From positions 29,946,001 through 30,010,000 of the forward strand of contig CM060733.1 in assembly GCA_030704615.1 (NCBI GenBank): DNA of 64,000 bases. Reading direction: 5' to 3'. This DNA is from Takakia lepidozioides. Lineage: Eukaryota > Plantae > Bryophyta. Shown in pieces: positions 1-64,000 of the stretch; the stretch's first letter is position 1; every line of letters starts with the position of its first letter. A program made the position numbers and the translations under genes. The notes below the pieces were generated by a model. That model did no database searches and was not told the DNA's origin. It worked only from the letters and a program-made list of their open reading frames with translations.

Positions 1-1545
1 TCTGTGCCGGATGATTTCTATGCCAGCAGTTCGGCCTGCCCTTCACCACAATATCAAGAAGCTACAGGGGGGTTTTATCCATGGGTACTTGAAGGGTTCA
101 GCTGTGTTTTACGTGTCACTGACTGATATCCAGGGATCTGAGAAATTGGTGGACCTCAATGTAATGGACAGTTGGGACCCGCTTTGGAAAGAAGTGAATA
201 CGGAGTTTGAGATTGAACTTTCACAGAACTCAGCACACATCCAGTACATGAACAAAATGTTCTTTGTCTGGGATGGCAACCACCGTTTGGTGCCCTGGAT
301 GGAGTACATCAGCAGGATGTATGCGGAGAACAAAGAGTGGCACTATCGGGTTCAGTCAATGGTCCTCGATCCGGAGGGGAAGTTCACGCAGCTTCTAACT
401 GCAATGTACGATATTAACAAGTAAGAGTCTTGCCCACTTCTTGTCTCCCATTTCATTGTTCTATCAATCTTCAAACTTTGTCAACTGACCTGTTCGCATT
501 GCAAGGGGACGGAGACATCCCATGTCACCATCAACATAGTCCATTCCTTGTTTCGTATGCAAAGCATAGGAGTCATGCCATTGGAAACGTTCGCGAGTGT
601 CTTATCCCCGGACACACTGAAGAAGTGCCAAATGATCAAGAAGACAGAGACTTAGTACAACCTGACAATGGAGGTGTTTCTCGACTACTTGTACGCGGTG
701 AGTTTCTGTGCGGACTGCCATTCTTCTTGAATTATGGATATATCATGTTTTTGCTTTGGTTTTGTTGTTCACGAGGGTTACATGGGTTTGTCACATCAAG
801 AAATAGCAGAAGCGGGAGAACGAGCCAAGCTGGAATATTACGCCACTACAGATAAGGATGAGAGAACGGCAAACGGGGTGGAGGCAAAAATGAAGGCGGA
901 CATGGATACGTGTAGGAAGAACCTCAAGAGCGTGTTCGACAAACACATTCGAATCGCTGACCCCGGATTGGGAATGGGGTTTCTGGAGCAGATTCGGATC
1001 CACTAGAGCAAGCCCACTAAGCCAGAGATGACACAAGAAAAGCTCCACCGCCTTTCCATTTCCATGGTTGACCCTGCTCAGAAAGTGAGGTGGTTGGAAA
1101 TCTGGAACTCGGATCCGATCATCCGGGATACAAACAATTTCCCAAAACCAATGAAGGACGCTGAGACTGGGGTGGTGACACCTGTCAGCGACCACGCATT
1201 CGACACTTGGTTGCACAAAGCGACCTTCTGGAGCCAGGTGAGAATGTAAAAACATTGTCACTGTTCCAGCAATGAGTACATGTTTTCTTATGTTGATTAA
1301 CTCAAAATTTGGCGGATGGTTGTGCAGCTGGAGAAGCGGGCAATTGATACTGAGAAATCACTGCTGGACTACAAGATCACAATGACCACTCCGAGCATCA
1401 AGTTCCAGTCATACATTCGGAAATGGAGAAGAGAGCTGTGGAAGAATTCACATTGCCAAGTTCACATGTGCGGATTGTTTGCCAAGGTTTGCAACGGCCA
1501 CAGCTTTTCGGGCATCCGTGGCCACACAAATTCAATTGAAAGGAT
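1..1545 (+). pseudogene. Spliced, interrupted gene fragment with a ParB/Sulfiredoxin-like motif, probably TE-associated
   Basis: ORF 11-424 contains MFFVWDGNHRL, matching the dG.HR core of the ParB/Srx superfamily. GT donors occur at 421, 698 and 1238. There is an in-frame TAG at 1004-1006, and coding character is lost near 1545. Confidence 0.5.
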
Positions 1546-2286
1546 TTTTGGGGGCTAAAATATCTAGGAGCGCCCTAGGACAGCTAGTAAGATGAAAAGT
1601 GTCACCTACCAACCAAGAATGGACAATATCTTTTCTCATCCAATAGAATTAGATATTTCACCCATCATTTTTTATTGTTTTTCTAGTATATAGGAATAGC
1701 AAGGTGGGCTTGCCCACCACTTCTACTTTTTAGTTTCTTGCTTTGTGTTGTTGTTAGTAGCTTAAGCTTGAGCTTAGTTGGTTGCTTAGAGCTTGCTAGA
1801 AGTTAGCAAAGTTTTTTTTTTTTTTAAAAAAAAAAAATTTAAGCGAAGCTTGGTGGAGGCGATCAAAGGAACTTAGAAGTACTAGTGCTTGTGGCTTAAA
1901 GCTTAGCTAGAAGTTTTAGCAAGCTTGACGGAAGCATTAGTTTGTGGTTTGAGAAGACTAGGGTAGTGAGGAGCTTATACACTAGGTGCTCAAGTTTGTT
2001 TTGGCCAAGAGCATTGTTTGAAGTGAAAAAAGAGAGTTTATTTTCCAAAAAGAGAGCGGACTTGCAACTTGGAGTGTGGCGAGCCCCTAGAAGAGAGAGT
2101 AGAGGTAGTAAGCAACAAACCCGGTAGGAGATGTGAGCTACTATCCCATCCCCTTGGTTTTGGTAGCCCACTTAGCAAGTTGTATGTACCAACCTTTTTC
2201 AAGTCCCAGTGGCCCAGTGGCCCATGGGTTTGTCGTTTGTTTTTGGTGTTGTTGTGAATGGAGAGAAGCTCACTATGGGAGGCCTT

Positions 2287-2371
2287 TGTCGTGCGCATAC
2301 GTATCGCTACACAACTACGTCGCTGTCCAAACCACACCACACATATATGCACAATAAAGTAGTCTGCCACA
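2287..2371 (-). repeat. Terminal repeat A, copy 1 (85 bp, TG...CA)
   Basis: Identical to 2729-2813 except one substitution (ctacgtcgc vs ctacatcgc). Confidence 0.95.
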
Positions 2372-2372
2372 A

Positions 2373-2726
2373 TGATAAGAAAGTTAGAGAACACACTCTT
2401 GACACACAAGAAACATGAAATCCATCAACATCACTCTTTAAGATAATAGTCAAGCCAGGGGCACCCCAAGCTATGGGGACTCCACCCCACAACAACCTAT
2501 ACCCCTACATAAGAACACTCAGATTCTAAAGCATGAAGGAGCTTGGTCGCGCAGGCTCAACTCGAGAGAGATGAGCTGCGCGACTGACGCTCTCGTGAAG
2601 ATAAGACGGTTCAGGTGTCAAACTAAACTTGACACCTGATTTAACACTTGACCTAAATCCAAGTGTTAAATACAAATAACTAGCTTTATTCTAGTTAGTT
2701 TCACACTGTGCTTATTTAACTTGACA
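2373..2726 (-). repeat. Repeat B, copy 1 (about 354 bp, TG...CA)
   Basis: Matches 14007-14358. It differs in the first ~18 nt and at two CpG-type transitions that I could see. Confidence 0.95.
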
Positions 2727-2728
2727 GC

Positions 2729-2813
2729 TGTCGTGCGCATACGTATCGCTACACAACTACATCGCTGTCCAAACCACACCACACATATATGCACAATAAA
2801 GTAGTCTGCCACA
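2729..2813 (-). repeat. Repeat A, copy 2, start of the 3' LTR next to the PPT
   Basis: Copy of 2287-2371. On the minus strand it is directly preceded by AGGGGGGCGAT. Confidence 0.95.
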
Positions 2814-2824
2814 ATCGCCCCCCT
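2814..2824 (-). promoter_or_regulatory. Polypurine tract
   Basis: Minus strand reads AGGGGGGCGAT|TGTGGCAG, downstream of pol. Confidence 0.75.
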
Positions 2825-3072
2825 AGCTGGTGGATAGGTCCCTCTAACTCCAGATAGCTACAAGATGTAATAGCCACAGCCGTACTAAGTCCTCTATCAC
2901 TGTCCCTATTGTACTCAAACTCTATTGACCAAGAGGCCGGGTACAAGAGTAGCCCCATCGTTAGTCGCCGTCTTGCAATCTGTGAACTTGAACGAGGACC
3001 TCGTGTATTCAAGGTCTCCTGTAGCTGGGCCTTGCGTTGCTTGTTAGCCTTCCATGGTTGTATCCACTCCCA

Positions 3073-3300
3073 CTATCCAATGCAATGTGGACATAACCAA
3101 TCCCCATCCGGAACCATCTCAAGAGGTGGAGTCAAGCATCCCATATGCCAACCTCTAGAGCATCGATCACACACCAGCATGGTGGCTGCCCCTTTAGCAG
3201 ACCCACACAACATGCACCTCAAACTTGCAGATACCACTGCTAGGTTTGGGTCAATCCTGCCATCGACATTCGGAAGGTGACATGGCGCACAATTGCGCAC
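3073..3300 (-). CDS. PHD finger at the C-terminus of integrase
   Basis: CMLC...CDRC...WHMGC...WLCPHC gives the C4HC3 pattern. It is separated from the integrase C-terminal region by a frameshift/stop near 3320-3395. Confidence 0.9.
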   Translation of the reverse strand: MRNCAPCHLPNVDGRIDPNLAVVSASLRCMLCGSAKGAATMLVCDRCSRGWHMGCLTPPLEMVPDGDWLCPHCIG

Positions 3301-3392
3301 ATGGTCCTTCCAAGTTATGCCATCTCAACCCTCCAAGACCAAGACGCCTGAGGGCAAGACCTCTCGAACCCTCAAAATAACACGTCATGCAG

Positions 3393-6206
3393 TCACACCA
3401 AGGTCGTAGAAGCAGTCTGCTGCAGATAGACATAGTCACCAGGGTTGAATCTCCGAACCCCAGGACAATAGCCCCCACCACGTATGGTAGCATACCTCAA
3501 CGTATCACGGTGTTGTGCAATGGCAAGGTTCTCGAAAGCCATGGGCATGACTTTCTTGAACAACTCTGCACGCTGCTCACATGCACGTGCCCACACGTCC
3601 GGATCGTCAAGGTTAAGAATTGTAGCAGCTTCTCTGCGAATGGATGTAGGCAAATCCGGCTCTCGGCCGAAGAGAAGAAAGTATGGTGAGAAGGAGGCAA
3701 GTGATGCTTGCTTGCTGAATCTGTAGCCCATGATTAACTAGGGTAACTGAAGGTCCCAATCTCCTAGGTGTCCCTTCTGCAAGCCATACTTGCGCAAACC
3801 CCTCTTTACTGTCTGAACAACTCTCTCTGCCAAGCCATCGGCCTCAGGATGATCCCGAGAAGTGGTGCGGTGGTCTATCAAGGCCTTGTCACACAAAGCC
3901 TGAAACTCCCCCAAGAACTCTCTCCCTTGGTCCGTGAGTACCTCAGCTGGAGCACCGAATCGGCTAAGCACACAATCCAAGAATGCATATGCAGCTCCCT
4001 CACTAGCTTTATCAGGCAATGGAACCAACTCAATCCACTTGGAGAAGTGCTCCACCATCACCAACACGTACTCGTTGTGGTGCATGGTCAGTGGCAACGG
4101 CCCTGCAAAGTCAAGACTCCACCTGTAGCCCAATCCCATGATCGGAAGAAGGTGCAATTGTGGAGTAGGGGCGTTGAATGAAGCACGCACCATATCACAC
4201 ACCATGCACCTAGCCACAAATTGTTGCACCTCTGTGTGCATACCACGCCACCAATACTGCCCCTGTAGTAGACTATGAGTGCGTCGCACTCCAAAATGCC
4301 CCAACTCCTCGTGGGCATGCCGCACTAACCGTGCCCGCTGTGTTGGGTGAGGCACAATCCTCACTCGACCATCCTCCCACACTCGGAGCAGGTGTGTCTC
4401 CTTCCACTTGAACCTCTTGGCTCGTTGTAGGATCCGATCCCTCTCCTTGGCAGTCACAGTGGCTGCAGCGTCTCCAGTGCGGAGGTAGTCCAACACAACT
4501 GAATCCTCATGTATATCTTTGGCGCCACCTTGCTCATTGCTGGCCTCAGGGTCCTCAGACACTTGATCTACAGTCATCCCTATTGCAGGTCCAACTTGGC
4601 CTTCCGTTGCCAAGATACACAGAAATGCAGATGCATGCCATCCGGGCACCATCTCCTCGTCCGTCTCACCATGCCACCGAGCTCTAGTGTCATCCTGCTG
4701 GCTCGTGCATGGATTGCGACTCAACCCATCTGCATTGCGATTGACCAAACCCGGTCGATGCACAACCTGAAAGTCATATTCTTGAAGGATGAGTGCCCAC
4801 CGTGCAAGCTTCCCCGTAAGCTTGTTTGACTCCATCAACCACTTGAGTGGTTGGTGATCCGTGACAAGGGTGAAGAGATTGCCGTATAGATAGCACTTGA
4901 AGTGTGTCATGGCCCACACTGCAGCTAAGCATTCTCCCTCATATGAGCTATACTTAGACTCTGCAACGTTGTTCGAGCGGCTAGCATAAGCCACTACGAA
5001 CTCTCTTCCCTCATCATCCACCTGTGTGAGCACCGCTCCAAGCCCCAGCATGCTCCAATTTGTATGCAGCTGAAAAGGACGCCCCCTAATAGGCCGTCTC
5101 AAGATGGGCGCCGAGATCAACCTCGCCTTGAGCTCTTGAAAAGCTTGTTCTTGCTCATCTTCCCACTGCCACTCCTGGTCCACCTTGGTCAGCTTGGTTA
5201 GAGCCTTTGCAATGGCACTAAATCCCTTAACAAACCGTCTATAATAGTTTGCTAACCCCATGAAAGCTCGAACTCGGCTCACATCCGTGGGGCATGGAAC
5301 CTGTGCAATGGACTTTATCTTAGTCTGCTGTACCCCCAATCCTCCAGGATATATCAAGTGACCCAGATACTCAATCTGGTTGTGGAAAAACTTGCACTTT
5401 CCCGGATGTAACTTCAATCCGTGCGCCCTCAAGCGCTCAAATACCCCCTGAAGGTGTCTCTCATGCTCCTCCACCGTAACACTAAAGATGATGATGTCAT
5501 CTATGTAGCACCGAGCAAACTCCACCCTTGCTAGAATCATGTCCATGACTCTTTGAAACTCAGCAGGAGCGTTTTTAAGCCCAAATGGTAAGAACCGCCA
5601 CTGGTATAGGCAATCCTTCCCGTGTTCATTGATCCCCCAGAATGCCGTCTTCTGCTTATCCGCCTCCTTGATCGGCAACTGGTGATATCCGGATCGTAAA
5701 TCCAACGTGCTAAAGACCTTGGCATGCCCAATGGCATCAAAGATCTCCTCTGGTGTCGGCATAGCATACCTATCGGACTTGGTCTGACGATTTACAGGCC
5801 GGTAATCACCGCACATACGTCTCTCCGTCCAATTGCCATAGACATCCTTCTTGGCTGGCATCACTGTGGCTAAAGCATACTCTCCCCCATATAGCTCCAC
5901 CAAACCAGCCTCCCAAAGGTCCTGAGTTCTCATTTGAATCAAGGACCTCTCCATGTCACTGTATCTATAGGGTCTCCGAAAGATTGGCGTGTCAGTAGCC
6001 AATTCAATGCGAATGTCTTGACCCTTCAGTGCTCCTAAGTCCTTTAAACTGAAGGCAAAGCAATTCCTGTAAGCCCTCAGGAACCACCGTATACGTTGTC
6101 TCTCTCCTCCGGTGACAATGGGTCCAATGTCAGGCTCCCAATTGTCCTCCGTAACTGCAACCTTAAGTCCAGTGGGCTTAGAGGTAGAGGACGCGTCCCG
6201 TGGTTG
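3393..6206 (-). pseudogene. Gypsy pol: RT, RNase H, integrase
   Basis: RT motifs [28 protein letters not shown] and YIDD. RNase H motifs HTNWS-GLGAVL, EGECLAAVWA and TDHQPL. Integrase zinc finger H-H-C-C and DDE motifs WSLDF, TDQG and GLAER. One in-frame TAG at 3738-3740. Confidence 0.95.
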
Positions 6207-6499
6207 CTATGCCGCAACCTCTTGAGCAATACTCCCTGCCTGCTCAGTCAATGACAAGGCCTCATCCTGCCCCATCATCTCATCCTTGAGGACCTCATCA
6301 ACCCGAGAAGAATCCCCAACCTCATCCATCACAGCTGCCTTGGCTGCCAACTCCTTCTGAACCTCGAGCACCTCCCACGTGTGCCATGGATGCGGCCTGC
6401 ACCTCGTGGTCCTCACCTGCTCGCCCCCATTCGCTGCCTGTACCGTCTCGGTAGGCAGGGAGACCATGAATGGAAGTGTACTCCGTACTCTGCGCTGCT

Positions 6500-7460
6500 C
6501 GGCCATAGCCAAGCTGATAATCCAGGTCAAGCAATTGAGATCCATTGCTTGCCCCAACACCTGACGATGTGATGCCTCAGAAAGAGATGGCACCGCCGTG
6601 GTACCAGTGGTAAAACCCATTGCCCGCTCGCGCTCGTCAGCATTGGGCTCCACTAATTGTTGCAACTGGCTATCCCACAAGAGGCCAGGTCCACCATCCC
6701 GAAAAGCATGGGATCCTGGGAAGCTGAGCAGTGTAGGTAGTGTTGCTCGTGGTTGACCCACCCTGTTGACCACTGCCAAAGGCGAACGGTGATCGTGTTT
6801 CACACGTTGAGACTGTCTCCCTGTGTCCAAAATGCTATCCACTATGAGATGTGCTGGCCGCTGCACCCCATCAAATGCACGCTTGAGCAGTGCGGGTGGC
6901 ATCAAGTTAGTCCACCATAGTCGTGGACGATGAGCCCGTGACCCCACTGCAGCTGCATCCAGCAACACTGCTGACCCAAGCCACGACCAGACTTGATGCA
7001 CACTGGCCATCACCCTGGCCCGAGAATCGCCCATCAGTGGCACATTCTCCAAGATGTATGCTGGAGATACAGCTTGATGAAGCTGCAAGTGGCGCAAAAC
7101 CCGCACCATCTCCCAAAACAGACCCGTCCTTGAGTCTCGCAATCCATTGCCATGCCCGGCTGATGAATGCCCTTGGAAGGGCCAACCTGCCACTACCAGA
7201 TCAATGGAGCCAACCTGCTCCAAATCCTGCGCCCCCAGCAACGAAAGGTCTGCTGGCAAGGCTTGTTGGTATCCACGAACTGAAGACACTGGCAACAAAT
7301 CAGGGTACTGCTGTACCAACTGAGCAACCTGGCGCAGTGAGACGCGTCGTGCAGTCTCATCCCTCTCCATATACAGGTAACGTCGAACTCGTATACCTAC
7401 CTGCAGCACTGCAGCCAATCCAGTGCTGATCCCGCCAAACAAGTCCAGAAGACATATGCC
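6500..7460 (-). CDS. C5 cytosine DNA methyltransferase domain (Dnmt3-like, non-permuted) inside the polyprotein
   Basis: Motif I LDLFGGISTG; IV DLVVAGWPFQG (PCQ site, Cys replaced by Phe); V TGLFWE; VI LENV; VIII AHRPRLWWTNL; IX ERERAMGF; X QVLGQAMD. All lie within ORF 6207-8741. Confidence 0.92.
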
Positions 7461-7879
7461 TTCATCCGGGCACTGCCACACAAGAGGTGTAGTGTCCAAT
7501 GGCGACAACTGAGGTGGTCCTAGTGCAATCACCGCACTCTTGTCCTCTCCTGACGGTACGAAAGCGTCCACCCAGGCTTGTTGCACCCGTCCATCAGCAG
7601 CCTGCTGCAAATCTTTGCCCATACCCCACAATGGAGTGTGAGCAACCATGGCAGGCAACTCCGCCGTACCATGCATGTCATCCTGCTCTGCTGGAGGTGG
7701 CACATCCTTTGCATGGGCATTGCCTGCCAGCAACTCTCCAGGCCAACTAACTACAGCCGTAAAAGCGGCTAGTGTTGGCATCTTGCCCCGCTGGGCAGCC
7801 GCAATACCCCCAATGAATGTCACAGGGAGCTGTGCACGACGACCATCCCCTGACTGCCAGCCAGGCCTGTAGGATGCTG

Positions 7880-8190
7880 ACTCCTCCCAAAAGTCCAGGG
7901 TGAAGCCCATGGGGTATAACACTGCCCCACCAACGAGGACATCGTAAGAGACTGCGTCTGTCACAATGGCCTTGGCTCGCATCACTGAGCCATCTGTAGG
8001 GTGATCCGGCTGTAGTCCAATGGCCAACTCACGCCGTGTCATGTCCCGAGCCTGCTCTGATCCTCCCAGAGATGTCTGTATTTGGAAAAGACAAGGCTCC
8101 ATATCCACTTCCATGAGGCCCAAACCTGTGATAGCAGCTCTGCCCAACATCAGTGGCTGAGCTCCCGAGTCCAACAAGACCCGAAGTGGC
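7880..8190 (-). CDS. Retropepsin aspartic protease domain
   Basis: VLLDSGA at 8161-8181 and the C-terminal YDVLVGG motif. Confidence 0.85.
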
Positions 8191-8945
8191 CGGTACTTCT
8201 TGCCTGCCGGTCCACTCAATGAGAAAATGCCCTCATGGTTGTCTAACAAGACAACTCCAGGTGTCACCATGGCGCGCTCAAAGGCTGGCCTAGCTAGCAG
8301 TTCCGTCAATCTGGCAGCTGCTGCTTGCCAGGGCGCAGCCGTGGCAGTCTTCACCCTCAAATCCGAGGATCCCCCTGACACTACACCTTCCACTAACTCC
8401 GCAGAAGATGAAGTGACCTCCCTACTCTCACAGAGTGTTGCTGCTAGTCTGAACACTGCAACTGGTCTTACCCCCGGCGTCGCAATCATGGTTGCCGAGA
8501 ACAGTGGGGCTTGACACACAGAGGTGACTGCCCCCAATAACACACCGGCTGCACTAGCCTTGGCAGCAGGTGTCGGTGCTGCACGTGTAGCTCTCCCCAA
8601 TGGCATAGTAATCTCCGCCTCGGTAACAGTCGGGCGAGAACTAGGTGCCATGGATGGCGTCGACACTGTCTCCGCCAATGTGAATGACTGAGGAAGCCTC
8701 GCGTGACGGCTTGCCTCCCCACGCTGTGGATCCAATTCCACCTCTGCACCTCATGGCTCAAGAACTCGTGCTGCTCCTCGAGTCACGGCTACAGCAGACT
8801 CCACCTGCACTAGTGGTAGTGCTGCTCCGCACATGAATCCCATGCCTCCCATATCTCCTCCCTCAGGAGCAGGAGGTGGACCATCCCGCCTGGGAGCCGG
8901 TACCACCTGAGCTGTAGCCATGGCAGCGAACCTTTGCTCTAGCTG

Positions 8946-10412
8946 CTAAAGCCGGTTGGCCATGGCTTGGTCAACACCCTGACCTCCGCGTCCTTGGCCA
9001 TGTTGAGCTTGCCCTTGGCCTGCACCTCGTGCCCGACCACCTCGTCCTCTCTGGGCTGGTCCACCTCGCCCCCGGCCACCATTGTTCCCTTGGAACTGGC
9101 CTGGGCGCAATTCAGGATGCAAGTCATAACACTGGGCATCTCCATGCCCATACTTGCCACAATGCCCACACTGCAACTGTGCAGGTTGTGCTTGTGCCGG
9201 CCTTCTGCCACTCTCTGGGCAATCTCTCTTGACATGGGGTCCTCCACATGTCCAATATATCACCCCTGGTTGCTGTTGGCCTGCAAAAGATACCACGGGC
9301 CTCTGCACCTGAGGTCCCCTGTAAGCTCCATGGAACTTGGGTTGGGAAACCTTGCCCCCCTGACCATGCTGTTGGGCAGTCCCTTGTGCCTGTGGGCTGG
9401 CAGCTACGCCTCGTGCAGGCATGTCCTTGCCAAATCCAATGGTAACAACTCGCTCCTCCACCATGTTGAGCTCAATCCGCTCAGCCAGCAGAAATACATC
9501 TGCTAATGTGGGTTGGGCTGCTTGTAACAGGGTTGCATCCCGCACCCTTCTCCTGAGCTCCTTGTCCAAAATTCCATACCAGAACTGGATTGCCTGAGCT
9601 TCAGTAACCCCTTGGGTCACACTTATCAAGCGTCTCATACGAGTGTAGGCCTCTCGCAAGCTCTCACTGGGTTTGCGTTGGAAGTCTTGCAAACTTCGCA
9701 GCTTCTCTGTTTGTACACCTTGGTAGTTCCTCCACAACTCCTGGAAGAACTCCACCACCGGGTTGAATCTAGGCATATGTGTTGTAGTCGTGGCAGGAGG
9801 AGTAGTAGCACCTTTTGAACTGGTACCACTTGCAGAAGTACTGGCACTACTTGTTCCACTACTAGTGCTGGCAGTGGGAGATATTGATACTGATGCAGCT
9901 ACCGGTCGCGTCGTGCCTCGAGTAATGGAGACGTAGTCAGGTGACCAATATATCCTCCACTCCTCAATCTCTGCTTCATGTCCTCGCCTGAACTCGTGGT
10001 AATCGTCCATAGGCGGGCCTTCCAAATGCTGGAACAGTCCCTTCCACGCCATGAATGGGGTGAACAGCTGTGGATTGCGCATCTACTGCAAATCACACCA
10101 GCTGTTGAACTCCTGGATAAAGTCATCCAACTCAATTATGCCCACAGCTCCAGAGTACCTACGAGGCCCCTTGGTAGCTCCATACATCTCCTCCATGTCG
10201 TCCCACAACAATGGCGAATGAAACTGCACACCTGTTGATGAAGCCTCTGAGTCTGTGTCTGACTCTGCACTAGTTGAGGGTGGAGGTGAAGGTGGTCTGA
10301 AAGGAACACCTCGTCTGGTGAACCCACTCTCACTGCTACTGCCTGTAGCCGTACTCCCCTCAGAACCCCTGGGTAACTCCGTGATGACACTCACAATGTG
10401 CACCTCCCCCAC
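8946..10412 (-). pseudogene. Gag with zinc knuckles
   Basis: QRKPSESLREAYTRM retrotransposon-gag motif, CGHCGKYGHGDAQC knuckle plus a degenerate YWTCGGPHVKRDC, and an RGG-rich tail. In-frame TAG at 10083-10085. Same frame as PR-MTase and RT. Confidence 0.88.
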
Positions 10413-10931
10413 GTGACACTATAAAGCTCTGGTACTATTTCTAATGGTGACACGGGTGGGCACCTGTTGCAGTTTAAGGTTCATATCCCAGTGGCTCAGG
10501 GCACCTGCACCTGCATCCACCGCAAGAACTCCTATGGTTGGCTGGTCATCAACCCAGTCTCACCATAGAAGAAACACTGGTGGTTTTGCTGGTCATCACT
10601 CCAGCCTCACCACCGACAGCATACTCTAGGATTGACTGGTGATCAAATCCGGCCTAATCCCTATGAAAGCAAGCGCCCACACAAAACCAACATGGCGCAC
10701 AGTCAAGCATGCAGGTGTTGGGGGGGATCCAAACACAAGAAATCAAAACATCAACACCCCCACACCAAAATCCATCTGCAGTGCTGACCTGCAGAATATC
10801 CCAGCCCAAAACCCCGGACTGACTGGCCTCCACCAAGAGAGGCTTTGGCAACTACAAGTACAAGGTAATGAAAATAGTACAGAGATGGAGGGGAAGAATA
10901 GAAGCCCGACCCAGCAAGATCTAATCCTGAT

Positions 10932-11673
10932 CTATGCTATCAACTGCCAGACTTCTCTCAAAGTGCCTCGCTCTGCATGATAGTAAGGTGTAAGAGGTAT
11001 ATCTATGTCCAGAAACCTGCCACTAACCTTGTCACAAGCTACAGTAGCTCGCTCTAACCAACCCTCCTCCTCTTTCTGCCAGGTAGAGACAAAACAATAC
11101 TCCCCTATCTCCCGCTCACTGAACACTAAAGAAAACAAAGGTAGGGTCTGATAGTCTCTCAACTCGAAAGCTTTGAGACGGTTGCGGGTGTCCTCATTGC
11201 GGATGACTGCATCTCCTTCAAGCAAAACAAACTTGTCATTGCTAATGAACCCCCGCTCGTGATTGCCTTGTGCAGAACGTGTCCGGCTGCAATCATGTCT
11301 GATTGCACAAACTTGTGTAGCTCCTGCTCCAGTACACCACGGCCTTGTGGCTGAACACCTTGGTACCCGGGGCTGTCTTTGGCTGTGTTCCAAGCCTAGC
11401 TTTCACCCACTTTGGTATTTCACCTACAGCTGTAGAACTACTGGCTCCAACAGAGTTCTGACTGTCCAAAGCAATATTGAGGCCCTCAACGCCAACTACA
11501 GCAGTTTGTTGTCTACGGCTAATACCTGACTCCCAGTATGCAATCAACTCGTCCAACTGTTCTCCACTCAAATCAGTCTGAGTTCCTTGGGAAACATAAA
11601 TCTTGTTCCCTTGTGTGCACAGGCTAAGAGACGAGACCTGCCCTTCAATTACGTCCTCATTTCCCCCAGCCAT
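10932..11673 (-). pseudogene. Extra ORF upstream of gag, function unknown, disrupted
   Basis: Two overlapping element-sense ORFs (11293-11673 and 10932-11393) with protein-like composition and no recognised domain. Confidence 0.4.
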
Positions 11674-12049
11674 ACAAGGAGGACATCCACAGATTTGTTT
11701 CTCATATAGACCAGCACAGGTTCTAGAAACAAAATTGTGGATCTTTCATGGCACACTCAACACTCTAAAAATTCCATAGATTTTTAGCAGAGTCCAAAAA
11801 ACTAAAACCATTGAAATTAGATCAAAAAGGTTTTTTTTAAAAAATTATTATTATTATTTTAAAAATAAAATAAAATTTTAACACCAAAACGTTCTCGCCA
11901 TTAAACCCTGTTCCCACGTTATCTTAACAGGTTCCAAACGTGTTCATGTAGTTCTCACCACAGACTCCCTGAGTGTTTCGAACATACACCGGTGAACTGC
12001 TCTGCATCTCGCAAGCTGGCTGCTCAAGTCCATGGCCCACCTTGGATTA

Positions 12050-13539
<1,490 letters not shown>

Positions 13540-13990
13540 TTACCCAATGTACTTAGCAGGCACACGTCTTAACCACTCGTAGCTGTGTTCTTATGCCGTG
13601 CGATCGTCCACTCCTGGTATGCCTCTCAATCCAATCCAGCTTCCGTTCGATCCATCCCCTGCGCTGCGGCCTCACCCTCTCAGTGGAGCCTCCCTGACAA
13701 ATGGGAGCACAGGACGCGGTTACGGAGTTCGTCTCCATGCGCGCAGGCTGCAGTGTGAAGAAGCTTGAAAGTGGCAGGCAGCCATGGCCGAGTTGCTGCC
13801 GTGCTTCAACCACTCTACCTATACCCCCCGAGTCCCACCATTGCGACTGAGGATGTGAGACGAACTCAAGCTAGAGCCATTCTATGCTCATTGCTTGAGC
13901 TGTGTACAAGACCATGACCATCTATATTATAATAATGCTTAAAAAACAAAAACATCATATTTAGCTTGGCACTGGAAAACTAGATAGACG

Positions 13991-14006
13991 GCTCATCTCT
14001 CTCGAG
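13991..14006 (-). promoter_or_regulatory. Self-complementary primer binding site
   Basis: GCTCATCTCTCTCGAG(T) at 13991-14007 is the exact reverse complement of 14192-14208 inside repeat B. There is no TGG-starting tRNA PBS. Confidence 0.8.
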
Positions 14007-14358
14007 TGATAGAAAACTAGAAACACACTCTTGACACACAAGAAACATGAAATCCATCAACATCACTCTTTAAGATAATAGTCGAGCCAGGGGCACCCCA
14101 AGCTATGGGGACTCCACCCCACAACAACCTATACCCCTACATAAGAACACTCAGATTCTAAAGCATGAAGGAGCTCGGTCGCGCAGGCTCAACTCGAGAG
14201 AGATGAGCTGCGCGACTGACGCTCTCGTGAAGATAAGACGGTTCAGGTGTCAAACTAAACTTGACACCTGATTTAACACTTGACCTAAATCCAAGTGTTA
14301 AATACAAATAACTAGCTTTATTCTAGTTAGTTTCACACTGTGCTTATTTAACTTGACA
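14007..14358 (-). repeat. Repeat B, copy 2 (5' terminal repeat, 352 bp)
   Basis: Direct repeat of 2373-2726, TG...CA. Confidence 0.95.
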
Positions 14359-15233
14359 CCTCTAACAAGTGGCAGGGTTGCTAACATGGTTGAGAATCCA
14401 TTTTTGCATGGCTATTAGGCATTTGTCTTATTGAAGCTAACCTTTAAGCTTGAGGGAAACTAACCAAGCAAGGGGTTTGGTTAGGTGTTCAGTTATTTTT
14501 TATTGCTAGCTCTTAGTTTTTTTTTAACGATGAAGTGGGAGTGAGTGAAGACTACTTGTCCACTTGATTAACTCCACCCCCCATAGGAGAGAGAGAGCGT
14601 GGGAAGATTAGCAAGTGGGACATTTTATTTTTTCCTTGATTTTGTCACTGGTTTTCTTGTAAAGAGCCTATACCAATTTACAGACCTAAATTTGGTTTAG
14701 CTTGGCCCCAATAGCTCCTTTGGAGTACGGGGGACCTTTATCCTTTGGGGAATGGTTGGTTTGCTAACCCACAATGGGTTAGCCCCCACCCCCCCTAGAA
14801 AGGTGGTGTGCATGTGGCATCATAGATGGACATTTGCAGGATTAAATGGAGCTGCACCACAGCTGGACCAGCCTTAATTAAGGCATTAATACCAAGCAAT
14901 GTTGTGGCTAAACCTTGAGGAAGGCCCCCCCAAGCACGGCCAGGAAGGCTGTCGTTGGCCCCTAACAGCAGCACACGGACAGCATGGACTGTTGCGCAGC
15001 AGTAGCTTAATTTAATTTTTTTTGTGGATAGAACCGCGGCCCGGCCCGCGGACCAGCGAGTTGCTGACCGCCCCCACGGCTGGCCAATCACACCGCGGTA
15101 GGCAGCACGTGTTAGGGCGGAGGACCGCCGGTCCGTGGGATCGCGTATTATCCAACGGTCCCTTGTTTAAGGGGGGGGGGGGGGGGGGGGGGGGGGTCCA
15201 AATTTAAATCTTTTGGGGGTGTAATAGGTCTTA

Positions 15234-17506
15234 GGCCCCGGCCGCACCGCGCTGCTAGCGTACAACACCTGCTAACGGCTTAGCAGGCCCGTTTTTGTAA
15301 CAGCTGCTCCAACTAACACAATCCCTGCCACACCAAAGTTTTCGCTTAACATATTTTAGTGCATAATGTTAGATTAAAACATGCGTTCGCCTGCCCCTGC
15401 CCGACTTCCCCTCGCCATTTTCCCTCGCCTCCTTCCTTCACGCCATAGCCAAAGGAGCAACGGCGAGGTCCAGGACGAGCCAGGAGCATTGTGAATGTGA
15501 GTTTGGCACTGTGAATGTGAGGGCCCAGGATGCGAAGAACTGTCTTCAGGATTAAAAGATCATGCATGATTCAGAACGTGGGGTTTCTTACACTTGTTTG
15601 CAATTTCTTAGGCACTGTGATGCGAGGTGCTCAGAATGTTTCGCTGGGGAAGGAAAAATATTTCTTGTTCCTGTTAGGGGAATTGAAATGAAGCACTGCA
15701 GGTCTTTGCAGGTCTTCATGGGCACTGCAGGTCTCAACAAGGGTAGTGGTGGGGATGGCCATTGTTGGCTTTGCCTTTTGGTATGGCCAGCGGAGAAAGC
15801 CCCGTTGGTTATGAGACTGTGCATAGATTTGTACATATTTCTTGGTAGCAGTAGTGATGGCCGCTAGATCAGGCATGTCTCATAGGCACAAGCAAACACA
15901 ATCTTAATTGGACAGACAACCAGAACAAAGCAAGTGGTTTCAGTACCTCGAAGGGTTGCACGGTTCTTCATGCAAGATCTATAACCAACTTCCTTCACTA
16001 CACGATGATCCACCTCCAGAACCAGCTCATCATGTATCTACAGTGAATATACCACCATTGCTAGAGGTTGGCAACTAAAGAGGTTTGTCACAATTTTCTT
16101 CGTCATCTTACCTTTCCAGTTGGGGTGCACTTCTCTTGGGGGGGGGGGGCATGTTCTTGGTGGTAGCAGACATATTTCACTTGTGGGGGCTCCTCACTAT
16201 GTTCCACAAGTTTTCAAGATCTGTCTGTTTCTCTATGCAAATGGAGAAGGTCACCAGTCCCCACTATGCTTGGCCAAGGGTGACAAAAGTTGCGGACACC
16301 ACTCCAACACCTCCGCAAGTTACAGAGGTGCTATGCAGTCTGGGACCCAGATGTGTTTTGCCCCAATTGGTTGAATATGTGAAGAGTAGCCAAATGGGTA
16401 TGGATCGACAAGACATCTCTTGTTGAAGATTTTTTTACTATTTCAAAGAAATCTCGGTGGCCTTCAGAAGGAGAGCCAGTGACCTCATCACCTCCCCGAA
16501 GAAGACTAGCAGCAAGCGCAAGATTGAGCTTGATGAATGCTTTCATTCTGGCACAAGGGGGTTCTGCCCTGGCATCCCCAACAGATTTGCGTGAGTTCGC
16601 AGTCTCACTGCCCAAACTCCATTCTGACTCTGGGTTAGATTCTACTTCCAGTGATGGGCAGTCAGAGGAGTATGCACAAGAGACCACCACCAGGAGAGAC
16701 TCTCTGTTTTTGGTGAGATTTGACGTGGAGAGAGACACAAGGTCTGCACTGAATGGGACTAGAGCTTTAATCTCCCTGCTGATGAACAAATGAGAACTTT
16801 TGGTGGAGACTGCAAATACAACTTATGATTATTGATACTTCACTTTTTTCATAGACAATTTGTGGCGTTCCAGATGCACTGAACCATGTGGCTCTATCTC
16901 TATCAGCTCATTCCTATGCCTGCCTGCTGCTTTCCCCACAACGCCCCCCTCTATGTGTAACTTAAGTCAGGTGTAGGGGAGAACGGTCATTGTTGAATAG
17001 CTTATTTATCTATATCATCAATTGATTGATAATACAGATTGTCATAGTGGATTATGATGCCACTTCACCTGTTGTAGACGACCACCATTTTCTCTACTCC
17101 CTGATGTCCCACAAGATTTCGCTGCTATCAACGTTCCTGATTTCATGCTCGAGTGCCATCTTGACAATCTCCTGGAAGCGGTCCCGCAGCACACCTCAGG
17201 GTGCCGTCACATGCCTCCCCGAGAAGAGCGAAGGAGAAGGAGAAGGCAAATGGCGCGGATGGCGAATGGTGAATTGCGTAGAATGGCGCGGGCAGCTGCC
17301 CGAAAACGGCGCGGCAGTTTAGATCTAGCACTGGGGGGGGGTGTGCTACTGCTAAAGTCGCCATAAACTACGAAGGATTAGTTAAGATTAGATAGCAGTA
17401 GTTAGAGCTAAAATTTGTCAAGCAAGGCCGTACGGCCGGATTTTTCAAGCTAGCAGTAGTTAGCACTAACTTAACATCCCGTTGGCAGCCCGGTGCGGCG
17501 GGGGCC
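15234..17506. mobile_element. PIF/Harbinger-type DNA transposon, non-autonomous or decayed
   Basis: 27-bp imperfect TIRs GGCCCCGGCCGCACCGCGCTGCTAGCG / CGTTGGCAGCCCGGTGCGGCGGGGGCC, with TTA on both sides (15231-15233 and 17507-17509). No transposase recognised. Confidence 0.8.
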
Positions 17507-18465
17507 TTAGGGGGTAGGATGGCCAAGCCATGGTTCATTTTTGTGGCTTAGGTTGAGTTTGAGGGGGCGCTAAGGTGGGTTATAAGCCGTCTCTCCCACC
17601 CAAGCTGATGATCTGTAGGGACCTCTGTCAAAGTGAAAACTGGAGGAAGCCTTGGCTAAAATGCAGAATGGTTGGTATCTCTTGACCCCGAAGGGCTAGT
17701 ATTGCTTTCCGGTATAAAGATGGATACTTCAAGACATTCCAGGGGCGATTCGGCTCTTCTGCATGACACAACACACCTTGCCAAAAATTAGAGGGACAAA
17801 AATCCATTGAAATGGAGCAAGGGTGCTTGGGGTTACAAGCGGGAAAGATGACCGTCGAATATCCGAAAATCTTGGGGACTTCACATTTTAATATTGAGAC
17901 CATTTTGGAGTCCAAAAGATATCCCATAGATATATGTTACTGTGAATAAGGTTGTAGAAGTTACAATTTGTTGAAACCATCAATAGCGGTTATTTTCTCT
18001 TTCATCAGATCTCTATGACTTTCTTCTGATTGTGACTTTTGTTAGCATTCTCAAGTAGAAGTATGTCTTCAACACAACGATATGGCCCTGATGTTGTCTT
18101 TGGTGTTATGTTGTGTTTCAATTGTGTTTTAATGTTAAGAAGCTGTTTGAATGTTCGTTTGTTTCAACTGTGATTTGGAGTTGACTGATTTTTAAAGTTC
18201 TGATATATGTGATTTAAGCTTGTTACAATCATAAGGCTAAATGTCGTAAATGTATTCCAATTGTAATGTAGTGGAAGTTTAGACCATGATGGTTTTGATG
18301 TGACTATGACCAGACTACAATTGAGGGTGACTAAAGTGGAGAGTAAAAGTCCATCCAATAGGAATGACAAAATGATTTGCAATCATCCGTTTTGTTTTGA
18401 CTGAATGTTTGTTGTGCAACTGAGAAGTAAATTGAAAATATGTGTGCTCTATTATGACCATCGGA

Positions 18466-18630
18466 GACAACCAGCATGTAGCCCAGTGGTAATGGGCACA
18501 TACCACGTTGGATGTGGTTGTGCGTATAAACCACGGTATGGTGTGTCATGAAGGTGTCCACTTTTTAGCTGGAAGGCAGTAGCCCTTGTGGTGAAGTGAC
18601 ACCATAAGTTACGCTCACTTCGGGAGGCGT
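18466..18630 (+). repeat. Truncated copy of the SINE body/tail, inverted relative to 18922-19088
   Basis: About 165 bp of clear reverse-complement similarity to 18922-19088. Confidence 0.8.
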
Positions 18631-18895
18631 CATACTTTATGATCATCAGACGATTACTCATTGATTTGTATGATTCAGTCATTTGAATATACTTATCCTA
18701 GAGACAATAGCATAGATATCATTCTTCCTTGTTGTTCTCTCCACGTTCGGACGGATCCGGCAAGGTCCCACCATTCAAATTTTATAGTATTTAGCGTTGC
18801 ATGTTTCAAGGTAGGAGGGCGTTGAAAATGGCCCCTTCCCTTGGTGGATGAGGGCGGATTTGGATGGATGAATTCTGGATGAATGTTTCCGAAAA

Positions 18896-19210
18896 TATAT
18901 ATATATATATATATATATATCACGCCTCCCGAAGGGAGCGTAACTTTATGGTGTCACTTCACCACAAGGGCTACTACCTTCCAGCTGAAAGGTGGACACC
19001 TTCATGACACACCAGAACAGTGGTTTGAACCCACAACCACATCCAACGTGGTATGAGCCCATTACCACTGGGCTACATGCTGGTTGTCGATGAATTTTAC
19101 AAATTATCATCCGTTGGATAAAATCGCATGCCAACCTTGCGGGGTCTTGAACTTGAGACCTCGGGGCTAGGACCAATCATAGGGGGTGTTCGACCCATTC
19201 GGGCGACCTT
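18896..19210 (-). mobile_element. Putative tRNA-derived SINE with a (TA)n tail
   Basis: Minus strand shows an A-box-like TCGCCCGAATGG near 19195-19207 and a B-box-like AGTTCAAGACC near 19143-19153. The body is shared with 18466-18630 and ends in (TA)n at 18896-18920. Confidence 0.55.
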
Positions 19211-19308
19211 TCTACGGTTTCCGCTCTACGATTTGAGTATTTTGGCAATTTGGAGGGGCTATTGGCACATCTAGATGCTGAGCCATGGCTCATTGGATTA
19301 TCTACCTA

Positions 19309-19638
19309 CCGTACTTACCTAGCTTATTAGGCACTTCCGTGCCTAATAATTAATAAAAATGAAATATTATTAGGCAGATTTGTTTTCATTATTGAGGCAC
19401 CTCACCTAGGTAGTTTCCAAACATTAGGCATGAATTACAGTCGACCCTGGATAATAATGAACAATTATTTTTTACCTCCCTCAAAAACTATTGTTGAGGT
19501 AATTTTCATAATTTTCGAGCAATTAGGCACTTCTCAGGAAAATTTTCCAAGTTTTCGACAGATTTTCCAAAAATGTTCTAAATTTAATTAGGCACTTCAT
19601 TTTGAATTAATTATTGCCTAATAAGCTAGGTAATACGG
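19309..19638. mobile_element. Tc1/mariner-type MITE
   Basis: TIR CCGTA(C)TTACCTAGCTTATTAGGCA at both ends, TA on each flank, and internal TTAGGCAC subrepeats. Confidence 0.85.
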
Positions 19639-22600
19639 TAATGCCAGTATTACTTAATTTTTTGTATTATTAAATGGTTAAATTAGGTTTTTTGCTTAGA
19701 AATTAGGTAGAAAATAGAAATATTAATATTATAATATTATAATTTACATGTCTATTTGAAAAGCCTACTTAAATAGTATTTTTCCTAATTTTCTTTAGAA
19801 AATCTATTTCTAAATGGATAAATGGCCTTAAAAATAGGAGAAAATAAGAAATTTGCGTAGAGGTCTTTTCTTTGCTAGGTTAGGTTTTGCTGTCCCCTCA
19901 AGATAGCGGGAACAATGATGGCCCCTCGAGACACACGTGCGAGCCTGTGAAACGTGAATGTGAAGCATCCTAAAACTAAGCGGCTTGCCCTCGGAGAACC
20001 TTTATGGGAGTAGGTACTCTAAGTGGAAGGGACCTCTCGAGAAACTCGATAGACTCCCAGGTGAAGTCGTGTTAACTTCAAGGCAAGGTAATTCCAGCTA
20101 AATCTTAGCCATTTGCATTGGACTTCCGCAACAATAGTGGAAGGCGAATGTGGTTTCATCAATATAAAAACTTTGAAGACAATTAGTTATGAGTAGATCT
20201 AGGACCAACGTTTGCCCTGTAAGCATGGGATTTGGACCCTGCGTTTACTGGTAGTTAAATACGGAAAAAAATCTTTCATCGACCGCTGACCCTCTGTCAA
20301 GCTAGTGATTCATTTACGGGTGGGCGAGCCTAAGCTTCCTCGTCGCTGAACTCCATGGCCCCTTGGCATCGCCTCCTGCATACTTGTGCGCACAGCGGCT
20401 TGTCAAAGAGTGCAAAGAGTTACATGATTGTAGGTAGTGTTGAAGGGAGAAACCGCGGCCTGTGCAGGTCATTTGGTTGGCGTCTAGCGAGCATGAGGCT
20501 GCAACTCTACCTTCGTGCAGTCTTCCAACTCATTAGAAGACTCCGACAAGTATGTCTCTTTCACTTTCCGTTGTCATTGTCTCTGTGCCCGTCTCACCGT
20601 CTCAGTATCATTCTTGGATGTCACATTATCCACCATGTTTGGTTGACAAGGGATCTTACTGAAGCGTTTGGACCATCGTACTGGGCAACTGTGGTGGCGA
20701 TGCTTTTGACATTACTTAATCCTTCATTTGCCCTACTTGTAATCTCATCTCACATTCATAAGCAAACAAAGACAATCCCACACACTGATATGCGTAGACA
20801 AAATAAAGAGGAGAAGAGGAAAGTAAGGGAGACATGATCGCGTGGATACGTCACCAAATTTTAAAAAAATCCACAAATTAAAAAAAATTCAAAGTACGCG
20901 AACGAAAGAACAAACTGTGGTGCAAATACATGGCCATGTTTTGTTTTTGTTGCATGCGGATTTATCTTTGTTTCCCTTGTTTTTCTGCTTGACCGGGCGG
21001 ATGGATGAACTTTATGGATGAATATTATACAAACTTTAATGATAACATTCATCATAGGCTAGAGTATGGCGTGGGCAGATGTAGAGTAGTTGCGAATCGT
21101 AAAGTCTTTCCTACTGTGAGATTGAAGTGCGAGCTCGAAGGTTAATTGTATCAGACAACTTCCATTAGGGATTCTTAGTGAGGAGACGGCACCACTCATG
21201 CTTGACGGTTAACATTTAGAGCAGACATAGCTGCATGCTATTTGATTATCAGAAATGAAGAGTAGAGTGACCAGAGAATTCATGAGCTGTGCTGGAGGGC
21301 TCAGACCTTGAACAGCGATTCATGATGGACACTCGGGCGGGAGAATGCTACTTAGTGGCTAGCTGTTCAGAGCATGAGGACTTTTTTCTTGCGAATTTTT
21401 TTTGGAGAGAATGAGAGATACTGAGATGATGGAAGTGGCTGAGCTAAGCATCACTTAGACGGGAGATTTTGGAATAGAAGAGCTCTGATTTTGGGGTCAG
21501 AGACTTCTGCTGATGGAACCTTCGTTGCATGCTGGGCTTTGTACCCAAGAGTGTAGCTGGAAATGACAGGGAAGATGAAATACCATTAAGTACTATTGAG
21601 GCGCGTCATTCTGTTTGTTTTGCTTCGTTTGTCGTGATGAATTTTTCTTTTGGATAGAATAGGGCTCTAGCGTTGCAGATGTGTTCAGTCAGTTGCATTG
21701 CACCTTTAGCCATCAGGTTACAGTTTCATGTGATGCTCATCATGTCCCAATACTACTAGGTTAACCTTGGAAGCTTTTAGAATTCTTCATGATCACAAAC
21801 GAATTGAGGGAGAACAACACTAAGAGAGAGAGTGTGTTTCCATGGCTCACTATACCAAGATCATATGATGGAGAAAGATCGTAGAGACACTTGTAAATGA
21901 TAACTACCACCAGTACACTAATGCCTCGGAAATTTGCTACTCATTGGTAAGAGACGAGTTAGCATGTGCAATCATGGGGGTCAACGATTCAAGCCGTAGA
22001 GTATCTGCTGCACTTTCTCTTCTGCTGCAGTGCAGCATGTACGGAATGAAGAGTGTATCCTGGTAATAGGTAGGATTCGATGTGGGCATTTACTGATTTG
22101 TTTTGTTTTTTTACCATAGCTACCAGTTCCAAAAAACTAGGCATGCTAGTGTGGCCCCCACGGAGAACCTCACGATGTGTGCAGGAAGTTAGGCGGGCAC
22201 CCAGGGGCTGCCGCCATTAGTGTGCCCCCGCGCAGAGCGTGGGTTATACAAGAGTTGAGTGGATAGCCAGAGGGCTACCGCCACTAATGTGGTCCCCGCG
22301 GAGAAGCTCCAAGGAGTTGGGAGTATAGCCAGGGGCTTACCGCCGCCACGCTTCCGTGACGCTTGGCGCCGTATGGGGGGGTTGACCTCAAATCCCAAGC
22401 AGCTCGAACTGCCCACCGTCACTAGCTCAGACGTTAGGTGCCGCACCTCAGCCTATCACGTCGCGCTGCGTTGTAGCCAAAAACTAAAAATTGGGTTTTG
22501 AGGGAGGTTCCGACCCCGTCCACTGAGGATATTTGAAGGCAAATACCCTACTATTGGAGGGGTCTTGGACCACGAGCATTTGCTGTTAATCCCCCCTAGA

Positions 22601-25600
22601 TTTGGGAGATCGTCTAGTTATGATTTCTAGTATTGGTATTATTCGTCCGATGGATAAAAATTTGACTATCGAGGTTGAAGTTAGTTGGATCGCCCCAAGC
22701 AGAAAATCCGACTTGAAAAGGCGGATCCGGCATCTTCCTCAGAGATAGGTTGAACTTAACCACCCCAGGAGAGGAATTGGGCGGGAGACAAATGGTCCCC
22801 ACTTCCCTAGGCTCGGGAATCGTTTTGTGAAGGGGTTTGAAAGTTTCCCCCGATTATAAGTGTCTCGGGAGCTCAGGCATGTTGGACTTAGCTGAATAGA
22901 TAAGACTAGAAGGCAATCAATATATAAAAAACCGTAAACAGACCGTAGGCTGTAGGAACGCAACCTTGCCCTATGAAGAAGATTGAACTCTTCTTTGCTG
23001 GTAGACTTAGAATTTTGTTCACTGATTCCACCACTAGCATTCCGCGGATCCCCTGCACTAACCGCAATCGGGTGGACGGTTCGTCGACCCCAACCCATTC
23101 CGCTACACACCTCGACCCCTCCTAGCTAGTATGCTGTCGCCCTGGCCGCGCGCGTCCAGGGCTTGTCAGCAGGTGTTGAATGGTGCCCATACGCTTGTAT
23201 CCTGCTGTTCCTGTAATATGTATGTTGCTGGTTTGTTTTGTGAGGTTGGCGCCAAGATTCTTTGTCAGCAAGTCTTGTAGGAAGATCATGTACTCGTAAT
23301 AGGCATCCTGCTGAACCCGCGATGGTGTTGAAGGTAGGAGTCTCCATGACGTTTAACTCACCTCGTATATTGGACTTGATCAAAATGGCGTGTGCAACAA
23401 GCTTTTTATCAATCTCAGACATCATGGAAGCGTGACTGCCGTTGGAGCTTGAATTTGTCGTGACGTTGATCGAGTTCACTGTATCGGCAAGAGTTTGGTT
23501 GATGTTGGCGACACGCATCATGTCAATTATCACCTGTACTCCTCCTGTGCTGGTGGGGTATGGCCATTGAGACTATTGGTGTGGGGAGTGAATTCCATAC
23601 AGTGGTCCAGAATAGAGATATTAGTCATGTTTCAGAGGTTCGAAGGCCGAGGCATTACGTTTGTTGTTCGAAGCAGATCAGGTTAGATCATATATTGGTA
23701 CATATTTTTTTTCAGATCGTTTTTTATCTTAAGGCAGACAGTTTAGGCATTGTACTGCCAAAACAGGGCAGTTTGCGAGTTATTTGGGAATTGCCGGTAA
23801 AGCACGTAAGAATTTAGATTATGTTTGAGACGACCATGGAGAAGCTCTGGTGTCAAAATGACCGTAAGGAGCTGCATCGACAACGAGTTAGGCTGCCAAT
23901 TCGGTACCAGTAATGACAACATGCACCTGTTCGAAACAATACATGACGACTGTTCCAGTCCCGGATTGTGATCTCTCTATTCTCCCACCTTTCAAGTCCA
24001 ATAGGAGCATGCGGCGAGGAGTCTCCGCTTATTGCTGACCTCTCGTTTCTCCCTACTACTGCTGCTCCTCAGCAGCTCCAAAGTTGTAGCACACATCGAA
24101 CCTGGAAAGTAACAAATCTCATTTACAGTGCTACAGTTGTCAGTCCTGGCTTCCATACCGTTAACAAAAGAAAAAAAAAACTTGTCACTTGTGTGTGTAT
24201 GACATGTTTGATTTTTTTTTTGTTTACTATTATCCGCAATTTAAGGGGACTACAATTAGAATTGAAAGAGAAGTCTTCATGAAGGGTCAACAATGGAATT
24301 GTAGCTTAGTGTGAGTGACAATATTAACATGACGCTACTTGATCTCTTGCTCAAACTCAAGAAATTTTTGTCTCTCTAAATTCTGGTCTCCTATCTCTGA
24401 TTGCTCTCCATACTTTTTCACGCCATTACTTGTCGTTCGTGTGCACATTATTGGCAAGGGCCGCTGAGGAAAGGTTTTCTTTGGAAGAGTGAGGTTGGAA
24501 CTTGTATCTGCTGGAGACCTAGATTCATAATACTGTGTATGATGGAGGATAAGTGGGAGGATATAAAGAAGATTCTGAGATCCAACCTAAAAGATGACGA
24601 ATTTGCGTGCTTCCAAGCTGATGATTGGGATAAGTTGGGAAGCCACGGCTGATAATATTGTTGAATATTCTTGGAGGGAGGCTTGGGGTAGATGCCAAAA
24701 TGTTCATGCTAAGTTATTTGATCGAAGACGATGAACCTAAATAGGCTCGCTAACAAACTAATAACGATGTTATGCTTCTTTTACTCCTAATTAAAATAAA
24801 CATCTATTGCATACAATTAAATGGTTGTGTTCAATCTAACAATGCAATTGTGCGACGCACAACTGAACCATACAATGTCAATGTTTGGCCCATGAGGTTT
24901 GGAACTTCCTTCCATCATCAAGAATCATAAATTTGTATTGGATTGCTTTTTATGTGTGAGTATAAATCAACATAAAAGTTAGCTAACGCATGAAACATGT
25001 CCCCTTCTTCTTCCGCCTCTCCATCCAACTTGATTTCTTCTTCTACCACTTATACATTTTAATCTGTATAGCAATGAAATATTGCGACAAAACAAGTGCT
25101 GCATCGGAGCAAACGACGGGTGAAGGAGCTTCTCGGCGAAGTTTTGAACTCCTCAGCGATGCAAAGTGTGTAGGAGGAAACTCCAAATGATCTGTGACCC
25201 AGTGGCAGGGCCAAAGACCCCCTGGGGGCACCACCAGTAATTATAATTTTTCACCAAGTTTGAGGATTTTTGGAGATGATGAGAGACAACATCAAATTAT
25301 CACGCCGGAGGCAGTTGCAAAAGGCGATTAAATGGAATTCTAGTTCATCCAATGGATGAAATCTGGAAATTCGACCTGCAAGCTGGAGGGATGAGAAGAC
25401 AACCTAGCGCCAACTGGTCATCCATTGGATGGATGAAAACCAAATTTATCATTAACACCAAGGTTTTCCATCCATGGTTATTATTTTATGGTGTTTTGTA
25501 GGGCGGAAGCAAGTGATAGAAAACAATGGCGGGAGCAAAGCAACAAGCAGTGAACGATGGCATGGAGCGGGACCTGGAAAGCAAAATTGGCTAAGTATAA

Positions 25601-26395
25601 AGATGATGCAACGAGAATTTAGGTAAAGGGATGGATGCAGGATGATCAGTGTTTTTCAAATTATCAGTGATGGATGAAAATGAAGAACCGATGGAGAAAC
25701 AAGTAAAATTCATACAACGGATGGAGAAGAGGATGAAAACAAAATCTTGAAATACATTCATCTGTTTGTCAACGGATGGAAGTAGGGGATGAAAAGTGAA
25801 ATCATGGATGAAAAATTGACAAAGGAATTTAATTGGCAGGTTGACTATTTCAATACTAAAAATGGCGAATTAAGTTATGATCAAGTTATGATCGGCGCAG
25901 AGTATGGGCAAAGGGATGGTCTCAGACCAAACTAAGATCGAGGAGATGAGGATGAAATTAATGTAGCCGCAATTTTATGTTTAGGTGGGGATAAGGCAAA
26001 GGGGGATAATACCGGCCCTTGTCGTGACATTCCACGATGAAGAATCTGATTTAAATTCTCTGTTTGTAGTATATTATGAGCCCATGTGGGCAGTAAGTGG
26101 TGTTGTGTGGTGAAGAAAGAGAGTGAGCACGTATAAATGAGAGCTCTAGGAAGAAGATAGCACCAGTTTACATATGACACTTGGAGTGGATTGAGAAGCG
26201 AGGAAGGTGTAAGCATGTAGTGTGCCTTGTTGTTTTCATAACCAGTGAGTAGGCTCGTGTATCAGGCCTGTTTGGCTGAATATATAGTGATGATTTTGAT
26301 CTATGCCTTGGAGTCTCATGATCATTGGAGAATGGGGAATTTAGACAGAGTACTAACGGTTGATGAAGTTGATGTCTGGGTAGGTCCCCTCTTTT

Positions 26396-26407
26396 TGGTA
26401 TCAGAGC
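26396..26407 (+). promoter_or_regulatory. PBS complementary to initiator Met-tRNA
   Basis: TGGTATCAGAGC. Confidence 0.9.
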
Positions 26408-27436
26408 AGGTCGTTCACCAACAAAGCAAACAGGCTAGTTTCTCATCAGCAAATTTCGAGTTCAACAAGATGGAATGCCAGAGAAAACTATCTGAGTGCA
26501 TCACCTCAAATGGGTGATCTCGTAATCAGGATTGTTGGATTTGCTAATATAGAACTATTAGGATCTGACCCGCATGATCCAAACTATCATCTGCCAGGAG
26601 ACTTGGCCGTGCGTATAGTACACACATGTGATTATACATTGGGAAAAGTGTGGATGCTCAGTCAAGATAGAGTAACGTGGGCTGCAGTAGATACGGATGG
26701 TACGAGTCACGTAAGTGCAATCACATCACGGACAGAGTGACATGATTGTTAGAATCACCAAACGATGTCAAAAGGTACGAGAAGCTGTTCACAATGTCAG
26801 AAGAGTATAACATGATGCTAGATGATATAGATCCTTAACTAGCTGACCTGCACCAACTTCCCAGGGCTGGTGATGAGTTTCTTCAAGGAGTGGATAGTGG
26901 AAGGTTAGTCTTTAGTTTTTGGATTTCTGGCCAAATCGTGGATTTTCAAGTTAAGAGATAGATTGATCAGGGTAGAACATCATGGTGCCCTTAGTAGAAT
27001 GATAATTTGGGAGTTGATAGAGGATAGAGCAAGAAATAGGAGTTGGAGGTGTGTTCACAGAGAGCATTTGGATTATCCTCGTAACGTAGAACGTAGGATC
27101 AGAAGATACTGAACCATGTCGAGCCTAGATAGGTTGCTCTCACCACCTAATCCAACAATAGGAGATGTACTGATCACATTTGACTATCGTATTGTACCAT
27201 TTAGCAATCCACAGCCGAGGTTCTATCAAGTTACACACCCTGTCAACAAGGGTGATATGTGTGTAAGGGTGACACACGAAGGTAATCAAATGACTATTAT
27301 CTTGTGGGTGAGAAGAGCTGATAGGTGGTTTCGAGCAGGAACTATATCACGTAGGTTTACACTCAGTGGTAGAGAAGTGATGGACAGTCAGTGAGAACTG
27401 CCACGAATAGTTTCCAAAGCACGTAATGTTCATAGG

Positions 27437-29040
27437 TTGGAAATGACGAGCCCATCAGGAATAGATGCACCCTTTTATGGTAAAGAGGTAGAAGATGTTG
27501 CTGACTGGTTAGAAAAGTTGCAACTAGTAGGAGATGTGAGAGATCTAACAGAGGACAAGCTATTCAAAGTAGCTAGGCCTAATTTGCAGGGAAGGGCAGA
27601 TGAGTGGTACAAACGCCAAAATCCCAAGCCTACTAACTGGGGAGAATTTCAAGAGTTGGTATTGGCGAAGTATGGACAAGTGGATCCCACGGAGCTCAAG
27701 ATGAAGCTTGACTCCATAAAGCAAGAAAGCAGGCAGCGCGTACAGACCTAGTACGATTGGCTGTCAAAGTTATTCACAAAGGGTCAGATAATAGATCTGG
27801 AGAAAAGGAGAAGATTTCTCAATGGGCTACGCCCAGAAATCATGCGCTTAATGCTGGGAACAAGATTTGTTAACATAGATGATGCTGTGGAAACGACACT
27901 GCAAGTGGAACGAGGATTGGGGGGCATAGGTGAGACACCTTTGGAGCCATTACATGAAGATGACTCTTATGAAGATCACACGTTGGGAGAAACACCGATG
28001 GACAGACGACTAGATGCACTAAATGTCACTTTGAAGAAGTATTTCGAGAAAGGAGCTGGAATCCCTGAGAGTTCAGGAAGCAGAACCTCGCCACATGGGC
28101 AAAGAGTCTGCAACACATGCCATCAGGAAGGACACACTTCAAACTTTTGTCCAACAAATAGAACACCTATTACATGTGGAAAATGCCACAGAATGGGTCA
28201 TAGGACAGAAGTATGTGGGGTAAGATGTTCGAACTGTAAGACATTGGGGCACTTTGAACATGAATGTCGGGCAAAGCAGGAACCAGGAAAGGGAGGACTA
28301 CCTACCACGAATCTACTCCAAATGATGTACAGTGACGAAGAAGCTGTCTTGGCAGAACTCAATGAGATATTCGATCATCATGAGATTAATGAAGTAAGGA
28401 TGCCAAAAAAAAGGGTGCCAATACCAACACTAATGAGTGCACCAGGGATGGAGCGGTCAATTTCAGGAGAGGCATCTGATGGACCAAATGTAACACCAAA
28501 AAGGATCTTGCAACCTCGAGTGAACACACCAAAGTGGCCAGAAACAGGAGGAGGCAGATCCAAGATCCTTAATCATTTTTACAAAGGTAGGATTTCAATG
28601 TCGCCCATGGATTTGATTTTGCAAGTGCCTGGAGAATTTGAGAAACTCAAAGGTCTAGTTAAAGTGGTGGAAAGGTCAATGTCCAGTGACTCTTCCACAG
28701 GAAGAACTCGGACAGCACAGACAGTGCAGGACATTTTGAAATCCCCAAACATAGCATATGCCTACAATGGCAGAGTTCGTGCATTACATGCGTTGGTCAC
28801 AATCGGTGATTTTCAGATCATGGGACAGGTTGACACTGGAGCTATGATCTCAGTCATAGCAGCAACTACAGTGAGGGATCTCGGTCTGATGAAATTAGTA
28901 GTGGATGATAAAGAAATGTCTTATAGAGTGGCATCAGGAGCAGTGGAGACTGCAATGGGAAGACTCGATGACATAAGCGTTACAGTGGGTAAGTTGACAA
29001 ACAGAGTATCCTTCATGGTTGTCAATACAGATACTTATAG
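27437..29040 (+). pseudogene. Gag (three CCHC knuckles) and protease
   Basis: Gag motifs EDVADWL, LQGRADEWY and IKQES. Knuckles CNTCHQEGHTSNFC, CGKCHRMGHRTEVC and CSNCKTLGHFEHEC. Protease motif QVDTGA. In-frame stop at 27749-27751. Confidence 0.88.
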
Positions 29041-29257
29041 GAGGCATATGATGCCTTGGCACAAATTCTGGTTAGGGATGCATGCTCTCAAGCATATGAG
29101 AATGAGCCAATGGATGAACCAGATGAGGATGATGATTTATGGATTGGGAGAAGACAGTCCAACAGCAAGAGGTTGAAACACAAAGGGTCTTCATGGCACA
29201 GCAAGGAATTAAGGACGAGTCTACATCTGAACCAATGAAACCAGCGCAGGAAGAACG

Positions 29258-30700
29258 TTGGGAACAGATCAAAGGCGTTTACAGATCAACCCTGGGCTCA
29301 CGAGAGAACAACGACAACAGCTTCTGGAGATAATCGAAGCAAATCAAATGGCTTTCGCCTTGAACAAAGCAGATCTGGGATTTTGTACAGCAGCTGAACA
29401 TGCTATAGACACCCAAGGATTTCCACCCTGCAGGAGTCAGCCTAAGCGATTGACTGAATGGGAAGAGGATGAAGTACAACGACAAATTGAGGTACTGATT
29501 CAGCAAGGAAAGATGCGAGAAAGCTCTTCGGAATACTCATGTCCAGTAAGTACTTTACCACTAAAGAAAGACGGCAGCAAACGCTTTTGTGGGGATTTCA
29601 GACCCCTCAATCAGCAAACCAGAAGGGACTCCTACCCTATGCCCATCATTCAAGATGTACTATGACAGTTGGGGAAATCCCAGTAGTTCTCAGCTTTGGA
29701 TCTTTAAAGTGGTTTTTGGCAAATCAAAATGCGTGAAGAGGATATCAAGAAGACTGCAGTCATTACACGGAGAGGTTTTTTTGAATGGACAGTCATGCCA
29801 TTCGGTCTGAAAAACGCAACTGCTACCTTCCAGAGAACTATGAACAAGATATTGGCTCAGGAGATTAAGGACCATGTGAAAGTTTTTGTTGATGACATCA
29901 ACATTCATAGTCCAAAGTGGGACAGTCATCTGAAACATGTCATGGGTGTTTTGAAGACGATGCAGGAGTACAATCTCAAGTTAAATCCAGACAAGTGCGA
30001 ATTTGGAAACCAGGAACTTGTATTCCTGGGTCATGTGGTTACCAAGGAAGGGATCAAACCAGATCCAAGGAAGGTGATTGCAATACAGAAGTTTCCCATA
30101 CCAAGGAATGTAACCGCTGTAAAAAGCTACCTGGGGGTCACTAACTACTACAGGTGCTACATGAAGGAGTATGCCCAAGTTGCGAGCCCTCTTTCTGACC
30201 TCACGAAGAAGGAGCAAACGTTTGTGTGGACTCACCAAGCTCAAAATGCGTTCGAGGCATTGCGACTTAAGTTGATCGAGGCTCCTATCCTGGTACGACC
30301 TGATTTCCTTAAACCTTTCATTCTTGATGTTGATTGGTCGAAGAAAGGGGTAGGTGCTGTTTTATCACAAAAAAAAGGACGAAGAGAACACGTAATTGCT
30401 TATGCTAGTAAGGCATTGTCCGAAGCAGAGGAACTATCACCCTATGGAGGGAGAATGTTACGCTCTCGTTTGGGGAATCCTACTCTTTCGCCAATATCTT
30501 TATGGCACATCATTTGTTGTTCGAACGGATCATAAGCCATTGGAATGGCTGGCTACAGTTAGCGACGCCTATGGAAGAAGAGGTAGGTGGATCATGATGC
30601 TACAGGATTTTGATTTCAAGATACAACACAGACCAAGGATGAAGCATGGGAATGTTAATGCTTTAAGTAGGCTTCCAGTAGAGACTGAACCAGACAGAAG
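29258..30700 (+). pseudogene. RT and RNase H
   Basis: RFCGDFRPLN, MPFGLKNA, FVDD, DVDWSKKGVGAVL, EGECYALVW and TDHKPL, with stops and frameshifts. Confidence 0.92.
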
Positions 30701-33428
30701 AGACCCTGAGATACTTGAGCACAGAAATCACAAGGCGAGGAAAGGAAGAGAGTGCCACTCATAATTTATTGGAGTTGTCTCTTGAGGAAGATGTTGCACA
30801 TGCCATCTTGATAGACCTACATCAGACTGACAGCACAGTGTTAGGAGTGAGACAGAGAAGGTTGAAAGAAGTGAAGACTCATGAAATAGATGAAATTCAC
30901 TACTACTTGTTGGCCTGGGCCATTTGGCAGTTCAAAGACTACTTACATAAGCTGCCTTTTGTGGTAAAAACTGACCTACAACCTCTCAAATGGAAGGAAG
31001 CAGGAAAAGTCAGAGGGACAGACTTGACTGATGGATTTATCTTTACTGTGGTGAGTCACCAAGCAGCTCCTGAACAGCAGCAAACTGCGAGTGAAGAAAG
31101 CTGTAGTCAGTCCAACAGCGAGGGTACTGACCAGCAAAAGGAGAGCAAAAAGAAAGTAAAACAAGTTAGGTTTGAATTGCTACCAGGAGTTAACTACCTA
31201 TACTGACAGCGTGTGGGAAGAAATGACAGAATTACCTGAGAGACAGAGGGGTTATGGGCTTTTGTCTGAAGACTTTCCATGGAAACACACCTGTGAGGCA
31301 CAGTCAACTGATAACAGTGAGGGAAAAGGGGAGCAAGCAAAAAGAAAGACGATGTTGAGATAAAGTTGTGCCAAGGGAGGCAATGACTCACAGCAAGAGG
31401 ATGGGGAACATCACCAGCAGTTGGCAACCATGGAGAACGCGCCTGCACAGGCATCAAAACAAAGGGATAATTTTATTGAGAAAGGTGTGACACTAGCAAA
31501 CTGGAAGCCAGCATTAGAGAAAATCCAGTGCAGTCTGAATCTGCCACAGGGAAAGAAAAATAGAATGAGTGAAATGTCATATGGATTACCTGAGGAAGAA
31601 AGCATTAGTGAGCAGAGATTTCACCAAAGGAGTTGTTTTGAGAGTTCATCTGTGAGGAAAAACCAGCATGTCAACTTGAGATGAGAGGAAGAGAGCAATT
31701 CAAAGTGGATTTTTTTGAATAGCAAAAATGTGAAGAAAAGGGCAGGTCAAATCAGTTACTCATAGAACAAGAGAAAGGTCAGCTGAGAGAGGATCATGGA
31801 GAGAAAGACCTTGAGAGTTTGATCTGTAGAAGCCCGAGAGAAAGGAGAGCTAGCTGGTCACCATGCTGGGGTAAGCCTTGAAAGTTCAGCCTGTGAGAAA
31901 CTAGAAAATCACAGTGAGAAAAGAGAGAAGAGTTTGGCAAAACCGCAAGACGAGACCATAAAAAACAATGACTACTCTCAGCAAAAAGGGAGGAAGCTTC
32001 AGCAAGGGAAAATAAGGAAGGATGAGAATCTAACAGGCAAGGGCATTCATCTTCAGGAAACACTTCAGCAAAGCAGTAAAAAATCTGGCAAGGATGGAGC
32101 AACATGGATGTCACAGTCAGTTTTTGCAAGGTTATCAATGAGAGAACTTGACTATGTTTTTGCTTGGATATCTGGAAGGAGAACAACTGGACCAGAAGTG
32201 GTGACAGCAGGTCAGCTGAACACCTGTGCAAAACAAGGAGAACTGGAGGACAAAATTTGGGTGTTGAGACCCAACCAGCAAAGTCTTGACAAAGAGAGAC
32301 CTACTGATGGATTAGAAAAGGCACAAGCTGAAGAAAGAAGGGAAGAAGGGGGGTTATCTTTGACTGGCGGACAGATCTGGAGCAATACTGAAAATCATGA
32401 CCTGCAAGCAAAGGCAACACGGCTGAATGAGGAAAAGAAAGTTGATGAAGTGAAGGTGAAGAAAGTTCACACATTCCAAAACAAATCATATCTTCAGAAA
32501 GGGGCAATCAGATGTGGAACGAGTAGCGGCAGGTGCAAGGGAGCAAGCGAGGCAAAGCATGATCAAGAGGAAGGGCAAACAGGGAGAAGATGGAATGGCG
32601 TGATGAGTGAATACTCAGCTGGAGCAAATCTGGTCAGCTTTAGAGGAGTGAAGATTGAACAGCAGGCCAGCCCTGTTTTGTATTTAAAGGAAGGTCAACG
32701 TCAATGGAAGCCGACCGATGAAAAAGGAGGATAGGTCAGAAGGGAAGACTCCTTATCCTTTTTTGGACTGATACGGAGCATTACAGGCATCATTAACTTG
32801 CACGCCAACAAAGGATATGAGATAAGAGACAGATGGGAAAACAAAGAACCAAGTCAGCCAGATGGGGAAGCAAGAAAGGAGCAAAGAGACAAAATTTGGG
32901 AGTTGAAAACTGAATGTTCAGCAAAATCTTGACAAAGGGAGACCTACTGATGTATTCAAAGAGGAAGAAACTGAAGGAAAAGAGGCGGAAGAAACTTTAT
33001 CTTCGACTGGCAGATGAGGAGCAATTCTGAAAAATATGACCTGTGCACGAAGGCAATGCATCACCAAACAAAGGTAGAATTGGGGTAAAAAAGGGACCAG
33101 CCACTAAAGGATGAAGCAATGACAATGGAAGTTCAGTTTTCCTGTCAAATATCACATCACAAAGAAGAGGGAATAATTCCTGAACCAGTGTCCCACAACG
33201 GTGAAAATGAAGAAGCAAGAAGTGAACAAGACAACCAGATTTGGGAGCCTTCAGCAGAACAGCAAATTACTAAATGGAGACCTGCGTACGGAGATCAAAA
33301 CACACCAAAGGGGTTCAAGTGGGTTGTCACCATGGAAGGAGACGATGGAGATGGTCAGAGGGATGGGCGTGAGGAGAGGGAGATAGCCGGGATAAGAAGA
33401 AATGAAGAACTGAAGGACCAGGCCGGTA

Positions 33429-33646
33429 CTGATCCGCAAGTACTAGCGATTCCAACTTCATGTTCTCCAGTTGCAGAGAACAGTCCAAACTGAGGGCATC
33501 TTTCTAAATTCGCTCCGCCTTAAAGCCTTGCTTCCTATTGTAATTGCCATTGTAGCACGTGTGTAGCCCAGCCCATAAGGGCCATGTGGACGTGACGTCA
33601 ACCCCACCTTCCTCCAGTATATCACTGACAGTTTTTTGTGAGTGCA
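33429..33646 (-). pseudogene. rrn18: Mitochondrial SSU rRNA (rrn18) fragment, NUMT
   Basis: Minus strand reads GATATACTGGAGGAAGGTGGGG...GGCCCTTATGGGCTGGGCTACACACGTGCTACAATGGCAATTACAAT...GAACATGAAGTTGGAATCGCTAGTA. This is the 3' major domain with plant-mitochondrial signatures and many substitutions. Confidence 0.88.
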
Positions 33647-33729
33647 GCACATGGCCTGGATTGTCAAGCTTTTTTACAGAGATTGAGGACTGACATCCAC
33701 CACCAAGAAAGAAGTCACCTGCTGATACT

Positions 33730-35230
33730 GTCACCAATAAACTGTGCATATTTTGCAGGAGACCACTACAACAGATTCCGGCTTTAACGTCTGCCACATT
33801 TGCCCATTCGTAGCATATATGTCTACAAAATGCAAGGGGGCAGTCCTGGTTGCCATTTGTGACCAGCAGTAGTCGTATATGCCACCTTGTACCTCCGCCA
33901 CGTCAGGATCTGCGGTCAAACATGTTTGACCAGATAGGGGAAGATGGTAGATACGACTAGGAGTCATGGCCAAAACTGCAACAGTATGATGTGGGCATGG
34001 GAATGTATGACTGCCGGTATTCACAACTGCACGTGGCGATTGCCGGTTGCCCAAGGAGTGTCTACGTGGACGATGCAAACTTAAATGGATGAAACATATG
34101 CAGAATGTGATTGCAAATGACGACATGTCAATCTACCATTGCTCGCAGGGTTGGACATTCAGGTGCATTGGATGCAAGTGCATCTAACGGTTGCACACGA
34201 TGCATGTTACTAACGCGTGGGCTTGGTGGAGAATAGAGACAAGTCCCGAACATGCGTATGAGAGGCGAACATGCAGGTTCTATGATGGTTGAAGCGGTGC
34301 ACTGCATTTTTCGAAAATCGGCAACACAATTGAAAGACAAAAGGCTTGAGAGAAGACGAAACGATGTATTCAGTGGATACGCACCCTCGTGCAAAACACC
34401 AGCCAGTCATTCACATTCATGGTGATGCAAAATATGTGTAGACAAAAAGACCCAGCGGGTAGTTCAGGGCATCCAAAAAAGAGCGGCGTTCGCTATAACG
34501 CAATCTGCAAATGCATTGGCCTACTCAGAATCATGGCACATTGTGTGCGCAATGACTCTCATTAAATATTACAGGATGCCTTCACATACAAGAGCAGCAA
34601 CAAACTTCATGACTGACATCCTCTCACAACTCCTCTACAGGGAGAACCCAATTGGACAGAGAAGCTTAGTGATGTGGTACCACGCCGCGTAGCCATATAG
34701 GTAGGGGTACCGACGCCCATAGGCGTCCAGCCTTTTGCTATAAGCAGATAGGGAGAAAAATTGAGGCACGGCCTCCCTTCGGTGAATGCCGCTAGTTCCA
34801 AGCCAGTGAAGCACAATTAAACAAGCCTCTTCCGCATGACGGCTAATTCGTTGTGCTTCTGTCTGCTCTGCAGCATACTGAATTGTCTGCTCCCTGCGCT
34901 CCATGTTGCGGTGCCATTGAGTTGTGTGTGCAGTTCTCCTTAAGCGAGATCGCATGGTAGTCGTGTGATGATGGGGCGAGTTGGCCCACAACGATGACCA
35001 CAGCAAATGATTTCGCATGCTAACCGTGTGATGCAAGGGCGATTTGCCAAACGACGAAGTGAACAGGGACGACGTAGACACTGCAAAGAAGTGAGAGCGA
35101 TGAAGAGCGAGCAAGAGCAAACATAATGAAAGGCAAGTGGAGCGAAGTGGAGATATAATCTGCACTCCCGCCAACCTGCTTCCCACCAAATTATAATGCA
35201 GTGGCAAAATGGAGGCACCGTTGCGAGCCA
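33730..35230 (-). pseudogene. Decayed coding remnant, possibly a Helitron Rep N-terminus
   Basis: Weak motif echoes in the expected order: Arg/Gln-rich helix, CVIANAALFW, SLLSFNCV, SRIYH. No HUH or helicase motifs seen. Confidence 0.25.
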
Positions 35231-35377
35231 CACTATCAATGCATCATCAAACTGCCATGAAGGTAAAGTTTAGGGGGGTGGGAAACACAAGGGAAAAAAT
35301 TCCGAGTCAAGCTAACCGTCTGCAAGCCTTCCTGACAAGTCAAATTGACCACCTTGCATGTCCGTGTTTAGGCCACA

Positions 35378-36073
35378 GATTGTACTCATAAGACGTTGTT
35401 TGCCGTAGCCTTGTTGCCATTGATCCCGCGCCCAGTTTGAGCGGGAACAAAAGGTACAGAACCTACCTCTGTCAGGGGCTGACATTGGTAGTAAGACTTA
35501 CCTTCATATATAGAATTAATCCGGGTTTTCCAGATATCCTTTAGAAATCCCTTCACACAAGCATCAATCTGCTGTGTGTGATTTGCCCAAAAACTAGGCC
35601 TCAGGAGGGCTTGGGCTTTTGGCTCAGCCTCGAGACTTTGAAAGTTGGTAAACAGGGGTACAGGCACAATTCCCTTGATAGATTTGAAGAGATCGTCTCT
35701 TTGGTGACAGAACCCCGGACAGTGTATCGGTAAATGAATTCTATCTTCAGATGGCCCACACAACGGACAATTGCACTCTCCCTTTCCTCTCTGCTTCTGT
35801 TTGCTGTTCAAAGGTAGGCTTCCTGCCCTAAGTTTAAATTTCAGTCTAGTGCCGAGAGTAGGTAGACCCGTGAGGTCATCCAAGATGGCATCCCCCATGT
35901 CACTGACTGGAAACAAGTTCAGGGAAGTTTTCTGCCTAACTTCATTTTCATCAGACAATCTCATGGCAACAGACATGGCTTTGGACATTACAGCCTCTGC
36001 CAGGACTCAGCCTCTGTTTCCAAGATATAGAGTCGATTAACTTAGGATATCTGGTGTTGGGCATATGTTGCAG
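35378..36073 (-). mobile_element. 5'-truncated LINE 3' end, copy 1
   Basis: C-terminal CPLC...EDRIHLPIHC zinc finger. Near-identical to 52831-53620, with an internal deletion near 36000. Confidence 0.85.
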
Positions 36074-37058
36074 TACACACATCCACCATTGGCTTTATAA
36101 AAAGTACTTCAGTTGGAGGCACATTTTCTCTTGTCAATTTTGAGATTTCCTAATTGCATGCATAGCAACCATAAGTGAAAAAATCAATTGGACCTGCAAT
36201 TTAGTGGGGTCATAGCCACTCCACTATTGATTTGGAAATGGTGGGTCTTGGTGTAATGCTCACACACCACAAGGTGAAGCGTTTTTTCCAAAATTGCTAA
36301 TTTTCTCCCAAAAATGGCCTTTGGAGTGCAATCTGTTTTGGGCTTGTTTACTTGCCACGTCAGCGGTCAACAAGCCCTTTTCAGGCCCCAAAACGTAAAT
36401 GAGAGATCTAAGATATTTTTTGTAGGTCGTAGCTTTTGTTTTTTTTTTAATTTTTTTTTTTTGCATCATACTCGAGACAAATCCCTTGTCATTAAAGCTT
36501 CAGGAGTGGGCCCCATCAGATTAGATCTGCAAAAATTAGGTCGAACTGCAAATTCAAAGTGACCCAATTCAGGTCGCTTGGGAACTTAAGGGTTAAAAGA
36601 AGCAAAAAGAAAAACAATTGTCGGACGATAGCCAATTCTGAAAAATAGAAAAATAAAATAAAATTCCGAAATTTTGATTTGTTTGGGAAATTTGCCCAAC
36701 CGTATAGGCGGCCTACCATACTGTATCTCATGGATGGAGAGAAAATGTGATGAGGCATGCATGCATGACCCACACGAGAGGGTCCTGGTTGTTGAGTAAA
36801 TGAAAGAAAGGATCAATAGCAGTCCAAAGATAGTCTGAAATCGCAAGATAGTTCACTGGTCAGATTTGTCTCTTGTTCGGTGGTGGGGAATCCCTGCAAC
36901 GGAAGATGGAGTTGGGTCAGCGCATGCGACACCCACAAACAACCACACAAGCTGCTGCAGCACATCAGACACTGCAGTCTTGTCACTTTTGACTTCCTAG
37001 TCAGCCCAACAATCTACGCACGTATTTAGTGAGATCGTGCACTTCATGCATCCCTTTC

Positions 37059-37328
37059 TGTTGAAATTTGTGTGTATTAACGATGAACCCCGAACAGGGA
37101 TGGGAATAAATAGATGTCCACTGGTGACGGATGAGTCACCTAGATAAGTGAGAACCTGATCGCAGACTAATGGACCAAAAACGCCCACATAAGATCTAAG
37201 TATAAGACAAGTCTGCATGCCACTGTGTGAGCATGCCGAGAGCTATAGGACTGACATTCCCTTAATCTCCGTTGTAGTCAGCTAACTAGATGGAAGGCAA
37301 CATGGCCCTAATGTGCTAACTTCCAACA
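37059..37328 (-). repeat. Copia 3' LTR
   Basis: Direct repeat of 48741-49010 with about ten substitutions. Confidence 0.97.
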
Positions 37329-37579
37329 CCCCCCCTCGAGTTGGGCTCGGTAACATCTATTAGCACACGCAACTAACTAATTTGCTACAAAACTTGAAAG
37401 GAGACTACTTAACTTAGTGCCGTAGTGAACCTAAGTAGTCTATTGCAACCATCGTCTAGCTATGGCGTATGAAGCAATCTCACTCAAGTTCGATTTCAGC
37501 CAAAGACTCATTCCAATTGCTCGTCGATGCTGCTCAAATTTGATCCGAGGAAGTACCTTAGTCAGAATATCTGCCGATT

Positions 37580-38305
37580 TGTCGCGGCCCTTTGCCTTGA
37601 GGGCAGGGGGTCGGGACACATGAGGGGCTGCCCCTGTGGTGGGGGCAGCGGCAACGATAGGTATGGGGGGCTGAAGCACCCTTGAGTGCCCAAGGCACTC
37701 AAGGAGGCGGAGGCGCTCACTAGGTGGAGCCCCGCACACCGGGTTGCGGTGGGGGTGGCTCCACAAGGGGTGGTGGTAGCTTAGCGGGACTTAGTGGGGG
37801 TGGCATAGGACTCACCATGGGGGCGGAGACCTCGTGGTGGGAGTTGTGGGGAGTCTTGGGACTCATCACGGTCCATAGGGGCCGTGGTGAGTGGGCCAAG
37901 ACTCACCGCGACTCATCACCGGGAGTCGAGGGTTTTCGTGGTGGTTCGCCATAAAATGGCATGGCTGGTTGTGAAACCCCCGCGGACAGCTACAGAAGTA
38001 TATATAGGGAGTAGTAACCCCGAGAACGGTGCAAGCCCGTTGGTGACCAAAAACTAGTGAGTAAGCGAGCGAGCCGGAAAGCGACCAAAGAGTGGGGAGC
38101 TGTTCCGGATTGCCAACTACCAAAGGGAATTCCCGCTGGTTCCAAATCGGTGGAGGGTTCTTTAGGAGTTCAAAGGGGGACCGTTATGCCCCGGTGAGCA
38201 GCCGAAGCTCCAAGTTGGTCCGGCGGCCAGGTTGGGAGTTAGGCGCGCGCATCAAGCTAGAAACTATGACCTGAAGGGGAGCTTACCGAAGTGAGGTGCG
38301 CGACA
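37580..38305 (+). repeat. Gypsy 5' LTR
   Basis: TGTCGCG...CGCGACA, repeated at 43552-44276. Confidence 0.97.
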
Positions 38306-38360
38306 CTTGGTATCAGAGCTTAGAGTTCAGTACGTGATCGTCCTTGGGATTGGCCTCATC

Positions 38361-41300
38361 ATGGGGTCGGGCAAGCCAAAGCGAAAGCGGAACGGCCCAA
38401 AAGATGATGATCCTAGTGAGCCCGATGGGGGCGACGTGTCACCGAGGCGGCCGTTTGAGGAAGCGATGCATGTCTCCGAAAATGAGGCCGCTCAAGAGCG
38501 GGAGGAATCTGAGGAGTCGGAGCCCAAGGAATCCCTGAGAGCTCCGACCGACCAACATATGTCTCCCATGCCGGCAGCCTTTTGGGAAGGGTTGTTGGCG
38601 CAATTTGGCGGGACGTTGAAAGACGTGTTGAAGGCGGCTAATGCCACTTCCACTAAGGCAAAATTTAAGGTGAAGCCTAAGGAACCCGACACCTTCCAGG
38701 GCGTCCGAAATCGGAAGGCACTCAACACTTGGCTCCTGGAGCTAGAGCAGTACTTCCGGGCGGCCAAGTTGAGTGACGAAGACCGGCTGGAAGTGGCTCC
38801 CACCTATTTGAGGGGCTATGCTCAACAATGGTGGCAGAAACGCCTTCACGACCGAGGTCCAAGCCCGAAAACCTTGAATTGGAGTGGGTTCAAGGAATTG
38901 ATGAAAAGGCAGTTTGTGCCCCTCAATGCGTCCTGGCTTGCCCGGGACAAGATGAGGAATTTGAAGCAAACAGATGACATTCGGGGATATGTCCAGGCTT
39001 TCAATGTGCTGTTGCTCGAAGTCGCGGACATGGCAGAACCAGAAATGGTCTTCAACTTTGTGGCAGGACTGGCCCCATGGGCTAGGCGGAAGTTGGAGGA
39101 GAAGCCACCTAAGACTTTGAACGAGGCAATTGAGAGGGCTGAATGTTTCTCGGATGTCCCTAGGGGTGAAAGACAAGGCCGTACGGAGCTGAACCACAAG
39201 AAGACCCGGCGGGAAGGTGACGCCTTCCGACCGGAAAAGAAGTGGGATAGGCCACGCGACGACAATGGCACGTGGAAATCGAAGGGAGGGCCTTCACAAG
39301 TCAAGGCGGCACCCGGTGCTTCAAAAGGAAAAGCGGGTGGAGCGGCCTATGGCGGACAGAAGACGACCTTTGATGGAGTGTGTTTCAATTGCGGGGAGCC
39401 CGGGCACATGGCCAAGAAGTGCACGAAGCCCCGACAATTGAACATGACTCGGGCGACCACAGAGCTGTCGGAAGATACCATCAGTCGCTTGGTGGAAGCG
39501 GTGGTCGCCAGGACTTGCAAGGTAGGCAAATTTTCTTGTGAACTGTATCAGAAAACTGGCGCCTTACGTAAAGGGAGTCAGTTATTGTTCGTGGATGGGA
39601 TAATATCCGGAACTAACGTGTCATTGTTGGTGGATACAGGAGCGTCGCACTCCTTCATGACACCGACAACGGTACAAAAGCTGGGACTCCCGACAAGTGA
39701 CGTGGGGGCCTCTATTGAGGTGCGTTCTGCCAAAGGAGAACCGCAATTGGCGACGAGGCTGGCGTTCGATGTCCCTCTTCAACTGGGGAAATGGGAAGGA
39801 CGTGAGAACTTCACCATTTGCGAGATCGATGGAGTGGATCTCATTTTGGGGATGACTTTTTTGAGCAATCCGGAGCGGTCATAGATGGCCGCAAAAGAGT
39901 AGTCACGCTACCATGTGGGGATGGTGGCGAAGTCTTACGAGTATTGGAAACGCCCAAACCCGTGGGAGGGCGAATAAACCTTCTGTCAGCAAGGGAGTGG
40001 GCCGTGGATGAGGCACATGAGCCCCAGTTTTTGCTTTACATTAGAGAAGTGAAGGGAGAAGGCGATGGGGAGCCGAGCCCAGATTGGATCAAGGGGATTT
40101 TGGAGAGATACCAGGATGTGATGCCGGAGGATTTACCAAGCGGCTTGCCACCGCGAAGAGGAGTTGACCACAAGATTGAGGTGATACCAGGATTGGAACC
40201 GCCTGCCAAGGCGCCCTACCGGTTGAGCCACAGAGAGTTGGTCGAGCTGAAGACTCGGCTCAAAGATCTAATGTCAAAGGGGTACATCCGGCCGAGTAAG
40301 TCACCTTACGGAGCCCTGGTGCTATTCGCAGACAAGAAGGATGGGACGCTGCGGATGTGTGTCGATTACAGGGCTTTGAATAAGGTGACTATCAAAAACC
40401 GGTGTCCTTTGCCAAGGATCGACGACCTTTTCGATCGGTTGGCAGGAGCGAAGTATTTCAGCCGGATCGATCTGCGCTCCGGCTATCATCAAATTCGAGT
40501 GGCGGAAGGAGATGAGGAGAAGACCGCGTGCAGGACAAGGTATGGTTCATATGAGTGCTTGGAGATGCCTTTTGGGCTCACCAATGCACCCGCGACCTTT
40601 AGCACGCTGATGAACAGCCTTTTCCAGGAGTGGTTGGATGACTTTGTGATCGTGTACATCGACGACATCTTGGTGTATTCGAAAACAAAGGAGGAGCACC
40701 TGGAGCACCTCAAAAGGGTGTTCCAGAAATTGCGGGAAGGGAAGCTGTATGCCAAAGCTTCAAAGTGCGAATTCGGGGTCACAAAAGTGGAGTTCCTGGG
40801 GCATGTGATTACACGGGATGGGATCAAAATGGATGACAGAAAGGTGAGGGCGATCTTGGACTGGGAGCCTTCGACTTTGGTCCCGGGAATGCGATCCTTC
40901 CTAGGACTCGCCTCCTATTACCGGAAGTATGTGAGAAATTTCGCCAAGATCGCGGGGCCGTTGTCAGACCTTCTGTGTAAATCCAAAGTCTGGGTATGGA
41001 ACACCTTGTGTGGCCAAGCTTTTGCTGAATTGAAGCAGCGGTTCCAACCTAGTGAAGGTGTTTACGGACAATGTTACGGTGAAGTATTTTGCCACGCAGC
41101 CCAAGTTGTCCCCAAAACAACTTAGGTGGCAAGATACTTTGGTGGTGTTTGACGTGGATATCCAATACAAACCGGGACGTGACAATGTGGTGGCCGATGC
41201 TTTAAGTAGAAAGCAGCAGCTCCTGTTGGTGTACAGGGGCGAGACGGCACTCCAAAGGAAGATCCGGAAGGCTTGCTAGAAGGATGAGCTGGCGAAGTCC

Positions 41301-42645
41301 GTGATGCAGGACTTGAGGAGGGGGGTTAAATCGCAATTCCACTTGCAAAATGGACTGCTCCGGTATAAGCAAAAGCGTCTCTACGTGCCGAAGGGAGGGA
41401 TCAGAGATAGTCTCTTGAGAGAATGCCATGATAGCCCGCTTGCGGGCCACGGCGGAGCCAAGCGCACTGCGGCACTCTTGAAGAAAGAGTATTTCTGGCC
41501 CAAACTGAGGGAGGAGGCAGAGGAGTATGTCAAGACATGCACCACATGCCAACAAAACCGGAGCGAGTACAAAAGCAAGCGGGGCTGTTACAACCCTTGC
41601 CGATTCCAGAGGGGACTTGGGAAAGCGTCTCGATGGATTTCATGACTGCTATGCCCTGGTAAAAGGATTCGATGCAATCATGGTGGTGGTGGATAGGTTC
41701 AGTAAAATGGGCCATTTCATCCCCACCAAGGAGACGGCAACGGCGCAAGAGACAGGGCAATTTTACTTCGCCCACGTCTTAAAACATCATGGAGTCCCGA
41801 AGGATATTGTCTCGGACCGCGATCCAAAGTTTACGAGTAAATTTTGGAGGACACTTTGGAAGAAGATGGGGACGAGGCTGAAGATGAGCACCGCCTTCCG
41901 ACCTACGACCGACGGCCAAACGGAAAGAGTGAATTCCGTAGTGAAGCAGATCTTGTGGAATTACGTGTCGGCAGACCAATCAGACTGGGTGGAATACTTA
42001 GACGCGGTAGAGTTCTGTTATAATAACACAGAACACTCCGCAACGGGAGTTTCCCCTTGCGTATTGGTCTATGGAAAAGCACCTCTGGTGCCGACAAGTT
42101 GGGCCGCCAAGGACGTTGAGGAACCGGCAGTAGCGGCGGTACTGGAAGAACACGAGCGTTTGTTGAAGCTCGCAAAGTACAACATTGCCAAAGCGAGGAA
42201 ACGGTATGAAAGGCAGGCGAATCGGAAGCGGAGGGAAGTGAAGTTTGAGAAAGGCACTTTCGTACCTCCGTATGCGGGACCCTTTCGCATCCGGAAGGTT
42301 ATGAATGAGGATGTGTATGAATTGGAGCTGCCGGCAAACAGCAAGGTGCATCCAGTATTTCACGTCTCCCTTTTGAAGCCTTACTTCAAAGATGAAGCGC
42401 GTCCGAATCGGCATCAAGTGTTGCGTCCGCCACCTGTGCTGTTGGATCATAAAAATGAACCTGAGTACGAGGTGGAGGCAGTATTTAAGTCGAGAAGGTT
42501 CAAGAACCGAGAAACGGAGTATCTCGTCAAATGGAAGGGCTATCATCATGTGGAGGCATCTTGGGTGCGTGCCTCAGAAATGGGAAACGCATCCGAGGCA
42601 GTTGCAGTTTTCGAAGGGCGACCTCAAAAGCGGAAGAAGCGTTGA
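38361..42645 (+). pseudogene. gag-pol with chromodomain, frameshifted and with the RNase H N-terminus deleted
   Basis: CFNCGEPGHMAKKC; LVDTGA; YIDD; a jump from AFAELKQRF straight to KVFTDNV near 41045; integrase HHCC/DDE; GPF; EYEVEAV...YLVKWKGY...SW chromodomain. Confidence 0.95.
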
Positions 42646-43551
42646 TGGGGACATCAACCTTGGAGCGTGGGGGAGGAAATGCATGCTTAGCCCGGCTTAG
42701 CTAGCTCAGGAATCCGATTGCAAAAACTTGTATTGTACAAAAATTTGTTATAAAGGAAATGGGTTCCAAATGTTGTGTGTCCTATTTTGTTTGGAATGGT
42801 GATGCATGGTGTGGTTGGCTAGTGTGTAGAATGCATGCTAGCTTACAAAAGTGGGAGAGGTAAATTGGGTTAATCGTGTGTTTGCGCAGTGCCGAAATCG
42901 GGTGACTCCCATCCAAGGGGCAATGAAACATGCGCCTTCTTTGGGAGTTCACGTGCTAGTGCGCATCTGGCGCGTGCGCGTACTATAACTGCGCTGCCGA
43001 GGTGGTCGCCTTGTAGTGCGGGCTAACGCGGAAGCTATGTGCTTCCGTTCACGTACTATAATCGTGTAGCCTCGGGACGAAGTCGTAGTGCGGCTTTGAC
43101 GTGTTCCCGTACCTCAGGCCAGCATTCCAAGACGGACCCAATTGTAGTGATTGGGGCGCACGGTTGGTTCAAGGTTATCTTCCTAGTCAAAGGGGGTTCG
43201 AGCTGAACCCTTGCGCAAAGTGATGCCAAAAGCGGCATCAGGAGCGATCGCAAGCAATGTTGTTGCAGTAAGGCGATTCGATCCTCGGGGAGGATCGTTC
43301 CTTGACCTTAAAGAAGGCCAAGAAGAGTGCACTGGGAGGAGCTTGAGAGGCTCCACCCTTGGCCGGGACTTGGAGGAAGTCGGCCGAACTAGCTAGTGGA
43401 GAGTAGAGTCAAGTGTGGGGTTTGGTTCTTTGCCATGGGACGCCATGGTACGGAAACAAACTTCTTGATGTGGGACGCCACAACTTGGATGTTCGTTTCT
43501 ACAAAATGGACAAGTCGATGAGGACATCGACTCCCTGTTGGTAGGGGTGTG

Positions 43552-44276
43552 TGTCGCGGCCCTTTGTCTTGAGGGCAGGGGGTCGGGACACATGAGGGGC
43601 TGTCCCTGTGGTGGGGGCAGCGGCAGCGATAGGTATGGGGGGCTGAAGCACCCTTGAGTGCCCAAGGCACTCAAGGAGGCGGAGGCGCTCACTAGGTGGA
43701 GCCCCGCACACCGGGTTGCGGTGGGGGTGGCTCCACAAGGGGTGGTGGTAGCTTAGCGGGACTTAGTGGGGGTGGCATAGGACTCACCATGGGGGCGGAG
43801 ACCTCGTGGTGGGAGTCGTGGGGGGTCTTGGGACTCATCACGGTCCATAAGGGCCGTGGTGAGTGGGCCAAGACTCACCGCGACTCATCACTGGGAGTCG
43901 AGGGTTTTCGTGGTGGTTCGCCATAAAATGGCATGGCTGGTTGTGAAACCCCCGCGGACAGCTACAGAAGTATATATAGGGAGTAGTAACCCCGAGAACG
44001 GTGCAAGCCCGTTGGTGACCAAAAACTAGTGAGTATGCGAGCAAGCCGGAAATCGACCAAAGAGTGGGGAGCTGTTCCGGATTGCCAACTACCAAAGGGA
44101 ATTCCCGCTGGTTCCAAATCGGTGGAGGGTTCTTTGGGAGTTCAAAGGGGGACGTTATGCCCCGGTGAGCAGCCGAAGCTCCAAGTTGGTCCGGCGGCCA
44201 GGTTGGGAGTTAGGCGCGCGCATCAAGCTAGCAACTATGACATGAAGGGGAGCTTACCGAAGTGAGGTGCGCGACA
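43552..44276 (+). repeat. Gypsy 3' LTR
   Basis: Direct repeat of 37580-38305. Confidence 0.97.
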
Positions 44277-44281
44277 CGATT

Positions 44282-47200
44282 GGTCTTGAGATGCGATGTG
44301 TTGAATTGAGATCTCACCTTCCAGAACTCATTCACGAACAAAGTGATGATGAATCTCTAAATGTCCTTCGAGTCGCCATTCTTCCTCGCATGGAGGAACC
44401 CTGGAGCATACTCCATGTACACTGACGTTATCGTGAGTTCTGGCATGAAACACGAGATTTTTTGCAAGTTTAATAGCACTTACATTGTCACAATTGAGGT
44501 GCACGTCCTGATGAGTGGGAATTATAGCATTTCTGAGATTTGATGCTATACCTGAGTTTGTACACTCTATGTGGGCATGAGGCATGACATGCTGTTGCAA
44601 TTCTTGGATGAGACGCTTCAGATAGACTCCCTCTTGTGCTCCATCAGAGAGCGCTTTGTATTCTGCCTCTGTTGTAGACCTGGAGACCGTAGGCTGTCTC
44701 TTGCTGCTCCATGTAATCGGCCCGGATGCCAATTTGAAGATGTAACCTCCAGTTGAACGTCTGGTGTCTGGACACGAGTTTCCCCAGTTTGAATCTGTAA
44801 ACCCTTGCAGCTTCAATTTAGAGCACTGTTGGTAGTAAATACCCAGATCAGCAGTGCCTCTGATGTAACGTAGTATGTGCCTGGCTGCGTCTAAGTGTGC
44901 CTGTTGTGGATAGGACATAAATATACTAGTCAAACCCACTGCAAACGAAAGATCTGGTGAGTGTTGGTTAGGTGTATAAGTTTACCTACCAATTGACCGT
45001 AGTAGGTCGAATCCACATCTGCCGTTCTTGTTTCTGCAGAAAGAGTTAATCCCTCTGGGAGTGGAGTTTTTGCTGGACGGCTATTCTCCATCTGATATTC
45101 TTGAATGAGTTGATTTGAGTAGGAGATTTGATGCAAGAGTATGCCCTGATTTGTAACATGGAAGTCAAAACCAAGGTACCGCTTAACTGGCCCCAAATCC
45201 TTCATCTCATATTTTGTTCTGAGACTTAGTTTCAACTGATCAATGAGTCCACCACTTGTGCCGGTGATTAGTAGATCGTCTACAAACAGCAATATTACTC
45301 CTAATTGTCCACCTTTCTGACACAAGTACAAGCTCGGATCCAAGGAACTCCAGATGCACCCAATTGAGTGAAGAAATGAATCAACCTCATCATACCAGGC
45401 CTTGGGACTTTGTTTTAACCCGTAGATTGACTTCCACAGCATACATACTAGATTTTCTTTGCCCGGAATTTCAAAGCCTGGTGGTTGAATCATATATATT
45501 GTCTCATTTATAGTACCATTCAAGAATGCGGTGACTACGTCCATATGAGAGAGAGGCCATCCGAATGCAGCAGTGAGTGCAGTGACGAGCCTTATCGTAG
45601 ACCACTTTACCACTGGTGCAAACGTTTCCTTGTAATCCAGACCTGGTCTTTGCACATTTCCTCGTGCTACCACCCTAGCTTTGAACTTGACGTTCCCGGC
45701 ATGGTCTTCTTTGGTCCTCAAAATCCATCTTGCAGAGAGAGCATTTTGTCACGGGGAAGATCGACTAGTTCCCATGTCCCGTTCTTAGAGTGGGCTCCCA
45801 TTTCGGCCTCCATGGCCGCTCTCCAGCGAGGATCTGAAATTGCGTCCTCAAACCGAATCTCATTTGGAGAGTCGGCAACTAGTGCAAATCCCAAGTCTGG
45901 TTCGATTGTTGAGAGGTACATCTGACACCCTAAATATTCAAAAGGATCAGACTTAACTTTGGATGAAGGAGGCCGAACAGGAGGAAGTGGACGAGACCTT
46001 CTGGTGCGAACAGGTGAAGATTGAATTGTTGCTGGAGCAGTGTCACCGGGTTCAGGAACAGTGTTGCTGGCTTTATGAAATTCGTCCTCCCTAGTTATAT
46101 AAGGAGGAGAAGTGTGCTTGCGTTCATCTCCTTCCTGTCGTTGCTCCTCCGGGGCCAAGGGACTTTGAGAAGAAGAATCACTATCGTCGGGAGGAAAAAG
46201 ATCAAGAATACTGCCAAGAGCCTCTGTAGAACTTATAGAAAAATCACCAACTTTGAGTTCGTCAAGGATGACGTCTCGACTTATTAGTATTTTTCTGGTT
46301 TGTGGATCAAAGCACCTATAGGCCTTGCTTTGGTCATCGTATCCTACCAGAACGCATTTGATAGACTTAGAACCTAATTTGTCTCTCATTTCCTTTGGAA
46401 CATGTACGAATGCAGTATTACCAATCACACGGAAATTACTGATATTTGGTTTGGTCCTGGTGAGACATTCAAACGGGGTAGATTGGTTCAATGCTCTTGT
46501 GCTGCATCTATTGTTAATATAGTTGGCAGCTCTGACCATTTCCTCCCACATAAATGCTGGAATGTTTGATCGAATTAACAAACTTCGGACAATTTCAAAC
46601 AAGATTCTGTTTTTGCGTTCGGCTACACCGTTTTGATGTGGGGTTCTTGCAACTGTCAGATGTCTACGAATGCCTTGACTATGACAGAATCGAGAGAATT
46701 GATCAGATATATATTCCCCCACCACTGTCACTACGAAGACATGCTATCTTGTGTAATAACTGATTCTCTACTTGATGTTTGAATAATTTGAATTTATCAA
46801 ATGCTTCACTTTTGTACTTTAAGAAAAACACCCAAGAATACTGCGAGAAGTCATCAGTGAGTGTCATGATGAACCTTGCTCCGCTGAGTGACGCTGTAGG
46901 CAGTGGACCACACAAGTCAGTGTGTATCAACTCAAGATGCCTTGTTGCACGGTTGACATCCGCTTTGGGTATTTTTTGTCGATGTTGTTTAGCCTTAACA
47001 TAGATTTCGCAGACTTCTTTGATGAGTGGAAGAGTAGGGACGCCTTCTACCAGTTGATGCCTTGTTATATAATTGAGACGTTGGTGGCTGGCATGGCCGA
47101 TTCTACGATGCCACAGATTCCTTTGTGTCTTGTCGCTAGGTTCCACCAAATTACAAGATGCCCATACGTTTGCATGCATTAACAAGGATCTACTCCCCAC

Positions 47201-48660
47201 AAGAGTATTCTTATGGGGCAACGATCCAGCAGTTTTGGCCACATCCAGCCGGTACAGTCTGTTGTGTGGGTCACGAGTACCCCTGAGAAAGACTTTCGAC
47301 GAGTTGTGTTTATCCATCACATAATAGTGACTAGAGTCAAACATTACAAGATGTCCACGGTCAGTGAGCTTTCCGATTGACAGAAGATTTTTTGTCACAC
47401 TCTGGCACGTAGAGAACATCAGAGATGGTTTTATTGCCAGCAATTTTAATACAACCAGATCCTGACGCGGACATTTTTGTGCCACTTGCAGTCAGCACAT
47501 TGGTAACTGGAGACTCAGTTTTGAGCTCAGAAAAGGATTCTCTATCACAACTTATGTGCGCAGTGGCACCTGAATCCAAAATCCACGACTGGCTGCTGGA
47601 CTGACCACTGGACTTGAAATCAAATTCACTCAACATAGCTTCGATGGTGAAAGCCGGTTTGGATTCGCTACTCTCACCGTTGTCCGCCAATATCTCCACC
47701 TTTTGCGAGATAAGACTTCTGACCTAGACTTTTATGTCCGTGATCTTCCGCTGAAGATCCCAAAGCTGAGATACAGACATGGTCTTGATTTCATTGTTGG
47801 CAATCTTGATGAAGAAGTCGGCTTCCCAATGCCCTCGCTTTCCACAGTAGTTGCAGATGTCACCTTTCTTGTCAGGACGCTGGGATCTACCTCGCCCATT
47901 GGCTCTTCCGCGACCACTTCGACCCCTGCCACGGTTGCTGCGTTCCCCTCGTCTGAAGTTGGATGCTGCCACCAGAGACTGCTCCTCAGTTTCTCCCCGA
48001 GGCTTGCGTCGAAGTTCTTCTGCTTGAAGGTACTCCTCCAGATCCGTGAAAGTTTGCTTATGAATCTTTTGCATACATTACACCGTAGATGGATTTGAAG
48101 GCATACCAACTCTCAAGAAGATTTCTCAGAACGATTTGAATCAATTCTTTTTTGGGAACCTCTTCGCCTATGCTCCTGAGATTCATCACAAGACGCTCGA
48201 CCTTCTTGAGATATTCCTCAACTGAGCTTCCCTATGGCATCTTTGCTTCAAGAAGTTCAGTCTTTAGGTCCAACTTCCGCTGGATTGCTGAGGACTCCAA
48301 TTTTTTTTGCAACGTCGACCAAAGTTTGGCAGGATCATCACGGAGCCTCTTGACGATGGGAATAATTGAGTTGTGCACCGTGGCAGTGAAGATGATGATC
48401 GCCCAGTCCTTCTTCTTCTGAGTGCGCACCGCCGCAGTCTGACCAGAAGTTTGCTCTTGGTCTGAATAGTCACCTCCAGTGAAAAATTCCTGAGACTCCT
48501 CAGTAGTCGGAGGAACTATGATCTCCCACAAATCCTTTTCACGTAGGATTTGCTCAACCTTAAATGACCAAACTTGATAGTTTTGGGCACCAATGAGTTT
48601 ATCACTCTCACCAAATGTGACCTTCGTCACATCAAGAGACGACATGTTGGAGAATGACAT
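44282..48660 (-). pseudogene. Copia polyprotein, frameshifted; the RNase H end continues at 37579 down to about 37500
   Basis: CNYCGKRGHWEAD; WILDSGAT; LWHRRIGH; IHTDLCGP; QNGVAERKN; MDVVTAFLNG; FVDD; FTDSNWG; and ADILTK on the far side of the nested insertion. Confidence 0.95.
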
Positions 48661-48740
48661 CGTGGCTCCTCAGAGTTAGGGGAACTCAAACTCAAGTCTC
48701 TCAATCACTCAGGACCTAAGAGCTGTGTGCTCTGATACCA

Positions 48741-49010
48741 TGTTGAAATTTGTGTGTATTGACGATGAACTCCGAACGGGGATGAGAATAAATAGATGTC
48801 CACTGGTGATGGATGAGTCGCCTAGATAAGTGAGAACCTGATCGCAGACTAATGGACCAGAAGCGCCCACATGAGATCTAAGTATAAGACAAGTCTGCAT
48901 GCCACTGTGTGAGCATGCCGAGAGCTATGGGACTGACATTCCCTTAATCTCCGTTGTAGTCAGCTAACTAGATGGAAGGCAACATGGCCCTAATGTACTA
49001 ACTTCCAACA
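48741..49010 (-). repeat. Copia 5' LTR
   Basis: Adjacent to the Met PBS; repeat of 37059-37328. Confidence 0.97.
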
Positions 49011-49133
49011 CTTTCAAGAACCCCCCTCCTGATGATCATGTACCCACATGTACATAAATTACAAGCAGCTAGCTAGTGTGAGTGCAGTTGCACCCAATCT
49101 GTCTGAATTCTGCTTAGGATCAGAGCTCTCGAC

Positions 49134-49644
49134 ATGGGGAAAGTTGGGGTGCTTGCGGCTGTATATAACTGTCTGTTTCTGGCATTGTTCACTCTTCGCA
49201 TTGTTCACTCTTCCACCCTTTGTAAGATGTTACGGTCACTGGTTGCATGTGGGAGAGACTCTCTACGAGGGGAACTACATAACTGTTGTCGGTGGAGGTT
49301 GGTACAAAGCGGGGATGGACACAAACTGCAATTTTGTTCTAATTTACGCTCCACATGGAGAGGACGAGCAGCTGATCTGGGACGCTGGAATTTCGCACAG
49401 GAGTTCCCACTGCCGTCTGACTCTCCAAGACGATGCAAATTTGGTGGTCTATGGCTCAGACAACTTACCCCTGTGGGCCAGTAATACCAGTAATTATTTT
49501 CCTGGGGGCTGTAGTGCGTTTCTTTCTTACTATGAGCTGCAGTTTTGGAAAAACGAAGGTAATATCCTCGCTCTGGTTTGCAAAACACCAGAGCACGATG
49601 GCTATAAGTATACCTTTATGTGGAGTACTAGTCCACTAGATTAA
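49134..49644 (+). pseudogene. Bulb-type (GNA-like) mannose-binding lectin, frameshifted
   Basis: QDDANLVVY matches QxDxNxVxY, with MDTNCNFVL and LWASNT nearby. The ATG at 49134 starts a signal peptide, which is put out of frame by a 16-bp tandem duplication at 49182-49213. Confidence 0.85.
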
Positions 49645-52600
49645 ACTTACAGGTGCACGCAGTGGATCTGTGGAGAACTCGTCATAAACTGGTTCGATGG
49701 TGATGTTAGAATCGTTCGGCGAGCGAAAGAGTGCCGACAACTGCCAACATTATGTACCCATTATGTCATACATTTTTGTAATAGCATGTACATGATTAAT
49801 TTGATAAAATCTTACTTCGGGACCAGCTTGTGTTTGAGCTAAGAAACCTTTTCATTTTCATGTTCCCTCTGAAGAAGCCTATATAATCACACCTTTGATC
49901 AGAAGTAGAGCCGCTTCTAGCATCTAAAGATAAGTTGCATACCTTTAGGCAGATGTAATTAGTCTCGGATAATCTGGCTTTGAAATACGTCTAGCCCAAT
50001 GCAGTTTGGCTTTCTGGGCTGCTGGTTATACTACTTATTTCTTGTGCATGACATGATGCGATCACTTGCAGCAGCAAGCTATTAATTTTTAATGAGTTGA
50101 TGATGGCTAGTGAGATAACAACTGTATCTGTTATACATGTCTGTTCTCTATATAAATCTTCACCTGACGACCTTACTTAGATCGAAATTGCTTAACCAAA
50201 ATGATATCTACCGGTATGCCATGTGAAAGGTTCATCTTACTTTTGACTCATGAAGATCGAACCATGAGTCAAAACTGAGCTCCAGCCACACATCTGTACA
50301 TCTAGTATCTCAAACAATGAAATTTGGACAGCACCTAATTCTCTATTCAAAGATCATTGGAAGATGATAAGGTATATTTGAAGTACAGACAATATTTGAA
50401 GTTGCGATCTGTATTTAAGGCATCATTTGGAGCAGAGAAAGAGCCCAAACTCTCTTTCAAATAAGCTAAGGTGGAGGGACTCTTGCCAGTTCAGATCGCT
50501 AAGACTAAGGACTCTCCCAAGCCTCCAAGTAATTTCCTAATAAGCCCCTCCGCGGGGGCTGAAAAATCACGTCCCTTAGCAAGGGGCCAAAAGTTTGAAG
50601 TCTGCATAGGAAAACCAGAGACCTTGGCCTACAGGGTGGGATCCCGGACACAGTCCCAAATCAGGGCCCAATCAACGATGGGCGACTGAATGGAGGACCA
50701 TTTTGGCAGCCCATTTGTGCGAAGGGAGGGAGGAGTCCAGAGAGAGAATAGCTATTCACTACATCCAACACACTTACCCACAACCAGTGTTGAAATGCTA
50801 TTCTGCCTAACTACTGGGATATCTACTGGATTCACCACAAATCAATTGGAACTCCCGCCCCACTTTTGCATTCTTTTTGCATTCAACTTCTCTTGGTTTT
50901 GGTTTTAGTTGGTAGTGTAAAGTCAAAACAACCGGGAAAACAAGGAATTAGGCAATGGCAACCTTTCTTGGTCTTCCAGTGGTCCCTGGTGACTGCTCAT
51001 CAACTGAGTCCAACTTGTATTTATAGGCAGGTTGTGCACTTGCATTGTCTATGAGGAGATCACATGTTTCACTGTATCTATCTTGAAATGGACAATCAAC
51101 ATCCTGAAACCCCATAAACACAATGTCCTGCCCAGCCTAGAGATGCTTCCGACAACTACTGAGAGGCGATGCAATAACGTCACATGAATGAGGGGAGGGG
51201 GAGATCAACAGAATTCTAGTTTATGAGCCAGTGACAACCCTGCCTACATTTCTATCGGAGTAGCCTGGTCTTTCACGGAATACTCAGGGTTGTGGGTTGC
51301 CCGGATTGCTCGGATATGATTGTTCAACGGTGAGGTGCAGGTCTGCAAGCAAGGAGGATCTGTATATGCGGGGTCATAGTTGCAGCAGATGAGGTTGCAG
51401 CAGATGCTGCTTATGAAATGGCGTAGGACAGTTGCATTCAGTACCTTGGCAGTGTAGATCTTGCGTGGCGCGATGCTTTCTCCCTCACATATCTGTCCGT
51501 GGCTTCTTGCCATCATCGCGCCCACCCGCTTGACCAGGCCTTGGGGTGTCCTGACCTCGGTGTACTAACTCTTGTTCTTCAAGTTCTGCCCCACCATCTC
51601 CATCACCCTTGTCTCACTCCAATTGCCCGGAAAAGGGCCGTGGGGTCTGTGCCGACCTTGATTCAGCAATTAATTGTATTCAGACTGCGATCCCCAACAT
51701 CAACGAAGAGCCTAAGAAAGAGTTAGGGGAAGGGGCGGGGTCAAGGGTTGAACGTTATCAGGGCAACAATGGGGCTTCTGGTGAGGACATAGGAGTTCAC
51801 TTAGATATGGAAAGAGAAACAAGCAGGCCAAAGAAGAGGTACGAAAGGAAGACTGAGGAAACAGGTCACATCGTCGAATGGGCATGTTCGGAATGGCAAG
51901 GAGCCAAGCGTTCAGTTGGGGGATGGGATTCTTGCGAACCCAGAGGTGGAAGATAAAGTCTCAGAGGCATCAGAACTTTCAGTGTCAGGCAACGGGAATG
52001 GTCAGTTTGTCAGAGCAGAGAAAATTCTTTCTGTTGATACACAAGAGGTATGTTCAAATTGTCCGTCTCCCTTTCCCCTTCTTCTTAAGGTTGGCAGGTT
52101 GTTTTCTTAAAAGGGCTGTGTTCTACAACGTGAGTGCAATTCGCATGCCTTATAGTATTCAGGTGTTCTGGTACTGCGTCCCAGAATTTCTGTGCGGTTG
52201 GCCTTTTAATTAGGATGCTTGATAGTTGTTGGCCACCTGCGAGGGAGGTTTGCATGGTTATCATTCAGATGAAGTTCACCATAGTGAAGCATATGCCACA
52301 AGTTTGGCCTAATGACAGCTTGTGTTAAGGTCACAAGGGGCTGACTACTGCTTGGTGTAGAGGTTATGTCTTTGCTTGGAGCTTTTGATGTGATGGGCTG
52401 ACAAGGATTTTGTCACAGCATGTACAGGCCAGGCCATTAAAGTTGCCTCTTGCCTTTGTCAGCACTGCTCATTTGGCAACATTCGGAATTTTGGTGGTCT
52501 GAGAGCTTAATCCCTTTATTTGCGGTCTATGCTTTTGTCTTCCATGTGAACCTATTGGCCGAAATTGATTTCATAGATTCTTTATGTGATATTGGAATAA

Positions 52601-52830
52601 TCATGAGTCATTTTATACACATTGTAACCATCAGCTTAAACTAGATTTGTGGTCAGGGACAATCACACTAAATTGCAGGGGTGTGGTGATACGTTCCAGA
52701 AATTCTGAATTCTCAGAATTTTCTGGAACCCCTTCACAAATGCCTGTCAGACTTGTTTGCGTGTGTAAGTGAGAGAAATGTACTCATAAGACTTTGTTTC
52801 CCATAGCCTTGTGGAGAGGAAGAGAGAGAG

Positions 52831-53843
52831 ATTGTACTCATAAGACGTTGTTTGCCGTAGCCTTGTGGCCATTGACCCCGCGCCCAGTTTGAGCGGGAAC
52901 AAAAGGGACAGAACCTACCTCTGTCAGGGGCTGACGTTGGTAGTAAGACTTACCTCCTTATAAAGAATTAATCCGGGTTTTCCAGATATCCTCTAGAAAT
53001 CCCTTCACACAAGCATCAATCTGCTGTGTGTGATTTGCCCAAAAACTAGGCCTCAGGAGGGCCTGGGCTTTTGGCTCAGCCTCGAGACTTTCAAAGTTGG
53101 TAAACAGGGGTACAGGCACAATTCCCTTAATAGATTTGAAGAGAGCGTCTCTTTGGTGAGAGAACCCCGGACAGTGTATCAGAAAATGAATACTGTCTTC
53201 AGATTGCCCACACAACGGGCAATTGCACTCTCCCTTTCCTCTCTGCTTCTGTTTGCTGTTCAAAGGTAGGCTTCCTGCCCTGAGTTTAAATTTCAGTCTA
53301 GTGCCGAGAGTGGGTAGACCCTTGAGGTCATCCAAGATGTCCTCCCCCATGTCACAGACTGGAAACAAGTTCAGGGAAGTTTTCTGCCTAACTTCATTTT
53401 CATCAGACAATCTCATGGCCTCAGACATGGCTGAGGACACTACAGCCTCTAAGTCAGATTTATCTAGCAGGGTCAAGACTTGCGGATCCAGGTCCAGGTC
53501 CTTGAGGATCTCTTCTATTCTCTTCTGCCAGGACTTAGCCTGTTTGACAGGGCGGTCCTGTTTCCAAGATATAGAGTCGATTAATTTAGGATATCTGGTG
53601 TTGGGCATATGTTGCAGCTGACCCCACCATCTGACCTTGAATTCATCTCGTCGGGAGCTTAAGGACGGAATGCCAAACTCACCCCGAACAGCCACATTGG
53701 CTGTTTTGGAGCATGCTGACATACACTCCTTAAGCACCCCCACTTGAATGGATTCTAGAGACTTAGCCTGGTTGGAGTTATCAACCCATATAGCAGATCC
53801 GTACTCCAAGGCAGGTCTAATAACGCGACAAAGCATGGTTTTC

Positions 53844-53845
<2 letters not shown>
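52831..53845 (-). mobile_element. 5'-truncated LINE, copy 2 (RT C-terminus plus CCHC)
   Basis: IRPALEYGSAIW...VRGEFGIPSLSSRR...RYPK...CPLCGQSEDSIHFLIHC, with (GA)n on both flanks. Confidence 0.9.
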
Positions 53846-53874
<29 letters not shown>

Positions 53875-53999
53875 GAGGGGGGGGGGGGGATATCCTCGTG
53901 GAGATTCTTACGGCCATGTATAATTGCACAGGTGTTGATCAGATACGGTCTGGAGATTGTTTAGGGGCCTGGTTACATCCCCAATCGGCCCCCTGTTCA

Positions 54000-56900
54000 T
54001 TGACCTTCCCACAAACATTGTGAGCCAGCCCGAGATGGCACTGTGGGAGAACTAACTATGTGGCAAATGCTTGTTATCTTGCTAGTTCAGTTTGTGAGCA
54101 GGCTCCATATTAGTGTGGCAAAGAACCTCCCATGTATCTTTGGATTGTCGAGAGATCATGTGAAACTTTTGCAATGATCGATAGGTGAGAAGGGGGGAAA
54201 CTGCAGATGGATACAGAGAGGTATCTGATAGAAGCTTTTACTGTGGGTGGAGTGGCAGCTGTGTTTGTGTTTTATGGGTTGGTTGGGAGTTGTGTTCAAC
54301 AAGGACATTGCAACATATGCATAGCTTCTGGCGATTGGGCTATCCACAGGGCTCATGGGCAGCATCACTTCATATGCTCCAACAAATTGTTTGACATGGT
54401 AGCAAAGGGACTCCTGGTGGCAGGCTATCTGGGCCCTGCCTCTTGGTGAGTTATTGTCTTCCTTTGTTTTGTTACATTAGACGGACATCTTAATTGTTAG
54501 TAGATTTGCTATCCATGGTCATTGTGCACCTTACTTGGTCATCTCTCTGGGCAGCAGCCCAGAGGGAAATATGCACCAAAAGGAATGGGAAGATTCATAG
54601 TAAAATTGGTGCCAAAGTACTTACAGTGCTGGGGTTTGGTCTGCCTACTGGGGATGTAACACAATGCGCACTTGAAATTTTACAGTTGTGCTTGACTGGC
54701 CAGCCATAGAGCTCGTCGCAGATTCCTCAACTTATTTTTTTGGCTGCTACTCTTGGTTGACTCATCAACTTATTGTAATCCTTGCTCTGACCACTTTTAC
54801 GTCTAGCAGCATGTTGACCACCGGTGCACAAGAAATATGCTGAGAGGGGGAGCTGTGGAAGCTTCACAGGGATGGCGTTATCCCAGTCTTCCCTGATGTA
54901 GGGTATGGAATCTGCCAACTTTGCTGCAGTCAGCCATTGCCTACTCATGCCCACGATGGGGTGGGGAAGTTGCAAAAGCTCACTGCTGACAACCTTTGGC
55001 ATCGCAGTGTGAGCTTGCTGCTCTTTTTGGGGATAAGTTCATTCTGCGGTCATCCTCACTATTATGGAGAGCAATTTTGCTACACGAAGGCAGTTGTGGG
55101 TTGGCTTGTGTGGTTGCTCCCCCGGGTGTTTGGGCTCACTGGTTAGTTGCTCGCTTGCATGGACATGGAATAGGACCCAAGGGCTATGTCAGATGGCTTC
55201 CTATGGGGACCTTCTTGACTACTGTTATTGCCTCGACTCCGGAGGAGATCGTTGCAGTTGTCCCGATGTTGGTGCGTGTACCCTCAATGGGTGGCTTCTC
55301 AGCCGTGAGTTTTCTGGTGTGTAATATCTAGAGGATTGATTGCCAGAGTTTTATGGCTTGAGTAACAATGGGAGATACTGGATTCCTGGCTGGAACTCAT
55401 GTGGAGCAGTTTAGATGGTTTCAGAAGTTCTTGAAAGGATGTACTGACTTACAGCACACATTGTATGTCCATGTTGTTGGTTGATGGACCTTTCAATGGT
55501 TCTAGCCCTACCTGGTTTAATGGCTATCACCAAATCTTACACACTGACCATCTCACTTTTTTCGCAGGCTCTTTGTAGGTGGCAAAGATTGATGGCAATG
55601 AACGACGGAGCAGGCATGTGGGGCTCCTGGTCAGGGGTCTGCAGATTGGCTTTCTAGGATGCATGATCACAGTATCCATTTTTGTGGTTGAGAATCTTGC
55701 ACTATACCAAAGCACGCCATGGCACGCTTTTGCCTATGTTTGCATCACGCTTGGCTCCTGCTCCCCAATGGGTTTTATTGTCCACTACATTCCAGTGTTT
55801 GCGCGGGCAATATCTGTCCAGTGGCTAAACGCTCCTTCTATTATGGAGTATGTATGCCCTTAAGGTCATGCCATACCCCATGGTCGCAGGAAGAAGTCCA
55901 TGATTTGGAGTTTTCTTTCTGGGGTCTGTCTTAGGTTGAAGACCATATGCAACAGTCTGTGCAATTATGGATAGAACAGGGTATGTTGGGGCAGCTATTG
56001 GGCCATTAACAGGTTTCAGCGGTGTTGAAAATGCTCATGACTGCAGCATTGTTTTCAGCACTCATGCTTAGCAAATTGGTGAGTATCGGGTACAGTTCAG
56101 CAGAACCTTTCCTTCTTGAGACATTTGTCTGTTCACGGTTGTTCAATTCATGTTTGCCTGTCCCTTCTTCAGATCGGGACTGCCCAAACTCAGGGTTAGG
56201 TCTAGTGTTGTTTCTTACAATTTGTAGTTGGTTTGAATTTGCAGTCTCTCCCAGGAAATCTGTAACAAAAAATGGAACATTAACAACTCTGTACAGATAC
56301 ACAAAGTCCATCTTTACCATCATTGAAGTTTATTTACCCTGAATGGATGATCTGACAAATCCACAGGGTATGATTAAAGGGTACAGACAGTACCTGTTTG
56401 TAACTTTGATTCTTTCTGTTGCAGACCTGTGAGTCAGTTGAAGTCTGCTGGTTGACATCTACTTGACAAGTTGGGTTTGCCTACATTGCATATTAATTGG
56501 GCTTCCACACCAGGTGGCGAGGGATCATTGGACGAGGTTTGAGGAGTTAGCATGGCCAGATTAGCCTTGGCATCAGGACACCTTCAGTTTGGAGCATTTG
56601 CATATACCGGTCCGCAGCAAGCCGAGGAACATTCTCTCTTTCTGCTGGAGTAATTTTGGTTGGATACTGTCCTTAATTGAATCAGGCACGTTGGACAGTA
56701 AGTAACAGGTGCACTGACAGTTGATTACAGGAACAGGCTATGTTTCCAATGAATCTGAGCACTTCAAGTAGGCAGAAAAGCTTGCTAACACTTCTGACCC
56801 GCCTAATGAGATTTGTCTCCTTGGTTGGAGTCTCATAAGCTCGCGGAGAACATCAAGTTCACTTTTACTTCTCTTTTGTTCGTCATTTTTTTTTGTGATT

Positions 56901-59110
56901 TTTTGCTGGATTGGAGGTTTCTGGCAGGGTTCTTATTGAGGTTGTGCTGTCATTTGAACCCCAGGGGTGCCTCAAACTGAAGCCACATTCCCTGTTATTT
57001 GTCACCTCCACTGTAGCAGCTTGGCAGGAGAGGCGCAAAGCAATCCTGCTCCCAGACATCTGCACACACAAATAAGTGAAGTAGACAACCATTTGTTTGT
57101 CACTGCAAATGCCTTGACTAGTAGATGATGGCGGAGTCTTGTGCAAAGAGTATTATAGTGGATGATATGTGTTTTGTCTCTCGAGTCTCTCATAGCCATG
57201 CCAAAAGCCTCAACGCAGTTCCCACAAACGTAGGACCTTGGCGCGCAGGGGTGCCAAGCCGTTCGTAAACGCCCGGCGGGGCGTCCGCTCGACGTAGTTT
57301 TCTAACGCAGGAGAACCTGCGTTATGCAGATGGAAGTGCGTTCCTTGAAAGCTGCACCTGTAGTAGGGCGCCACCAATGTGGGAAGGGCCATGAGAGCAA
57401 GAAAGGAGGAAATAACGTTATACTGACGTCACCCTTTGCCTTGTTGGATCTTACCAACCAATACCTGTTGTTGAAACTGGTCCCACCAAGGAGCCACCAA
57501 GGAAGGATGGGGCTTGTGTGGCCGCTCCCCTTGCAACGTTGGGAAGACGCAGTTCTTCGACGTGCGTCCTGCCAACGGAGGCAAATGGTATGTGTGGCCT
57601 GGCTATCAGTCGCTTGGTTCATAGCTGTTGCAGTAGCTGGGTTGTCTTCCGACACCCACTAAGATTTTTGCTTACACAATCTTCTTTTTTTGGAAGATGC
57701 TGACTGTCCAAGTGTGATGGTAACAACTTCATCAGTGTACAGTCAACCCTGGATCCGACTGCTAGTGCTAGGAAATTTCTACTCACGCCTTCACTGGATA
57801 ATACCTAGTTGTCAACAGCACTTATCTCGCTGCGAAGATCTCCGACGCACCTGCTGTCAACTTGTACAGGGAGGAGTCACGCATCTGTTGCCACTTCCCA
57901 ACTGCTGCAATGTGATTCATGTCAGATTGTAGAGCAGTCCAAATCTGCACTAACTGAACTTTTTCTGACTGGAGGATCTTGCTCTCCGGCTCTTGTGTTC
58001 TCTCTTGCATTGATCTGGGCTTCTCCCCGTCATGGTGGTCTTATCCTAACTGTACATTCAAACGAACCTGCATCACTTACCCCAGGCTCTAATAACCCTG
58101 GCCGCTAGCTGGGCTGTTTTGGGCAGGCAAACACCACCAACTCACTCCGGCTTTCTTGACCAGCGTACTCATCGGAGCCACTTCGCCTTGTGGGCCCAGA
58201 TACAGCCATTTGGTAGCGTGCATTGACCTTCTTTTGTCTTTGAAAATGGCCCCTTCAATCCATACAGCGAATATCTGAGTACTAATGCTAACATCTAACC
58301 AGAGTTCACCCTAGCATTGAGGGAAGAGGTACATAGATTGATGCATGCTGTTGTGACAGTATTACAGTTATTGATATGCTACAAAGTTGCTTAGGGAACG
58401 TGATGAAACAGCAATCAGCGTTGTGCGTGAACTGTTTACTCTCCCAGAACTTGACGAAGTCGGACAATTCTTCAGGAGGTGGGCCCAAAGATTCAGCTAT
58501 AATAGCAGTTAATGTAATATACCTATTCAATGCTTGAAAGCTCAACGCTTTCCCAACAAAGTTATTCCCTTATCCATCTATTCTCCGACCATATCACTCG
58601 GTTGACTTCTTCTACTTCCTCTTGTTGCCAACATGTTCCAGAATTAGTGAACCGTAAAGATTGCAGATGCCAATCGTGGGACCTGCAGCAGATTAGGACA
58701 AACATAGTTTCTAGAGGGAATAAGATCAAGTGAAAAGGTACTCGACCTTGTAGGTACAGCGTTCGAACACTACCTAAATATCCTTGCTCCTGAAGAGACC
58801 TGAACGTCTACTAGACTTAGATAATAGATTATAGAACGAAATTCCCCAGGCTGCTTGTTCGTCAGCAACTTGATCCAAGTTCCAACACTGGCAGCCTCCT
58901 GTTCCTAATGAGCTCAATTGCTTCTAAGCTAGTAGAGGCTGCCTCTACACACCCAACAAGCCCGGTGCGTCTTCCATATAACAGCGAATCTGAAGCTGTG
59001 CATGCAAAGTGGTGCATCGAGAATTCGAGGATTTCATCAAGCGTGATCAGCAGCTCTGCATGTCCGCAAAGTCCAACACTCCTGCATAGACTGCCTTCAA
59101 ACTTCACCTC
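54000..59110 (-). mobile_element. Highly decayed L1-clade LINE ORF2
   Basis: Scattered motif remnants in the expected order: IGICNLYG (endonuclease, ~58650-58680), MVKMDF..Y..VN.PF (RT, ~56270-56320), and LWYSA plus KVRWSVC (post-RT, ~55500-55715). Boundaries are approximate. Confidence 0.5.
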
Positions 59111-61445
59111 CATCCTCCAAAGCTGCCTCGTGAAGAGACAGTGACATGATTATACAAGCCAAACAAACACAGCCCAGGTACGCATACCAGTCCCCACTGA
59201 CCAAAGCAAGCATCTTCCAGGACAAACCTCCCATTGCAATGAGTCAAATCAACAGTAGAGAATACTTAGACGCTCATCAAGCAAGCTACATCTTCACACA
59301 GTCTCCGGACAGTCTCGGCAGAAAGCACGTGCTCGCACTTCGTCTCTCTGCACCCCCACCCTCTCACCTTTCCTCCCCTGCGCTCATGTCCCCCACATGC
59401 GAACCGCGTACCCCACCTGGACACCACGTTCCCTACACGCCCCCGCATCTCGCATGTTTTTGTTTTTTTTTAATTACTAAAAATAACCAAAAACAAATAT
59501 GACCAAGTCCACCGCTCCACGGAAGATATAAATAAAAACAAAAATTATTAAGTAAGACAATCTTACAAAATGTTGCTGACATGGCAGTGTACAATCCCAA
59601 CACTTGTGTGCCACCTGTACGTGCAATGAGCAACGCTATATTCATGCACTGACCACGTCAGCGAAACCGCACTTGTGATTTTTCCGATATCCACGTGCTC
59701 AAATCCGAGCCGTGGAAAATGTCGAAAAAGACGCCGCATATCTTGGGAAGCGGTCCGAATAATCCCACACGAAAAAGCTGGGAACGACAGGCCGATGAGG
59801 ATTTGAACACGGAAGCTCCTGCGTTGTAGAGACAGAGACAGAGACGAAGGAAGGTGGCGGCCGAGACGAGCGAGAGTGACGAGTGAAGGTGTGGGGCCCT
59901 TTGGAGCTGGCGTGCTCGCTTGGTTTGTGTAGTTGAGCAATTCCGAGCTGCCCTGCGCTTTTTGCGAGCGTGGCTTGCTAGCGGGAGCTTGGTTCAGCTC
60001 CTCCTTTCTCGTCGCATGAGACAAGGAGACGGGTTTAAGAGATGGCAGAGAGAGACCACTAGTTAGTGAACTAGAGGTGGAGGTCCTTGAGCAAGTAACT
60101 TGGTTGCAATTTGAGCTGCCCTTGTTGGAGAGATGCAGTCGTGGGTCTCTCTCAGTCGTGTGTCCCTTGATGGGTCGATATGAAGAAGGCCGTGAGAGAG
60201 AGGGAGAGAGGACGCTATACTGAACGGAGAGTGGTCCACACCTTTTTTGGTCCTCTTCAAATTTTGAAACTCGCAATATTCGGCTGGTTCTAGCAATGTT
60301 TTTTACTTCGGATAGTACTCAGGGAATGTGTTGGAGAGGAACGGGGAAACACAACCAGTACAGAGGAACTAACAGGCTAGAACAGTGTTTTCTTGCCTGC
60401 GTTTAGTAAAGTCATTCGGATTGCGAGGGACAATATGTAGGCTTGGAAGGGACGTAGAAAAATGTAGGATTGTGATGTACAGAGTCTAGTCTGAGTTACA
60501 TCTCGGAGGAACACCGCAAGAGCTGTAGACACAGTGCTTTAGCGGAAATAGCAGTGTGCCTCACTTTTTTGGGCGAGGTGGGGTCCCTTCTTACCGAACA
60601 AGATAGGAATTTATACAACCGGGCGCGGGACCCAGGGTAGAGAGAGAGAGAGAGACAGAGAGAGAGAGCGTTAGCGATTTGGATGTTCGATTGATCGCAG
60701 TTACACTCAAGGTTTTGGAGTGCTTAGAAAGAGGATTACGAAGAAAGGAGGAATGGGAGATCAAGTGTAGCAGGATTCTTCAATTCCGAATTGACGTCAA
60801 TGGCGAATTACGACAGCGATGTATTCCCTCCATCAATTTGAATTCCTTCCTGTTTTGCACTCATGTGATCGATATGCACCACAAGCGTGAAGGATTTCTG
60901 TAATTTGCTCAGAAATGGTTCAACACAGGTCTTGGACTTAAATACTGTGGCGTTGCTGGGCATAATAGGGTGATATATAAACAAAACTGTTATGGGGAAC
61001 TTACTGAGCAGCAGTCTGATCACTCTGTTGTGTAGTCATCAGGGGTATATTAAGAATCTCAGGTCTGGAAGGTGCGAGGATTCATCAGGTCTAGAGAGAA
61101 ACGGTAGGGTTTTACTTCAGGCGGTCGGAGCAAGGTGGGGGGTGAAGGTAGGCTGTTGGAAATGGAGTGGAGCAAAAGCTCATGGTAGACAAGCAAAGGA
61201 GGAGGATATGAAGACCGAAAGAAGTTAGAGGTTATAGAACGAAACACCAAACTTTTTTGGAGATGGGGTGTCCCCGTTGCAGATATCTGCTTAGCAGGCA
61301 CAGAGAAGAAATGGAATGAAATGATACTTTATACAGAAAGAGAAATGAAATGAAATGAAATGGTGCTTTATAAGAGAGAAAGTAACTTCATTACATTCAT
61401 GGAGGTCATGAGGGCCAGTGGGACAGGGTAGAACAGAGAGAGAGA

Positions 61446-61616
61446 ATGTACTGATAAGACGTTGTTTCCCATAGCCTTGTGGCCATCGACCCTGCTCCCT
61501 GTTTGAGCGGAACACAAAGGGACAGAAACTACCTTTGTCAGGGGCTGACGCCGGTAGTATGACTTACCTTGAAATAGACAATTGATCCGAGTTTTCCAGA
61601 TATCCTGTAGAAATTC
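61446..61616 (-). mobile_element. Short LINE 3' end, copy 3
   Basis: Similar to 52831-53000 (FLQDIWKTRIN), and flanked by GA repeats on both sides. Confidence 0.85.
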
Positions 61617-61768
61617 CAAAGAGAGAGAGAGATAGAGAGTCCATATTGCCTGCAGGAGGTCCACTGTACAAAAGAGAGGGATAGAGTCCAGCATTTGAGC
61701 AATGGAGTGTAACAAGCTACAGCAATTGTGACTTCATGGTGACGTCTTACAAACTGTTCCTGATGCAG

Positions 61769-63787
61769 GAAAATGTGGATGGCTATCCACCTCCAGACTC
61801 TCATCCCAATTCGCCTCGAGATGCAAACAGGGGCTATCCTTTCTCACCTTCCCAGAATACTTACACAGGCTTTCACCCCACTGGCCATCCACAACCAGAG
61901 TCTCTCAAAGGTCAACCACCCTACCGTCCACCTCCTCTGGGTCCACCTCCTCCGGGATACCCACTTGAAAGTGCAGGGAGTCGACCTCCTCCAGGTTACC
62001 CTCCGAGCGACATTCCGAGGAGCCAATCACCATACAATCCTAGGTCAGGCTATCCCCCTCTCCCTTATAGTCCTCATGCACATCCATATAATCCTAGTGC
62101 AGGTCACCTGCCCCCTTCTGATGCAGGCTATCCTCCCCAGGCTATTCCGTATAATCCTAATGCAGGCCGTCCCCCCCTTCCCTATAATGCTGATGCAGAC
62201 TACCGTCCCCAAGTGGCTCAGAAGCCTAGCGCCGGCCACTCTCTTGATGGGCAGCCATACAATCCTAATGCAGGCCATCCTCCACTTCCTTACAGTCCTG
62301 ATGCAGGCCACCTGCCTGGGGCATCTCCGTATAATCCTAATGCAGGCCATCCTCCACTTCCTTACAGTCCTGATGCAGGCCACCCTCCTGGGGCGTCTCC
62401 GTATAACTCCCATGTAGGCCATCCTTCACTTCCTTACAGTCCTGCTGCAGGCCACCCTCCTGGGGCGGCTCCATATAATTCCCATGTAGGCCATCCTCCA
62501 CTTCCTTACAGTCCTGATGCAGGCCATCCTCCTGGGGCGTCTCCATATAATTCCCATGTAGGCCATCCTCCCCTTCCATATATGCCTGATGCACGATATC
62601 GGCCACAAGCTCCTCAGAATAATAATGCAGGCTACCTTCCACCCCAAGGTTCTGCAGGACACCCCCCGTTTCAAGACTCCCCATATAATGCTGCCGCTGC
62701 AATGGTACATGGACCCAAGTTTAAGGTTGGTGATTGGCTACCCCCTCCTACCAAGTCCAGTGAATTCTTGTTTGAGATAGGAAAGGATTGAAGATACGCA
62801 CTTGGAGAGTAAGGGACCACTACATCACCAAAGGGTTCTCCACTACGTGGGACTTACAAAGTGAAGTTGGTTGTGGCCTTCCAGATAAGGCGGGTCACAG
62901 CTGAGTGTTGAGAAAGAAAGGAAGACTTAAAGATAGACAGGAACTCTATAGAGGCCCAAGGACATCGATTGATCACATGAATAGGACTTTTGATAAACAA
63001 AGCAATTGCAATTGCAATTGCTAGAATGAGGCCTAAATTGCTGCTTGAATACAGAGCACATTGTGAAGGTAAGCTGCCAAGCAGCTCTGGTCATTATGAC
63101 TAACTAAATGCATTTGCCAAGCCTGGAAACACTTAAAAATCCTGATACAAAGGCAGGAGAAAACGAATAAATTTCTGTCTCCATTTCTTGCATGCAGCAA
63201 GCTGGGTAAATCCTGTCTTCATGCTGCATGTTTATGCATCTTCTTGAGATTGTGGAACTGACTTTGAAAGTCCATGCATCAATGGCTCCATTTTCTTTGT
63301 CCATATTTCTTGGCACTTTTTGGAGGAGGATAGAGGCAGTGAGGGGTGGTGGGGGCAGGGACTGAGATGGATAAACAAGTCCTGACTCTTGAGTAACTCA
63401 ATGTCTGTCTGATGATGCAGCATGGTGGAAAAGTGAGAGGTAGAGGTTGCTGTCGGGACGCCTGGGCTTCTCTGCTCTTCTTTGTTCACTTGTGGGCAGT
63501 CTTTGGCATATCCATTTACCTATGCATCAAGGGCATCCAGAAGACAAATCACAATATGTCCCTAACCCGAAACTCTGTACGTGCAAGTGTCTTGAGCACC
63601 ACTGGATCAGGTCCATCGCCTGCCCCCTCCTCCTCTCAGCATTTGTATAGCATTTGGGACTGGGTCCCACAGCTGGCAGCAGCAGCACTGTCAGGTGCAT
63701 TGTTCTCATGGCTATGGCAGATACTGATCAAGCTGTTCCCAAAGACTATGATATATGTCACATTGTCGATGGGTGCAGTTGCAACAG
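61769..63787 (+). CDS. Choline-transporter-like (CTL/PNS1 family) membrane protein, partial; exons 61769-62704 and 63421-63787
   Basis: AG acceptors at 61767-61768 and 63419-63420 and GT donors at 62705 and 63788 give a phase-0 join. A Pro/Tyr-rich N-terminus is followed by CRDAWASLLFFVHL and hydrophobic helices typical of CTL TM1-3. The start exon was not resolved and the gene probably continues past the window. Confidence 0.7.
62255..62582 (+). repeat. Coding tandem repeat, 72-bp unit, about 4.5 copies
   Basis: PYN(P/S)(N/H)(A/V)GHPPLPYSPDAGHPPGAS units. The equivalent codon recurs at 62261, 62333, 62405, 62477 and 62549. Confidence 0.92.
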
Positions 63788-64000
63788 GTATTTGTCGCAC
63801 GCCAACTATAGGGCACAGGGGATGCAAGAAAAAGCATTGTGCAGTTTGTCGTTGATGGCAGTTGTTTAGGTTGTGAATTTTTGTGGTAATAAGTGATAAC
63901 TCCCGTGTACTTTCCAAGCCAATTTGAATCTTTGGGCAGGGTTGGCATGAAATTGTGCCATCCAGTCAATGTGACGACAATCTTTCTCGGAATATTTGAC

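Follow-up and report, generated by a model that had tools for sequence, protein, structure and literature searches.

Architecture of the element

The window analyzed herein is a stretch of 64,000 nucleotides from Takakia lepidozioides (contig CM060733.1, positions 29,946,001 to 30,010,000). It contains a Ty3/Gypsy element on the minus strand, whose features are collected in Table 1. Gag, protease (PR), reverse transcriptase (RT), RNase H, and DDE integrase (IN) are present in the order of Ty3/Gypsy elements, and a cytosine methyltransferase (MTase) domain lies between protease and RT. The repeats are split in a DIRS-like manner (A–coding–B–A–B), as in elements of the streptophyte Gypsy-DNMT3 type, and the terminal repeats are 99.3% identical. 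ORF1 is collinear with the ORF1 of a Marchantia relative (53% identity, 1359 aa). ORF2 shows Pfam matches to RVT_1 (4e-32), RT_RNaseH (1.5e-34), Integrase_H2C2 (2.7e-16), and rve (4e-13) and is 77% identical to its Marchantia counterpart, as is the PHD finger at the integrase C terminus. Searches were run with separate pieces of the element.

Table 1. Features of the Ty3/Gypsy element in the window (all on the minus strand, listed in element sense).
Feature	Position in window	Remarks
Ty3/Gypsy element	2287–14358	12 kb
Repeat A, 5' copy	14022–14358	2 differences in 337 nt versus 2390–2726; outer terminus TG.. in sense
Long 5' leader	10413–14021	from repeat A to the gag frame
Pyr_redox_2 fragment in leader	13174–13539	exon-sized, monodehydroascorbate-reductase-like; Pfam PF07992, E 6.2e-9
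Conserved noncoding double hairpin	10498–10625	5' of gag; two CUGG-AGUGAUGA-CCAG apical hairpins
ORF1 frame	6207–10412	gag, protease, MTase; decay stops TAG 10083–10085, TAG 8946–8948, TGA 8751–8753
Gag: likely Met	10194–10196	in ORF1
Gag: CCHC knuckle	9129–9170	in ORF1
Retropepsin active-site stretch VLLDSGAQPLMLG	8142–8180	relatives with PF13650/PF13975 here
DNMT3-like C5 cytosine MTase domain	6465–7457	in frame between protease and RT; intronless, unpermuted
MTase motif I	7419–7451	LLDLFGGISTG
MTase motif IV	7170–7190	AGWPFQG
Motif IV codon TTC	7176–7178	Phe (PFQ) in place of catalytic Cys
MTase motif VI	7038–7058	ENV
MTase motif VIII	6906–6944	
MTase motif IX	6612–6641	
MTase motif X	6534–6560	
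Conserved stop and context UAG-CAA-CCA	6201–6209	TAG 6207–6209; end of ORF1 past MTase tail; candidate programmed readthrough site
ORF2 frame	3741–6200	RT (YIDD 5484–5510), RNase H, integrase zinc finger, DDE core
Decay stop TAG in integrase	3738–3740	Trp in Marchantia
Frameshift zone	3393–3402	with TGA 3393–3395; tblastn frame change
C-terminal PHD finger of integrase	3082–3216	PF00628, E 9.5e-12; stop-free stretch 3076–3324
Repeat B, inner copy	2729–2815	1 difference in 87 nt versus 2287–2373
Repeat A, 3' copy	2390–2726	
Repeat B, terminal copy	2287–2373	outer terminus ..CA in sense

The 5' leader is similar in size to that of the Marchantia element L001 (2.7 kb), and homology between the leaders of different species, as judged from the relatives' loci, is confined to a single block of ~130 nt. 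This block is the double hairpin, which shares 74 to 77% of its nucleotides with Calypogeia, Marchantia, and a metagenome element, 27 nt being identical. RNAalifold folds it with 25 pairs, seven of which show compensatory changes, and no Rfam family matches it. The Pyr_redox_2 fragment of the leader has no counterpart in the relatives' loci compared and is probably a captured host fragment. CpG depletion was considered as a mark of self-methylation and dropped, as the observed/expected ratio of the element (0.50–0.56 versus 0.58 in the remaining window) shows no specific signal.

A preliminary description of this DNA had placed the ORFs 10083–10412, 8946–10082, 6207–8741, 3738–6002, and 3393–3731 in one frame, which is correct (all lie on the minus strand). 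It had also seen this frame broken only by single stop codons. This overlooked the TGA at 8751–8753 as well as a frameshift at ~3396–3402, and the stop at 6207 is conserved, the others being decay. Past ~3396–3402, the C-terminal part of the integrase and the PHD finger continue in another frame with two further stops. In total, apart from the conserved stop, the copy carries six premature ones and one frameshift; in addition, the first Cys of the zinc knuckle is changed to Tyr. For repeats that differ by just 0.7%, this nonsense load is high.

The methyltransferase domain

From 7451 down to 6534, the motif strings DLFGGIS, ENV, HRPRLWW, ERERAMGF, and GQAMD follow each other in the order canonical for C5-MTases. 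This order had been noticed before, and it stands with the caveat that motif IV reads PFQ, not PCQ. The column of the motif IV cysteine (Cys108) is at least 90% conserved among 45 relatives. Because the catalytic Cys is replaced by Phe, the window copy cannot make an active enzyme. It is a dead member of a family that belongs to the C5 cytosine methyltransferases.

The assignment as a Dnmt3-like MTase in frame between the protease and RT of a Gypsy polyprotein is borne out by Pfam, by a family profile matched against DNMT3A, and by the fold. The ORF 6207–8741 matches the Pfam family DNA_methylase (PF00145), the search proposed as a check, at an E-value of 3.8e-9 and with 36.9 bits (cut-off 22), and it matches DNMT3A catalytic-domain chains collinearly at 3.6e-8. 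A family profile built from 46 sequences ranks DNMT3A first (E 3.5e-27), followed by DNMT3C and DNMT3B (~1e-25), DRM (1e-14), HhaI (1e-10), and DNMT2 (6e-9); no DNMT1 chain is matched at E-values up to 0.01. The AlphaFold model of the domain has a pLDDT of 94.8, and with this model, the best 50 PDB matches of Foldseek are all DNMT3A, DNMT3B, or DNMT3C (DNMT3A with E 2.6e-19 and a TM-score of 0.84 at maximum). Agreement at this level goes well beyond chance. A look-up in the ESM Atlas returned generic DNA_methylase clusters only. The domain runs unpermuted from motif I to X, as described earlier, unlike DRM, whose match comprises motifs I to V only. Pfam finds no N-terminal PWWP or ADD reader in ORF1, either in the window or in Marchantia; the PHD finger at the integrase C terminus is found instead. 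By profile ranking and modeled fold, the family appears closer to DNMT3 than to DNMT1, CMT, DNMT2, DRM, or bacterial enzymes. This placement is given by the ranking of the profile against PDB chains and by the fold search. The Klebsormidium homologs likewise group with Dnmt3 (PMC5890265).

Relatives and selection

Searches for relatives yield 2525 cluster representatives at E-values up to 1e-3 and 247 at up to 1e-30. Identities are 64 to 70% with Calypogeia fissa and Marchantia polymorpha, 58% with Sphagnum, and 40% with the Klebsormidium protein KFL_000540020, which is a direct homolog (E 1.4e-34). For the 91 amino acids around motif IV, the closest match is 73% identical in a database that does not include the proteins of the host. 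In the MTase tree, the window copy nests with Marchantia, Calypogeia, Logan, and JGI sequences (SH-aLRT 100), apart from the Klebsormidium-like ones.

The layout shared by the family begins with repeat A and a long leader. ORF1 comes next and encodes Gag, with its CCHC knuckles, the aspartic protease, and the MTase; a stop in the context UAG-CAA-YYA is then followed by an in-frame ORF2 (RT, RNase H, DDE integrase, PHD finger) and by the repeats B–A–B. This layout is displayed in full by Marchantia L001 (A–leader–coding–B–A–B), whose frame of 2390 codons has the conserved stop as its sole interruption. Two further Marchantia elements, L005 and L006, are identical over 8,048 nt, including a protease stop in both. 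They were considered as proof of recent transposition and rejected as such, since the adjoining sequence, mostly the elements' upstream part, is also ~96% alike with offsets, so that a duplication or an artifact of assembly may lie behind the pair.

The MTase domain of the family is under purifying selection. Its NG86 dN/dS is 0.15 between Marchantia L001 and L005 (dS 0.30) and 0.13 between the ENA contig L007 and the JGI contig L008, these pairs being unsaturated or moderately saturated. Its amino acid identity exceeds that of gag and of the protease and is near that of RT.

The stop codon past the methyltransferase

Seven loci from six sources have a stop followed by CAR at the homologous place, and all seven continue with ORF2 in frame. 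Besides the window, the same place is occupied in Marchantia (two subfamilies), Calypogeia, Sphagnum, a Logan contig, and an ENA metagenome contig. The context reads TAG CAA CCA in the window and in L005/L006, TAG CAA CAA in L001, TAG CAA TCA in Calypogeia and the ENA contig L007, TAA CAA CCC in Sphagnum, and TAG CAG TTA in the Logan contig L009. The codons neighboring the stop are poorly conserved, and the surrounding linker has a dN/dS of ~0.44 to 0.54 at ~43% amino acid identity. Most class I ORF1 products terminate within ~160 aa past the MTase core, and 47 of ~62 class I proteins lack RT. The type I readthrough motif of the tobamovirus type has been described as UAG-CARYYA (PMC5382211), and the UAG-CAA-CCA of the window conforms to it.

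Judged from these sequence comparisons, the stop at 6207–6209 is likely a programmed leaky stop. Since the stop is conserved and fits the leaky motif, Gag-PR-MTase is probably the main product of the family, with RT-RNaseH-IN-PHD added by readthrough. A rival reading takes 6207–6209 as decay or a plain ORF boundary, with ORF2 reached by a frameshift, by reinitiation, or from a separate RNA, or with an ancestral polyprotein that was uninterrupted. In line with it, some class I lineages have MTase and RT in one continuous ORF with no stop between them, as in P0066 (2188 aa), and in the JGI contig L008, the CAA is missing and ORF2 occupies a different frame. The junction in a truncated Klebsormidium copy has TGA-CAA ~20 codons past motif X, with RT likewise in another frame. 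Against this stand the recurrence of the stop, of CAR as next codon, and of an in-frame ORF2 across the seven loci, the maintenance of the stop within a linker under weak constraint, and the match of the hexamer to a motif of plant viruses. The rival reading is, accordingly, unlikely.

State, origin, and host of the copy

The three remaining doubts concerning the copy itself can be weighed together. An intact or near-intact element with a working MTase would be suggested by the near-identical repeats, by a single long frame of ~7 kb without indels, and by an MTase that departs at just 3 of 46 highly conserved columns. The catalytic Cys is Phe, however, and together with the premature stops, the frameshift, and the altered knuckle, this refutes such an active copy unless every lesion is a sequencing error, which makes this reading very improbable. 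The loss of the catalytic Cys and the second, apparently captured host fragment in the leader could in turn speak for the MTase as a neutral passenger, an unselected piece of a host DNMT3 caught by one copy or a small subfamily. Yet, the domain sits at the identical place in Marchantia, Calypogeia, Sphagnum, Klebsormidium, and many metagenome contigs, its catalytic motifs are at least 90% conserved, and a dN/dS near 1, as expected of a one-off neutral capture, is not seen in the pairwise values given above. A passenger is therefore hardly credible, and the MTase is a family trait. Contamination of the assembly by an alga or another organism, finally, could be suspected because the one host on record in the literature is an alga. 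However, the MTase belongs to a clade with Marchantia and Calypogeia, and the window lies deep within a large sequence piece, at an offset of tens of megabases. Four runs of the source species contain the family in extreme abundance, and a second species has it at ~94% identity. The chance of contamination is negligible. The apparent land-plant genome of the preliminary description is supported by the element's closest relatives, which are found in liverworts and a moss, and by the 29,628 read-contigs of one source-species run that cover 6000–8800 of the window (2.8 kb) at ≥85% identity.

Among the 40 of 340 variant places on 6000–8800 that are listed, none falls at 7176–7178 or at the nonsense codons. 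Transcription of the family in the host may be indicated by one run (X10) presumed to be RNA.

The identity of the window copy and its dead state carry very high confidence. It is also highly probable that 2287–14358 is a recently inserted, nonfunctional copy of a high-copy Ty3/Gypsy family that forms the land-plant branch of the streptophyte Gypsy-DNMT3 elements.

Proposed function and significance

In intact members, most ribosomes would halt past the MTase, making Gag-PR-MTase abundant, and a few percent would pass the leaky stop and add RT-RNaseH-IN-PHD. Both products would coassemble via Gag, and the protease would free the MTase, which, with SAM, would methylate the fresh cDNA of the element or its new insertion. 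The PHD finger would anchor the integrase to a histone-tail state. In the window copy, the lesions preclude all of these steps. Self-methylation of cDNA or of the new insertion is proposed tentatively as the selected function. The idea of a packaged MTase that acts on the element's own cDNA or insertion site matches the suggestion of the authors who described the Klebsormidium element in 2018 (PMC5890265). The domain of that element, KnitGypsy-Dnmt3, produced no methylation in yeast, on which their verdict was inconclusive (PMC5890265).

This inactivity of the Klebsormidium domain in yeast (PMC5890265) would also fit an MTase that spares the element's DNA and instead targets RNA, like DNMT2, or acts as a noncatalytic partner or decoy of a host DNMT3, like DNMT3L. 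Located at the C-terminal end of a Gag fusion, the MTase would moreover adjoin the packaged RNA. The conservation of PCQ, ENV, and the SAM-binding motif, however, argues against a dead partner of the DNMT3L kind, and sequence and fold are far nearer to DNMT3A/B/C than to DNMT2. Either of these alternative roles is quite unlikely. Returning to self-methylation, the wider scenario joins several steps: bryophyte Gypsy-DNMT3-PHD elements would be active, or recently so, would make the MTase at the level of Gag-PR-MTase through the leaky stop, would methylate cDNA or insertions, and would contribute to the methylome. As a whole, this scenario is rather doubtful.

What a transposon gains from carrying an enzyme that normally silences transposons is a question standing since 2018. 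Until now, streptophytes had provided a single case, a low-copy family in an alga that does not lend itself easily to manipulation. The present evidence extends the family to liverworts and to a moss, and the source host carries it in very many copies. An apparently intact copy in Marchantia polymorpha (Mp_4g09160 locus) makes its role testable in a model plant for which reporter assays, mutants, and methylome profiling are standard tools. A leaky stop, if true, would set the dosage of the MTase at the level of Gag, not of RT. This would mean many MTase molecules per particle, and, at the copy numbers of the host, a DNMT3 carried by transposons would make a genuine contribution to the methylome. 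The window copy alone is an ordinary dead relic.

Comparison with known systems

The closest known system is KnitGypsy-Dnmt3 of Klebsormidium nitens, for which de Mendoza described in 2018 where the MTase lies and how the repeats are split (PMC5890265). The preliminary description had seen in the window a distinct, possibly undescribed retroelement system. This has to be given up, as the architecture, split repeats included, is that of KnitGypsy-Dnmt3 (PMC5890265) and KFL_000540020 is homologous; the window family is a land-plant member of this already described kind. Both are Ty3/Gypsy elements with an intronless, unpermuted Dnmt3-type MTase upstream of RT, and both combine DIRS-like A–coding–B–A–B repeats with a DDE integrase. 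In both, the MTase is under purifying selection, with Ka/Ks <0.2 there (PMC5890265) versus 0.13 to 0.15 here, and a terminal PHD finger is also present in the Klebsormidium locus examined. They differ in their hosts, which are land plants here, in copy number (very high versus few in K. nitens), and in the MTase tree, where the bryophyte MTases form a separate clade. The UAG-CAA-YYA stop and the PHD finger are absent from the main text of PMC5890265.

SymbioDIRS-Dnmt3 and SymbioLINE-Dnmt from Symbiodinium (PMC5890265) are likewise retrotransposons that encode a C5-MTase. In SymbioDIRS-Dnmt3, the MTase is Dnmt3-like and part of Pol, and de novo activity on CG has been demonstrated for it (PMC5890265). 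These elements belong to other retrotransposon classes (tyrosine recombinase DIRS and LINE) and to another host kingdom, and their MTases were acquired independently according to the authors (PMC5890265).

A sister architecture is found in class II Gypsy elements of the green lineage, which read RT-RNaseH-MTase-IN-PHD, as in the "pol" protein KAF8056149.1 of Scenedesmus sp. PABB004. These elements share a homologous MTase (35–45% identity), a PHD finger at the integrase C terminus, and Gypsy-type RT, RNase H, and IN, but they carry the MTase between RNase H and integrase, and the two MTase clades are separate (SH-aLRT 100). Literature searches found no paper on this arrangement. Together with many metagenome sequences, the Scenedesmus protein suggests that the combination of MTase and PHD finger is old and widespread in the green lineage.

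Among cellular enzymes, animal DNMT3A, DNMT3B, and DNMT3C are the best matches in sequence and fold and share the motif order. Identity to them is ~20%, however, and the element domain is longer by ~60 residues, mostly between motifs VIII and IX. Its chain comes without PWWP or ADD, the PHD finger being located at the far end of the integrase, and the residue after the motif IV Cys of DNMT3A differs from that in the PCQ of the family. The plant enzymes DRM1/2, likewise members of the Dnmt3 superfamily, rank second among the relatives with solved structures (E 1e-14), but DRM is circularly permuted, with motifs VI to X ahead of I to V. Motifs I to V of the element align to its C-terminal half, which identifies DRM as the permuted partner.

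The candidate readthrough site, finally, resembles that of tobamoviruses, with UAG-CAA-CCA in the window and UAG-CAA-UCA, UAG-CAG-UUA, and UAG-CAA-CCA in relatives. The viral leaky stop is situated ahead of the polymerase domain of a replicase, whereas here, it would serve a retrotransposon and is located past the protease and the MTase, not directly past gag.

Architecture of the element

The coding region occupies a single minus-strand frame of ~2,340 codons, spanning window 3393-10412. The ORFs listed in the preliminary description all lie in this frame, which shifts near 3396-3402; the C-terminal part of the integrase (IN) and a PHD finger (PF00628, 3082-3216, E 9.5e-12) resume in another frame that contains two further stops. 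By Pfam, ORF 3738-6002 comprises the reverse transcriptase (RT), RNase H, integrase zinc finger, and integrase core. The element termini are TG...CA. Its repeats are split, with B-A-B at one end (2287-2815) and A at the other (14022-14358), and the inner A/B junction (..ACA gc TGT..) reproduces both termini of the element joined to each other. The copies of repeat A differ at two of 337 positions and those of repeat B at one of 87. The Marchantia elements share this layout, whereas Calypogeia shows the order B-A-B-A-B and Sphagnum carries ordinary-looking long terminal repeats near gag.

Features of the methyltransferase-bearing element in window coordinates
Feature	Position	Strand	Location
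Repeat A, first in sense	14358-14022	-	element end
Leader, 3.6 kb	between first repeat A and coding frame	-
Stop TAG	10083-10085	-	coding frame
CCHC knuckle	9129-9170	-	frame upstream of ORF 6207-8741
Stop TAG	8946-8948	-	coding frame
Stop TGA	8751-8753	-	coding frame
Retropepsin signature VLLDSGA	8142-8180	-	ORF 6207-8741, same ORF as methyltransferase
Stop TAG	6207-6209	-	coding frame, after methyltransferase
Stop TAG	3738-3740	-	coding frame
Stop TGA	3393-3395	-	coding frame
Repeat B, inner	2815-2729	-	after coding frame
Two-base spacer	between inner repeat B and second repeat A	-
Repeat A, second	2726-2390	-	between the two copies of repeat B
16-base spacer	between second repeat A and terminal repeat B	-
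Repeat B, terminal	2373-2287	-	element end

The leader contains, in sense orientation, an exon-sized Pyr_redox_2 fragment (monodehydroascorbate reductase-like, 13174-13539, minus) that looks like a captured piece of a host gene; no match to it was found in the relatives' loci. A conserved noncoding block (10498-10625, minus) precedes the likely gag Met by ~90-210 nt. It comprises two copies of a ~24-nt motif, each folding as a CUGG-AGUGAUGA-CCAG hairpin, shares 74-77% identity with its counterparts in Calypogeia, Marchantia, and a metagenome element (27 nt being identical with the last of these), and shows seven compensatory pairs among five sequences. No Rfam family matched the block, which may be a packaging or dimerization signal. 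The frame upstream of the first gag Met (window 10197-10412, minus; 9797-10000 in the Marchantia locus L001) is likewise kept between window and Marchantia (VITE..GFTR.G..) without an ATG, which may reflect a non-AUG translation start or conservation at the RNA level.

Transposons make up most of the window. Two unrelated Gypsy elements and one Copia element lie at 27842-31206 (plus), 38307-42645 (plus), and 44328-47485 (minus), the RT of the two Gypsy elements being ~37% identical to that of the element described here. The similar minus-strand ORFs at 35386-35988 and 52958-53929 appear to represent the tail of a further repeated element.

Identity of the methyltransferase domain

The match of ORF 6207-8741 to DNA_methylase (PF00145; E 3.8e-9) exceeds the curated threshold. 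The methyltransferase (MTase) stretch is collinear with DNMT3A catalytic-domain chains (E 3.6e-8), and motifs I, IV, VI, VIII, IX, and X follow in canonical order from 7451 down to 6534; the coordinates and motif order given in the preliminary description are therefore right. Its assignment as Dnmt3-like is borne out by a profile of 46 domain sequences from relatives, which was searched against all PDB chains and matched DNMT3A best (3.5e-27), followed by DNMT3C and DNMT3B (~1e-25), DRM (1e-14), M.HhaI (1e-10), and DNMT2 (6e-9), with no DNMT1 chain at E up to 0.01. The DRM match is limited to motifs I-V, aligned onto the C-terminal half of DRM; hence, DRM is permuted and the element MTase is not. 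An AlphaFold2 model from the same alignment (pLDDT 94.8, pTM 0.93) retrieved only DNMT3A/B/C among its best 50 Foldseek matches in the PDB (E down to 2.6e-19, TM up to 0.84).

In the 46-sequence alignment, Cys fills at least 90% of the catalytic column, and AGWPCQG occurs in every relative covering motif IV in a 14-sequence alignment. Motif IV of the window copy reads PFQ (TTC codon at 7176-7178). This copy departs from the family at three of 46 highly conserved columns (C108F, A253T, and R311H); at the last two of these, nearly all other copies in source-species reads carry the family residue.

Relatives, abundance, and selection

Of 55 proteins retrieved by a word-indexed search, the top matches were from Calypogeia fissa and numerous gene models of Marchantia polymorpha (64-70% identity), with Sphagnum at 58% and Klebsormidium KFL_000540020 at 40%. 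When 1.84 billion cluster representatives were searched exhaustively with HMMER, 2,525 matched (247 at E up to 1e-30), many of them embedded in polyproteins of 1,500-3,400 aa. In one source-species sequencing run, 29,628 contigs matched window 6000-8800 at ≥85% identity; a second species yielded a 5-kb contig (~94% identity), and a run guessed to be RNA yielded contigs of up to 2.2 kb (~94-97%). This abundance, the second-species contig, and the relatives' matches identify the family as a very abundant resident and not algal contamination, the possibility raised in the preliminary description.

The Marchantia locus L001 (Mp_4g09160) consists of A, a 2.7-kb leader, ORF1 (1,346 codons, gag-protease (PR)-MTase), one in-frame stop, ORF2 (1,043 codons, RT-RNaseH-IN-PHD), and B-A-B; its repeats are 99-100% identical, and it looks intact. 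Two further Marchantia elements (L005 and L006, GCA_003032435.1) show 100% identity throughout 8,048 nt, lie at loci whose flanking genes differ, and both carry a protease stop. This could reflect recent duplication, mobilization of a defective copy in trans, or an assembly artifact.

Among 218 proteins, two architectures occur: (gag)-PR-MTase-(RT...), termed class I, and RT-RNaseH-MTase-IN-PHD. The latter, seen in P0063, P0067, P0073, and P0080 (Scenedesmus sp. PABB004 "pol" being one example), is that of a large sister group of Gypsy elements in which a homologous MTase of DNMT3-like type follows RNase H and precedes the integrase, here too with a C-terminal PHD finger. In a maximum-likelihood tree, 149 MTase domains fall into two clades, one of 50 rows and one of 99 (SH-aLRT 100), each containing one architecture only plus fragments of undefined architecture. 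The window copy falls in a 14-row clade with Marchantia, Calypogeia, and some Logan and JGI sequences.

By pairwise Nei-Gojobori estimates, dN/dS of the MTase in the less saturated pairs is 0.15 between two Marchantia subfamilies (dS 0.30, dN 0.045) and 0.13 between two metagenome elements; more distant pairs give 0.08-0.14 with dS saturated. Conservation of the MTase exceeds that of gag and the PR region and is about equal to that of RT-IN in all pairs. Neutral capture, for which a dN/dS near 1 had been named as the sign, is therefore ruled out at the family level by purifying selection.

The stop after the methyltransferase

The single stop of Marchantia lies at the place homologous to the window TAG at 6207. 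The junction was compared at seven loci from six sources, in all of which ORF2 is in frame with ORF1. Stop and next two codons read TAG CAA CCA in the window and in Marchantia L005/L006, TAG CAA CAA in Marchantia L001, TAG CAA TCA in Calypogeia and the ENA metagenome locus, TAA CAA CCC in Sphagnum, and TAG CAG TTA in the Logan contig. In tobamoviruses and other plant viruses, type-I readthrough is signaled by UAG with CAR-YYA directly after it (PMC5382211). No part of the protein is less conserved than the linker around the stop (~43% identity, dN/dS 0.44-0.54). No RT is seen in 47 of ~62 class-I proteins, and most class-I ORF1 products stop within ~160 aa past the MTase core. Contrary to this split, P0066 of a basal class-I lineage has one continuous ORF; in a JGI contig, a 7-nt deletion removes CAA and shifts ORF2 to another frame; and in the truncated Klebsormidium copy, a TGA-CAA stop occurs ~20 codons past motif X with RT in a different frame. 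Judged from these sequences, the stop at 6207 characterizes the family and is, most likely, programmed to be leaky.

Decay of the window copy

Beyond the conserved stop, the window copy is interrupted by six premature stops, four at 10083, 8946, 8751, and 3738 and two more within the PHD frame, and by one frameshift; in addition, Cys is replaced by Phe in motif IV and by Tyr in the first zinc knuckle. Where it differs from most of the family, several of the changes are C to T or G to A at CpG (e.g., CGG to TGG at 6989 and 6086; CGT to CAT at 6568), and transitions make up about three quarters of all variant places in source-species reads, both of which fit decay of methylated DNA. Yet the terminal repeats are only 0.7% apart, for which six nonsense lesions are too many; the copy may stem from an already defective source mobilized in trans, or else homogenization may have made the repeats alike.

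Possible mechanism and comparison with known systems

What the sequences show is the identity and order of the domains, conservation of the stop context, purifying selection, and a high number of copies; the scheme that follows is inferred. Genomic RNA would yield Gag-PR-MTase and, by occasional readthrough, Gag-PR-MTase-RT-RNaseH-IN-PHD. Gag would bring both products into particles, the protease would free the MTase, and the latter would methylate new cDNA or a fresh insertion. Such self-methylation is possible, at somewhat less than even chances; an RNA-directed or noncatalytic role of the family MTase is quite improbable. The element could benefit by passing as already-methylated self DNA, by cDNA protection, or by self-limitation, options raised by de Mendoza et al. 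(2018). The PHD finger may tether the integrase to chromatin in the manner of the chromodomains of chromoviruses.

Gypsy-DNMT3 was described by de Mendoza et al. (2018; PMC5890265) from Klebsormidium only, in a main text mentioning neither PHD nor readthrough, and is cited as a streptophyte feature in a 2026 preprint (10.64898/2026.05.21.726589) and a 2025 paper (PMC12344493). Within the literature searched, whose coverage is incomplete, no other paper describing it was found, nor one that names members from land plants, the leaky stop, the PHD finger, or the second architecture. The observation of the preliminary description is thus confirmed and its interpretation supported in part only: the proposed distinct, possibly undescribed system is of a known kind, and the window element is a dead land-plant member of it. 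The probable leaky stop, PHD finger, sister architecture, and apparently intact Marchantia copy make the functional question testable in a family whose A-coding-B-A-B layout in the window exactly matches that of KnitGypsy-Dnmt3.
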